38,572 nucleotides of DNA, taken from IMG/VR virus record IMGVR_UViG_3300047375_000398, positions 1 to 38,572 of that record. One strand, written 5' to 3'. The translations under genes were made by a program, and so were the position numbers. This document shows positions 1 to 38,572 of this stretch, piece by piece (the stretch's first letter is position 1; each line of letters opens with the position of its first letter). The notes under the pieces were generated by a model, which did no database searches, was not told where the DNA came from, and saw nothing but the letters and a program-made list of their open reading frames with translations. The stretch is from a virus. Taxonomy: Duplodnaviria; Caudoviricetes.

Positions 1-1038
1 TTCACCAGCTAATTCTTGACCAGCAACAAGCATACCTGCAGTTTCACCTAAAGCACCACCTGCTGCTTCTATAGCTGTAGTAGCCGCTAATCCTTTAGCC
101 GCTAAAGCAAAACCTTTTCCAGCGGCCTTACCTGCACCACCAAGTATTCTACCTCCAACACCACCACTAACTATACCAGTTAAACCTTCTATAGCACCTA
201 TAGTTAAACCTCTTCCACCAGCTTTCCACCGAAGATCACTCATTTCTTCAGGATTTTCTAGTACACTTCTTATATCATCATTGTTATCTGGATTACCACC
301 ATTTTCAATAACTTTCTGTCTAAGTAGTTCTGCAAACGTTGCTGATGTTTCCATAGCTGTCATAGCGCCTGCAAAAGCTCCTGATACCGCACCACTTCCA
401 GCGCCTATAGTTCCTGTTAAAAAAGCTAAAGGACCTCCTACGCTTCCAGCAGCTGCGCCTAATGCAGCACCACCTTTTGCGCCGGCAGCAGCACCAACAC
501 CTGCCATTGCAGCAGCTTCTTCTGAATCAAATATAGTTCCAACGGCTCCAATCATACTAGATATAACTGTTTCTACACCAAAAGTTGGGTTTTGCATTAA
601 AGCTTTAAGTCCAGCCCAAGCACCACTATCACCTTCTTCTTTATATTTATTAGTAAGCATTTGCCACTCTTGTGCTTCTTCAGACTGACCATATCTTTGT
701 GCTTCTTCAGTTGCAAGTCTCATAGCATCTAAAGATTCATCGTCTGTTTTTCCTTTAAAAACATCAAAAGTCTCATCTACAGCATCAGAAGATGCCCAAC
801 CTTGTTTTGCAGCTCTATATATATCACTAACAAAATCAACACCAAAAGTATCATTTCCAAAGAACTCTTCTAAGTATGTAGCTTTCTCTGGTACTATTTC
901 AGGTAAAGGCGGGTTTTCATCAATTACAACAGGAGGAGGTATTACTATATCATTTACATTTTCAGGTATTAAAAAATCATTTTGATCTTCCTCTTCTTCT
1001 TTTATAATTAAATTACCAAACTCATCATATTCTTCCAT
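1..1038 (-). CDS. Large internal virion/ejection protein, N-terminal part (runs off window start)
   Basis: Not in the ORF track. ATG at 1038 (MEEYDEFGNLIIKEEEEDQNDF...), frame open to base 1. Acidic/Pro N-terminus, then Gly/Ala hydrophobic segments (AAAMAGVGAAAGAKGGAALGAAAG). Follows two other candidate internal proteins. Confidence 0.7.
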   Translation of the reverse strand, partial: MEEYDEFGNLIIKEEEEDQNDFLIPENVNDIVIPPPVVIDENPPLPEIVPEKATYLEEFFGNDTFGVDFVSDIYRAAKQGWASSDAVDETFDVFKGKTDDESLDAMRLATEEAQRYGQSEEAQEWQMLTNKYKEEGDSGAWAGLKALMQNPTFGVETVISSMIGAVGTIFDSEEAAAMAGVGAAAGAKGGAALGAAAGSVGGPLAFLTGTIGAGSGAVSGAFAGAMTAMETSATFAELLRQKVIENGGNPDNNDDIRSVLENPEEMSDLRWKAGGRGLTIGAIEGLTGIVSGGVGGRILGGAGKAAGKGFALAAKGLAATTAIEAAGGALGETAGMLVAGQELAGE

Positions 1039-1047
1039 AGAATAATA

Positions 1048-2487
1048 TTATTTTTTTAGTTTAAAAAACTTAGCTAATTTATTTAATGGTCCTTCAGATA
1101 TTTCATAATTAAAATTAGTATTATAACCTGGAATACCATAAAGATTAACTGATAGATATTGTGCTAATGCATTTGGATCATTCAATGTAGCTTGATCAAT
1201 AGGAGCACCAACGGCGGTTGCATTTTTACCTGTGCCCTCAACTACAAAGTATTTACCATCTTTTTCTCCTATTCTTCTACCCTTATAAGTGGGTCTAGAA
1301 CCTTTTCCCCAGTTTTGAATATTTTCTATAGTTGGTGGCGGTTCGTTTTGTGCTAAATAATTAGCTGTTTGAATATTTTCTCTTTCAGTTTGAGTTCGAC
1401 CTTGGTTTTGAGCATTTATAGCATTCATCCTAGATGTTTGTGCGTTTGCTTCAGATATTGTTAGTTGTCTTTGTTGACGCTCAGCGGTAAGTTGTTGAAA
1501 ACTTTCATATTGTTTTACTTCGTAGTTTTCATTAGCTTTTTGAGTATATAATTTTTCCATTTCATATTCCAATCTACTACTATACTGTTCACCGTCCGGG
1601 CCTTCGTAGCTACCAGAGTTTAAAGCATCATTCATTTCTTCCATGCTATAACCAGCGTGATCAATAGCTAGAGACTTTAAACCGTTTTCTTTATAGGTAT
1701 CTAAAAAAGCATCGAAAGATGCTGCAATACCGTTTTGCCATTCTTGAGAGCCAGCTGGATTTTCTGGTGTAGGACCAGGAACACTAGACATAACAACCCT
1801 ACCACCAATGCTTCTTTCTGAAGGTTGCATTAATGTATTTACCGTTGGTAAAACTAATGCTTGAAAGTCATCTACCTTACCTATTGGCTGTGGCATTTGA
1901 TTAAGCTTATTAGCTGGTATACTAAAAGGCTCACCATCAGCTGTTTCACCCTCAAATACAAGAATATTATTTTCATCTATTCCAAAACTACCTCTATTAT
2001 CTAATATAGCTTGAAAATACATTTCTTGATCTTTAGGTATTGCGCCACTTAAAGTGCCTTGAGCTAAACCTTCTGCATAAGCACCAGCTGTTCCAGATAT
2101 AGCATCAACCATTTGTTTTACTTGAGGTACTTGGCCTTGTAGTTTAGCTGATTCAGCTGCAAAATATGTACTGTCAATTTCTCCTTTTTCTAACTGAGAA
2201 ACTAAACCACTATATTTGTCTACAAGATTTCTACTCATATCTTGCATATAACTCTGTAATGGTTGATATTCTGTTTCAGAAGATACCATTAAACCAGCCA
2301 TGTTTTTAGACTTGATGTCTGCTAACTGCATTTCTCTAAGTCTTTTTTGCTCAGCTCTTTCTTGTATTAATTGACTTCTTGCTATATCAGCATCTATGCT
2401 TTGAGCTGCACTATCTAAACTTACATATGTATCATATGGATTTTGACCTGGATTAAACTGACTATCTATTGATGATTTTACTGCCAT
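1048..2487 (-). CDS. Putative internal virion (ejection) protein, 479 aa
   Basis: Long ORF, helical Q/E-rich composition, located downstream of nozzle and GNAT genes as in podoviruses. Confidence 0.55.
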   Translation of the reverse strand: MAVKSSIDSQFNPGQNPYDTYVSLDSAAQSIDADIARSQLIQERAEQKRLREMQLADIKSKNMAGLMVSSETEYQPLQSYMQDMSRNLVDKYSGLVSQLEKGEIDSTYFAAESAKLQGQVPQVKQMVDAISGTAGAYAEGLAQGTLSGAIPKDQEMYFQAILDNRGSFGIDENNILVFEGETADGEPFSIPANKLNQMPQPIGKVDDFQALVLPTVNTLMQPSERSIGGRVVMSSVPGPTPENPAGSQEWQNGIAASFDAFLDTYKENGLKSLAIDHAGYSMEEMNDALNSGSYEGPDGEQYSSRLEYEMEKLYTQKANENYEVKQYESFQQLTAERQQRQLTISEANAQTSRMNAINAQNQGRTQTERENIQTANYLAQNEPPPTIENIQNWGKGSRPTYKGRRIGEKDGKYFVVEGTGKNATAVGAPIDQATLNDPNALAQYLSVNLYGIPGYNTNFNYEISEGPLNKLAKFFKLKK

Positions 2488-2514
2488 TTTATAATATATT
2501 TAAATTTTAACATT

Positions 2515-3627
2515 TTAATCCTTGCCACCTAATAAAGATCCTAAAGGACCCATAGCAGCGCCAGCAACCCCAGCAATACCACCTATTAAATCATTTGTAG
2601 CTTGTTTTCTAGCATTGTCAGCGCCAGCTTTTCTAGCACCAGAAAGATCTAGTAGATCTGACTGTTGAGTATATCTGCTTTCCTGTATATCACCCATTCC
2701 TTGAGCTCTAAACTGAGCCATATTATTTGCAGCGGCTTGATTAGCTCTTGCAAAATCATTTTGAGCGCCAGCATTGAACTGACTCATAGCATTGTTGGCA
2801 CCAAATTGTGCTTGAGCAAATTGATTATTTGCCGCAGCATTAAACTGATTCATAGCGTTTTCAGCACCAAATCTTGATTGTGCAAATTGATTTCTTGCAT
2901 TAGCACCAAACTGCGCAGCTTGATTTGCTGCTTGAGCTCCAAATTGTGCAGCTTGATTTTGTGCTGCTGCTCCAAACTTAGCAGCTTCATTAGCTGCACC
3001 TACATTAAATTGTTGTTGACCTAAATCAAACTGTGATGCTAAATTACCTTGTGCTAATTGACTTTGTTGTAATTGACTTTCAGCAGCTGCTCTCATTTGT
3101 TCATTAGATTTAACTTGTCTATCTATGTCTGCAGATATACCTGCTTTAGATTTAGCGGCTGCATTAGCCAAAGCTGTAGCTCCACCCGCTCCAGTTCCTG
3201 CTTGTGCAGCTAAATCTTGAGACGCAGCTAAAGCTTGATCAGCTTCTCTCGCGGCTATTTCAGCGCCAGCTGTAGAAACTTGTAAATTATTCATTGTATT
3301 TGTAAGACCGGTATCTGCACCTCTAGCTAATTGCCCAGCACCTGTTTGTCCTGCTGTGTAACCTTGTGAATCATAACCTTGTGCTGTATAACCCTCAGCA
3401 TCTGCTAACGTTGCCATAGCGGCTTGATCAGCACTACCAAGTGTTCCAGCCGTTGCTTGAGCAGCATCGCCTAATTGTTGTGCTTGTAAACCAGCATATA
3501 CGTCATCAAATTGAAAGTTTCCAAAATTAGCTTTTGCGCCTTCAAACTCTTTGTTTGCAGTTTTTTGTTCTCTTCTTCGCGCTCGACCACCGAACAATGA
3601 TCCAACTCCTTTAACTATACTTCCCAT
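2515..3627 (-). CDS. Putative internal virion/ejection protein with Ala/Gln/Asn repeats, 370 aa
   Basis: Gly-rich amphipathic N-terminus followed by RARRREQK, about 11-aa QFGA/QFNA repeats, Gly-rich hydrophobic C-terminus. Start overlaps the stop of the upstream gene. Confidence 0.6.
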   Translation of the reverse strand: MGSIVKGVGSLFGGRARRREQKTANKEFEGAKANFGNFQFDDVYAGLQAQQLGDAAQATAGTLGSADQAAMATLADAEGYTAQGYDSQGYTAGQTGAGQLARGADTGLTNTMNNLQVSTAGAEIAAREADQALAASQDLAAQAGTGAGGATALANAAAKSKAGISADIDRQVKSNEQMRAAAESQLQQSQLAQGNLASQFDLGQQQFNVGAANEAAKFGAAAQNQAAQFGAQAANQAAQFGANARNQFAQSRFGAENAMNQFNAAANNQFAQAQFGANNAMSQFNAGAQNDFARANQAAANNMAQFRAQGMGDIQESRYTQQSDLLDLSGARKAGADNARKQATNDLIGGIAGVAGAAMGPLGSLLGGKD

Positions 3628-4067
3628 TAGTATTTCATTATTAATTCGTAAGACGGAGTTTCATCAACATGATATTCCGCTTGTTTATATTTATCTAATA
3701 ACATACCTTCTTTTGCCCAAGCAAATGCGTATTTATAACCCATGTCTTCTGCAAAATCAGTTGTAAAATCTACTAAGAGTTGCAATGCATCACTTCTGTC
3801 TGTGTCTTGATAAGATTTATCACTAACTACTACAGCTGGAATCGCAGTCTTACTGTTTGTCATCCATAGCCACATGGCTGCAATAGGATCATCTCCTTTG
3901 CAAACCATAAAGCCACCTAAGCCTTGTCTTTTTTCTTCTTGTTCGTCACCTACTTTAAAAGAGCCAGGTAACATATCACGAGGGAAGCCTTCGGCTTTAT
4001 AAGCTTCCCACCACTTTGGTATTAAATCCCAATCGGATTCTTGTAATTTTCTTACTTGTAATTGCAT
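3627..4067 (-). CDS. GNAT-like (acetyltransferase-fold) protein, 146 aa
   Basis: N-terminal VRKLQESDWD, beta-strand pattern and 'AEDMGYKYAFAW' resemble a GNAT fold. Position between nozzle and ejection genes is common in podoviruses. Confidence 0.5.
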   Translation of the reverse strand: MQLQVRKLQESDWDLIPKWWEAYKAEGFPRDMLPGSFKVGDEQEEKRQGLGGFMVCKGDDPIAAMWLWMTNSKTAIPAVVVSDKSYQDTDRSDALQLLVDFTTDFAEDMGYKYAFAWAKEGMLLDKYKQAEYHVDETPSYELIMKY

Positions 4068-4072
4068 ATAAT

Positions 4073-4312
4073 TTAATTTGATGAATTTACCGCTTCCGCG
4101 TTTAAAGCAAACAATTCTTTTTCTGTTGAAGCGTTTGCTATTGGTAGTGTTAATTTAATTGAAGCAAATGCACCTTTAATTCCACTTACTATTTTATTGT
4201 CTGTCTGTGTTAAAGTACCATTGACAACAATGTAGTTTGGTTCTGATGAACTTATCGGTGCAAAATACTTGCCTTCTTTTTCTTGAAAAGGAAATGTTAC
4301 TATTGCTGCCAT
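4073..4312 (-). CDS. Small protein resembling the detached C-terminus of the nozzle/stabilization protein, 79 aa
   Basis: Motifs FQEKEGKYF and SGIKGAFA...KELFALNAEAVNSS, which I recall as the usual C-terminus of this family. Starts 2 nt after the TAG of the 1343-aa gene. Confidence 0.6.
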   Translation of the reverse strand: MAAIVTFPFQEKEGKYFAPISSSEPNYIVVNGTLTQTDNKIVSGIKGAFASIKLTLPIANASTEKELFALNAEAVNSSN

Positions 4313-4314
4313 AT

Positions 4315-7300
4315 CTATGCTAATTGAGTTACTACTATTGTTTTATCTGTTAAAGCTGGAGTTATTCTTGTATTAGTACAACTAATAATAGCCTCTGCTG
4401 ATCTTGTTGATGCAGTACCATTAATATCTGCTCCAATAGTAAAACTATTACCTGGAGCAACTACAGCTGTACCAACAACATTGTTAAACTTTAACCATCC
4501 AACACCATCACCAGTATCATTAGCACTAACAGTTATATTAACGTTCCATGTATTTGTTATTGTTATCGCTGTTCCAGCTGCTGCTATTTGTTGTGTAGCA
4601 GGTGGAACTCCCAAAGTTGCAACAGCCTGTCCTGAACCTGTTATAGTTGCAGTTGCTGTTGTATTAGCTGTAATAATTGGTAATTGTACATTTAACACTA
4701 AAATACCAAATTGATTACTCATTGCTTTAGTATAAGTAGTTCCGTTAACATTATAAGCTGCGGTAAAAGATCCATTAACTAAAACTTTATCAGCATCAGC
4801 TGTATATGTTATAGTTGCAAACCTTTGTGTTGCTGCATCAAATGGTGATATTCTATAAGCAACACCTGTTCCAGGATTACCTATAGGTGTTATTATAGCG
4901 CCTTGAGTACTAGCATGTACTGGTACTGGTGACCATGTTAATGTTGGTTTTTCAGTAGCAGTTCCAGTAACGGTTATAATACCAGCTGTAGCTGTTGCAG
5001 GAACAGTAACCGGAAGTTCATATCTAACGTTATCACCTATTCTTACATTTGTTAAAGTTCCAGGATTAGTGCTAGCTGGCATACCTGTTGAATTAACAAT
5101 TATATTAGCATCATCAACATAATAATTAGTAAAAGCAGCTGTTGTAAATACAACATCACCTCCTCCAGCGGTATTAAACACTTGAGATGCGGGTGTTAAT
5201 GCTGCATTAGATATAGTATCTACAGTGTTTACCGTTAATAAAGCAACAGTAAATGCTAAGCTAGCGCCCGTACCACTTATATTTAGAGTTTGAATACTAT
5301 TACTTGTACCTACAGTGTGCTGAACTAAAAATACTAATTGATTTTCATTTGTTATAGCGCTTGGGTTAGTTACAATTAATGAGCTTGACCCAGCAGGCGT
5401 TAATGTTATGTTGTTTACATTTGTAAATTTAAATTGTGAATTTAAAGGTTCAACAAATATAGCCCAAGAAACTAAATCTCCTTGTTTAGCTTGAACTGTA
5501 TTAGCTCCATTAAAAACAGAATTATCTGCAGCACCTGTTAATTGTAGTGTTGTTGTAAAAGATGTTGCTAACACTGGTAATGTTCCTGAAGCACTTAGAT
5601 CTGTTTCTATATACTCAAGTTCCCAACCAGTATCACCTTCGTAACTTAAGCTATTATATTGTTTTACAAGTGATGGAGCATCGTTAAATATAGGTATAAC
5701 ATAAGACTCTTGTGTTCCAGAATTATAAAAATTATTCCTAGTTACATTAGTACTATGATGTTCCCATAATTTACCACTATTAAAAGTATAATATGTATTG
5801 TTTAAAGATAAACCACCTTCTTGTTTATAACCTCTAAAACTTGTCCATCCACCTGATCTATCATCAAATGTTACTGTTAAATAACCATCTGATGCTGTTG
5901 CTGCGTTTGTATCTTCATTACTATCAAAGCCTTCACCTATAATAGTTAATTCATACATGCGACTATATTCATCATAAGATCCTATAACAGATGTAGATTG
6001 TTTTAATGCATCTCTAAAAAAGTCACCCATACCTACTTGAGATATTTCAGTTATACCATTTTGAGACAATCTTAATACAGTACCTCTATTTTTATCAGTA
6101 AAATATCTTGAAAAACCAAAACTTGCAAAAGACTGAGGATCGTTTGATATACCAAATTCACCAGCAAAAGCAGCTACTGTTCCTAAAAATTGCGTATTAC
6201 TTGTTACAGGCACTGCACCACCTTCAGCTGAATATATAAAGTTTTTATCAATAGGTGATCTAGATACTTTATCTTCTTGAAATATTAATATCTGCGTGTC
6301 ATCAACAAACATTTTCTGTACAGAACCATTCAGTGGATCAAGAGAGATAGTTAGACCACCCTCAGATTCATTAAATTGATTTATGTAGTTAATACCAGTC
6401 CTAGAATTTAAAAGTCCACTAGAATGTATAAGAGTATTATTTCTTCTTTCTTGAGTAAAATTTTCTTGTACTACATAAGCTCTAACGCCTACATCAAAAA
6501 ATGGTTCATTAAATCCAGCTCTAATTCTATTTATTTCAATATGATCATCGCCCGAACCGCCTGGATCAAAAGTTAGTAATATACAATTAAAAAAACTTAT
6601 ATTTATAGCTGTTGTAATTGCACTTGACCCATCATCATTTAATATTCTACCTCCGGTAGATGTTTCAAAAAATATATCTAGTTCAGAACTAACAGGTTCT
6701 GTTTCAAAAACACATAAGCCAGTAGACACAGTGTTACCTGAATTATCTAAAGTAGTAACATTAGCATCACCTGATGGGTTTTGTATAGACTGTACTGAAG
6801 TTAAAGCTGCATATGGAGGTGTATAAACATTTCCACCAGCTAAATATTTAGGATAAACAGATACATTACATGGAGATATTGTAGCTGAAGTACTAGGGGG
6901 TATAGCAGCTGTTTGATCTCTAGGTATTTTATTTATACTATCACCAAAACGATTAACTGTATTAGCAGCGTCAATAGTTGATATCCAGTTGTAATATTCT
7001 TGTTCACGTTGTTTTACAACAACCCTATATGAATATGCCCAACTTGGTATTTGTGTTGTGTCTGTAAAGCTTATTCTTAATGCATTAAAAGCAGTTGCTG
7101 ATGATGCATTACCATAACCTGGATCTATAAAAACAGTATCAGTACCAGAGCTAGATAATATAACAGGTGATTGTCTACCAAATTTATCAGCTAATACAAT
7201 ACCTACTTGATAAGTTCTTCTTGATTTAACAGACTGATTTTTTAAAGGACCAGTGCTTCCTGTATTTCTAGAATCTTGATCATTTGTTTTTGATACAGTA

Positions 7301-8346
7301 AAAGCTATATTTGGTATATCAAAGTTTTGTAAAAAGTTTCCATAAACTAATCTACCACCTGCAACTTCTTGTGCTTTAGCTTTAATAGGTACAGCATCAT
7401 AAACTCTAGTAAGTTGATCACCTGGTAAAGTTCTAAACGGATCAGTTGAAGAATATGTAAAGTTTACAAAAGTTTCTGTTGTAACTTCTTGATCATCAAC
7501 AACATATAAAGTACCTGATCCAGACTCTTTATATATTAATTCAACACTTGTAATACCATATCCGGTTGGCGTGGGTATTTGTAGTTGTACTTGATTTATT
7601 GCATTAACAAAAGTTTCTATTTCACCAAAATTTGATAATGAAGAACTTATTGTATCAGTTTCATTTAATCTTGAAAAAAGTATAGGTGAAAAAGGTGCTA
7701 ATACACTATATTCACTATCTTCAAATTGCCATCTATATGAAAACCTAATAAGTTTATCTTCCATAAACGTAGAAGATATACTAGCTTCTCTAGTTGCAGC
7801 AACAATAGTTGGTGATTCATACGGCGTAAACTTAGCTACAGATATTAAATTATCTATATCACTAGCAGCTGTATAATAAGATGTATTATTTCTTGCAGTT
7901 ACTACATTTATTTTTCTAGGATAATTTCTATTATCAGTCCAAAATAAAAGATCATCAACTATATTTATACCTGTTACAGGAAAGTTTTGATGTAAATTTA
8001 ATTGTGTTGAAACTATTAATGCTGTAAGTTGTTTTGTTTTTTGATCATACTCAAATAAACCGTGTTGACCACTATTTGTCTCATTGTATATTGAGTTTGT
8101 GGTAACAAGAAAATATATTTTTTCATTACCAGTATCAGCAACTTGACCTATACATTTACCATTAGCAAGTCCGCTTTGTGCTACTAATTCATTACCTAAT
8201 AAATTTTCAACAGCACCAACATCTGAGCTTTCTGATTGCCCGATATTAATATTAAAACCTTCTCGATATTCACCGGCAGGTACTATTCTATCATCCAGAT
8301 CTCGGTTCATTTTACCGACATTGAATGTTCTTTTAATTTCTGGCAT
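4315..8346 (-). CDS. Tail nozzle / stabilization protein with C-terminal Ig-like/BACON-like extension, 1343 aa
   Basis: N-terminus MPEIKRTFNVGKMNRDLDDRIVPAGEYR and motifs LLFWTDNRNYPRKIN, RLVYGNF, GEFGISNDPQSF, YFTDKNRGTVLRLS typical of Bacteroidota podophage stabilization proteins. Last about 420 aa are Thr/Val-rich beta-sandwich-like. Confidence 0.75.
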   Translation of the reverse strand: MPEIKRTFNVGKMNRDLDDRIVPAGEYREGFNINIGQSESSDVGAVENLLGNELVAQSGLANGKCIGQVADTGNEKIYFLVTTNSIYNETNSGQHGLFEYDQKTKQLTALIVSTQLNLHQNFPVTGINIVDDLLFWTDNRNYPRKINVVTARNNTSYYTAASDIDNLISVAKFTPYESPTIVAATREASISSTFMEDKLIRFSYRWQFEDSEYSVLAPFSPILFSRLNETDTISSSLSNFGEIETFVNAINQVQLQIPTPTGYGITSVELIYKESGSGTLYVVDDQEVTTETFVNFTYSSTDPFRTLPGDQLTRVYDAVPIKAKAQEVAGGRLVYGNFLQNFDIPNIAFTVSKTNDQDSRNTGSTGPLKNQSVKSRRTYQVGIVLADKFGRQSPVILSSSGTDTVFIDPGYGNASSATAFNALRISFTDTTQIPSWAYSYRVVVKQREQEYYNWISTIDAANTVNRFGDSINKIPRDQTAAIPPSTSATISPCNVSVYPKYLAGGNVYTPPYAALTSVQSIQNPSGDANVTTLDNSGNTVSTGLCVFETEPVSSELDIFFETSTGGRILNDDGSSAITTAINISFFNCILLTFDPGGSGDDHIEINRIRAGFNEPFFDVGVRAYVVQENFTQERRNNTLIHSSGLLNSRTGINYINQFNESEGGLTISLDPLNGSVQKMFVDDTQILIFQEDKVSRSPIDKNFIYSAEGGAVPVTSNTQFLGTVAAFAGEFGISNDPQSFASFGFSRYFTDKNRGTVLRLSQNGITEISQVGMGDFFRDALKQSTSVIGSYDEYSRMYELTIIGEGFDSNEDTNAATASDGYLTVTFDDRSGGWTSFRGYKQEGGLSLNNTYYTFNSGKLWEHHSTNVTRNNFYNSGTQESYVIPIFNDAPSLVKQYNSLSYEGDTGWELEYIETDLSASGTLPVLATSFTTTLQLTGAADNSVFNGANTVQAKQGDLVSWAIFVEPLNSQFKFTNVNNITLTPAGSSSLIVTNPSAITNENQLVFLVQHTVGTSNSIQTLNISGTGASLAFTVALLTVNTVDTISNAALTPASQVFNTAGGGDVVFTTAAFTNYYVDDANIIVNSTGMPASTNPGTLTNVRIGDNVRYELPVTVPATATAGIITVTGTATEKPTLTWSPVPVHASTQGAIITPIGNPGTGVAYRISPFDAATQRFATITYTADADKVLVNGSFTAAYNVNGTTYTKAMSNQFGILVLNVQLPIITANTTATATITGSGQAVATLGVPPATQQIAAAGTAITITNTWNVNITVSANDTGDGVGWLKFNNVVGTAVVAPGNSFTIGADINGTASTRSAEAIISCTNTRITPALTDKTIVVTQLA

Positions 8347-8355
8347 AGAAAATTA

Positions 8356-9282
8356 TTAGTGTTTAATCCATTTAGCTTTATTACGAAATATCTGAGTCAT
8401 TTCATCTACTTTCATATTAGCTATTCTAATTTTTGCATTTCTTGTTTTAGCAGCTGCTTCTTTTTTGTACAAAGGTAATAGACCTGAAGTTGATGGCCTT
8501 ATTTTACACAAGCTGTAAAGAATTGTTGACATAACAGCTTCTTCAGCCATCTTAGGTACTAATACGTTTTCAAAGTCGCCATTGTTACCTAAACCATCAG
8601 ATATATAGCTCAAGGTTATATATGTGTCTTGAGGTATTGTTGATGGAAAATATATTTGACCTGCATTTAAATCTATAACACATGTACCATTTATATTAGC
8701 ATATTGAGGTGTTAAACCATAACGACCTCCAAAGTAGCCAAAGTAATTAGGCACATCAAAATATCCATAATAATATGTACTTGCAAGTTCTTGATTTTCT
8801 TCTGGATTATTAGATTTATATCTATCTATTGTTTCAGATGTTTCTGCAAATATTATATTACCATCATTATCATATAAGTAATGATAGTTTTCATCTTGTG
8901 CAACGCCTTGATTAGCTTGTGTTGTTGTACTTGGTAGTATTGTTCTTTGCACTCCACTAGCATCTGTCCATTTTATGCTTATGTAATTAACATAGTCTGA
9001 TGGCAAAGACATTTGTCTTAAAGAACTTAATTGTATTTCTAAAGCTTTTTCAGAGTGAAATACATCATAACTAAATTCTTGTACCGCTTTTTGAGCAAAG
9101 AAAGCTACTTCATATCTAGGAACCTGAGTAAGAATTTTACCATCACCAATATATGCTACAATAAAATTGTTTATTATATCGTTTAAGTTTGTTCTCCTGT
9201 AATATCCAGGGACTGCTAATCCATTGCCACCATCTAAAGCGGAATAATTATCTACATCTAAAGGTCTTCTTGATATTGCCAT
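8356..9282 (-). CDS. Virion structural protein (tail ring/adaptor), 308 aa
   Basis: Motifs QEFSYD, LPSDYVNY, YISDGL, VPKMAEEA, ending KWIKH. Lies between head genes and nozzle. Confidence 0.6.
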   Translation of the reverse strand: MAISRRPLDVDNYSALDGGNGLAVPGYYRRTNLNDIINNFIVAYIGDGKILTQVPRYEVAFFAQKAVQEFSYDVFHSEKALEIQLSSLRQMSLPSDYVNYISIKWTDASGVQRTILPSTTTQANQGVAQDENYHYLYDNDGNIIFAETSETIDRYKSNNPEENQELASTYYYGYFDVPNYFGYFGGRYGLTPQYANINGTCVIDLNAGQIYFPSTIPQDTYITLSYISDGLGNNGDFENVLVPKMAEEAVMSTILYSLCKIRPSTSGLLPLYKKEAAAKTRNAKIRIANMKVDEMTQIFRNKAKWIKH

Positions 9283-9998
9283 TATTGTTCAGTTGCTGCG
9301 TTTTGTTGTTCTTTACCTTGTGCAAATCCAGTTACATCTCCTTGTTTTATAACAACTCCAGCGTAGTTAAGTATTTTAACAACTAAATTGTTTTCTTCTG
9401 AAGGATGTAAATCAAAATTATAAGATTTAGCTACTACATCGTAACTATCAGTAGCTGGATCAAATACAGTAGGATCATAGTAAGGTATTGTACCTTGAAG
9501 TACATAACCCCATTTAGGTCTAATTGTTTGTCTTAAGTAATCTAACTTTACACCAGATGTTACTGTTGAAGGATAAACAACAACACCCGTGTTTGTTAAT
9601 GAATACACGGGCTGTGTTTTTACTGGTGCTGTTAATGGTGATAAATTAATGTATTTAACTTCTTCATGTGAAGCTCTGTCTGCTACAATGTTATCTACAG
9701 ATACTACACCTACTCTATATAGATCAGCAGGATATGCAAATTCACCATTAGAATGAGTAAGTGTACCGTCTTTATAAAACACATTTATTTTTTCTGCTAA
9801 ATAAGTATTAGGATCAGAAAAATCACTTGTTAAAAAAGCATTTAACTCATAACCTGCTTCTCTCACAAAATAACTTGCGAATATTTCATTTTGAGCTTGT
9901 TCAGCTAATCTGTTAAATTCCTCAGGCGTTATATAACCACGATTATCTTTGTTTGTTATAACAAGAACAGATTGGTATACATTGTTTATATTTACCAT
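9282..9998 (-). CDS. Virion structural protein (head-tail connector/ring), 238 aa
   Basis: N-terminal VYQSVLVITNKDNRGYITPEEFNRLAEQAQ and C-terminal FDLHPSEENNLVVKILNYAGVVIK motifs. Synteny. Confidence 0.6.
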   Translation of the reverse strand: MVNINNVYQSVLVITNKDNRGYITPEEFNRLAEQAQNEIFASYFVREAGYELNAFLTSDFSDPNTYLAEKINVFYKDGTLTHSNGEFAYPADLYRVGVVSVDNIVADRASHEEVKYINLSPLTAPVKTQPVYSLTNTGVVVYPSTVTSGVKLDYLRQTIRPKWGYVLQGTIPYYDPTVFDPATDSYDVVAKSYNFDLHPSEENNLVVKILNYAGVVIKQGDVTGFAQGKEQQNAATEQ

Positions 9999-10022
9999 TT
10001 ATTTACTTTTATATTAATTTGT

Positions 10023-10053
10023 TGATGTAAGGTTGATTTCTCACCTTACATCA
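10023..10053 (-). other. Intergenic perfect 11-bp stem-loop without a U-tract
   Basis: TGATGTAAGGT (10023-10033) pairs with ACCTTACATCA (10043-10053), 9-nt loop. Confidence 0.6.
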
Positions 10054-10059
10054 GGTAAG

Positions 10060-10815
10060 CTATGAAAGCTTTTTAGTAATTGATTTCATTAAATCAACTC
10101 CTTCGTCTGTTTTAAAGTATTGTGCTAATGCACCGTAAGGATGTTGATCAAATGGTACTGTCATTACTTTTTTACCATTAGGAAACTTAAACACAGTGTT
10201 GTCCTCTGTTAATTCTAAAATACCAGATTCAACAGCTCTGTTAGCTAAATTCCTTAAAGTTATATCTTCATCTTCAGAAAGTTCAATGAATAATGCTGGA
10301 CTATGTCTAGCAAAACGATATGCATCTCTTTTTAATTCTTTAGATGATAATGTAGATACACTAGAACCTAATTCAGTTCTCATTATAGCTTCTAAATGTG
10401 ATATATCTAAAGTTCTTACTAGATTTAAAGCTTCTAGTTCAAATTCTAAATCTTCTATTTCATCTTCAGCTATTATTTGATCATCTATTTCTTCCCAAAT
10501 TTTTCTTGGATGATATATAGATAATAACTTTTGTATTAAAGGTTCTGTTCTAGGTACGTTTAATACTCCATCTTGAAATATTAAATGCTGTAACGTAGAA
10601 TAACCATCTTGTTCATCAACAAATAAAGATTTTTGATTAGAAGCTAATCTTAATTCTCTATTCATTCCTTTTTCTTCATCCCAATATAACAAAGGTTTTC
10701 TTGGGGTGTGTCTAGTTTGTATTGTATATGTTATAGGTGACATATCTCCTTTTAATACATATACTCTATCTTTCAATTCCCATTTCTTTTCTGGGCTTTG
10801 TACTTTTGTTTTCAT
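10060..10815 (-). CDS. Phage protein directly downstream of the major capsid gene, 251 aa
   Basis: Long ORF with genome-typical codon usage. Function not recognisable from sequence. Confidence 0.7.
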   Translation of the reverse strand: MKTKVQSPEKKWELKDRVYVLKGDMSPITYTIQTRHTPRKPLLYWDEEKGMNRELRLASNQKSLFVDEQDGYSTLQHLIFQDGVLNVPRTEPLIQKLLSIYHPRKIWEEIDDQIIAEDEIEDLEFELEALNLVRTLDISHLEAIMRTELGSSVSTLSSKELKRDAYRFARHSPALFIELSEDEDITLRNLANRAVESGILELTEDNTVFKFPNGKKVMTVPFDQHPYGALAQYFKTDEGVDLMKSITKKLS

Positions 10816-10828
10816 AATAAAATAATAT

Positions 10829-10864
10829 AAAATAAGAATACTGGGCTCCGAAGAGCCCGTATCC
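10829..10864 (-). terminator. Rho-independent terminator after major capsid gene (cUUCGg tetraloop)
   Basis: Minus strand reads GGATAC-GGGCTC-TTCG-GAGCCC-A-GTATTC-TTATTTT, about 15 nt after the capsid stop codon. Confidence 0.75.
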
Positions 10865-10879
10865 TATAGTTAAAAAATA

Positions 10880-12469
10880 TTAAGCTTTAAATAACACGAA
10901 GTTATTTGCAGCTTGAGTAATAAGACATCTTTCACTTAAGTAGATAACTCTCATTTCATCAATATCAGTTGTAGGGCTAGAAGTTCCAACAGATCCTGTA
11001 ATCCAAGATTTATTTTTTCTGTTTTCAGTTTCTGAAGCTCTATAACGAATGTGTAAGAATGGTCGCTTGATATTTTGACCTAATTGCTGATCGTAAACTG
11101 TAGAAGTTCCTGCTGGTACTAATACACCTTCAACATCACCAAAACCTCCACGAGTTGACCAGTCATTTAAATATTTCCAGTCAGTTTTGTAAAAGTCATA
11201 AGATCCTCTGCGATATCCTGTAAATCCAAGATTTAATGCCATGTCAGCACTGTTGTTAAATACACCATAAGATGTACCATGAGCAACACCTGCTGCGCCT
11301 GGATATGCACCATTTTGCATAGCAAGAATGTCATCAATCTCTAAAGAAAGTTCACGATTTAAGAAAAGCATGTTTTCTTCAATAGCTCCTTGCTTGTCTA
11401 ATTGCTTAAGTACTGCATCAAAATCTGTTAATGCTCCACCACCTGCACCTGCAGCTGCTTGAGATCCAAATCCTTGATATACATTTCCACGTGCTTCAAG
11501 AGCAGCAAAGAAACCTTCAGTACCTTTAGCGTTTTGATTAGTTCCACCAACAGTGATTGAACTAGCGCCTGCAGTATAGCCTAAAGCTATTCCATTAGCA
11601 CCACCTTGTCCACCTGTTTTAAGAACACCTTCAACCATAGACATTTCGATGTAATCTTCCCAACGTAATCTATTTTCGTGTTCAGACTTCATGTACCATA
11701 AATATCCACTAGCACCATTCTCAGAAGTAACTTCAATCCAACCGATCTGAGCTGTGTCAGAACCATTGATTGCATAGTTTTCTTTTAAGATAATAGGTGA
11801 GTTTGTAAATGTAGCATAGCTAGGATTCAAAGACTCTGTAAAAGTACCTGTACCTTTAGCAAATTCTGATCCATAAGATATAGCTGTTACTCTGTTTGCC
11901 ACTAAAATACCACCGTGAGCAACGTAACATTTAATTTGAAAGTTTTGTCCTGCTACTGCAGTAACAACTCCTTTGATTACTTCGCCAGTTCCACCAACAG
12001 CTGATGTAGCTGAAGTTTGAATTTGTACCATTACTGTTTCTCCTACTCTAAAGTTTACAGGCTCAGTTTTATCTGTAGTAATTCCTGTGCTTCTTGGTTG
12101 TGCAGTTGGTACACTAAAGTTAAGTGCTGTACCTGATGCTCCTGCTACAATTGCTCCTGCAACAGCTCCACCTGGTAATGCGCCTTGATTTCCTAAAGGA
12201 ATAACATTAGCATAACGTGTGTGTAATCTACCTTGCTCAGTCCAGATTATTTGATCTGAAGTGGAAGGCATCTCCGCTGATACCATACGTAAGAAAGAAC
12301 CGATAGATCTGTTTCCATATCTTTCTACTTCTTTTTCGTATACATCAGGTAAAAATTGTTGACCCCACTGAGCAAAATTTGCATCAGTAAAATCGATATA
12401 GTTCCCAGGATACATTGTTTTGCTCTGGGTTGGTTGTAAAGCGGCTGGTATGCCTACTGTAAATGCCAT
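10880..12469 (-). CDS. Major capsid protein, 529 aa
   Basis: Motifs QQFLPDVYEKEVERYGNRS, DQIIWTEQGRLH, AQIGWIEV, GYRRGSYDFYKTDWKYLND, LSERCLITQAANNF. Follows scaffold and is followed by a terminator. Confidence 0.85.
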   Translation of the reverse strand: MAFTVGIPAALQPTQSKTMYPGNYIDFTDANFAQWGQQFLPDVYEKEVERYGNRSIGSFLRMVSAEMPSTSDQIIWTEQGRLHTRYANVIPLGNQGALPGGAVAGAIVAGASGTALNFSVPTAQPRSTGITTDKTEPVNFRVGETVMVQIQTSATSAVGGTGEVIKGVVTAVAGQNFQIKCYVAHGGILVANRVTAISYGSEFAKGTGTFTESLNPSYATFTNSPIILKENYAINGSDTAQIGWIEVTSENGASGYLWYMKSEHENRLRWEDYIEMSMVEGVLKTGGQGGANGIALGYTAGASSITVGGTNQNAKGTEGFFAALEARGNVYQGFGSQAAAGAGGGALTDFDAVLKQLDKQGAIEENMLFLNRELSLEIDDILAMQNGAYPGAAGVAHGTSYGVFNNSADMALNLGFTGYRRGSYDFYKTDWKYLNDWSTRGGFGDVEGVLVPAGTSTVYDQQLGQNIKRPFLHIRYRASETENRKNKSWITGSVGTSSPTTDIDEMRVIYLSERCLITQAANNFVLFKA

Positions 12470-12491
12470 TTGTTTTGATTTTAAAAATTAT

Positions 12492-13754
12492 TTATTTCCA
12501 TTTAACTCGCAATTTAGAAGAGTCATTTCCAGAAACAACTTTAACTTTTTGACCATTTGAATTTACAACACTAGAATTATCAACTCTAGGTGACATATCT
12601 ATATTTTTAGAAGCTTTAGCTTGATCTTTTATGGCATCGGCACGGCCTTGCTCATAAAAATGATTAGCTATTTTATCTGCATTTCGTCCGGCAAATAAAG
12701 CTTTGTGATAGCCTTTGGCATCTGAAATAGTGCCATCTTTGCCTATAAATTCATTAGCAAAATTTTTAATATCAGATTGAAACTCTTTAACTTGTAAAGG
12801 ATTTTCTACTTTAAAACGATATTTATTTTTTCCTACGCTAAAATCAAAACCTTTGAAATCGTCAGAAAAAACATTAGTTGTTTTATTTAAAAAATCTTTT
12901 TGTAAATTTTCACTTTCTTTTATTAAATCTTGTTGTTCATTATAATACTCATAAGCTTTTTTATATTCAGGATCAATATCATTTTGCTTTCTTAACTTAA
13001 GATCAGCATAATATTTTTCCTTACTTGTTTTAAAATGATTTTGAGCATTAAATAATTCTTCTTTAAAAGCTAATTGTTTAGCTTTAACATCTGACGGATC
13101 TTCCGTCTCTGCATCATAACCAAAATTTTTATTAAGCATAAACTCAATATCATCTTGATTTAAATGCGGTTTTGTACTCTTGTAATATTCACGCATTAAA
13201 GTAGTGTTGTCATACTTGCTAATGTCTCTATTAAGATTAACATAATCTTCCAAAGATCCACCAGTTTCTTCCATGAATTTAACTAATTTATCTACGTTTT
13301 CAGGAAGCATTTGTTTTTCAGCTTCCTTAATTTCTTCTTTTTGTTCTGTAGTTATAGAAGGTTCTTCTTTTTTAACTACAACATCTTCATCTTCTTTAAT
13401 TAATTCTAAAGGAGAATCATTTTGTTCTAATACTTTTTCTTCAGTTTGAACGGTTTTATTTTCTTCACTGGGTTGCTCCCGTACCTCTTTGTCCACTTCT
13501 TTGCTATCTCCGGTTCGTTCGCCCACAGATACCTCCTTTGTTTCTCGCTCTTGAATGGCATTTGTTTCTTCTTTTTGTACAGGAGGTTTATCCAGGTTAA
13601 TTTTATAAACACCATCGTCTTGTAAACCATATTCAGATGCTACCTCCCCGGTTTCTACTGCTTGGTCTAATACCGCAGCTTCTTGTTCTTGTTTTGTAGG
13701 TGCTGGACTATCGTCTGCAACAACCTTAACTTGTACTTTTTCTTGTTCTTCCAT
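12492..13754 (-). CDS. Capsid scaffolding protein, 420 aa
   Basis: Very acidic, disordered N-terminus. Motifs LPENVDKLVKFMEETGGSLEDYVNLNRD and IANHFYEQGRADA. Lies between portal and capsid genes. Confidence 0.7.
   Translation of the reverse strand: MEEQEKVQVKVVADDSPAPTKQEQEAAVLDQAVETGEVASEYGLQDDGVYKINLDKPPVQKEETNAIQERETKEVSVGERTGDSKEVDKEVREQPSEENKTVQTEEKVLEQNDSPLELIKEDEDVVVKKEEPSITTEQKEEIKEAEKQMLPENVDKLVKFMEETGGSLEDYVNLNRDISKYDNTTLMREYYKSTKPHLNQDDIEFMLNKNFGYDAETEDPSDVKAKQLAFKEELFNAQNHFKTSKEKYYADLKLRKQNDIDPEYKKAYEYYNEQQDLIKESENLQKDFLNKTTNVFSDDFKGFDFSVGKNKYRFKVENPLQVKEFQSDIKNFANEFIGKDGTISDAKGYHKALFAGRNADKIANHFYEQGRADAIKDQAKASKNIDMSPRVDNSSVVNSNGQKVKVVSGNDSSKLRVKWK
13427..13561 (-). CDS. Overprinted small basic protein in +1 frame of scaffold gene, 44 aa
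   Basis: MPFKSEKQRRYLWANEPEIAKKWTKRYGSNPVKKIKPFKLKKKY. ATG at 13561 after an A-rich tract, local GC rise. Resembles a small protein I recall as a standalone gene in other phages. Confidence 0.55.
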   Translation of the reverse strand: MPFKSEKQRRYLWANEPEIAKKWTKRYGSNPVKKIKPFKLKKKY

Positions 13755-13784
13755 AATTATATATAATAAAATATTTGTTGTTAT

Positions 13785-16214
13785 TTATTTTGGCGAAAAT
13801 CTACTTAAATCAATACCACCTAAAACATCATTTCCTTTTGATTCAAAAGATTTTGAGGGCTTACCGGATGAAGGTGGCCCAGAAACAGATTTAGTAGATG
13901 CTTTTACATTTTCTCTTTCCATTGCTCCTTGATTATTAACTTGAGTTAATTCTTTTTGAGCTTGTAATTCTAATTGTTTTAATTGAACATTTAATTCATA
14001 TTCATACTGCATTAACTCTCTTTTTGTTTGAGCTTCTACTTCTAATTTTTTTATTTCAAATTCAATATCAGCTTGTCTATATTGTATTTTAGATTCTGTT
14101 TTAATTTGTTCAGCTTGAGCTTTTGCTTCTTCTATTTGAACTTGAGCAGCGCCTTGAGCTTCAGCTTGAGCTACACTAGCAGCTTGAGCCATTTGCTGAT
14201 CCATTTGTTGTTTTCTTACTCTTTTTATTTTAAGTAATTGATTAGCAAGTTTTAAATTTTTAACTTCTCTAATATCTATAGCATCTTCTAAATTAATGCT
14301 ATCTTTAGATAAAGCTATTTGAATGTTTGCTTCTAATAAAGATTTTTCTTCTTCATCGGGCATTAATTCTAAAAATATACCAAAATCATGTAGATGTAAG
14401 TTTTTTATTTCTTCTAATGAGCCTACAGAAAACTGACCTAATGCTCCTATAAAAGCTTCTTTTGTTGGATGAAATTCTAAAACATCTTTAAACCTTAAAC
14501 ATATAGCTTCAGCTAAAGCTAATGTTATATATAGACTACTATCTAATATATGTCTTGTAGCTGTATTACTGTTTGCTGCTGCAAGTTTCTGTACACCAAC
14601 TAACGCATTAGGGTCTGGATCAGAACCATCTCTAGCTTCGTTTAATCCAGTTACATCCCTCATCATTTGAATGTAATTATTGTAAGCACCTATTAAAACT
14701 TGTATTTGATTGCCGGTACTTCCTGGAAGCTCTTGAATAGGAACTTTACCAGGATTTTGATCTCCTTCAACTGTCAATGATCTACCTATGATAGAACCTG
14801 TTTGAAAATACATGTTTAATGCTTCTTGAGCATTATAATTTGTACCATTACCCAAATCAACTTCTGCAATACCATCTGCATCTAAAAATACACCTGATGG
14901 AACCATTCTTTGAATAGCTTGTTGAAGTTTTAAATGTGTAAGCTGTATTAAATCAGCATAAGGCGTCATTTTAGATACCAAAGATGTTATATTACCTTTG
15001 TATATTCTTGGAGCTGATACCGTGTAGTTCATTAATACTTTGTTAGTATTAGAACTAGGTCTTATCATATTTGTAGCCTTATTCCATTCAAGTAAAATGT
15101 TACTACCTAATATATAAGCTCCTTCATATATTACCTCTCTAGCTTGAGCTACTCTTTCAAATCTTGTTCTTTTATCTTGAGGTGGATTAAATGTATCATC
15201 TTTTAATATAGCTTTGTCGGCACCTGTAGATGTTTCTTTAATTTTATAAACATTATTTTCCCAAGTTTTCCAATTAAAGTATAATACAGTTAATGTATTA
15301 TTATTATCTATTTCACTGTTTCTGTTTCTGTTAAAATGATCTTTATTGTAATTAACCCAGTTAGAACCTTTTTTAACAAACTCTGCTATTTCTTCATTTG
15401 GTAAATCTGGAAATTGTTTTTTAAGTTCATTTACCGGTATTCTTTTTATTTCACCAAAATAATAACAATCTTCAAAATTAGGGTCATCTGTATAAGACCA
15501 AACTAAATTAGCTGGATCTACATAGTCCACTTTTATACCATCAGTATTATTAAAAGTATTTTTAACAGCACCTATTCCTAAAACCGCTAAATCATAATCA
15601 ACTCGTTTTTTTATTTGAGGATATTTGTTTGATAAAAAAACATTGTTAATTGCTTGCTCTTCTGCTATTTCTATACCTTGCTTATATCCTAATTGCATGT
15701 AAAGCTCTAGCTCTTCAGTGTTTTGAGGTAAATCTTCTTCTGGAACATTTCTAGCATTAACACCTAATTGAGCTTCTACTTGTTTTAACATTTCTTGAGC
15801 ATTTATATCTCTAGTAATATCATTAACAAATTGAGTTCTTTTTCCTGTTGATATAGGATCTTGTGCAAAAGCCTTTATGTCATACAGTCTATCTTGCATA
15901 CCATTAACAACTATGTCTACAAACTTAGGTATTATAGGTACAGGTTTCCAGTCTAAATTTAAATAAGATAAATCACCATTTGTAGCAAATTCATCTTTAT
16001 ATTTTTTAATAGATTGTTCACCTCTTGCATATAATCTTAGTCTATTAAACTCTTCGCTTACTTGATAATACATGCCTGGGTTATTATCTCTATTAAACCA
16101 TTCTTGTTCAATAGCTCTTCCAACCGATAGACCATATTCAGAAGACATTTTTTCTTCATCTGAGACAGCTTGACTCGGAAATTGTGTAGGAAGTTGTCCT
16201 GTTGTTATTGCCAT
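13785..16214 (-). CDS. Portal protein, 809 aa
   Basis: Motifs RLRLYARGEQS, LSYLNLDWKPVPIIPKFVDIVVNG, YVDPANLVWSY, RDVTGLNEARDGS, plus a coiled-coil C-terminus. Immediately after terminase. Confidence 0.85.
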   Translation of the reverse strand: MAITTGQLPTQFPSQAVSDEEKMSSEYGLSVGRAIEQEWFNRDNNPGMYYQVSEEFNRLRLYARGEQSIKKYKDEFATNGDLSYLNLDWKPVPIIPKFVDIVVNGMQDRLYDIKAFAQDPISTGKRTQFVNDITRDINAQEMLKQVEAQLGVNARNVPEEDLPQNTEELELYMQLGYKQGIEIAEEQAINNVFLSNKYPQIKKRVDYDLAVLGIGAVKNTFNNTDGIKVDYVDPANLVWSYTDDPNFEDCYYFGEIKRIPVNELKKQFPDLPNEEIAEFVKKGSNWVNYNKDHFNRNRNSEIDNNNTLTVLYFNWKTWENNVYKIKETSTGADKAILKDDTFNPPQDKRTRFERVAQAREVIYEGAYILGSNILLEWNKATNMIRPSSNTNKVLMNYTVSAPRIYKGNITSLVSKMTPYADLIQLTHLKLQQAIQRMVPSGVFLDADGIAEVDLGNGTNYNAQEALNMYFQTGSIIGRSLTVEGDQNPGKVPIQELPGSTGNQIQVLIGAYNNYIQMMRDVTGLNEARDGSDPDPNALVGVQKLAAANSNTATRHILDSSLYITLALAEAICLRFKDVLEFHPTKEAFIGALGQFSVGSLEEIKNLHLHDFGIFLELMPDEEEKSLLEANIQIALSKDSINLEDAIDIREVKNLKLANQLLKIKRVRKQQMDQQMAQAASVAQAEAQGAAQVQIEEAKAQAEQIKTESKIQYRQADIEFEIKKLEVEAQTKRELMQYEYELNVQLKQLELQAQKELTQVNNQGAMERENVKASTKSVSGPPSSGKPSKSFESKGNDVLGGIDLSRFSPK

Positions 16215-16216
16215 AT

Positions 16217-18448
16217 TTATTGTATTATCTTACTCATTGATCCATCGTTTTTATATTTAGCAAAACGAAAATCTATTTTTTTATTTGTTCTTTCCATATT
16301 AGGCCTATACATGTGTTTTCTACAAGCCATGATTGCAAGTCCACTACTTATTGATGCATCATGAGATGTTCTTCGAGATATATCAAATCTTGCCCAGTCT
16401 TCTAATGTTTTTTGAAAATACATACTACCATGATTTTCTTCTTTACGTCCTACATAATCCTCTATGTAAGACTCAATAGCAGCGGCATGAGCTTGTTTTA
16501 TATCTTCAGATGTATTTGGTATACCTCCTAATTCTATTTCTGTTTTAGATAAATTACCTAAGAGTTTATCAGGTCTATTCATTGAATAACCTCTATAACC
16601 TCTTCTTTTTAAGTGATATAATAATCTTGGTTTATTATTTTCTGCAAGTATTGGCATACCGTAAAATACTAATGCCATTAATACTTCTTCAAAAAATATT
16701 TCTGCTGTCTGTGGTCGTGCTATATATTCTAAGAAAAACTTAGTATTAGGCACATCGTTTACCATAGAAAAAGTAGTTAATCCGTGAAGAGCACCATTAG
16801 ACCCACCACCCCCAACAGTACCGCTGATATCATAACTATCGCATCCGAAGGCTCCGAAGCCATCATTACCAGGATATTTAATACCATTTTTTGTAATTAT
16901 ATTATTTTGTATATTATCTGGTGGTATCCAAGATATTTTAAACCTACCGTTTTTAGTAGGTACCCATATAACTTTAGTATCTTTTATACCATTTTGCCAA
17001 GCAAAAGTTCCACGAACAACATAACCTTTAATAGCCATCTCTTCGTTAAAATCTATTTGCTCGTATATTTTAGTTAGATTAAATAATGAATTAACTGTTT
17101 CATCTCTAAAAGCGTGCTTTTCAGATCTTGGAAATTGTCTGTAATATTCATTTAAAGCATCGCTGTCTCTTTTTAATCCTTCTACTTCATTTTCCCAATG
17201 ATCAATGACTCCCGTAAAAATTTTTTCTCCATCAATTCCTTCAATCGGTTCTGATGGTGTGTCGAAGACAGGATATCCGTACTTGTCAATAAACCCTTCG
17301 TATCCCCACTCCATAGGTATGAACAAAGAATATAATCCACTTGTAGTCTGGCCATTGCGGTTTCTATTTGTGACATTTGAATTATAAAATAATTTTTTAA
17401 AGTTATCTCCACCTTTGTTTAAAGCATTAGATGTTGATCCCATCATGCATTTACCAACTACTCTGGCACCGAGCCTGAGGCACGTTTTTGTGACCCTCCA
17501 GTTGTTGAGTATGTTGTCCGGCCTCTCCCATTTACCCGATTCATCATGGACGAGGAGTTGTAACTTCTCCCCATCGTACGAGTTGTCTCCCGTGTTCTTC
17601 CAGTCGATCGTGGTATCGAGCCCCTGCCCAAATTCCTCCTGACTATAGGTTTCTTTAATGGCGTTTCTGGTAAGTCTTCTTGACGGTATTTTATAGGAAA
17701 GCTCCGTCTTCGGTCGTTCCATCCCATCCTGTATTGGTTTGAAAAAAAATGGATAGTTGATTGATATGGGTACAATCTTGTCTGTAAACATCTTCTTTGC
17801 ATCTGCTCCAGTTTTAGATAAAACCCCAAATCTAGAGTCCTTGGAAGTTGTTGCCAAGTTAACAGTCTCTGAGGATGCCATGAAGCTAAAGCCAGACCGT
17901 CTATTCTTGAGGTAGCACATTCCATAAGATCTCTTATCTGCCTTGCATGCCTCCCAAAAGTAATAAAAGATTCTGTTTGCCTGCCTAAAATCTGGTGCTC
18001 CCACGTCGATCTTTGTCCAAGAGAGATAGACATAGTGCGATCCTGTAATGTAGTTCGCGGAACCGTTGCACATGAACCAATACCCATCATTACGATAATT
18101 AAACTCACTATCAATATATTTGTAGTATTTTTCTTTAATATCTTCGGGATAGGATTGAAAGTCATATATGCTTTTTATTTTATTTAAAGATTCAGGTTTG
18201 TTTTTTATTTTAAAAAATTGATCTGACTGCTTTAAGTCTTCTCCATCTATTGCATCTGGAGTTTTAGGTATTGCCACCTTAAGACCTTGTATTTCATATA
18301 TATCACCTATTGTACCGTCTTTACTTATTACAACACAGTCTAAATCTTCATTGTATCCATATTCAAACTTCTTATGTTTATTAAGATGCTTAATTTTTTT
18401 ATCAGATAAATGAGTATTGTGTATTTTATAAAGCGTTTGTTTGTACAT
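16217..18448 (-). CDS. terL: Terminase large subunit, 743 aa
   Basis: Walker A-like LKNRRSGFS, Walker B LLVHDESGKW, coupling motif MGST, nuclease motifs FGCDSYD, LAENNK and HDASISSGLA. Confidence 0.9.
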   Translation of the reverse strand: MYKQTLYKIHNTHLSDKKIKHLNKHKKFEYGYNEDLDCVVISKDGTIGDIYEIQGLKVAIPKTPDAIDGEDLKQSDQFFKIKNKPESLNKIKSIYDFQSYPEDIKEKYYKYIDSEFNYRNDGYWFMCNGSANYITGSHYVYLSWTKIDVGAPDFRQANRIFYYFWEACKADKRSYGMCYLKNRRSGFSFMASSETVNLATTSKDSRFGVLSKTGADAKKMFTDKIVPISINYPFFFKPIQDGMERPKTELSYKIPSRRLTRNAIKETYSQEEFGQGLDTTIDWKNTGDNSYDGEKLQLLVHDESGKWERPDNILNNWRVTKTCLRLGARVVGKCMMGSTSNALNKGGDNFKKLFYNSNVTNRNRNGQTTSGLYSLFIPMEWGYEGFIDKYGYPVFDTPSEPIEGIDGEKIFTGVIDHWENEVEGLKRDSDALNEYYRQFPRSEKHAFRDETVNSLFNLTKIYEQIDFNEEMAIKGYVVRGTFAWQNGIKDTKVIWVPTKNGRFKISWIPPDNIQNNIITKNGIKYPGNDGFGAFGCDSYDISGTVGGGGSNGALHGLTTFSMVNDVPNTKFFLEYIARPQTAEIFFEEVLMALVFYGMPILAENNKPRLLYHLKRRGYRGYSMNRPDKLLGNLSKTEIELGGIPNTSEDIKQAHAAAIESYIEDYVGRKEENHGSMYFQKTLEDWARFDISRRTSHDASISSGLAIMACRKHMYRPNMERTNKKIDFRFAKYKNDGSMSKIIQ
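17458..18165 (-). CDS. Overprinted predicted lipoprotein in +1 frame inside terL, 235 aa
   Basis: 235 stop-free codons in an AT-rich genome. N-terminus has a basic region (KILKK), hydrophobic core (ILIVSLIIVMM) and lipobox IGS-C32. Coincides with a GC-rich island in terL. Confidence 0.55.
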   Translation of the reverse strand: MTFNPIPKILKKNTTNILIVSLIIVMMGIGSCATVPRTTLQDRTMSISLGQRSTWEHQILGRQTESFITFGRHARQIRDLMECATSRIDGLALASWHPQRLLTWQQLPRTLDLGFYLKLEQMQRRCLQTRLYPYQSTIHFFSNQYRMGWNDRRRSFPIKYRQEDLPETPLKKPIVRRNLGRGSIPRSTGRTRETTRTMGRSYNSSSMMNRVNGRGRTTYSTTGGSQKRASGSVPE

Positions 18449-18690
18449 TATTTGATTCTATTTTCAACACCTAAAAAAGTATGAGATTCTTTGCTAGATT
18501 TTTTATCAGATAACTCTTCAATTTTTTCTATAATTTTTAATGAATCTTCTATTGCAACCCACTTAGCTTGAGCTGCTGTTTTTGCTTTTTCAGGATCTAA
18601 TTCAGATAAATCAATTTTTTGTTTAATAACTTTTTCAAGTTCAATCAATGCTTTTTCCGCTGCTTCTATTATTCTTTTTCTTCGGTCCAT
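18448..18690 (-). CDS. Small helical protein, possible terminase small subunit, 80 aa
   Basis: Stop overlaps the terL ATG. Charged helical sequence. Function inferred from position only. Confidence 0.5.
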   Translation of the reverse strand: MDRRKRIIEAAEKALIELEKVIKQKIDLSELDPEKAKTAAQAKWVAIEDSLKIIEKIEELSDKKSSKESHTFLGVENRIK

Positions 18691-19243
18691 AATTAATAGT
18701 TATATGATTTGATAAAATTCTATAAAGTTTTTGACCTTCAATATTAAATTCATATTCAGAGTTAGGTGTAAACCCTACCACGTCTCCTATAGACACTCCT
18801 AATGAACTTAATTGGCTGTTTGTGTATGCTAGCTCCCCTTTTAAATTTTCGTCTGTATCAAGCGCCCATTTATCTTTTATTTTTATAGGCTTTACAAAGC
18901 AATATCCAGGTAGTGCAACCCACTTATTATTTTTTTTACATGCAAAAACTTGATCTGTTCCTACAGTATATTTGTCTTCATCAAGATAACTAGCAGAATT
19001 ACGTTCTTGCTGTTGTTGGTTTAACCATCTTCTAAAAACATTATGATGAACAATTATTTCATCCCCTACTTCTACTTCTGTTTTTATACCAGCTGGAACA
19101 CTAACAACTTTACCAATACGATTAACAAACATGTAATCTCTTTCTGTAATCTCTGTATTAACAACTAATTTTTTGTCATCAACATCAACTACGTTATTGT
19201 AACGATTTTCAGTAGATATAATATAATCAAAAAGTGCCTGCAT
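18641..19243 (-). CDS. groES: GroES-like co-chaperonin, probably two tandem GroES-type domains, 200 aa
   Basis: GKVVSVP...VEVGDEIIVHHN and GYCFVKP...GVSIGDVVGF...IEGQKLYRI match GroES strand patterns. Confidence 0.6.
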   Translation of the reverse strand: MQALFDYIISTENRYNNVVDVDDKKLVVNTEITERDYMFVNRIGKVVSVPAGIKTEVEVGDEIIVHHNVFRRWLNQQQQERNSASYLDEDKYTVGTDQVFACKKNNKWVALPGYCFVKPIKIKDKWALDTDENLKGELAYTNSQLSSLGVSIGDVVGFTPNSEYEFNIEGQKLYRILSNHITINYGPKKKNNRSSGKSID

Positions 19244-19464
19244 TAATAATCTAAGTTATATTCAACAGATACTGCCATGTTAGAATTAAAATGTTTCCAC
19301 GGTAGTACTTCTTTGTTTTTAGTTATAAATATTTTAAAAGAACCATCTTCTTCTAGTATATCTGAAATAGTATGTCCTCCATAAACTTCTTGTCCTACAG
19401 AGTAATGCATTGCTTCGTTTTTGTAGTCAGTACCAATACTGATCTTACGTATTAATTTTGCCAT
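19243..19464 (-). CDS. Hypothetical phage protein, 73 aa
   Basis: LIRKISIGTDYKNEAMHYSVGQEVYGGHTI. Stop overlaps the start of the GroES-like gene. Confidence 0.7.
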   Translation of the reverse strand: MAKLIRKISIGTDYKNEAMHYSVGQEVYGGHTISDILEEDGSFKIFITKNKEVLPWKHFNSNMAVSVEYNLDY

Positions 19465-19474
19465 TTAATTTAAT

Positions 19475-19819
19475 TTAGTATGTCCATATGGTCATTGGCG
19501 GAGCGCCATCATAACCTATACCTACATGAACAAAGTTGTTTTTTCTACTTATACCTATTCTTTTAAAACCTACTTCAATTGCAGCTTTAACTAACCTATA
19601 AGTAGCTTCACCTCCTGAACAAGCCATATCTACAGCTGCACCATAAGTATGCTCACCAGGTTTAGACTTACGCGCCTCTATTGGATGTTGAGGTGATCTG
19701 TATGTTGATGTTAATGTAATTGGATATCCATATGCTTCTCTAAGATCATCTAGCATCTCAAGAAGCTTAGGGTCCATTTTGTCAAAGTTATTAAATTCAG
19801 ATTCATTAAAATGTTTCAT
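19475..19819 (-). CDS. Peptidase M15A family (Zn peptidase) putative endolysin, 114 aa
   Basis: MDPKLLEMLDDLR, ITLTSTYR, EHTYGAAVD (H-x6-D) and FVHV zinc-ligand motifs. Confidence 0.8.
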   Translation of the reverse strand: MKHFNESEFNNFDKMDPKLLEMLDDLREAYGYPITLTSTYRSPQHPIEARKSKPGEHTYGAAVDMACSGGEATYRLVKAAIEVGFKRIGISRKNNFVHVGIGYDGAPPMTIWTY

Positions 19820-19823
19820 TGTA

Positions 19824-19976
19824 TTATTCTTTTGATTTCTTTAATATCATTAGTATTGTGTATCCTATTGATAACAATAAAACTACTGTCTGTAGTACTG
19901 TATTTATTTCAGGTATTACTGAAAATATCATTGCTCCTACGTTTATTCCAAAGATCTTAAAATCTTGTTCTATCAT
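19824..19976 (-). CDS. Small membrane protein, putative holin, 50 aa (not in ORF track)
   Basis: MIEQDFKIFGINVGAMIFSVIPEINTVLQTVVLLLSIGYTILMILKKSKE: two hydrophobic segments and a basic C-terminus. ATGA overlap with upstream gene, directly before the endolysin. Confidence 0.65.
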   Translation of the reverse strand: MIEQDFKIFGINVGAMIFSVIPEINTVLQTVVLLLSIGYTILMILKKSKE

Positions 19977-20398
19977 TGTTTATGTTTATTATTTCCAAAT
20001 ACCTTCTCGACGCCGCGAGAACCAAAATAGCCTCCTATGACTATAGTTAATAATGAAGTCACTGATTCCAGTGAATAGCCGGCGTACCACCCTATAACAT
20101 ATGATATTGTTAAAAATACAAGAACCAATGGTCGGACGTTGGACGCAAGCCAGTTACCGCTTCGAGCATCTGCTACCCATCTTTTGGTTGTGCCATCAAT
20201 TTCGGCTCTTTCTATTCTTAACTTTTCTAGTGCAACTTGTTTATCGCCTTCTGAAAGCTGAGAGTTACCACTAATTAGTTCTGATATTACATTTCCCGGC
20301 AATATTGCGTCGCCGACCATTCCTAGAATACTTGGTGCCTTTTCAATTAAAAATCGTCCGACACCTGTATCTTTAAAAGGTTTCTTTTTTTCACTCAT
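19973..20398 (-). CDS. Holin-like membrane protein (GTA holin 3TM-like), 141 aa
   Basis: RWVADARSGNWLASNVRPL followed by two TM helices, then GGYFGSRGVEK. Confidence 0.7.
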   Translation of the reverse strand: MSEKKKPFKDTGVGRFLIEKAPSILGMVGDAILPGNVISELISGNSQLSEGDKQVALEKLRIERAEIDGTTKRWVADARSGNWLASNVRPLVLVFLTISYVIGWYAGYSLESVTSLLTIVIGGYFGSRGVEKVFGNNKHKQ

Positions 20399-20408
20399 TT
20401 TATTTAAT

Positions 20409-23400
20409 TTAAGCTATTGCTAAAAATATATATTTATAACCATTTTCATTTAACATTGCATCAGCAATGTTTTGATTTGGAAACGAAAATCCTGTAGCTG
20501 TTGTTGTAAATGTATTTAACGTACTATCAGTTTCTGCGTTACTTAAATTAGGGTTTAAACATTTTCCACTACCTCTTACCGCATCAAGAATAGCCCAATT
20601 TTCTGGGTAAGTTGCTTGACTTGCTTTAACCATTATAAATCTAGGTTGAAACCCAGTGTAAATAGTAACTCCAGCGGTTTGTCCAATATAAGAGCCCACT
20701 TTACTATAACCCGGTATTGAAGTGAAACAATAGGCTATCATATTTGTGCCACTTACATTAGGACCGTAAATATCATTTCCAAGACCAAATACTTCAGAAG
20801 TAAATGCAGAATCTCTAAAATAATCTCCAGCGCCATTTTGCTGTGAATCTGAAGTGTTTAAATACAAGTGATAGTTAGTTGATAAATCTTTATGATAAGT
20901 AATCCACGAGTTGTACGTCGCAAGGTTTGCTGTACCTTTTGTGATTACAAGTTCAGCCTGTTGACCTAATCCTGTTCCTACAGTTGCATCATTACCATTA
21001 CCAGTCCAGCTAACAATACTAAATCCAGCATCTACATTAGCAGCAACTGTGCTTGGTATTGTACCATCAGTATTACCAGTTAAATAACCTGGCTGACCAA
21101 ATGTTACATTACTAGATGCGCCGCTATAATTACCACTTAAATCTACTGCATTTGTTTGTAGTGGATAAGCTGCAATACAGCCTGCACCTGCAGGATAGTT
21201 TAACGTATTATTACTTGCAGCTGGTTCTGTATATAAATCAGCTGCTTCACTTGAGGTTAATGTGTCATTAAATATTCTTAATTGAGCTATTTCCCCACTA
21301 AAAAAATTAACTGTACCACCTTGGCTTGCACCTGTTGTTACTGTTGGAGTTTGTCCGCTATGAGAATTTGAGCTAGCTGTCCAAGTAGTTGGAGATCCTC
21401 CATCTATATATGTATTATATGTGGTTTGATTAGATGTTACCGCTACATGATGCCAATTACCGTCATTATATGTTGTTGATGAAGCTGTCATATTGCTATC
21501 TCCACCGCTAAATCTTGTTGCCACATTAACTATACCATTATATAAATATAATTGTATATTATAATTATTACTAGTATAATCATCAAACAAAGCTCTGTTA
21601 CCTGTAGCTGTAGTTTTAAACCAAAGTGAAACACTAAATGTTGCTTTTGTAGAAAACATAGATGATAACCCAGATATAATAATATCACTATTACTACCAT
21701 TAAAGCCAGTTGATAAATTAGCTAAAGGTGCTTTCCAGTTCCAAGCTACGTATGTAGAATTATTTTCATTATTTAAATCACTAGGATAACTACCACTGCT
21801 TCCAGCTTGATAAGTAACCCCGTCTGTACCAAATGCAGATATATAACCATATTGGTCTATACTTCCCGCTGCGCCATTTGATGCAGAATATAAAGCAGAA
21901 CCTGTTCCTGCGCCATTAACTATATTCTGTAATAAGTGATTTGCCGTAGATGGACCTCTTTTTTTAGTCCAAGTAAAATCTGGGGCAAATCCTACGCCTG
22001 TAATTGATCTTGAGCTTGCGCCATTACCTGTATATAAAACAGTATTAAAGTGATCTAAAGCATTTATAGCTGCTGGTTCACATTCAACTTCTTTGTAAAG
22101 TGTAGATACATTAGCTGCTGATAGTGCTGAGTCGTATATCCTTATTTGGTCTAATTTTATATCAGAATACGATGTGCTCCCATTTGAGTAAGTAATGGCT
22201 CCAAATCTATTTGATTTTGTAGAACTTGTAGTGGTGGTTGGGATAGTAGAACCTGTATATGTATTAGATAAATTAGTTAATGTTTCTGCACTGCCATTTA
22301 AATATAAGTACATCGTTCCACTTGACCAAATAACGCAAATATGATGCCAAGTATTTGTGCTTAATGCTGTATTACCTCTATTATGTTGTCTATTATCAGA
22401 AGTATCTGCTACAAAAAAGTTTAAATAACCAGAAGCATCTGTACCAATTTGAATTCCTCCAACTTGAACTGATGAGTTATATTTTGTAAAGAAATTTTTA
22501 TCGGCATTTGAACTATTTACATCAACCCAGGCGGAAAAACTCCACGTTGTAGAGCCCTCATAAGTACTACTAAAGGCAGCTGGTAATGTTATAACACTGC
22601 TACTACCATTAAACGCTCCAGCAAATCCAAACTTACCTTCAGTGTTAAAGTTAACATTAGTAGCTGTACCATTGTAATTACCTAACTGATCTGTAGCATC
22701 TGACATTTTATAATATGCAACGCTGTTAGGGTTTGCGAGCTGATAATCTATATTATTACTTTGTGCTGTTGTAGTTGTTTCATTATACAAAGCTGTTACA
22801 GCTGATTGTGGTAAGGCTGTATTAAAAAATCTTATTTGGTCTAACTTTCCATCAAACTCATATCCAGAAGCTAAACTATATTTTCCTATTGTTACACCAT
22901 TTGTATTAAAGGATACAGTTCCTGACATCGTATCTGTAGCCTTTAATACTCCATTTAAATAAATTTTTCCAACTTGGTTTGAATCATAAGTAACTACAAT
23001 ATGCTCCCAACTTCCAGTACCAGAAGCAGTTGCTCGAAGATCCATGATTCCCCCTGCGGTATTGTTTAATTGAAAAACATATTCTGAGTAATTATATTCA
23101 AACTGCCAACCATAGCTTCCACTTGAACCATTGCCTTTATCTATGATAAAATCCCTATTTGTTGTATTTCTATTAACCCATACGCTTAAACTTGTAGGAG
23201 TTGTAAAATTAAATGCTTGGGCTCCCGGCGGGGATATTGTTATTGTACTATTACTCCCATTAAATACAGCAGCATTACCAAATTTTCCTGCTGCATAAGT
23301 TATATTACTAGCTGTACCATTATAAGAAACTGGATAACTTATGCTAGCGCTTTGTGCTGTTGTAGTTGTTTCATTATATAGAGTAGTTCGCTCTGTAGAA

Positions 23401-24116
23401 GATAATGCTTTGTCAAAGATTCTTATTTGGTCTATTGAACCATCGAAATAATAACCTGAACTATATGTTCCAACGTAAAGAACTGAAGAGTTTATTGATG
23501 CAGAGCCAGTTGAAATTGATACTTCTAAATTGTCATCTACATAAAGTTTTAAGCTAGAATTAGGTATGTCATCCACTATAACAGCTAAATGCCAATTACC
23601 ATCATTAAAATTACCACTACTGCTGTCAGCATAATAGTTTGTTCCTCTCCTTGATGAAATTTCAATTTTACCGCTTGATGGTTTTAAAAAGCAGTCAAAA
23701 TTAAATGCTGAACCATCACCATAATCTGAAACAATAGCTCTATTTCCTCCTGACGTAACTGAAGTTTTAAACCACACAGAACAAGATTTTGCAGAAGTAG
23801 AAGCTAACCAATTTGACAAAGGTAAAGTAATAACACTACTGCTGCCATTAAATACAGCAGCATTACCAAACTTACCAGCGGCATACGTTATATTGCTGGC
23901 TGTACCAGGATATGTATTGCTTGGTATAGAAGTCGTAGCATTATTTAACTGATACGTAGCTATAGATGTAGCTGATTGATTATAAGGTATTGAATTAGCA
24001 TTACTATTCAATTCATATGTAGCTACAGAAGCAGTTGATGTAGGTGCTGTAAATAACTGATCTGTGTCCGTTGTACACGCAATTCCAAAAGCTGATAACA
24101 GACTTTGTCCAAACAT
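20409..24116 (-). CDS. Tail fibre/adhesin with four LamG (ConA-like) domains and a C-terminal phage fibre domain, 1235 aa
   Basis: Repeated GKFGNAAVFNGS...SVWF...W(H/E)H...IDQIRIF...LYNE units. C-terminal FNTVLYTGNG...VAWNWKA...AGFSIVSWTGNG...YIFLAIA domain. Confidence 0.8.
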   Translation of the reverse strand: MFGQSLLSAFGIACTTDTDQLFTAPTSTASVATYELNSNANSIPYNQSATSIATYQLNNATTSIPSNTYPGTASNITYAAGKFGNAAVFNGSSSVITLPLSNWLASTSAKSCSVWFKTSVTSGGNRAIVSDYGDGSAFNFDCFLKPSSGKIEISSRRGTNYYADSSSGNFNDGNWHLAVIVDDIPNSSLKLYVDDNLEVSISTGSASINSSVLYVGTYSSGYYFDGSIDQIRIFDKALSSTERTTLYNETTTTAQSASISYPVSYNGTASNITYAAGKFGNAAVFNGSNSTITISPPGAQAFNFTTPTSLSVWVNRNTTNRDFIIDKGNGSSGSYGWQFEYNYSEYVFQLNNTAGGIMDLRATASGTGSWEHIVVTYDSNQVGKIYLNGVLKATDTMSGTVSFNTNGVTIGKYSLASGYEFDGKLDQIRFFNTALPQSAVTALYNETTTTAQSNNIDYQLANPNSVAYYKMSDATDQLGNYNGTATNVNFNTEGKFGFAGAFNGSSSVITLPAAFSSTYEGSTTWSFSAWVDVNSSNADKNFFTKYNSSVQVGGIQIGTDASGYLNFFVADTSDNRQHNRGNTALSTNTWHHICVIWSSGTMYLYLNGSAETLTNLSNTYTGSTIPTTTTSSTKSNRFGAITYSNGSTSYSDIKLDQIRIYDSALSAANVSTLYKEVECEPAAINALDHFNTVLYTGNGASSRSITGVGFAPDFTWTKKRGPSTANHLLQNIVNGAGTGSALYSASNGAAGSIDQYGYISAFGTDGVTYQAGSSGSYPSDLNNENNSTYVAWNWKAPLANLSTGFNGSNSDIIISGLSSMFSTKATFSVSLWFKTTATGNRALFDDYTSNNYNIQLYLYNGIVNVATRFSGGDSNMTASSTTYNDGNWHHVAVTSNQTTYNTYIDGGSPTTWTASSNSHSGQTPTVTTGASQGGTVNFFSGEIAQLRIFNDTLTSSEAADLYTEPAASNNTLNYPAGAGCIAAYPLQTNAVDLSGNYSGASSNVTFGQPGYLTGNTDGTIPSTVAANVDAGFSIVSWTGNGNDATVGTGLGQQAELVITKGTANLATYNSWITYHKDLSTNYHLYLNTSDSQQNGAGDYFRDSAFTSEVFGLGNDIYGPNVSGTNMIAYCFTSIPGYSKVGSYIGQTAGVTIYTGFQPRFIMVKASQATYPENWAILDAVRGSGKCLNPNLSNAETDSTLNTFTTTATGFSFPNQNIADAMLNENGYKYIFLAIA

Positions 24117-24119
24117 ACT

Positions 24120-24563
24120 TTAAGCTATTTGTGATATAGTATACCAAAATTCAGTGGCACCTACACATGTGATTTGTATAAAGTTTTTAGCAGCTGCAGT
24201 ATCACTATAGTCACCAGATATTTTATTAAATGTACCTGCTGATCCGCCAACTGTAAAACCTACTGTATATGAACCGCCTGCACCGGTTACAACTATAGCT
24301 TTAGTTACACCGATCACAGGATTAGTTATATTAAGTGTAGTATTAGCATTAGGTGTTAATGTAAATACTTGAGCTGCTGTATAATCTACATCAATTGTAG
24401 CCGCTGGTGTTAAAGCAGTAGCTGTTGTAAATTCAGTACCTACTTTAGTGCTGGTAACACTAGCCGCAGCTAATTTACTAGAAGTTACATTAGCATTGAC
24501 TATTTTTGATGTTGTGACTGCGTCGTCATTTAATACGTTACTTGTTACTTTTGTTAAAGCCAT
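24120..24563 (-). CDS. Short tail fibre/structural protein, 147 aa
   Basis: MALTKV N-terminus, 10-aa repeats (DDAVTTSKIV/NANVTSSKLA/AASVTSTKVG), beta-rich C-terminus. Confidence 0.6.
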   Translation of the reverse strand: MALTKVTSNVLNDDAVTTSKIVNANVTSSKLAAASVTSTKVGTEFTTATALTPAATIDVDYTAAQVFTLTPNANTTLNITNPVIGVTKAIVVTGAGGSYTVGFTVGGSAGTFNKISGDYSDTAAAKNFIQITCVGATEFWYTISQIA

Positions 24564-24569
24564 TTTTTA

Positions 24570-27254
24570 TTAATTTTCTTTTATTGCTAAGTAAATATAA
24601 GTTCCTCCAGATGCATTAACCCAGGTTTCAGCTGATGAAATTGTAAATCCTGTACTTGTAAATGCGGTATTCCAAGCGTTACTTTCTGCTGCAGCTGAAT
24701 TTGGAAATAAAGCATATGCATTTGATCCCATTCCTCTTGCGCTATCCATAATAACCCAAGAACCAGCAGCATCAGTTCTTTTAATCATAATAAACGAAGG
24801 TTCAAAACCTGTTGTAATTGAATTAGCGCTTGATGTTCCAGTATAAGAGCCCACTTTGCTATAACCTGGAATTGATGTGAAACAGTAGGCTATAAAACCA
24901 TTAGAAGTGTTTATCGATGCTCCAATACTAAAAACTGTACTTGTTGGCTCTGTTCCTGCAAATATAGACGGGGGCGAACCTGAATTTAAACTCTCCGCAG
25001 CGGTTGAATTTAATCTAATAAAGTAATTAGCAGGATTTGTTCCTCCATTTAAATACTTGTTATATGTCCACCAATCCCCAGTAGATAAAGATTTTACAAT
25101 ATACATTTCAGGTGCAGAACTTAATCCGTGTCCTATTGTTGCGCTTGATTGACTTTCTCCTGTATAATTCACAATACTAAATCCAGCAGCTTGATTTGCT
25201 GAAACTAAACTTGTAATAGATCCATCTGTGTTTATAGATGCTAATCCCCCAGCTTTCCAAGACCAAGCAACACTATTAAACCCACTTTCATTAACACTTC
25301 CAAAAGCTGAAGCTCCTAAAGTAAAACCATTACTATCATAACTCATTAAATCATAACCACTATCATCAAACTCTGCTCCTGTTCCTGTGTAACCTCCGAT
25401 TGTAGTAGCTACTCCAGAATTTAAAAATTTGTTCACACCTCTTATACTATTATAAATTTGATATGGATAAGCACCTGTTCTATTTTTAAACCAAATTAAA
25501 TCGGGTTTAAAACTTATTGTACCTGATTGATTTGATAAAGAATTAGTAGATTGTGCACTATTTGTTCCAGAATATGTTTCTGCGTTAAAACTATTAGCTA
25601 AACTAGGTGTTGTTGTAGAGCCGTCTGCAGCTATAGCTAAGTAGATGTAAGACCTACCACTCATATTAATGCCTGAGTCATTAGTTAAAAGCTCAAATCC
25701 ATTAGACAGAAAGTTTGCTTTAGCATAAATATCATTTACCTGTTCAGCGCCGCTAGCTTCAGCGTAAAGAACATTGTCTCTTGGATTACTTGAATTCCTT
25801 TTATTATCCAACATAACCCATCCACCTCCATGTGTATAACCTTTTATCATTAAGAATGCAGGTTCAAATCCTGTTTGTATTATATGGCTTGTTGTACCAT
25901 TACCAGCATAATAGTCTACTTTACTAAAACCTGGTTTTGATGCAAAATTATATGCTATATACTCTCCGCCACTAGCGTTTACAGACGAACTTGCACTTAT
26001 AGAAACAGTTGTAGTATTTCCGCCTAACATAACACCATCTGCTTGTTGTGCATCACTTGTATTTAAATATAAATTATTATTAGCAGATAAAAAAGATGAA
26101 TATACATACCAATATCCTGTCGAATCTGTTCTTTTAACCATAGATATATTGACTTGGCTTCCTAAACCATGCCCAAAAGTTGCACCACTTGTTCCATTTC
26201 CTGTATATTTAGAAATGCTAAATCCTAAAGTAGTATTAGCACTAACTTGACTTGTTATAGTTCCATCAGTATTTGCTACAGGAGCTCCTCCAGCTTTCCA
26301 AGCCCATGCAACCCAATCATTAGATGCATATCTGGAACTTCCAGTTGTAAAACTAGTTGAACCAATTGCAGTTATTCCACTGTCATTAGCTTGAGCGCTA
26401 TTAAGATTAGGATACACATTTTCATAAGTTGTACCTCCATCTTTACCTCTAACGCTATCAAGAAGAAAATGATTATTAACGTAATTTCTACTTTTAATCC
26501 AAATCATATCAGATTCAAAACCAGTAGATATAGACCTAGTGCTTGAACCGTTTCCAGACCATATAACAGGGGTAAAATGATTACTAGGAAGATCAGGAGT
26601 TACAGTTATATTAAATGATCTAGCAGAACTAGTTTGATTTTCATCATCTGTAGCTGTAATACTAAATGTTGTTGTTGTAGACGCTGATACAGAACCTGCT
26701 GTACCTGTAATAGCTCCTGTAGCTGTTGCTAAAGATAAACCTGTTGGTAAAGTACCTGTGGTTACAGCGTACTCTATAGTATCACTGCCTTCTGTAGCTG
26801 TTACTTGAAAAGAAGCTGTGGATCCTGATTGAACACTACCTATATTACCTGAAGCTGTTGACCACACTGGTACACCGCTATATTGTATAAAGTTTGCTTG
26901 TGAAACTGTACCACCATCTGGGTTTGTTACCGCTACAGTATATTGACCAGCTGCTTTAGCTGGTGTAGTAATTGTAATTTGTGTAGCAGAATTAAAAGCT
27001 GTAACAGCTGACGTACCACCTACTGTACAAGTTATACCTGAAGCAAATAATGTACCATTAATAATAACACTTTCACCTCCTGCGGGATCTGCAGCTGTTT
27101 GAGTTCCAGGATAATCAATAGATGTTATTGTAGGATCAAGAATAGTTGATGCCCAAGACATGCCACCTGTACCATCAGCCTTTAAAAACTGACCGTCTGT
27201 ACCGTTATCTGATACGCCATAAAATTGTCCTGCCTTAGGTTTAGTTTGAGCCAT
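24570..27254 (-). CDS. Tail fibre with IPT/TIG and putative Ig domains plus two tandem C-terminal fibre domains, 894 aa
   Basis: PTITSI...VIINGTLF...ITITTPAKAAGQYTVAVTNPDG (IPT). GTLPTGLSLATATGAITGT (He_PIG-like). Two copies of a domain ending YIYLAI. Confidence 0.75.
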   Translation of the reverse strand: MAQTKPKAGQFYGVSDNGTDGQFLKADGTGGMSWASTILDPTITSIDYPGTQTAADPAGGESVIINGTLFASGITCTVGGTSAVTAFNSATQITITTPAKAAGQYTVAVTNPDGGTVSQANFIQYSGVPVWSTASGNIGSVQSGSTASFQVTATEGSDTIEYAVTTGTLPTGLSLATATGAITGTAGSVSASTTTTFSITATDDENQTSSARSFNITVTPDLPSNHFTPVIWSGNGSSTRSISTGFESDMIWIKSRNYVNNHFLLDSVRGKDGGTTYENVYPNLNSAQANDSGITAIGSTSFTTGSSRYASNDWVAWAWKAGGAPVANTDGTITSQVSANTTLGFSISKYTGNGTSGATFGHGLGSQVNISMVKRTDSTGYWYVYSSFLSANNNLYLNTSDAQQADGVMLGGNTTTVSISASSSVNASGGEYIAYNFASKPGFSKVDYYAGNGTTSHIIQTGFEPAFLMIKGYTHGGGWVMLDNKRNSSNPRDNVLYAEASGAEQVNDIYAKANFLSNGFELLTNDSGINMSGRSYIYLAIAADGSTTTPSLANSFNAETYSGTNSAQSTNSLSNQSGTISFKPDLIWFKNRTGAYPYQIYNSIRGVNKFLNSGVATTIGGYTGTGAEFDDSGYDLMSYDSNGFTLGASAFGSVNESGFNSVAWSWKAGGLASINTDGSITSLVSANQAAGFSIVNYTGESQSSATIGHGLSSAPEMYIVKSLSTGDWWTYNKYLNGGTNPANYFIRLNSTAAESLNSGSPPSIFAGTEPTSTVFSIGASINTSNGFIAYCFTSIPGYSKVGSYTGTSSANSITTGFEPSFIMIKRTDAAGSWVIMDSARGMGSNAYALFPNSAAAESNAWNTAFTSTGFTISSAETWVNASGGTYIYLAIKEN

Positions 27255-27626
27255 TTATTCTGTTATTAAATCCCACTCTTGATTTTCTTCATCCCATGTA
27301 TATCTTTCTCCATCATCTGGATACTCAACTGGTGCTTGCCATAAACATGATGTTTCATCTAGCGTCCAGCTAGCATATGGTTTAGGTGGAATAAATGCAT
27401 CGCGAGCATAGTCATAAGTATATCCTATACCTGCATAATTTTTTCTATATGGAGTACCATCACCTGAGTGTACACCACCACTTGTATTGTAAGAAGTTCT
27501 TTTACAAACTTGTTTTCTTACATCTTGGTATTCTAGTTCCCAGTTTGTATTTGTATCGCCTTCGTCTCTACCTACTATTACTTCGGTTACTACGTTAGCC
27601 ATATCTAAAAATGCGTAATGTGCCAT
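27255..27626 (-). CDS. Fibre-associated small protein, 123 aa
   Basis: MAHYAFLD...KRTSYNT...RKNYAGIGYTYD...DAFIPPKPYASWTLDE...WDEENQEW, a family I recall next to Gly-rich fibre genes in aquatic phages. Confidence 0.65.
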   Translation of the reverse strand: MAHYAFLDMANVVTEVIVGRDEGDTNTNWELEYQDVRKQVCKRTSYNTSGGVHSGDGTPYRKNYAGIGYTYDYARDAFIPPKPYASWTLDETSCLWQAPVEYPDDGERYTWDEENQEWDLITE

Positions 27627-27630
27627 ATTA

Positions 27631-28863
27631 TTAGTTAAATTGTATATTTCCTGTTCCTGCTGTAAATACTGCTATTTTTTCAGAGCCAGATGTAATATCA
27701 ATAGCTCCTGTTAGTCCTGCGGATTTTGTTAATGTATTAGCCGCTGGGTATCTTAGTATAACAGTGCCTGATCCGCCATTTCCTCCTGATTCCGTTGATG
27801 TATAAAGCCCTAAATAAGCAGGACCACCACCGCCACCAGCTGTATTTGTAGTCCCCGCTTGTCCCCCAGCTGGCCTTGATGCTGCCGTATTACCACCACC
27901 ACCAAGTCCTCCAGTTCCTGGTGTATATCCAGCAGTATCATTTTTAGATCCTCCAGCGCCACCTCCTGAAAAATATACAGAACCTCCATTTACTTCACCA
28001 ACACTATATACGCCTGCTTCTGATGTGCTTATAATTGTTGTAGTTGCACCAACACCACCACTTCCTGCAGTTGTACCTACACCTGCTGTTCCAGCCGCAC
28101 CAGCACCGCCGCCACCGCCTCCAGAATAGTTAGCTCCATAAGTACCTCCTGCACCATCATTACCTTGTGAGGGGGTTGTTGAAGGCGTATTACCTGATCC
28201 GGCTCTAGCTACTGGATAACCACCACCACCGCCACCAGAACCACCATCTGCGTTTGTGGTTGCGCCGTCATAGTTTTTAATACCACCACCACCGCCGGTT
28301 GATGTAATAGTACTAAATACTGAATCTGAACCTTGTGATGCATTATTTGTATTCTGAAGTGCACCGCCACCTCCAGCTCCTATTGTAACTACCGCACTAA
28401 TTCCTGCGGTTAAAGTTAAAGATCCTGTTCTATAACCGCCAGCTCCACCACCACCGTTTGATGCACCGCCACCGCCTGCGGCTACTAAATAATTAGCCGT
28501 TACTGGACCGGCAATTAACGCAATATTATCAGCTGTCCAGCCTTTTGTAGCGTCCTGATAAACTAAATTTACAGTTGCATTGTTTGTTACACATTTATAA
28601 TCATCAGTTGTTCCTTGTATTTTTTCAGAACCATTAGAAGCAAATATCACTTTGTTAGCTGCAAATGTACCAGCATAGTCTTGTATAATAACTTCGTTAC
28701 CAACTACTCCTGCTGGTAAAGTAACTGTTATTTCTGCCGAGGTAGTATTAACAAAATAACCTTTTGCAGCTTCAGCTGTAAAATTACTTGTCTGGATGGT
28801 TGATACCCATTCAGTACCAAAAGTTCCGTCTATTAAGTTTTTTGTTAATTTTGTTAATGCCAT
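27631..28863 (-). CDS. Gly-rich tail fibre protein, 410 aa
   Basis: N-terminal GYFVNTT...TLPAG...QDYAGTF module, then a glycine-rich domain (YLVAAGGGG...GGSGTVILRYP). Confidence 0.7.
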   Translation of the reverse strand: MALTKLTKNLIDGTFGTEWVSTIQTSNFTAEAAKGYFVNTTSAEITVTLPAGVVGNEVIIQDYAGTFAANKVIFASNGSEKIQGTTDDYKCVTNNATVNLVYQDATKGWTADNIALIAGPVTANYLVAAGGGGASNGGGGAGGYRTGSLTLTAGISAVVTIGAGGGGALQNTNNASQGSDSVFSTITSTGGGGGIKNYDGATTNADGGSGGGGGGYPVARAGSGNTPSTTPSQGNDGAGGTYGANYSGGGGGGAGAAGTAGVGTTAGSGGVGATTTIISTSEAGVYSVGEVNGGSVYFSGGGAGGSKNDTAGYTPGTGGLGGGGNTAASRPAGGQAGTTNTAGGGGGPAYLGLYTSTESGGNGGSGTVILRYPAANTLTKSAGLTGAIDITSGSEKIAVFTAGTGNIQFN

Positions 28864-31355
28864 TAGAATGATATATTTCCTGTTCCTGCTGTAAATGTTG
28901 TTATTTTATCAGATCCTGATGTAGTTGTTGTGGCTGTTAAACCAGCTGGTATTGTAGGCACAAATACATTACTATAACGTAGTATCACAACACCAGATCC
29001 ACCAGCTGCACCGTTTGAACTGGCATTACCATATCCTCCGCCGCCGCCGCCAGTGTTTGCTGTTCCGGCTGAATTAGCTGTATCACCAGCTCCTTCACCG
29101 CCGCCACCATCACCACCAGGGCCGCCATTGTTACCAGCCCCAGCTGACACACTACCGCCACCACCACCAGCATAAAATACAGCTGAACCAGTTATGCTAA
29201 CACTTAAGCCATCTCCTCCGTAAGCTAATCCATCAGTATTACCAGCTTCTGAAGCACCACCACCACCACCAGCGGGATAAGGAGATGAATTTGAGCCTTG
29301 TCCACCTGCAAAACCTTGATTAGCTGTACCAGAACCACCAGATTGGTTCATGTAACCACCTCCACCTCCAGAACCACCAGATTTTCCAGAAGGAGTGCCG
29401 TTTTGACCAGCACCACCACCGCCACCTGTAGATGTTATAGTTGAAAAAACTGAATTATTACCATCATTACCCAAACTAGCTGGATAAACACCAGGAGAAG
29501 CACTTGCGCCTCCGGCACCAATTGTTACTGTATAACTTGTGCCAGGGTTTAACGTTAAAGTAGATTCAGCACTTCCACCTCCACCTGAAGCATTTCCATA
29601 TGAAGTTCTAAGTCCACCAGCGCCACCGCCACCAGAGTTAGAATCAGCACCCCCAGATCCACCTCCTGCAACAACTAAATAACTAACATTTATTGTTTGT
29701 GGAATTAAACTAACGTCTTGTGATGTCCATCCTTGAGTTGAATCTTGGTATAATAAATATACTGTGGCATTTTCAGTAGTACATTCACCGTCTATAGTAG
29801 TTGAACCTTGTATCGCTTCAGATCCATTTGAACTTATAATTAGTTTATTAGTATCAAATGTACCTGCATAATCTTGCACTGCAACAATATTACCTGGAAC
29901 ACCTGCTGGTAAATTTATTGTAACTTCACCAGCTGTTGTATTAACTATATAACCACGACCTGGGTTAGCTGAAAATGTTGCTGTTTTAATATTTGTATCC
30001 CAATCAACACCACCACCTAAAGTATTAGCTATTGTGAAGTTATTAGGAGAATTTGTAGTTATATTAATACCTACGCCACCTGTTAAAGTTGCAGGGGCTA
30101 ATGTACCACCTGAGTTTAAAAACCCCACAGATCTAATCTCTATTACAACACCAGTAGGTGGTGCTGTAGCAAATGTAACTGTATTACCTGTTAATGTTAA
30201 AGTGCTTACGTTTTGATATAAACCATTTAAATATACTTCAATAGCATTTAAATCTACTGGTGTTATACCAAGAGCATAATCAGTTGTTGATCCATCCCCT
30301 GTAAAAGTATCTGTATATAAAGCATTAGTCGATGCTGATATAGCACCTAATACCATTACTTCTATATTATAGCCATTTTGAGGTGCTGTTGTAAACGTAA
30401 GTGTTGATCCAGATATGCTATACGTACTTTTATCTTGGTATATACCTTCTAAAAACACAAAGGTCATATTCTCTTCGTTAACAGTTGTATTTAAAGTAAA
30501 TGCTGTTTGAGAACCTGTACCTACAAAGTTATTCTTATTAAATCCACTTAAAGCTAAAGCTTTTACATGAACTATTTCTATATTCGCACCATTAGGTGGT
30601 GCTGTTGTAAATGATACTACATTACCTGTAGTTTGATATGTTAACTTAGACTGATAAACACCACTTACAAATACTGTTGTTGCATCTTCGTTAATTATGG
30701 AAAGTGATGTAGAAAAATTAGTTGTTGTACCATCACCTACAAATTCATCAACTTCAATAACACCATCGACTGCAACATAATGCATTATTTCTATTTCAGT
30801 ACCTGTTGGAGGTGCTGTGCCAAATGTTACTGTAACTCCTGTAGCTGTGAAAGTATCTTTGTCTTGATAAACACCATCTAAGTATATCTGTATATTGTTT
30901 TCTGATACTACTGTAGATGAAACACCATATGCCACTGTTGAACCGTCACCAGTATAGTTATTTCTCTGTATTGTTACTGTACCACCACCAGATCCTCCTG
31001 TAGATGCAATTGTTAGCGTGTCTGTTGCGGCATCTGTAGTTAGACTGATGTTATTACCAGCTGCCACTGTTAAAGTGTCTGTAGGACCATCTGCTACAAT
31101 ACTTGATTGTCCTGAGACTGCAAAAGTTTTAAATGCTTCAGTAACTGTACCACCGCCACCGCCTATAGCACCCCAAGCTGGAGTTGAACCAAAGTATCCT
31201 TCAAATTCAGCTGTAGTAGTATTATATCTAAACATACCAACCGCAGGCGAACCTGGGCGCTGGGCAGTAGTACCATCTGGTACTTGTATCCAGTTCCCGC
31301 TTGATATTGATAGATAACCATCAATTTCTACTGAACTTTTAAACTTTGAAGCCAT
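28863..31355 (-). CDS. Tail fibre with four beta-repeats and a Gly-rich C-terminal domain, 830 aa
   Basis: VPDGTTAQRP...FRYNTTTAEFEGY motif. Four repeats of G(D/T)G...G.YQ...F..AP..G..IE(I/V). C-terminal half is paralogous to the 410-aa neighbour. Confidence 0.75.
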   Translation of the reverse strand: MASKFKSSVEIDGYLSISSGNWIQVPDGTTAQRPGSPAVGMFRYNTTTAEFEGYFGSTPAWGAIGGGGGTVTEAFKTFAVSGQSSIVADGPTDTLTVAAGNNISLTTDAATDTLTIASTGGSGGGTVTIQRNNYTGDGSTVAYGVSSTVVSENNIQIYLDGVYQDKDTFTATGVTVTFGTAPPTGTEIEIMHYVAVDGVIEVDEFVGDGTTTNFSTSLSIINEDATTVFVSGVYQSKLTYQTTGNVVSFTTAPPNGANIEIVHVKALALSGFNKNNFVGTGSQTAFTLNTTVNEENMTFVFLEGIYQDKSTYSISGSTLTFTTAPQNGYNIEVMVLGAISASTNALYTDTFTGDGSTTDYALGITPVDLNAIEVYLNGLYQNVSTLTLTGNTVTFATAPPTGVVIEIRSVGFLNSGGTLAPATLTGGVGINITTNSPNNFTIANTLGGGVDWDTNIKTATFSANPGRGYIVNTTAGEVTINLPAGVPGNIVAVQDYAGTFDTNKLIISSNGSEAIQGSTTIDGECTTENATVYLLYQDSTQGWTSQDVSLIPQTINVSYLVVAGGGSGGADSNSGGGGAGGLRTSYGNASGGGGSAESTLTLNPGTSYTVTIGAGGASASPGVYPASLGNDGNNSVFSTITSTGGGGGAGQNGTPSGKSGGSGGGGGYMNQSGGSGTANQGFAGGQGSNSSPYPAGGGGGASEAGNTDGLAYGGDGLSVSITGSAVFYAGGGGGSVSAGAGNNGGPGGDGGGGEGAGDTANSAGTANTGGGGGGYGNASSNGAAGGSGVVILRYSNVFVPTIPAGLTATTTTSGSDKITTFTAGTGNISF

Positions 31356-31358
31356 AAA

Positions 31359-32723
31359 TTATATTTCTTGAATAAGTACTCTTATATCATTTGTTGTTGG
31401 TGCTGTTGTAAAGCTTACTGTTACAATATTAGCACTTGTTCTTACAACATCAGCATATACCGTATCATAAGTTGATAAATCATAAAGTTGTACTATAACA
31501 TCAAAACTATTTAAATTGTGTGTAATGGTATATGATGTAGCTGATCCATTACCTATTGATGCTGTAAATGTCTTATTTGAAAGCTGTACCCAACCAGCTG
31601 TGTCTACAGTAAAATCTGCAGAGTCATAACCAGATATACCTTTTATAGCAGCACCTGAAGTGGCCGCTGCGGTAGCTATGTCTATATTACTCTGAACAAC
31701 TGTCCAATTAGCCAATGCGCTACCAGCTGCTGCGGCCGTTGCTACTTCCGCAATTAAAAAGTCACCTATTCTTACTTGTTCTGAGAAGAATAAACCATCT
31801 GCAGTTACAGTATACGTGTCACCAACAGCTATAGCTATATTACCACCACTAACGCTGTTACCCATGTTTTGATGGTAGTAACATATATAACTTAAACTTG
31901 GTGCACCTGCTGCCAACGTAACTGTAAGTCTTCTTTGAGTTGCTGCTGCAAATCCACTTATATAATTAGTATAAGTTACTGTAGAACCATCTAAAGTATA
32001 TGTTACGCCAGTGCTATAAACGCCCGCTGCAACAGCTGATGTACTTAATATTAGTGGATGTGATGCATTACTAGCATCATCTTGATTTATAGTATATGAA
32101 GTTCCTTCTATTAATGTTAAAGTTTGCTGCTGTATACCATCTACGTAGTATTTATTAGCACCAGAAGCATTTGATACTGTTATAGTATATGTAGCTGCAC
32201 TTGTTGATGAATCTAAGTCAGGTGTATTTGTAGTAGCATCATAACCACCTTTGTAAGTTAAACCACCAACTACAGCATTGTCAACATATGCTTTTGTAGC
32301 TGCATCTTGTGCAGATGTAGGATCAGTAACACTAATAATTTTATTACTACCCATATCAACATTAGCATTTGCTGCTGCCAATGAACTTATAGGTGTACCT
32401 ATTACAAAGTCATATATTTGATCACCTGTAGCAAGCGCAGTACTATTGTTTGCAACTGTAGCTGTAATAACAGCTAGTTGAACTATAGGCCCAGCACCAT
32501 TTGTTACGGTTAATTGATTTGCAGTACTTGTTGTTATCTCAGTAATATCACCAGAGAATGATGTCCATGCAGTACCATTATAGTAATATACATTATTATC
32601 CGAAGAGTCATAATATATCTGGCCAGATACAGGGTTTGAAGGCGCTGTGCCTAAAACCTGTATTACAGCATTTTGTAGCTGATTCTTGTTTAGATCAAGA
32701 TTGTTTAAAAAATTTATTGCCAT
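31359..32723 (-). CDS. Tail fibre/structural protein with cupredoxin-like insert, 454 aa
   Basis: DPTSAQDAATKAYVD fibre motif, insert with HPL...YICYYHQNMG, C-terminal ITHNLNS domain. Confidence 0.7.
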   Translation of the reverse strand: MAINFLNNLDLNKNQLQNAVIQVLGTAPSNPVSGQIYYDSSDNNVYYYNGTAWTSFSGDITEITTSTANQLTVTNGAGPIVQLAVITATVANNSTALATGDQIYDFVIGTPISSLAAANANVDMGSNKIISVTDPTSAQDAATKAYVDNAVVGGLTYKGGYDATTNTPDLDSSTSAATYTITVSNASGANKYYVDGIQQQTLTLIEGTSYTINQDDASNASHPLILSTSAVAAGVYSTGVTYTLDGSTVTYTNYISGFAAATQRRLTVTLAAGAPSLSYICYYHQNMGNSVSGGNIAIAVGDTYTVTADGLFFSEQVRIGDFLIAEVATAAAAGSALANWTVVQSNIDIATAAATSGAAIKGISGYDSADFTVDTAGWVQLSNKTFTASIGNGSATSYTITHNLNSFDVIVQLYDLSTYDTVYADVVRTSANIVTVSFTTAPTTNDIRVLIQEI

Positions 32724-32729
32724 TTTTGT

Positions 32730-33425
32730 TTAGTTTAAATACGCATTACCACTTGTTGCGGAATTGAATACTACTGTTATTTTGTTTTCATTATTGTAAG
32801 TTACAGCGCCTGTAATTTCGCTACCTGCTGAATCTACTGTAGTTATACTTGGAAATCTACCTAAATTATGATTTATCTCCCATGTTGATGTTGCTACTGG
32901 TATTTCTTCATCATATTCATAGTCTTGACCGCCAAAAGGCTGTATTGATATTACACTATTGCCTACTGTGCTTGAAGCACCTTTAAATGTAAATGTTAAC
33001 AAGTATGCAGCACCATTACTTAATGTTGTAGAACTTTTAACTTTAAAAAGACCATACCCTAAGCTTTCAGATGTACCTATATCAGTGATTTTAATAAGCT
33101 GATTAACTAGAAAAGGTATCATAGGAGTTACATCCTCACCATTTCTATTATATCTACTTATTGCAATACCAGTTATATTAGCCCAACCATAAACAGTTGG
33201 TGCTGATGGATCAACTTGATATCTATATTCACCAGTATCAATAGTCTCGCTAGTATATGTACCAGCAAAGTTATATTGAAAAAGTGCATTACCTGTTTGT
33301 TCAAAATATTGAGCAAGTTCTTCTATCTGGTAATTTTTTGTAGCATTACCGTTTATATCAGTCCCAACTAATTTATCACCACCTTCAATAGTAGTATCGT
33401 TAGGATATAGTTTTATTCTTGCCAT
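32730..33425 (-). CDS. Virion structural protein, 231 aa
   Basis: N-terminal YPND...DKLVGTD...TKNY motif and C-terminal WEINHNLGRFPSITTVDS domain. Confidence 0.6.
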   Translation of the reverse strand: MARIKLYPNDTTIEGGDKLVGTDINGNATKNYQIEELAQYFEQTGNALFQYNFAGTYTSETIDTGEYRYQVDPSAPTVYGWANITGIAISRYNRNGEDVTPMIPFLVNQLIKITDIGTSESLGYGLFKVKSSTTLSNGAAYLLTFTFKGASSTVGNSVISIQPFGGQDYEYDEEIPVATSTWEINHNLGRFPSITTVDSAGSEITGAVTYNNENKITVVFNSATSGNAYLN

Positions 33426-33434
33426 ATTATTTTA

Positions 33435-34298
33435 TCAAGGGAATTTTTGTAAAGCAGATGGTGGTGCTGGTGTTGTGTTTATGCACGTAGCATTTCCATA
33501 AGCCATATTAACTAAAACATATCTAGTTGTTTGACCAGCATTTAAAGTTAATCTAAACTTATAAGTTTGTGTTGCAGGGTTACCACCTGCAGCCCCATTA
33601 ACACCTCCATATCTTAAAATACCATTACTTGAAAAACCAGAACCTGTGTTATAATAATAAGGACTTGTTGTATTACTAGGTGTCAATACATTATGATTAC
33701 CACTATCATCTTCACATGTAAATTGTATGTAATCTAAAGCTGTTTGGCCTTGACTACCATACCCTGTATAGTTTAAAGTAACATCAAAGTATGCTCCAGC
33801 AGTCCATTTTAATACACCGCCAACTGTAACCGTTGGTCCAACACCTGTTATACTAGCTGTCATTGCTATACCTGTATTATTAGTTAACGCAGGTCCAGCA
33901 GCTTGTGTTATAGTGTCTGTATTACTTAAACCGCTAGCTAAAGTAGTATTACCTTGAGGTGTTATTAAAACTTGAGAGTTTCTTGCTAAAGCTCCACATG
34001 TTGTAGATTGATCAGCTATAGCTATTTGATATGTCGTAGGACTAGTTGATATAACTTGTGTTCCTGAAGGTGCCGTAGCTCCTGTACTACCTGTTAAAGT
34101 AAACGAAGCACCTATCTCACCAGATACAACATAAGGAGTATTGCCTCCTGTATTAGCTATATTAGCATTAGTAAATGCTGCTGCCGTTATTTCCGCATCA
34201 TTAGGAAATATTTGACTGTTACCAATATATCCTTTTAAAATACTACTGGCTCCCAATTTAATTGAGGCTAAAGGATTATTGAATAAGTTTATAGGCAT
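33435..34298 (-). CDS. Putative fibre/adhesin, 287 aa
   Basis: N-terminal IKLGASSILKGYIGNSQIFP motif and Thr/Gly-rich beta composition. Confidence 0.6.
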   Translation of the reverse strand: MPINLFNNPLASIKLGASSILKGYIGNSQIFPNDAEITAAAFTNANIANTGGNTPYVVSGEIGASFTLTGSTGATAPSGTQVISTSPTTYQIAIADQSTTCGALARNSQVLITPQGNTTLASGLSNTDTITQAAGPALTNNTGIAMTASITGVGPTVTVGGVLKWTAGAYFDVTLNYTGYGSQGQTALDYIQFTCEDDSGNHNVLTPSNTTSPYYYNTGSGFSSNGILRYGGVNGAAGGNPATQTYKFRLTLNAGQTTRYVLVNMAYGNATCINTTPAPPSALQKFP

Positions 34299-34454
34299 CT
34301 ATGCTGTAATTAAGTATAATGTTTTAGGATCTTTAGTACCTATAGCATCATATTGAGCTTGTGTACACTTATAGAAGTTTAATAAAGATTCTGAGTTTGC
34401 AGTAGTAGCATCGTAGTATGGTTGACCACCTATTATGTTTGTTAAATTTGCCAT
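34299..34454 (-). CDS. Small fibre-adaptor-like protein, 51 aa (not in ORF track)
   Basis: MANLTNIIGGQPYYDATTANSESLLNFYKCTQAQYDAIGTKDPKTLYLITA. TAG directly abuts the ATG of the next gene. C-terminus paralogous to 36185-36403. Confidence 0.7.
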   Translation of the reverse strand: MANLTNIIGGQPYYDATTANSESLLNFYKCTQAQYDAIGTKDPKTLYLITA

Positions 34455-34457
34455 TTT

Positions 34458-34613
34458 TTAATTTTTATATGGTATTTTTTTGTTTAGCCATTCTTGACGT
34501 TCATTGCATCCACAATTATCACCAAAGACAGCTTTTACAACTGTCTTTATTCCTGTAGCTGATGTAAACTTTTCTACAGTATCGCCAAAGCCTTTACTTT
34601 TTATAGTAATCAT
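34458..34613 (-). CDS. Small CGC-motif protein, 51 aa (not in ORF track)
   Basis: MITIKSKGFGDTVEKFTSATGIKTVVKAVFGDNCGCNERQEWLNKKIPYKN. Fills the gap and matches a KSKG.GDT...DCGC..R...LN...PY family I recall from Flavobacteria phages. Confidence 0.7.
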   Translation of the reverse strand: MITIKSKGFGDTVEKFTSATGIKTVVKAVFGDNCGCNERQEWLNKKIPYKN

Positions 34614-34824
34614 CTTGTGCATTTCTTACTAAGTTTAAAACTTTATTTATAATTTCTGGACCTTGAAAGCTTAAGCCATCATATTGTAAAGTAGGCACTT
34701 GTTCTGGTATAAATCCTCTATATTTCTTGCTATCTATATTAAATACAGTTGTTTCTATTTTTTTAGGTATATCTAATTGATCACAAAAATTGCAATCATC
34801 TTTTGTAAAAATTTTTATTTCCAT
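34594..34824 (-). CDS. Glutaredoxin/thioredoxin-fold protein, 76 aa
   Basis: IKIFTKDDCNFC (CxxC after first strand) and QVPTL (cis-Pro motif). Confidence 0.7.
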   Translation of the reverse strand: MEIKIFTKDDCNFCDQLDIPKKIETTVFNIDSKKYRGFIPEQVPTLQYDGLSFQGPEIINKVLNLVRNAQDDYYKK

Positions 34825-34853
34825 TTAGTTTAATTTAATTTAATTTAATTTTA
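34825..34853. repeat. Tandem TTAAT pentamer repeat in leader of the glutaredoxin gene
   Basis: Plus strand ttagtttaatttaatttaatttaatttta. Minus strand ...AATTAAATTAAATTAAATTAAACTAA-ATG. Confidence 0.7.
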
Positions 34854-36185
34854 AAAATTCATATCAACAATCTCATTAGTTTGACTAACTGATAATCTAA
34901 AGGTTCCTGAGCATGTTGAAGCATTTACAGTTCCATTACCTCCAGAGCATTGTATTCTCCAAGATCCTCCTGATGTGGTAGTATTATTGCCGCCAGAAAA
35001 ACTACTTATTAATCCAGAACAAGTTAAACTAGTTCCAGCTGTATCTTGACATGTTATTAAGCTTCCGGATGACGAAACACCTATATTAGCAGAAGGATAT
35101 GTCCAATTTAAAGAGCATGTACCACCAGTAACAGCGTTAGTACCTCCAGGTGCATTATTAGGTACTTGAGTTATAGATGCACCAGATTTTATTGGCCAAT
35201 TAGTTGCTTTAGCTGGTATTGCATTAGTAAATGTTGTTGAACTATTGCAGCTAACTATTTGTTGAGTTGCTGCATTAGGAAAACCAACAGAGCCAAAAGC
35301 ATTACCGCCTGGTGATGCATATAAATATGCTACCAATCCAATATTACAATTTGATGTTCCTGGCGCACATGTTACGCAAGTTGGACAGGTTATACCACAT
35401 GTAAATGAAGTATTATAAGTGGCTCCCGATGGATTAGAACTAGGGCTCCATCCGCATGTATTAATCACAACTGGATTTGATCCAGTTTGTGAAAAAGTAG
35501 TGGATCCAGCATTGTAACCGGATTTGCTAGAGGTAAAACTACTATTACAAGTCATACCGCAGCCATTACCATAAGGACCACCTGCTAAATTAGGTCTACT
35601 ATAACTATAATAAGTATTACTACTACCACTACCACCATTAATACTACCTGATCCTGAGCTTCCACCAACACAGTCAGCACTATTACTTATAGAATAATTA
35701 TAAGTACCTAAAGCACCACCATCTCCAGTTGTGGTTAAAGGGTAATTCCCATTTTGAGTAACAACAAGGTTTGGTAATTGTACTTGTGTTGCACCATTTA
35801 CTGTTAATGTAACTGTGGTACCACTTGTTGGATATGTACCGCTTACATTTAACACCGCTGATGTAGATGTTTGACTACTTATAGATGTAGTAACATTATT
35901 ACCACTATCTCCAGATTCTGAAACAGTAGGATTTGTAGAAAATATTCTACCTGAGTCTACTGTAATAGTTCTACTGAAGGAAGAAAAAGAAGCGCCTGGT
36001 ACACCTACAGAAGAAAACTGAGTTGTATCCATTGTAGCACCAGAAATAGCATCAACAAAGTTTATCGTTATACCATTTGTATTAGTATAAAACGGACTTG
36101 TTTCTTTGTAGCCATTCTCAATGTTTGTTGAACCTTTTCTAAGGTTACCACTGGTAACTTCATTACTTCCTTTGTATATTGGCAT
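34851..36185 (-). CDS. Cys-rich, Ser/Thr/Gly-rich putative fibre/adhesin, 444 aa
   Basis: N-terminal IYKGS...LRKGSTNIENGYK motif. About 15 Cys confined to the C-terminal two-thirds, including CGITCPTCVTC. Confidence 0.65.
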   Translation of the reverse strand: MPIYKGSNEVTSGNLRKGSTNIENGYKETSPFYTNTNGITINFVDAISGATMDTTQFSSVGVPGASFSSFSRTITVDSGRIFSTNPTVSESGDSGNNVTTSISSQTSTSAVLNVSGTYPTSGTTVTLTVNGATQVQLPNLVVTQNGNYPLTTTGDGGALGTYNYSISNSADCVGGSSGSGSINGGSGSSNTYYSYSRPNLAGGPYGNGCGMTCNSSFTSSKSGYNAGSTTFSQTGSNPVVINTCGWSPSSNPSGATYNTSFTCGITCPTCVTCAPGTSNCNIGLVAYLYASPGGNAFGSVGFPNAATQQIVSCNSSTTFTNAIPAKATNWPIKSGASITQVPNNAPGGTNAVTGGTCSLNWTYPSANIGVSSSGSLITCQDTAGTSLTCSGLISSFSGGNNTTTSGGSWRIQCSGGNGTVNASTCSGTFRLSVSQTNEIVDMNF

Positions 36186-36403
36186 TATATTACGAAATAA
36201 AGTGTATTAGCATCTTTAGCACCTAAAGCTGCGTATTCAGCAGCTGTACCTGTCCAAACAAGAGCGTTTGGAGTTTGATTTTGGTCGTCCACAGAATTAC
36301 CAACAGTTGCTGTAGTTGCTGTAGTTGCTAAAGTAGCATCAGTGGCATTATTTATTGGATTTCCTGCTGTTGCGCCTGGATAAAATGTTTTAACGTCTGG
36401 CAT
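36185..36403 (-). CDS. Small fibre-adaptor-like protein, 72 aa
   Basis: C-terminal VWTGTAAEYAALGAKDANTLYFV motif. TAATG overlap with the next gene. Confidence 0.7.
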   Translation of the reverse strand: MPDVKTFYPGATAGNPINNATDATLATTATTATVGNSVDDQNQTPNALVWTGTAAEYAALGAKDANTLYFVI

Positions 36404-36406
36404 AGC

Positions 36407-36721
36407 TTAAGTTATTAACCAACCAAAGGTAGCATTGATATATACAAATCTTACTGCTTGGTTGTTAGTTATTGTTAGTGATTGATTAGTACCCTCGATA
36501 AGCGCCGCGGTTACTGTTACAGTTTGTGAACCTACTTTTTTTACAAGTACTTCACCTCCATCAGCAGTTATTGTTGTTGGAAGTGTTATTGTAAAGTCTG
36601 GTGCTTGTTTACAAACATATATTTTATTAATACCCATTGTGGTATTAGCTGTTATTTCAAATGCTTGTGCGCCTGATATCCCTAGGAGTCCAGCGCTTGG
36701 TAAATCTATTGTTAGTCCCAT
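36407..36721 (-). CDS. Small structural protein with TLP...GW module, 104 aa
   Basis: FTITLPT...GEVLVKK...IEG...FVYINATFGWLI is paralogous to modules in three other fibre genes. Confidence 0.6.
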   Translation of the reverse strand: MGLTIDLPSAGLLGISGAQAFEITANTTMGINKIYVCKQAPDFTITLPTTITADGGEVLVKKVGSQTVTVTAALIEGTNQSLTITNNQAVRFVYINATFGWLIT

Positions 36722-36725
36722 GTTG

Positions 36726-38570
36726 TTAATTTATTACCCATCCGTTAGCAGCATCTGTATATAATAGTTCAAAAGATTCTGTAGAAGCATCAAGAGTTAA
36801 ACTATTAGCTCTCATTATTTTTTCTGAACCATTAGTTGCTATAGACCAAATGTATGATGGTTGTACATACGCGCCAGAAGCATCTAAAGAAGACATATTA
36901 GTTAACTTTATGCTATCTCCTACAGTTCCTGCAGGAAGAGTTAAAGTTTTATCAGCTGTTATATTGCTTAATATATAATGATTATAATTTACAGCAGTTG
37001 TATCCGCTGTTAAAGCGCCTCCGTAAGTATGTCCTTGTTTTAAAGTTACAACACCATTAGCAGGTGCTGATATAACTAAGTTATCAAAATCTATTGATAC
37101 AACAGGTACATCAGTATTACCACCAAAGTCATATGTAGCACCATTAGCTGATCCAAGTACACTAAGAGGATTATGAGATATAGCTTTAGTAGCTGTATCG
37201 TAATATAAATAATTTGATTTAGCAGCTTGTGGTATACTGTTTAATTTAACAGTTTCTGAATCAATATTAAAAGTACTTGTTGATATATTTATAGTACCAA
37301 ATCCTTGTCTACCAAATGTAGCTACATATGTTGTAGTGTTATAAGCTACAACTAAATATATATTTACAGATTGATCTAATATTTGACCACCAGCAGATGG
37401 AAAAGCAGTTGTATATGTACTATCAACAAAATATAAATTTTGTCCTGTAGGTACAGCTGCAAATATAGATGCAAAGTCAGTTCTATTACCACTTGATAAA
37501 GTAAATGATGTAGCATTCTGAGCAATAGACTCGCCTGTGGTTAAAGATGTTGGTGATGTTACTGCTTGGAAAAGAGCTCCTGCAGCATTTTGTATACCGT
37601 AAAATAAACGGCCTGTAGTTATGTTTGTAGGTGGACCAGCTAAAGTTTCACTAAGTCCTGGTAAAGCTTCTGCTACACCTGCAGATAATGTTGGCAGTGA
37701 AAACCAGTTATTATCTACTTTTATAGATGTAAGAAAACCTTGATTTGTTAAACTACCTTGAGGTGCGTTACCTGATACTTGTTGTTCAGATAAAGCTACA
37801 CCTGAAGAATTTTGTAGTTCAACTCCTTGATTAGAAAGCACACCTCTAGTGCCATCAGTGTTAATAGCTGTAAATGTATTTTGACCCATAATAGTTCTAC
37901 CATCAGTAGAAATATTATTAGTATCTTTTATAATATCTTGTGTAAATCTAGTGCTGTTAGCAACAAGGTTAGATCCAGTTCCAGTTCCTGAAATAGTAAG
38001 ATCGTTACCATCTGTACTCATAAGTACATTGTTAGTGTCACCACCAAATTTTATACGACTTTCAGATGTGGGCAGTTTTATATCACCATACACTGTAAGG
38101 TTATGTGGATCTGTAGTAGGTGTTACTGTACCTATTGTTACATCACCATCTGGCACTTCAATGTTACGCGTTACTTTAAGTGTACCTACAGCTTGAGTTT
38201 CAATTTGTGTAGCACCTGTTAAAAAAGTAAATTCTGTAAATGCTACTTGACCGCCTGTATATGTTTGACCTGCATCTAATGTTACATTAAATGCCCAGTC
38301 TGTATATTTAGTTGAACCAGAGCCTACGTATTGAGTATCATTAGCCGCTGGACTAGCATTTGAAAAATTAGGTGCATTAAATGTAGTAACTGTACCTGTA
38401 TGTGCAACACCGCCTATCGTTCCTGACCATGTTGCTGCGTTAGCCGCAAAATCTGCTAAGTCATAATCAACAGCAAACTGGCCATTATTGTAATCCCTTA
38501 TAATTAAAAAAACTTGACCGGAGCCAAGTGTATTTAAATATATATCTGAACCTGTATTAACTGTAGCACT
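36726..38570 (-). CDS. Large tail fibre/structural protein, C-terminal part (true start beyond window end)
   Basis: The frame of the track ORF (GTG at 38156) stays open upstream to the window end (SATVNTGSDIYLNTLGSGQVFL...). Beta-rich, ending in a TLTLPAG...NGSEKI...GWVI module. Confidence 0.7.
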   Translation of the reverse strand, partial: SATVNTGSDIYLNTLGSGQVFLIIRDYNNGQFAVDYDLADFAANAATWSGTIGGVAHTGTVTTFNAPNFSNASPAANDTQYVGSGSTKYTDWAFNVTLDAGQTYTGGQVAFTEFTFLTGATQIETQAVGTLKVTRNIEVPDGDVTIGTVTPTTDPHNLTVYGDIKLPTSESRIKFGGDTNNVLMSTDGNDLTISGTGTGSNLVANSTRFTQDIIKDTNNISTDGRTIMGQNTFTAINTDGTRGVLSNQGVELQNSSGVALSEQQVSGNAPQGSLTNQGFLTSIKVDNNWFSLPTLSAGVAEALPGLSETLAGPPTNITTGRLFYGIQNAAGALFQAVTSPTSLTTGESIAQNATSFTLSSGNRTDFASIFAAVPTGQNLYFVDSTYTTAFPSAGGQILDQSVNIYLVVAYNTTTYVATFGRQGFGTINISTSTFNIDSETVKLNSIPQAAKSNYLYYDTATKAISHNPLSVLGSANGATYDFGGNTDVPVVSIDFDNLVISAPANGVVTLKQGHTYGGALTADTTAVNYNHYILSNITADKTLTLPAGTVGDSIKLTNMSSLDASGAYVQPSYIWSIATNGSEKIMRANSLTLDASTESFELLYTDAANGWVIN

Positions 38571-38572
38571 TT

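What the first reader, a model, noticed from the sequence alone, without database searches (positions are those of the whole stretch)
13427..13561. Small basic protein overprinted in the disordered N-terminus of the scaffold gene
Seen: +1-frame ATG at 13561 after AAAAAGAAGAAACAA, encoding MPFKSEKQRRYLWANEPEIAKKWTKRYGSNPVKKIKPFKLKKKY, with a local GC rise at about 13460-13560. From memory, MPFKS.KQRR(Y/W)...N.PEIA..W is a widespread standalone small phage protein. If so, the scaffold's unconstrained acidic linker has absorbed or overgrown a real gene. Together with the terL case, this points to repeated +1 overprinting in the head module. A basic peptide made with the scaffold could be a DNA-binding core protein (inference).
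Basis: partly seen in the sequence, partly recalled or inferred. Interest (0 to 1): 0.75.

Follow-up and report, generated by a model that had tools for sequence, protein, structure and literature searches.

The report
Mobile gene nested inside phage genes
A widespread, unannotated 44-residue phage gene lies hidden one base out of frame inside the likely capsid-scaffold gene of this marine phage, and inside a different giant virion gene in its relatives (including a cultured phage), one copy per genome; its basic product is likely packed into the head with the DNA.

Summary
Confirmed and extended. The 44-aa +1 ORF (13561..13427, minus) is intact in 79 of 79 evaluable scaffold homologs, in several alleles. 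It sets the wobble pattern of the overlap (changes silent in +1 versus silent in host 59:22, against 21:83 upstream) and carries a Bacteroidia-type A-rich, unstructured start. It belongs to a large family (3,388 clusters; weak phrog_1375 match) that is free-standing in head modules of unrelated phages and caps other proteins at residue 1. New: a sister clade, including all 68 cultured Elemovirus records, nests the same cassette in +1 inside the giant last structural gene instead; 39 of 45 genomes searched hold exactly one copy and none holds two. Scaffolds without it are about 48 aa shorter. So the small gene is the older frame and was likely captured as a dual-coding insert, not overprinted de novo. 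Most likely function: a basic internal head protein that binds DNA (inferred, about 50%). Translation is not shown. The terL +1 ORF is a separate case. Three earlier scan notes on T4-like head cargo share short words with the peptide, but none describes this nesting.

The parts
13427..13561 (-). Nested +1 ORF, 44 aa, net charge +12 (15 K/R, 3 D/E); MPFKS family, weak match to phrog_1375
13475..13561 (-). Conserved 29-codon core: N-terminal Met-Pro-Phe arm plus predicted helix 6-15 / helix 17-27 hairpin
   Evidence: pLDDT 80-90 over residues 1-30
13430..13474 (-). Lysine-rich, variable, predicted disordered tail
   Evidence: pLDDT 53-58
13562..13576 (-). Likely internal translation start region: A at -6 and -11 to -15, no Shine-Dalgarno, unstructured; the window itself has C at -3, where most relatives have A
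   Evidence: determinants from PMC6847099 passages
13428..13562 (-). Host-frame reading of the cassette (codons 65-109), an acidic, likely disordered linker; the same D/N-A-I/V-Q segment occurs in giant-gene hosts
12492..13754 (-). Host gene, 420 aa, likely capsid scaffold (between portal and major capsid gene; homologs annotated 'structural protein' in Elemo gp27 and, by position, phi38:1 gp092)
13785..16214 (-). Portal gene (context)
   Evidence: (phrog_6547)
10880..12469 (-). Major capsid gene (context; tree marker)
   Evidence: phrog_13704; Calle_1 homolog annotated major capsid protein
1..1038 (-). Start of the giant last structural gene, cut by the window end; the alternative host of the cassette in the sister clade
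   Evidence: match to G002 giant protein, E 1e-26

Best explanation
The ORF is a conserved gene under purifying selection, nested in the +1 frame of the likely scaffold gene; it is likely translated from its own A-rich internal start into a small basic protein that likely enters the head and binds the packaged DNA. Shown: conservation, selection on the +1 frame, start-signal pattern, family membership, two alternative host genes, one copy per genome. Inferred: (1) Ribosomes start internally on the late mRNA, using the SD-less Bacteroidia signal. (2) Residues 1-29 fold as a helical hairpin that needs a free N-terminus, and the K-rich tail neutralises DNA, as lysines of T4 internal proteins do. 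(3) History: a free-standing head-module gene was captured when a neighbouring gene read through it. E/K-rich codons read one base later give K/R, so the host gains only an acidic linker and the overlap is cheap. The dual-coding cassette then moved once between the giant virion gene and the scaffold gene, and its alleles were swapped between lineages by recombination. I put 'real translated gene' at about 0.93, 'captured older gene' at about 0.85 and 'internal DNA-binding head protein' at about 0.5.
For: Intact in 79 of 79 evaluable scaffold homologs. In loci chosen by scaffold similarity, isolated changes silent in +1 versus silent in host are 59:22 in the overlap and 21:83 in the 30 codons upstream (Fisher p 5e-13, changes not independent; omega for +1 about 0.05). 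Host third-position entropy is 0.35 in the overlap against 1.05 in the C-terminal domain. A at -3, -6 and -13 occurs in 91/89/84% of 114 scaffold leaders and 87/74/91% of 23 giant-gene leaders, against 46/45/29% and 35/36/35% at other +1 ATGs; folding energy is -0.5/-0.8 versus -4.2/-4.4 kcal/mol. These positions match PMC6847099. A Cys pair replaces Leu12/Ala20 together: 24 of 24 alleles with W-x-C also have the first Cys, and 111 of 136 have neither. Free copies lie in head modules of unrelated phages. 117 of the 120 best long homologs carry the module at residue 1, and one such gene lies two genes before a phrog_4287 DNA ejection gene. 39 of 45 genomes hold one copy and none holds two. 0 of 74 complete short scaffolds carry it; 10 of those genomes, Elemo and Manatee Spring have it nested in the giant gene and G011 has it free. 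Five scaffold-type genomes show no trace in their giant genes. Median scaffold length is 414 aa with (106) and 366 aa without (63), and scaffold-nested phages form one capsid clade, support 0.99. Conservation across phages with unrelated capsids and on Acidobacteria chromosomes favours a universal partner such as DNA.
Against: There is no proteomic or ribosome-profiling evidence of translation or of virion location, and no DNA-binding test. No fold or sequence match to a solved protein. phi38:1, Panino and one 100%-complete relative (G009) have no detectable copy, so it is not universal or essential. The K-rich tail partly follows from E/K-rich host codons. The upstream A-richness partly follows from acidic host codons, and the controls were not matched for that. 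In Streptomyces phage FlowerPower the homolog lies between a peptidase and a holin gene, and Acidobacteria copies are solo chromosomal genes in varied contexts, neither of which points to a capsid role. The window's own -3 base is C. The direction of the move between host genes is unresolved: the node joining Elemo to the giant-gene clade has support 0.42.
Confidence: 0.5

Rival explanations
1. The peptide is a real gene but acts on a conserved host target (ejected with the DNA or made late), for example as a counter-defence or host-takeover factor like T4 IPI*. Allele swapping would reflect an arms race.
For: Sister phages carry different alleles: window versus L007 is 91% identical upstream, 87% downstream and 86 of 144 aligned positions in the cassette. 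Alleles recur across the tree and across host genes (26 of 28 residues shared between the Elemo giant-gene and L193 scaffold copies; up to 89% DNA identity between giant and scaffold copies). The invariant free N-terminus suits a binding pocket. T4 internal proteins are diverse defence proteins (PMC3012670 passages).
Against: The core is conserved across phages of unrelated hosts and on bacterial chromosomes, and selection is strongly purifying. Free copies sit in head modules, not among early genes.
Confidence: 0.2
2. The 29-residue core is a head-targeting or docking module like the T4 capsid-targeting sequence. In its nested form the acidic host-frame segment would bind the basic peptide and carry it into the prohead, so the cassette would encode both cargo and carrier.
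For: The module is at residue 1 in 117 of 120 long homologs whose remainder is hypervariable. Both host genes encode likely internal head proteins. Median charge is +12 for the peptide and -9 for the host segment. Changes altering both frames are five times rarer per site than changes altering only the peptide.
Against: The family spans phages with unrelated capsid families (phrog_13704, 371, 9953, 267) and non-phage chromosomal loci. Free copies work without the host segment. The host-frame constraint may only reflect which changes the peptide tolerates.
Confidence: 0.17
3. The cassette is expressed by programmed frameshifting, as a peptide-scaffold fusion (-1 at the K-rich tail) or a host-peptide fusion (+1).
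For: One contig (L110) has the peptide fused in frame to the scaffold core. Two database proteins (P0006, P0123) look like mixed-frame products.
Against: Slippery heptamers occur in only 18 of 129 scaffold and 1 of 23 giant cassettes, and none in the window. The ATG and a start-like leader are conserved. L110 is explained by one small indel and is the only such case among the loci examined.
Confidence: 0.06
4. The ORF arose de novo by overprinting of the scaffold, or is an untranslated shadow of a conserved host motif.
For: The host frame also shows some constraint (NN/NS 0.19). A 44-codon open +1 stretch arises by chance at about 0.05.
Against: Homologs exist with no overlapping ORF and with different codons: Ser5 is TCA in 41 of 49 free copies and AGC in 138 of 152 nested ones. 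The wobble pattern follows the +1 frame. The segment is absent from the shorter scaffolds.
Confidence: 0.03

Closest known systems
phrog_1375 (PHROGs v4, unknown function)
   Same: The window peptide matches at E 0.0015 (2e-4 for residues 1-36) and 13 of 29 diverse alleles match.
   Different: The match is weak and partial (profile 17-44 of 70). The family has no function and the nested copies are not annotated in the records seen.
Nested phage genes: phiX174 E in D and B in A, lambda Rz1 in Rz, leviviral lysis genes (recalled, not from a call)
   Same: A small gene lies wholly inside another gene in a shifted frame with its own start.
   Different: As I recall them, those are treated as overprinted or fixed in one host gene. 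Here the nested gene is the older and wider family, it occurs in two unrelated host genes in sister clades at one copy per genome, and it also occurs free and as an N-terminal cap.
T4 internal proteins and capsid-targeting sequence (PMC3012670, passages)
   Same: Small head-associated proteins, an N-terminal conserved module on variable cargo, and lysines in contact with packaged DNA.
   Different: No sequence or fold link was shown. The module here is about 29 residues, predicted to fold, and also works alone; cleavage was not tested.
phiX174 J protein (recalled)
   Same: A very small basic protein encoded in the morphogenesis region and packaged with the genome.
   Different: J belongs to an ssDNA microvirus, is not nested, and no homology was tested.
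Cellulophaga phage phi38:1, Elemovirus, 'group 2' marine Flavobacteriaceae phages (PMC5332604, passages)
   Same: Same terL-portal-scaffold-capsid order; capsid identity 35% to phi38:1 and 38-39% to Elemo phages.
   Different: phi38:1 and Panino have no detectable copy, Elemo has it in gp18, and the window's clade has it in the scaffold.

Membership tests
Functional nested (dual-coding) gene | ORF kept intact across divergent relatives | tested here: met
   79 of 79 evaluable scaffold homologs at 54-100% identity
Functional nested (dual-coding) gene | Purifying selection on the alternative frame | tested here: met
   59:22 vs 21:83, omega about 0.05; coupled Cys pair
Functional nested (dual-coding) gene | Own initiation signal | tested here: met
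   A at -3/-6/-11 to -13 and low structure versus control ATGs, in both host genes; controls not matched for acidic context
Functional nested (dual-coding) gene | Protein or ribosome footprints detected | not testable with these tools
   Only RNA contigs were available; they cannot show frame
De novo overprinted gene | Nested frame is younger and narrower in range than the host frame | tested here: not met
   Free homologs in Streptomyces, cyanobacterial and other phages and in Acidobacteria; host segment absent from short scaffolds
phrog_1375 | Profile match | tested here: met
   E 0.0015 and 2e-4; 13 of 29 alleles, best E 4e-6; weak and partial
DUF3008 (PF11450) | Pfam match | tested here: not met
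   No hit in 29 alleles at E 0.5; only an Atlas neighbour at 0.84 with 15% of members
T4-type internal protein with capsid-targeting sequence | Conserved N-terminal module on variable proteins | tested here: met
   117 of the 120 best long homologs
T4-type internal protein with capsid-targeting sequence | Encapsidated via the module and cut by the prohead protease | not testable with these tools
   Needs virion proteomics and reporter fusions
Known DNA-binding fold | Structural match to a solved domain | tested here: inconclusive
   Best Z 2.2, no Foldseek hit at E 0.001
Programmed -1 frameshift | Conserved slippery heptamer in phase | tested here: not met
   18 of 129 and 1 of 23; none in the window
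Capsid scaffold (host gene) | Homology to a characterised scaffold | tested here: inconclusive
   No PHROG, Pfam or PDB hit; position and acidity only
phi38:1/Elemo-like flavobacterial podoviruses | Homologous head genes in the same order | tested here: met
   family-level taxonomy was not tested

The most novel reading that the evidence does not exclude
The 135-nt stretch is a portable two-frame cassette. In +1 it makes a basic head protein; in frame 0 it makes an acidic docking linker that carries that protein into the prohead, so it works in any internal head protein it lands in (scaffold or ejection protein). Its 29-residue core is a cross-phylum capsid-loading or DNA-anchoring module that other phages fuse to the N-terminus of variable ejected cargo.
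Probability: 0.15. Interest if true: 0.88.

Novelty: new variant of a known kind. Interest (0 to 1): 0.7.

Why it matters
It shows a route to gene overlap other than de novo overprinting: capture of an old gene whose off-frame reading is a harmless acidic linker, followed by a move of the dual-coding unit between unrelated genes. It also shows that a gene kept by a large lineage of marine and freshwater flavobacterial phages is missed by annotation (about 2,000 IMG/VR stretches match one nested-form pattern). Because all 68 cultured Elemovirus records carry it, the function of a family of 3,388 clusters with no known role becomes testable in a phage-host pair that already exists.

Tried and rejected
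Pfam gives no hit for the peptide. PDB sequence hits are summed beta-propeller repeats with per-repeat E above 100, so chance. Foldseek against BFVD returns only unnamed or uncharacterised proteins, none at E 0.001; PDB fold searches give nothing. The ESM Atlas returns hypothetical viral proteins only. A homodimer prediction could not be run because the queue was full, so there is no verdict. Giant hosts have no PHROG hit and only DUF3293/DUF6861 in Pfam, so their ejection role rests on gene position. A conserved frameshift signal was rejected. The 67-aa upstream start was rejected. The first selection test used motif-chosen loci, so it was redone on scaffold-chosen loci; that script failed before its C-terminal controls, so the upstream 30 codons are its only control. 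All 224 distinct nested cassettes are in +1 and none in +2, but two scans were built on nested-form codons, so this count is biased. RNA-library contigs cover the ORF but cannot show strand, level or frame. Ten paper searches found no description of this nesting. The primary Elemo paper did not appear in the library, PMC7077304 has no 'elemo' passage, and no supplements were read; these could bear on novelty. Sequence, relatives and word look-ups of earlier scan notes found nothing on the nesting.

Full report
Observation. The ORF 13561..13427 (minus) encodes the stated 44-aa peptide, in the +1 frame of a 420-aa gene between portal (phrog_6547) and major capsid gene (phrog_13704). The window is a 58%-complete virus record. 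Its capsid protein is 35% identical to Cellulophaga phage phi38:1 and 38-39% to Elemo phages, with the same head gene order. phi38:1 belongs to 'group 2' marine Flavobacteriaceae phages (PMC5332604, passages). 'Scaffold' is inferred from position and acidity.

Conservation and selection. Of 80 loci fetched by scaffold similarity, 71 match the peptide pattern at the same place. Of the other 9, 8 carry an intact divergent allele starting MPY and one is truncated. In those 79 loci (54 distinct sequences over codons 1-30), isolated changes silent in +1 but not in the host number 59, against 22 of the opposite kind and 11 that alter both. In the 30 codons upstream the figures are 21, 83 and 24 (Fisher p 5e-13, changes not independent). 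A motif-selected set of 41 gives 82% peptide versus 63% host identity, and host third-position entropy of 0.35 against 1.05 downstream (partly circular). In 136 distinct alleles a Cys in helix 1 and a Cys at the start of helix 2 go together: 24 have both, 111 have neither, and the one exception to the W-x-C pattern still has a second Cys. This may trace to a single origin, but the pair survives loops of very different length. AlphaFold predicts helices 6-15 and 17-27 with a low-confidence tail.

Expression. Leaders of 114 scaffold and 23 giant-gene cassettes have A at -3, -6 and -11 to -13 far above other +1 ATGs in the same genes (-13: 84% and 91% vs 29% and 35%), almost no Shine-Dalgarno, and little structure. 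PMC6847099 (abstract and passages) reports A at -3, -6, -12 and -13 as positive determinants in Flavobacterium johnsoniae; PMC13000457 (abstract) states that Bacteroidia rely on upstream adenines. Part of the A-richness follows from acidic host codons. Slippery heptamers are not conserved. Translation itself is not shown.

The family. There are 240 homologs of 24-77 aa, 1,465 longer ones and 3,388 clusters at 50% identity. Of 80 loci, I examined 66 (14 were contigs already): 16 nested, 1 fused to the scaffold (L110), 14 free and short, 35 at the N-terminus of long proteins. 117 of the 120 best long homologs have the module at residue 1; one such gene lies two genes before a phrog_4287 DNA ejection gene. 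Free copies lie between terminase or portal and capsid genes in several unrelated phages, near lysis genes in Streptomyces phage FlowerPower, and as solo genes on Acidobacteriaceae chromosomes, 2 of 10 inspected beside Ku/UDG or ATP-ligase/SRAP genes.

Two host genes. A pattern scan gave 120 loci: 92 scaffold hosts, 18 other hosts (8 of them ORFs over 1,000 codons) and 10 without a covering host ORF of 120 codons. The giant host is the last gene of the structural operon of the same phage lineage. Five such records hold one copy each, and the four with a scaffold lack it there. A scaffold from that group fetched 80 relatives; none of the 74 complete ones carries the family ORF. Across 45 long records (18 short-scaffold, 18 scaffold-cassette, 5 other, 4 GenBank), 39 have exactly one match and none has two. 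The misses are G009 (complete), G015, G018 and G020 (partial), Panino and phi38:1. Of the 30 matches inspected, 14 are in giant ORFs, 14 in scaffolds, 1 is free and 1 partly overlapped. Five near-complete scaffold-type genomes show neither frame of the cassette in their giant genes. Elemovirus elemoF carries it unannotated inside gp18, and 68 Elemo records match at 99% or more over residues 1-29. On a tree of 104 capsid proteins rooted on phi38:1, scaffold-nested phages form one clade (0.99) and the giant-gene group another (1.0), with Elemo and Panino attached to it only weakly (0.42). Scaffolds with the cassette have median length 414 aa, those without 366 aa. Alleles do not follow the tree, and the window and its sister L007 differ mainly in the cassette.

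Direction. The peptide occurs without any host frame and with other codons, while the host segment occurs only with the peptide, so the peptide is the older frame. Possible intermediates were seen: G011 has a free copy starting a few bases after the giant gene's stop, and G045 and L464 have a short upstream ORF that reads through the core and stops. These are single cases, and G011 keeps the nested-type Ser codon, so it may be a secondary release.

Function. I commit to a basic internal head protein that binds packaged DNA (0.5). The reasons are head-module location, net charge +12, a core conserved across unrelated capsids and hosts, and the T4 precedent of internal-protein lysines contacting DNA (PMC3012670, passages). 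Rivals are a host-directed effector (0.2), a loading tag with a carrier linker (0.17), a frameshift fusion (0.06) and de novo or shadow ORF (0.03). No structural match helps, and the complex prediction could not be run.

terL. The 235-aa +1 ORF at 18165..17458 is open for 220 or more codons in 28 of 32 relatives at 83% or more TerL identity, cut to about 138 codons in 4, and broken up in most of the 11 more distant ones, four to five of which keep 151-187 open codons. Its substitutions follow TerL (88 host-silent vs 14 +1-silent). It is a separate and probably younger overlap.

Novelty. Nested phage genes are known (recalled examples: phiX174 E and B, lambda Rz1). Ten searches of the held library found no account of this one. 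What is new is a captured, older gene kept as a dual-coding cassette in two unrelated host genes at one copy per genome. Verdict: real, a new variant of a known kind, interest 0.7.

Noticed in passing
window 17458-18165 (-): A 235-aa +1 ORF inside terL, kept open in 28 of 32 close relatives but without amino-acid-level selection in my test; it has a hydrophobic stretch ending in G-S-C that could be a lipoprotein signal (recalled motif, untested). No Pfam or PHROG hit.
   Followed up: partly
L110:4859-6044: The peptide runs in frame into the scaffold core (347 aa) while the host N-terminal ORF stops after 76 aa; one small indel explains it, natural or an assembly error.
   Followed up: partly
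L418:5740-5907 (G011): A free-standing copy starts a few bases after the stop of the giant gene, keeps the nested-type Ser codon, and shares its tail with giant-nested alleles of G001 and G043.
   Followed up: partly
L417:7501-7954 (G045) and L464: An upstream ORF of about 127 aa reads through the first 27-29 codons of the peptide in the host frame and stops: a partial overlap with a third host gene in another kind of phage.
   Followed up: partly
L470-L497: Many soil Acidobacteriaceae genomes carry a solo chromosomal member of the family with a Shine-Dalgarno leader in varied contexts, two beside DNA-repair genes.
   Followed up: partly
P0127-P0241; L099, L114, L116, L136: Long proteins capped by the module share a GG-containing motif right after it and often a C-terminal GGLAxLW motif around a hypervariable middle, in the ejection-gene region of other marine podoviruses; a candidate cargo system.
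   Followed up: no
window 13431, run X10 record 3: A contig from an oligo-dT RNA library ends in what I recall as a cDNA adaptor exactly at the A-run in the peptide's tail, which fits priming on minus-strand RNA; weak and not strand-proof.
   Followed up: no
L430, L453, L177, L226, L577: The module caps 130-240-aa proteins on other large contigs, including one in a Prochlorococcus assembly; possibly head cargo of large phages.
   Followed up: no
window 18641-20398 (-): A GroES-like gene (phrog_13932), an M15 endolysin and a holin (phrog_3427) lie just upstream of the head module.
   Followed up: no

Follow-up and report, generated by a model that had tools for sequence, protein, structure and literature searches.

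A gene nested within terL

The gene for the terminase large subunit (terL) in the window, that is, the whole stretch of 38,572 nucleotides analysed here, encloses a second coding frame in +1. Comparison with related phages supports the view that this frame is a real nested gene maintained by selection, and it is very probably translated. A sequence-only reading had described a 235-codon +1 ORF wholly inside terL and extending over KNRRSGFS and VHDE, which it labelled Walker A and Walker B; its coordinates, frame and leader were confirmed (Table 1). The enclosing terL is 36-61% identical to the annotated terL of phi38:1, phi19:3, the elemo phages and ctfjg026.

Table 1. Features of the terL region and neighbouring genes (positions in the window)
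Feature	Position	Strand	Basis or remark
Holin	19973..20398	-	phrog_3427, E 3e-13
50-aa protein with two predicted membrane segments, putatively holin-like	19824..19976	-	
Endolysin, peptidase M15	19475..19819	-	PF08291, E 1e-14; phrog_894
GroES-like gene	18641..19243	-	phrog_13932
80-aa conserved gene directly before terL	18448..18690	-	Small terminase candidate by position only
terL, 743 aa, ancestral frame	16217..18448	-	phrog_6681, E 9e-165
A-rich start context without Shine-Dalgarno	18166..18185	-	Start-context score
Nested gene 1, 235-aa +1-frame ORF	17458..18165	-	terL codons 95-330
Hydrophobic core, predicted type II signal peptide	18079..18120	-	Codon use and hydropathy, terL 113-123
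Lipobox I-G-S-C; Cys32, predicted lipid attachment site	18070..18081	-	Codon conservation
Mature chain, 204 aa, net charge +21, 30 Arg, no membrane helix	17461..18072	-	Predicted disordered
KNRRSGFS, presumed Walker A region, overlapped by nested gene 1	17885..17908	-	Sequence
C-terminal third, strongest composition bias	17461..17655	-	Observed/expected, clade A
LLVHDE, presumed Walker B region, overlapped by nested gene 1	17540..17557	-	Sequence
Candidate nested gene 2, 64-aa +1 ORF, alternative ATG at 17355	17182..17376	-	Constrained core 17264-17359
Portal	13785..16214	-	phrog_6547

The stop-free +1 run within terL is 238 codons long, and the longest in 19 other long genes tested is 70. The synonymous-shuffle test of ORF length proposed with the earlier reading bore it out: none of 20,000 shuffles of the whole gene attained 238 codons (maximum 168), and shuffles confined to the overlap were stop-free in one case of 20,000. 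In 42 full-length sequences no +1 stop was observed, against 13.6 expected per sequence. A programmed frameshift into +1 at the T8 run near 17745 was set aside, because a start and a leader proper to the +1 frame are conserved and the run is interrupted in most relatives. Of 188 stored proteins, 35 are frame-fused calls, which we attribute to errors of gene calling or sequencing.

The terL set consisted of 233 sequences, from which 23 (21 partial and two with N) and 18 duplicates were removed. Among the 192 unique sequences remaining, the +1 ORF is open in 57 of clade A and 29 of grade B. The clade-A figure is not an unbiased count, because 39 of the 57 were retrieved by searches with the nested protein itself as query. 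When terL served as the query, the frame was open in all 18 assessable close relatives (two more were not assessable; L005, L010, L050 and L077 were left out of the tree of these relatives), so that the expected conservation of the frame held for close relatives. Of 60 relatives at a greater distance, 31 have it open.

Start, leader and lipobox

The start context scores above 21 of the window's 31 own gene starts, and ten of 827 other ATGs reach that score, although position -3 is T rather than the favourable A. An ATG lies 24-31 codons upstream of the Cys in all 57 clade-A sequences, five of which lack the usual one and have substitutes. As to an internal promoter, neither a sigma-70 scan nor a scan for the TAnnTTTG motif gave any enrichment.

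All 57 leaders have a basic n-region and an uncharged hydrophobic core (for the window, P 0.001 against a null distribution of hydropathy). Over terL codons 113-123 the fraction of T-ending codons is 0.75 in clade A versus 0.32-0.37 in the other three groups, and the mean hydropathy of the +1 frame is 2.56 versus -0.17 to -0.45. Every one of the 57 clade-A sequences encodes Ser at -1 and the Cys in the +1 frame and uses TTC for terL Phe125; at -3, 48 of them have Ile and nine have Thr. The conserved lipobox Cys anticipated by the earlier reading is thus present throughout clade A. The complete type II signal peptide that it also claimed stands as a leader of the lipoprotein type, whereas the clade-A Gly at -2 falls outside the lipobox consensus [LVI][ASTVI][GAS]C (PMC6139136). 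In grade B the residue at -1 is Thr or Ile, which is not a canonical lipobox, and two A-like database proteins (P0081 and P0118) have Leu there. In clade A the nested protein is probably a lipoprotein, judging from these sequence features.

Surface-exposed lipoproteins of Bacteroidetes are described in PMC5080379 as carrying an acidic export signal, K-(D/E)2 or Q-A-(D/E)2, after the Cys. The mature N-termini here read C-A-T-x-x-R/Q-x-T with no acidic pair, and since no such signal follows the Cys, the lipoprotein would face the periplasm.

Recoding of terL

The reported shift of terL to G/C-ending codons in the overlap was also found: GC3 is 0.51 over codons 110-325 against 0.19 outside. In 32 early-stop sequences it is 0.36 within the ORF, 0.20 past the stop and 0.20 outside, and it is still high past the stop in four recently truncated members. 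Clade A is monophyletic, with support of 0.99, in the trees of both the overlap and the C-terminal half. The earlier reading had itself raised a recombinant patch as a possible source of the GC island; this was rejected because the island ends at each relative's own +1 stop codon. It is highly improbable that there is no second protein at all, the island reflecting such a patch or a constraint at the RNA level and the open frame being a by-product, since the fall of GC3 at each stop, the agreement of the two trees and the specific codon choices that hold the start, hydrophobic core and Cys all argue against it. Contigs from RNA libraries do cover the nested region, but as assemblies they do not show transcription.

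At terL position 127, where all but one of 130 other sequences have Asn, clade A has Cys (56) or Arg (1), and this replacement created the lipobox Cys in the +1 frame; the single sequence with Arg (L139) retains the +1 Cys nonetheless. The +1 Cys codons at terL 177 and 220 are forced by Met codons of terL and are uninformative. Taken at the codon level, the comparison shows terL to have been recoded for the nested gene: keeping the +1 frame open and preserving its start, its hydrophobic core and its Cys has come at the expense of terL.

The predicted depression of synonymous variation was seen over one part of the gene only. Synonymous change is 0.52 of expected over terL 110-145 (the leader and first residues past the Cys), the most constrained stretch, and a normal 1.07 over the tail (terL 226-330), where sites change as fast as those outside the overlap. 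Such rates would suit a reading in which only the leader and first lipidated residues matter and the tail is a harmless passenger kept soluble. The scatter of +1 stops from terL codon 225 to 330, the different position of the leader in clade A and grade B, and the general bias of overprinted proteins towards disorder, as reported in PMC8227390, point the same way. We nevertheless consider a mere passenger quite unlikely. The length of the ORF is favoured, because 48 of the 57 clade-A ORFs reach codons 326-330, beside a forced stop at 335, in spite of the many stops expected, and the composition bias peaks at the far end.

The mature chain

The mature chain is predicted to be disordered, selected for its composition and variable in length. 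AlphaFold2 gave the nested protein a mean pLDDT of 38.6. Over terL 265-330 in clade A, observed/expected ratios are 4.9 for Arg, 5.1 for Ser, 7.7 for Pro, 0.19 for Leu and 0.07 for Phe. Members differ widely in how strongly charged their mature chain is, the net value lying between +1 and +25; per residue it is 0.03-0.14 versus 0.01-0.09 in the closed +1 frame of phages lacking the ORF, which is thus also mildly basic. The one modest amphipathic stretch (residues 69-89) likewise occurs in that closed frame. No match to the nested protein was found among annotated phages or in any family of Pfam, PHROGs and NCBIfam, spanin families included, and the best ESM Atlas score, 0.82, was to viral clusters without names. 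A role in Bacteroidetes O-glycosylation was rejected, as what we took to be its sequon occurs only 0.1 times per clade-A protein.

Birth and loss by overprinting

The nested ORF is absent from all 72 unique outgroup contigs and all five GenBank phages. Because it is open in the ingroup and absent from these, nested gene 1 very probably arose by overprinting; its range is narrower than that of the ancestral terL frame, and selection acts on the new frame. It has probably been lost several times. The leader sits at two different, non-homologous positions in clade A and grade B. A profile search gave 132 matches that look terL-derived by eye (proteins only, without their DNA) and no stand-alone homologue.

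Cases in which such a birth can be followed with controls are rare. This one offers a gene-less outgroup, carriers whose ORFs differ in length, a leader at either of two positions, losses that probably happened repeatedly, and a cost that can be measured in terL, an enzyme among the best conserved in phages; birth, lengthening and loss can therefore be read codon by codon. Restricted distribution and disorder-promoting composition are shared with other de novo overprinted viral genes, as described in PMC8227390; what differs is that the ancestral frame, an essential ATPase core, is visibly recoded and that the leader has two non-homologous positions. The terL patterns give an estimate of about 11,000 stored stretches for this marine phage group, and no description of this nested gene family was found in the literature searched. 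As annotation pipelines drop nested genes, part of what an abundant group encodes goes unseen within a frequently used marker gene, whose codon and synonymous-rate signals the nested gene distorts.

Lysis genes and the search for spanins

Nested gene 1 lies 1.3 kb downstream of the endolysin gene on the same strand. The 80-aa gene before terL is conserved in 142 upstream ORF calls and has no family match. The contig is a 38.6-kb fragment, complete relatives being about 59-68 kb, so that any absence of a spanin from it covers only part of the genome. Relatives were surveyed as well, with a lipoprotein heuristic that has no benchmark and skips nested ORFs; lysis loci were counted only with at least 5 kb upstream. 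No stand-alone lipoprotein was found near the lysis genes in 14 clade-A and 22 grade-B loci so counted, or by the heuristic anywhere in three of three near-complete grade-B genomes, and seven of 40 outgroup loci have a stand-alone protein with a lipobox and a C-terminal helix. Neither the heuristic nor inspection by eye revealed an i-spanin in the window, 13 other ORF-bearing contigs and the three near-complete grade-B genomes. None of the 83 nested proteins scored has a C-terminal membrane helix (highest 17-residue hydropathy, 1.55). Without such a helix or an i-spanin partner, the nested protein is not a classical spanin.

Most phages that lack the nested gene also show no spanin-like gene. 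A spanin-like gene occurs in none of 11 ingroup lysis loci with at least 5 kb upstream, and a separate survey of contigs found one in one of eight from the ingroup and two of eight from the outgroup. By the heuristic, no spanin-like lipoprotein is present in six genomes, 96-100% complete, of a lineage without the nested gene. The argument that the nested ORF is the spanin because none lies nearby is thus not supported: the protein lacks the parts of either spanin type, and these six genomes show no such lipoprotein by the heuristic either. G014, from a lineage that lost the nested gene, carries a cassette resembling a two-component spanin. L076, which falls under the 5-kb cut-off, has the nested ORF plus an 88-aa lipoprotein among its lysis genes, and a strict either/or between the nested gene and a stand-alone lipoprotein was not upheld.

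Possible functions

We tentatively propose that the nested gene encodes a lipid-anchored, disordered envelope protein rich in Arg, Ser, Thr and Pro, overprinted and acting late as an accessory to lysis that weakens the outer membrane. The lysis-accessory role taken alone we put forward still more guardedly; it is only the likeliest guess, because the protein is not a classical spanin and most relatives without the gene are also spanin-less. The place of the gene downstream of the endolysin, the scarcity of stand-alone lipoproteins in the lysis loci of carriers and the cassette of G014 speak for it; L076 and the wide spread of net charge speak against it. The protein would be translated from its own A-rich start on a late message carrying the holin, endolysin, GroES-like, terL and portal genes. 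It is predicted to be exported by Sec, lipidated at Cys32 and freed of its leader, leaving a fold-less chain of 100-205 residues as a flexible basic tether facing the periplasm. With the work of holin and endolysin done, the tail with its many Arg residues might bind anionic lipids or LPS of the opposite membrane and so help the outer membrane to rupture, either as a unimolecular spanin with charge in place of the C-terminal helix or as a tethered disruptin. If the protein does act in lysis, it would explain, in a form open to experiment, how phages of Gram-negative hosts can get through the outer membrane without a spanin; spanin-less phages make up about 13% of the genomes in PMC6139136.

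Unimolecular spanins of the T1 gp11 type, the one kind of spanin that PMC12596118 records from Bacteroidetes phages, would share with the nested protein an N-terminal lipobox, a late gene near the lysis cassette and a chain long enough to cross the periplasm; the nested proteins differ in having neither a C-terminal membrane helix nor a predicted fold. The cationic peptide gp28 of phiKT, described as able to replace spanins (10.1101/515445), is membrane-associated, as the nested protein is predicted to be, and occurs where no spanin is seen, whereas it is a 56-aa amphipathic helix and the chain here is predicted to be lipid-anchored and disordered. Embedded o-spanins offer a further parallel: Rz1 of lambda, inside Rz, and 18.7 of T7, inside 18.5, are lipoprotein genes wholly nested out of frame in a late gene, as is predicted here, and the T7 spanin pair is located between terS and terL. 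Here, however, the enclosing gene is a terminase and not an i-spanin, no i-spanin partner was found, and the chain, predicted to be disordered, has 100-205 aa against the 83 codons of 18.7.

The same gene and anchor could instead block a receptor or an entry channel and thereby exclude superinfecting phages or shield progeny, as T5 Llp and Cor do. The concentration of constraint in the leader and first residues past the Cys would suit this. So would the large ORF-less clade, which carries other exported envelope proteins, namely type IX secretion cargo and a protein of 346-366 aa ending in Phe (single-sequence fold of the 365-aa form uninformative, pLDDT 35.8); the +1 frame is closed in 26 of 26 fully covered genomes bearing the latter, which probably form one clade and so count as one event. 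Stand-alone lipoproteins without an i-spanin are moreover common in phages, with 31 genomes given in PMC6139136. We regard exclusion as unlikely, given the late place of the gene in the packaging operon, a chain with no fold for receptor binding and the lack of a PHROG match to any exclusion family.

T4 RI regulates the timing of lysis, and a periplasmic regulator of that sort, whose Arg-rich chain would bind incoming phage DNA or the holin and delay or tune lysis, can also be imagined. Arg is favoured over Lys (3.0-4.9 versus 0.4-0.5 of expected), which suits phosphate binding, and two holin-like genes lie upstream. Yet any rise in GC3 yields the same shift from Lys to Arg, and the holin family is common to phages without the nested gene, so that timing control seems rather improbable.

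A second candidate

As the earlier reading noted, T7 genes 19.2 and 19.3 are annotated inside terL; both are +1 by coordinates, as are nested gene 1 and a second candidate just downstream of it. They encode hypothetical proteins of 85 and 57 aa with no clear lipoprotein leader by eye, and the likeness is positional, because the nested protein matches nothing in a phage collection that contains T7. Relative to expectation, synonymous change over terL 364-395 stands at 0.51, 0.41 and 0.50 in the three ingroup sets and at 1.09 in the outgroup, and over terL 358-400 the +1 frame is open in 112 of 115 ingroup versus 16 of 72 outgroup sequences. The second element could instead act as RNA or DNA; no consensus RNA structure was found for it, its motif is not repeated in the genome, and its product has no protein match. 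In the widest picture, which we think unlikely to be right, the terL ATPase gene in this group of marine Bacteroidetes phages would be a nursery with two nested genes. The larger would have invented from scratch a spanin-free rupture of the outer membrane by a lipid-anchored disordered polycation, its signal peptide moved by recoding the terminase, and the smaller, more constrained one would predate it or cooperate with it.

Nested reading frame in the terminase gene

The terL gene of the window carries a stop-free +1-frame run of 238 codons at the ORF that the sequence-only reading had claimed, and the other 19 long genes have runs of at most 70. Synonymous shuffling of the whole gene never attained this length in 20,000 trials, and when it was confined to the overlap, only one of 20,000 shuffles was stop-free. 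The reported island of GC-ending codons is also present (GC3 of 0.51 inside and 0.19 outside). In 42 full-length members, 13.6 +1 stops were expected from each sequence's own codon usage, whereas none was observed. Among 32 early-stopping members, GC3 drops from 0.36 upstream of the stop to 0.20 downstream of it, the same value as outside; four members stopping at codon 281 are exceptions. The island is therefore tied to the ORF, and a recombinant patch, the origin on which the proposal would have foundered, is ruled out. We regard the existence of the nested gene as highly probable.

Nested frames and neighboring genes in the window
Feature	Position	Strand	Description
Nested gene 1	17458-18165	minus	235 aa, +1 frame of terL, codons 95-330
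Candidate nested gene 2	17182-17376; core 17264-17359 (terL 364-395)	minus	64-aa +1 ORF, synonymous constraint
GroES-like gene	18641-19243		close to terL
Tail-fiber/adhesin-like genes	20409-38570		long series (Laminin G, DUF7483, glycine-rich domains); differs among relatives

Genome setting and distribution

The window is an entire virus record of 38,572 bases. Its long genes are all on the minus strand and run from the tail fibers through holin, 50-aa membrane protein, M15 endolysin, 73-aa gene, GroES-like gene and 80-aa gene to terL, followed by portal and structural genes; in many relatives, GroEL and a true GroES lie further upstream. Its terL matches 87 records of annotated phages, including ctfjg026 (61% identity), the Flavobacterium elemo phages (43%), Cellulophaga phi19:3 and phi38:1 (36-37%) and Tenacibaculum Gundel (30%), which suggests a host in the Flavobacteriia. 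The best-matching public runs are labeled marine, seawater or viral metagenome.

A terL query retrieved 80 IMG/VR loci. In the 20 closest (73-97% identity), the frame is open with the same leader in all 18 that could be assessed; 31 of the other 60 (66-70% identity) have a +1 frame of at least 100 codons and 29 do not. After 71 loci from a nested-protein query, 80 from a ctfjg026 terL query and five GenBank phages were added, and sequences that were partial or contained N (23) or were duplicated (18) had been taken out, 192 terL sequences remained: 57 of clade A (close relatives with a similar ORF and leader), 29 of grade B (more distant carriers), 29 ORF-less ingroup, 72 outgroup and five GenBank sequences. 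The ORF is absent from all of the last two sets. Only the 18/18 figure is unbiased, 39 of the 57 clade-A sequences having come from the nested-protein query. In FastTree trees of the overlap, the C-terminal half and the whole protein, rooted with Gundel, clade A is always a single group (support 0.99-1.00), and ORF-less ingroup sequences are scattered through grade B at three or more positions. The simplest reading would be a single birth followed by several losses; separate births in clade A and grade B may also account for the trees, in which deep supports are low. In G016:16605-18744, G043:38423-39141 and L010, terL is split over frames or internally deleted, possibly by assembly errors.

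Leader, tail and selection

In all 57 clade-A members, an ATG (a substitute one in five) lies 24-31 codons ahead of the predicted lipid-attachment Cys. The start context is A-rich without a Shine-Dalgarno sequence, as expected of Bacteroidetes according to PMC6847099, and scores above 21 of 31 native starts, with T at -3. The predicted lipobox Cys is conserved within clade A: terL Phe125 is encoded by TTC in 57/57 members, giving Ser at -1 of the Cys (TTC in 2/29 ORF-less ingroup sequences), and terL127 is Cys or Arg, either of which makes the +1 Cys, whereas it is Asn, which after Met126 would make a +1 stop, in 129 of 130 other sequences. The terL residues beneath the hydrophobic core have moved toward ones permitting T-ending codons. 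The clade-A product is probably a lipoprotein, and since the acidic surface-export signal described in PMC5080379 was not found after the Cys, it is predicted to face the periplasm. In grade B, the core lies 14 codons further on, its end reads C-T-C-S-G, and position -1 is Thr or Ile; 3/29 have no ATG where one would be expected, and the anchor type is uncertain. In two divergent clade-A-like proteins (P0081 and P0118), the leader is shorter and position -1 is Leu.

Relative to expectation, synonymous change in clade A stands at 0.52 for terL 110-145, 0.91 for 146-225 (four-fold sites alone, 0.59) and 1.07 for 226-330; it is thus depressed over the leader region but not over the tail. That the leader alone is functional seems improbable to us. 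Stops range over codons 225-330; of the 57 clade-A members, 48 end at 326-330. The mature chain, of 204 residues, contains 30 Arg, carries a net charge of +21 and lacks a membrane helix. Its composition is biased 2- to 9-fold toward Arg, Ser, Thr, Pro and Gly and away from Leu, Phe, Ile and Lys; the bias peaks at the far end, whereas the ratios are near 1 in ORF-less phages. Taken with the synonymous values, this means that the tail is selected for composition and length, not exact sequence. AlphaFold2 (36 sequences) gave a pLDDT of 38.6, with the leader helix alone above 50. No match was found among families, the Atlas or annotated phages; a profile search gave 132 hits, which seemed to be this same +1 frame or calls in which frames had been fused.

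Possible function

The gene and its clade-A lipoprotein nature are much firmer than any function. The nested protein is not a spanin by definition: the C-terminal helix that marks a unimolecular spanin is absent, and no i-spanin partner was found, including in three grade-B genomes 91-100% complete. The earlier argument from a missing spanin to a possible hidden outer-membrane lysis lipoprotein is not supported, because most ORF-less relatives also lack a spanin-like gene. Genes with a lipobox and C-terminal helix occur upstream of terL in 0/36 ORF-bearing, 0/11 ORF-less ingroup and 7/40 outgroup loci (that of phi19:3 doubtful); among 30 longer contigs, a lipoprotein lies near the lysis genes in 0/14 carriers, 1/8 ORF-less ingroup contigs (G014, described below) and 2/8 outgroup contigs, and in none of six ORF-less genomes 96-100% complete. 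This distribution would fit a lysis-accessory role and does not require one. The large ORF-less clade bears other exported proteins instead, and the frame is closed in 26/26 fully covered genomes carrying one of them, probably a single event. A strict either/or between the ORF and an ordinary lipoprotein gene is not upheld; L076 carries the nested ORF along with a small lipoprotein.

Our leading, though tentative, proposal is a late-acting, lipid-anchored, disordered and basic tether that would aid outer-membrane rupture once holin and endolysin had acted. Exclusion or receptor shielding appears rather unlikely, and a role in lysis timing still less likely; T5 Llp, Cor and T4 RI serve as comparisons for such readings. 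In short, this appears to be a real, unusually well-controlled overprinting on an essential motor gene, its function being a proposal only; no published description was found in a search largely outside subscription papers.

Several exported proteins were seen in the relatives. G014:17438-19463 (L263) belongs to a lineage that lacks the nested gene and lies 7-8 kb upstream of terL. Its four products are exported or membrane proteins, among them a lipoprotein and one N-anchored protein, coiled-coil-like by eye; the cassette resembles a two-component spanin system, a type that PMC12596118 states Bacteroidetes phages do not use. Unimolecular-spanin-like proteins (lipobox plus C-terminal helix) at L289:9007-9462 (G024) and L292:5201-5668 (G025) match phrog_5885, listed as of unknown function. 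An exported protein of 346-366 aa (L278:2951-4045 in G017; also G015, G016, G018, G020 and G030), with a lipoprotein-like leader and C-terminal Phe, is possibly an outer-membrane beta-barrel; it has 460 related stretches in IMG/VR and no match in Pfam or NCBIfam. Adjoining it is a 608-aa protein (L269:14979-16802 in G015, also G016 and G018) whose C-terminal sorting domain (PF18962) is of the type IX secretion kind; it reads as phage-borne cargo for the host's secretion system.

Second constrained element

Just downstream of nested gene 1, synonymous change at the core is 0.51 (clade A), 0.41 (grade B) and 0.50 (large ORF-less clade) of expected, versus 1.09 in the outgroup, and the element is kept across the ingroup, including lineages lacking nested gene 1. 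We lean slightly toward a second nested gene; that the constraint reflects a nucleic-acid element is also a serious possibility, and neither an RNA fold nor a repeated DNA motif accounts for it. Across terL 358-400, +1 is the only frame open throughout, in 112/115 ingroup and 16/72 outgroup sequences, a contrast that hangs on about two sites since only about 1.2 stops are expected. The +1 motif D-Y-I-x-C-S-Y-L-W occurs in 57/57 clade-A, 24/29 grade-B, 5/29 ORF-less ingroup and 2/72 outgroup sequences. In the window, the ORF starts with an ATG at 17376 in a strong context (3/828, itself counted). The precedent cited for T7 is correct: two +1 ORFs are annotated within its terL, as with nested gene 1 and the candidate second gene here.
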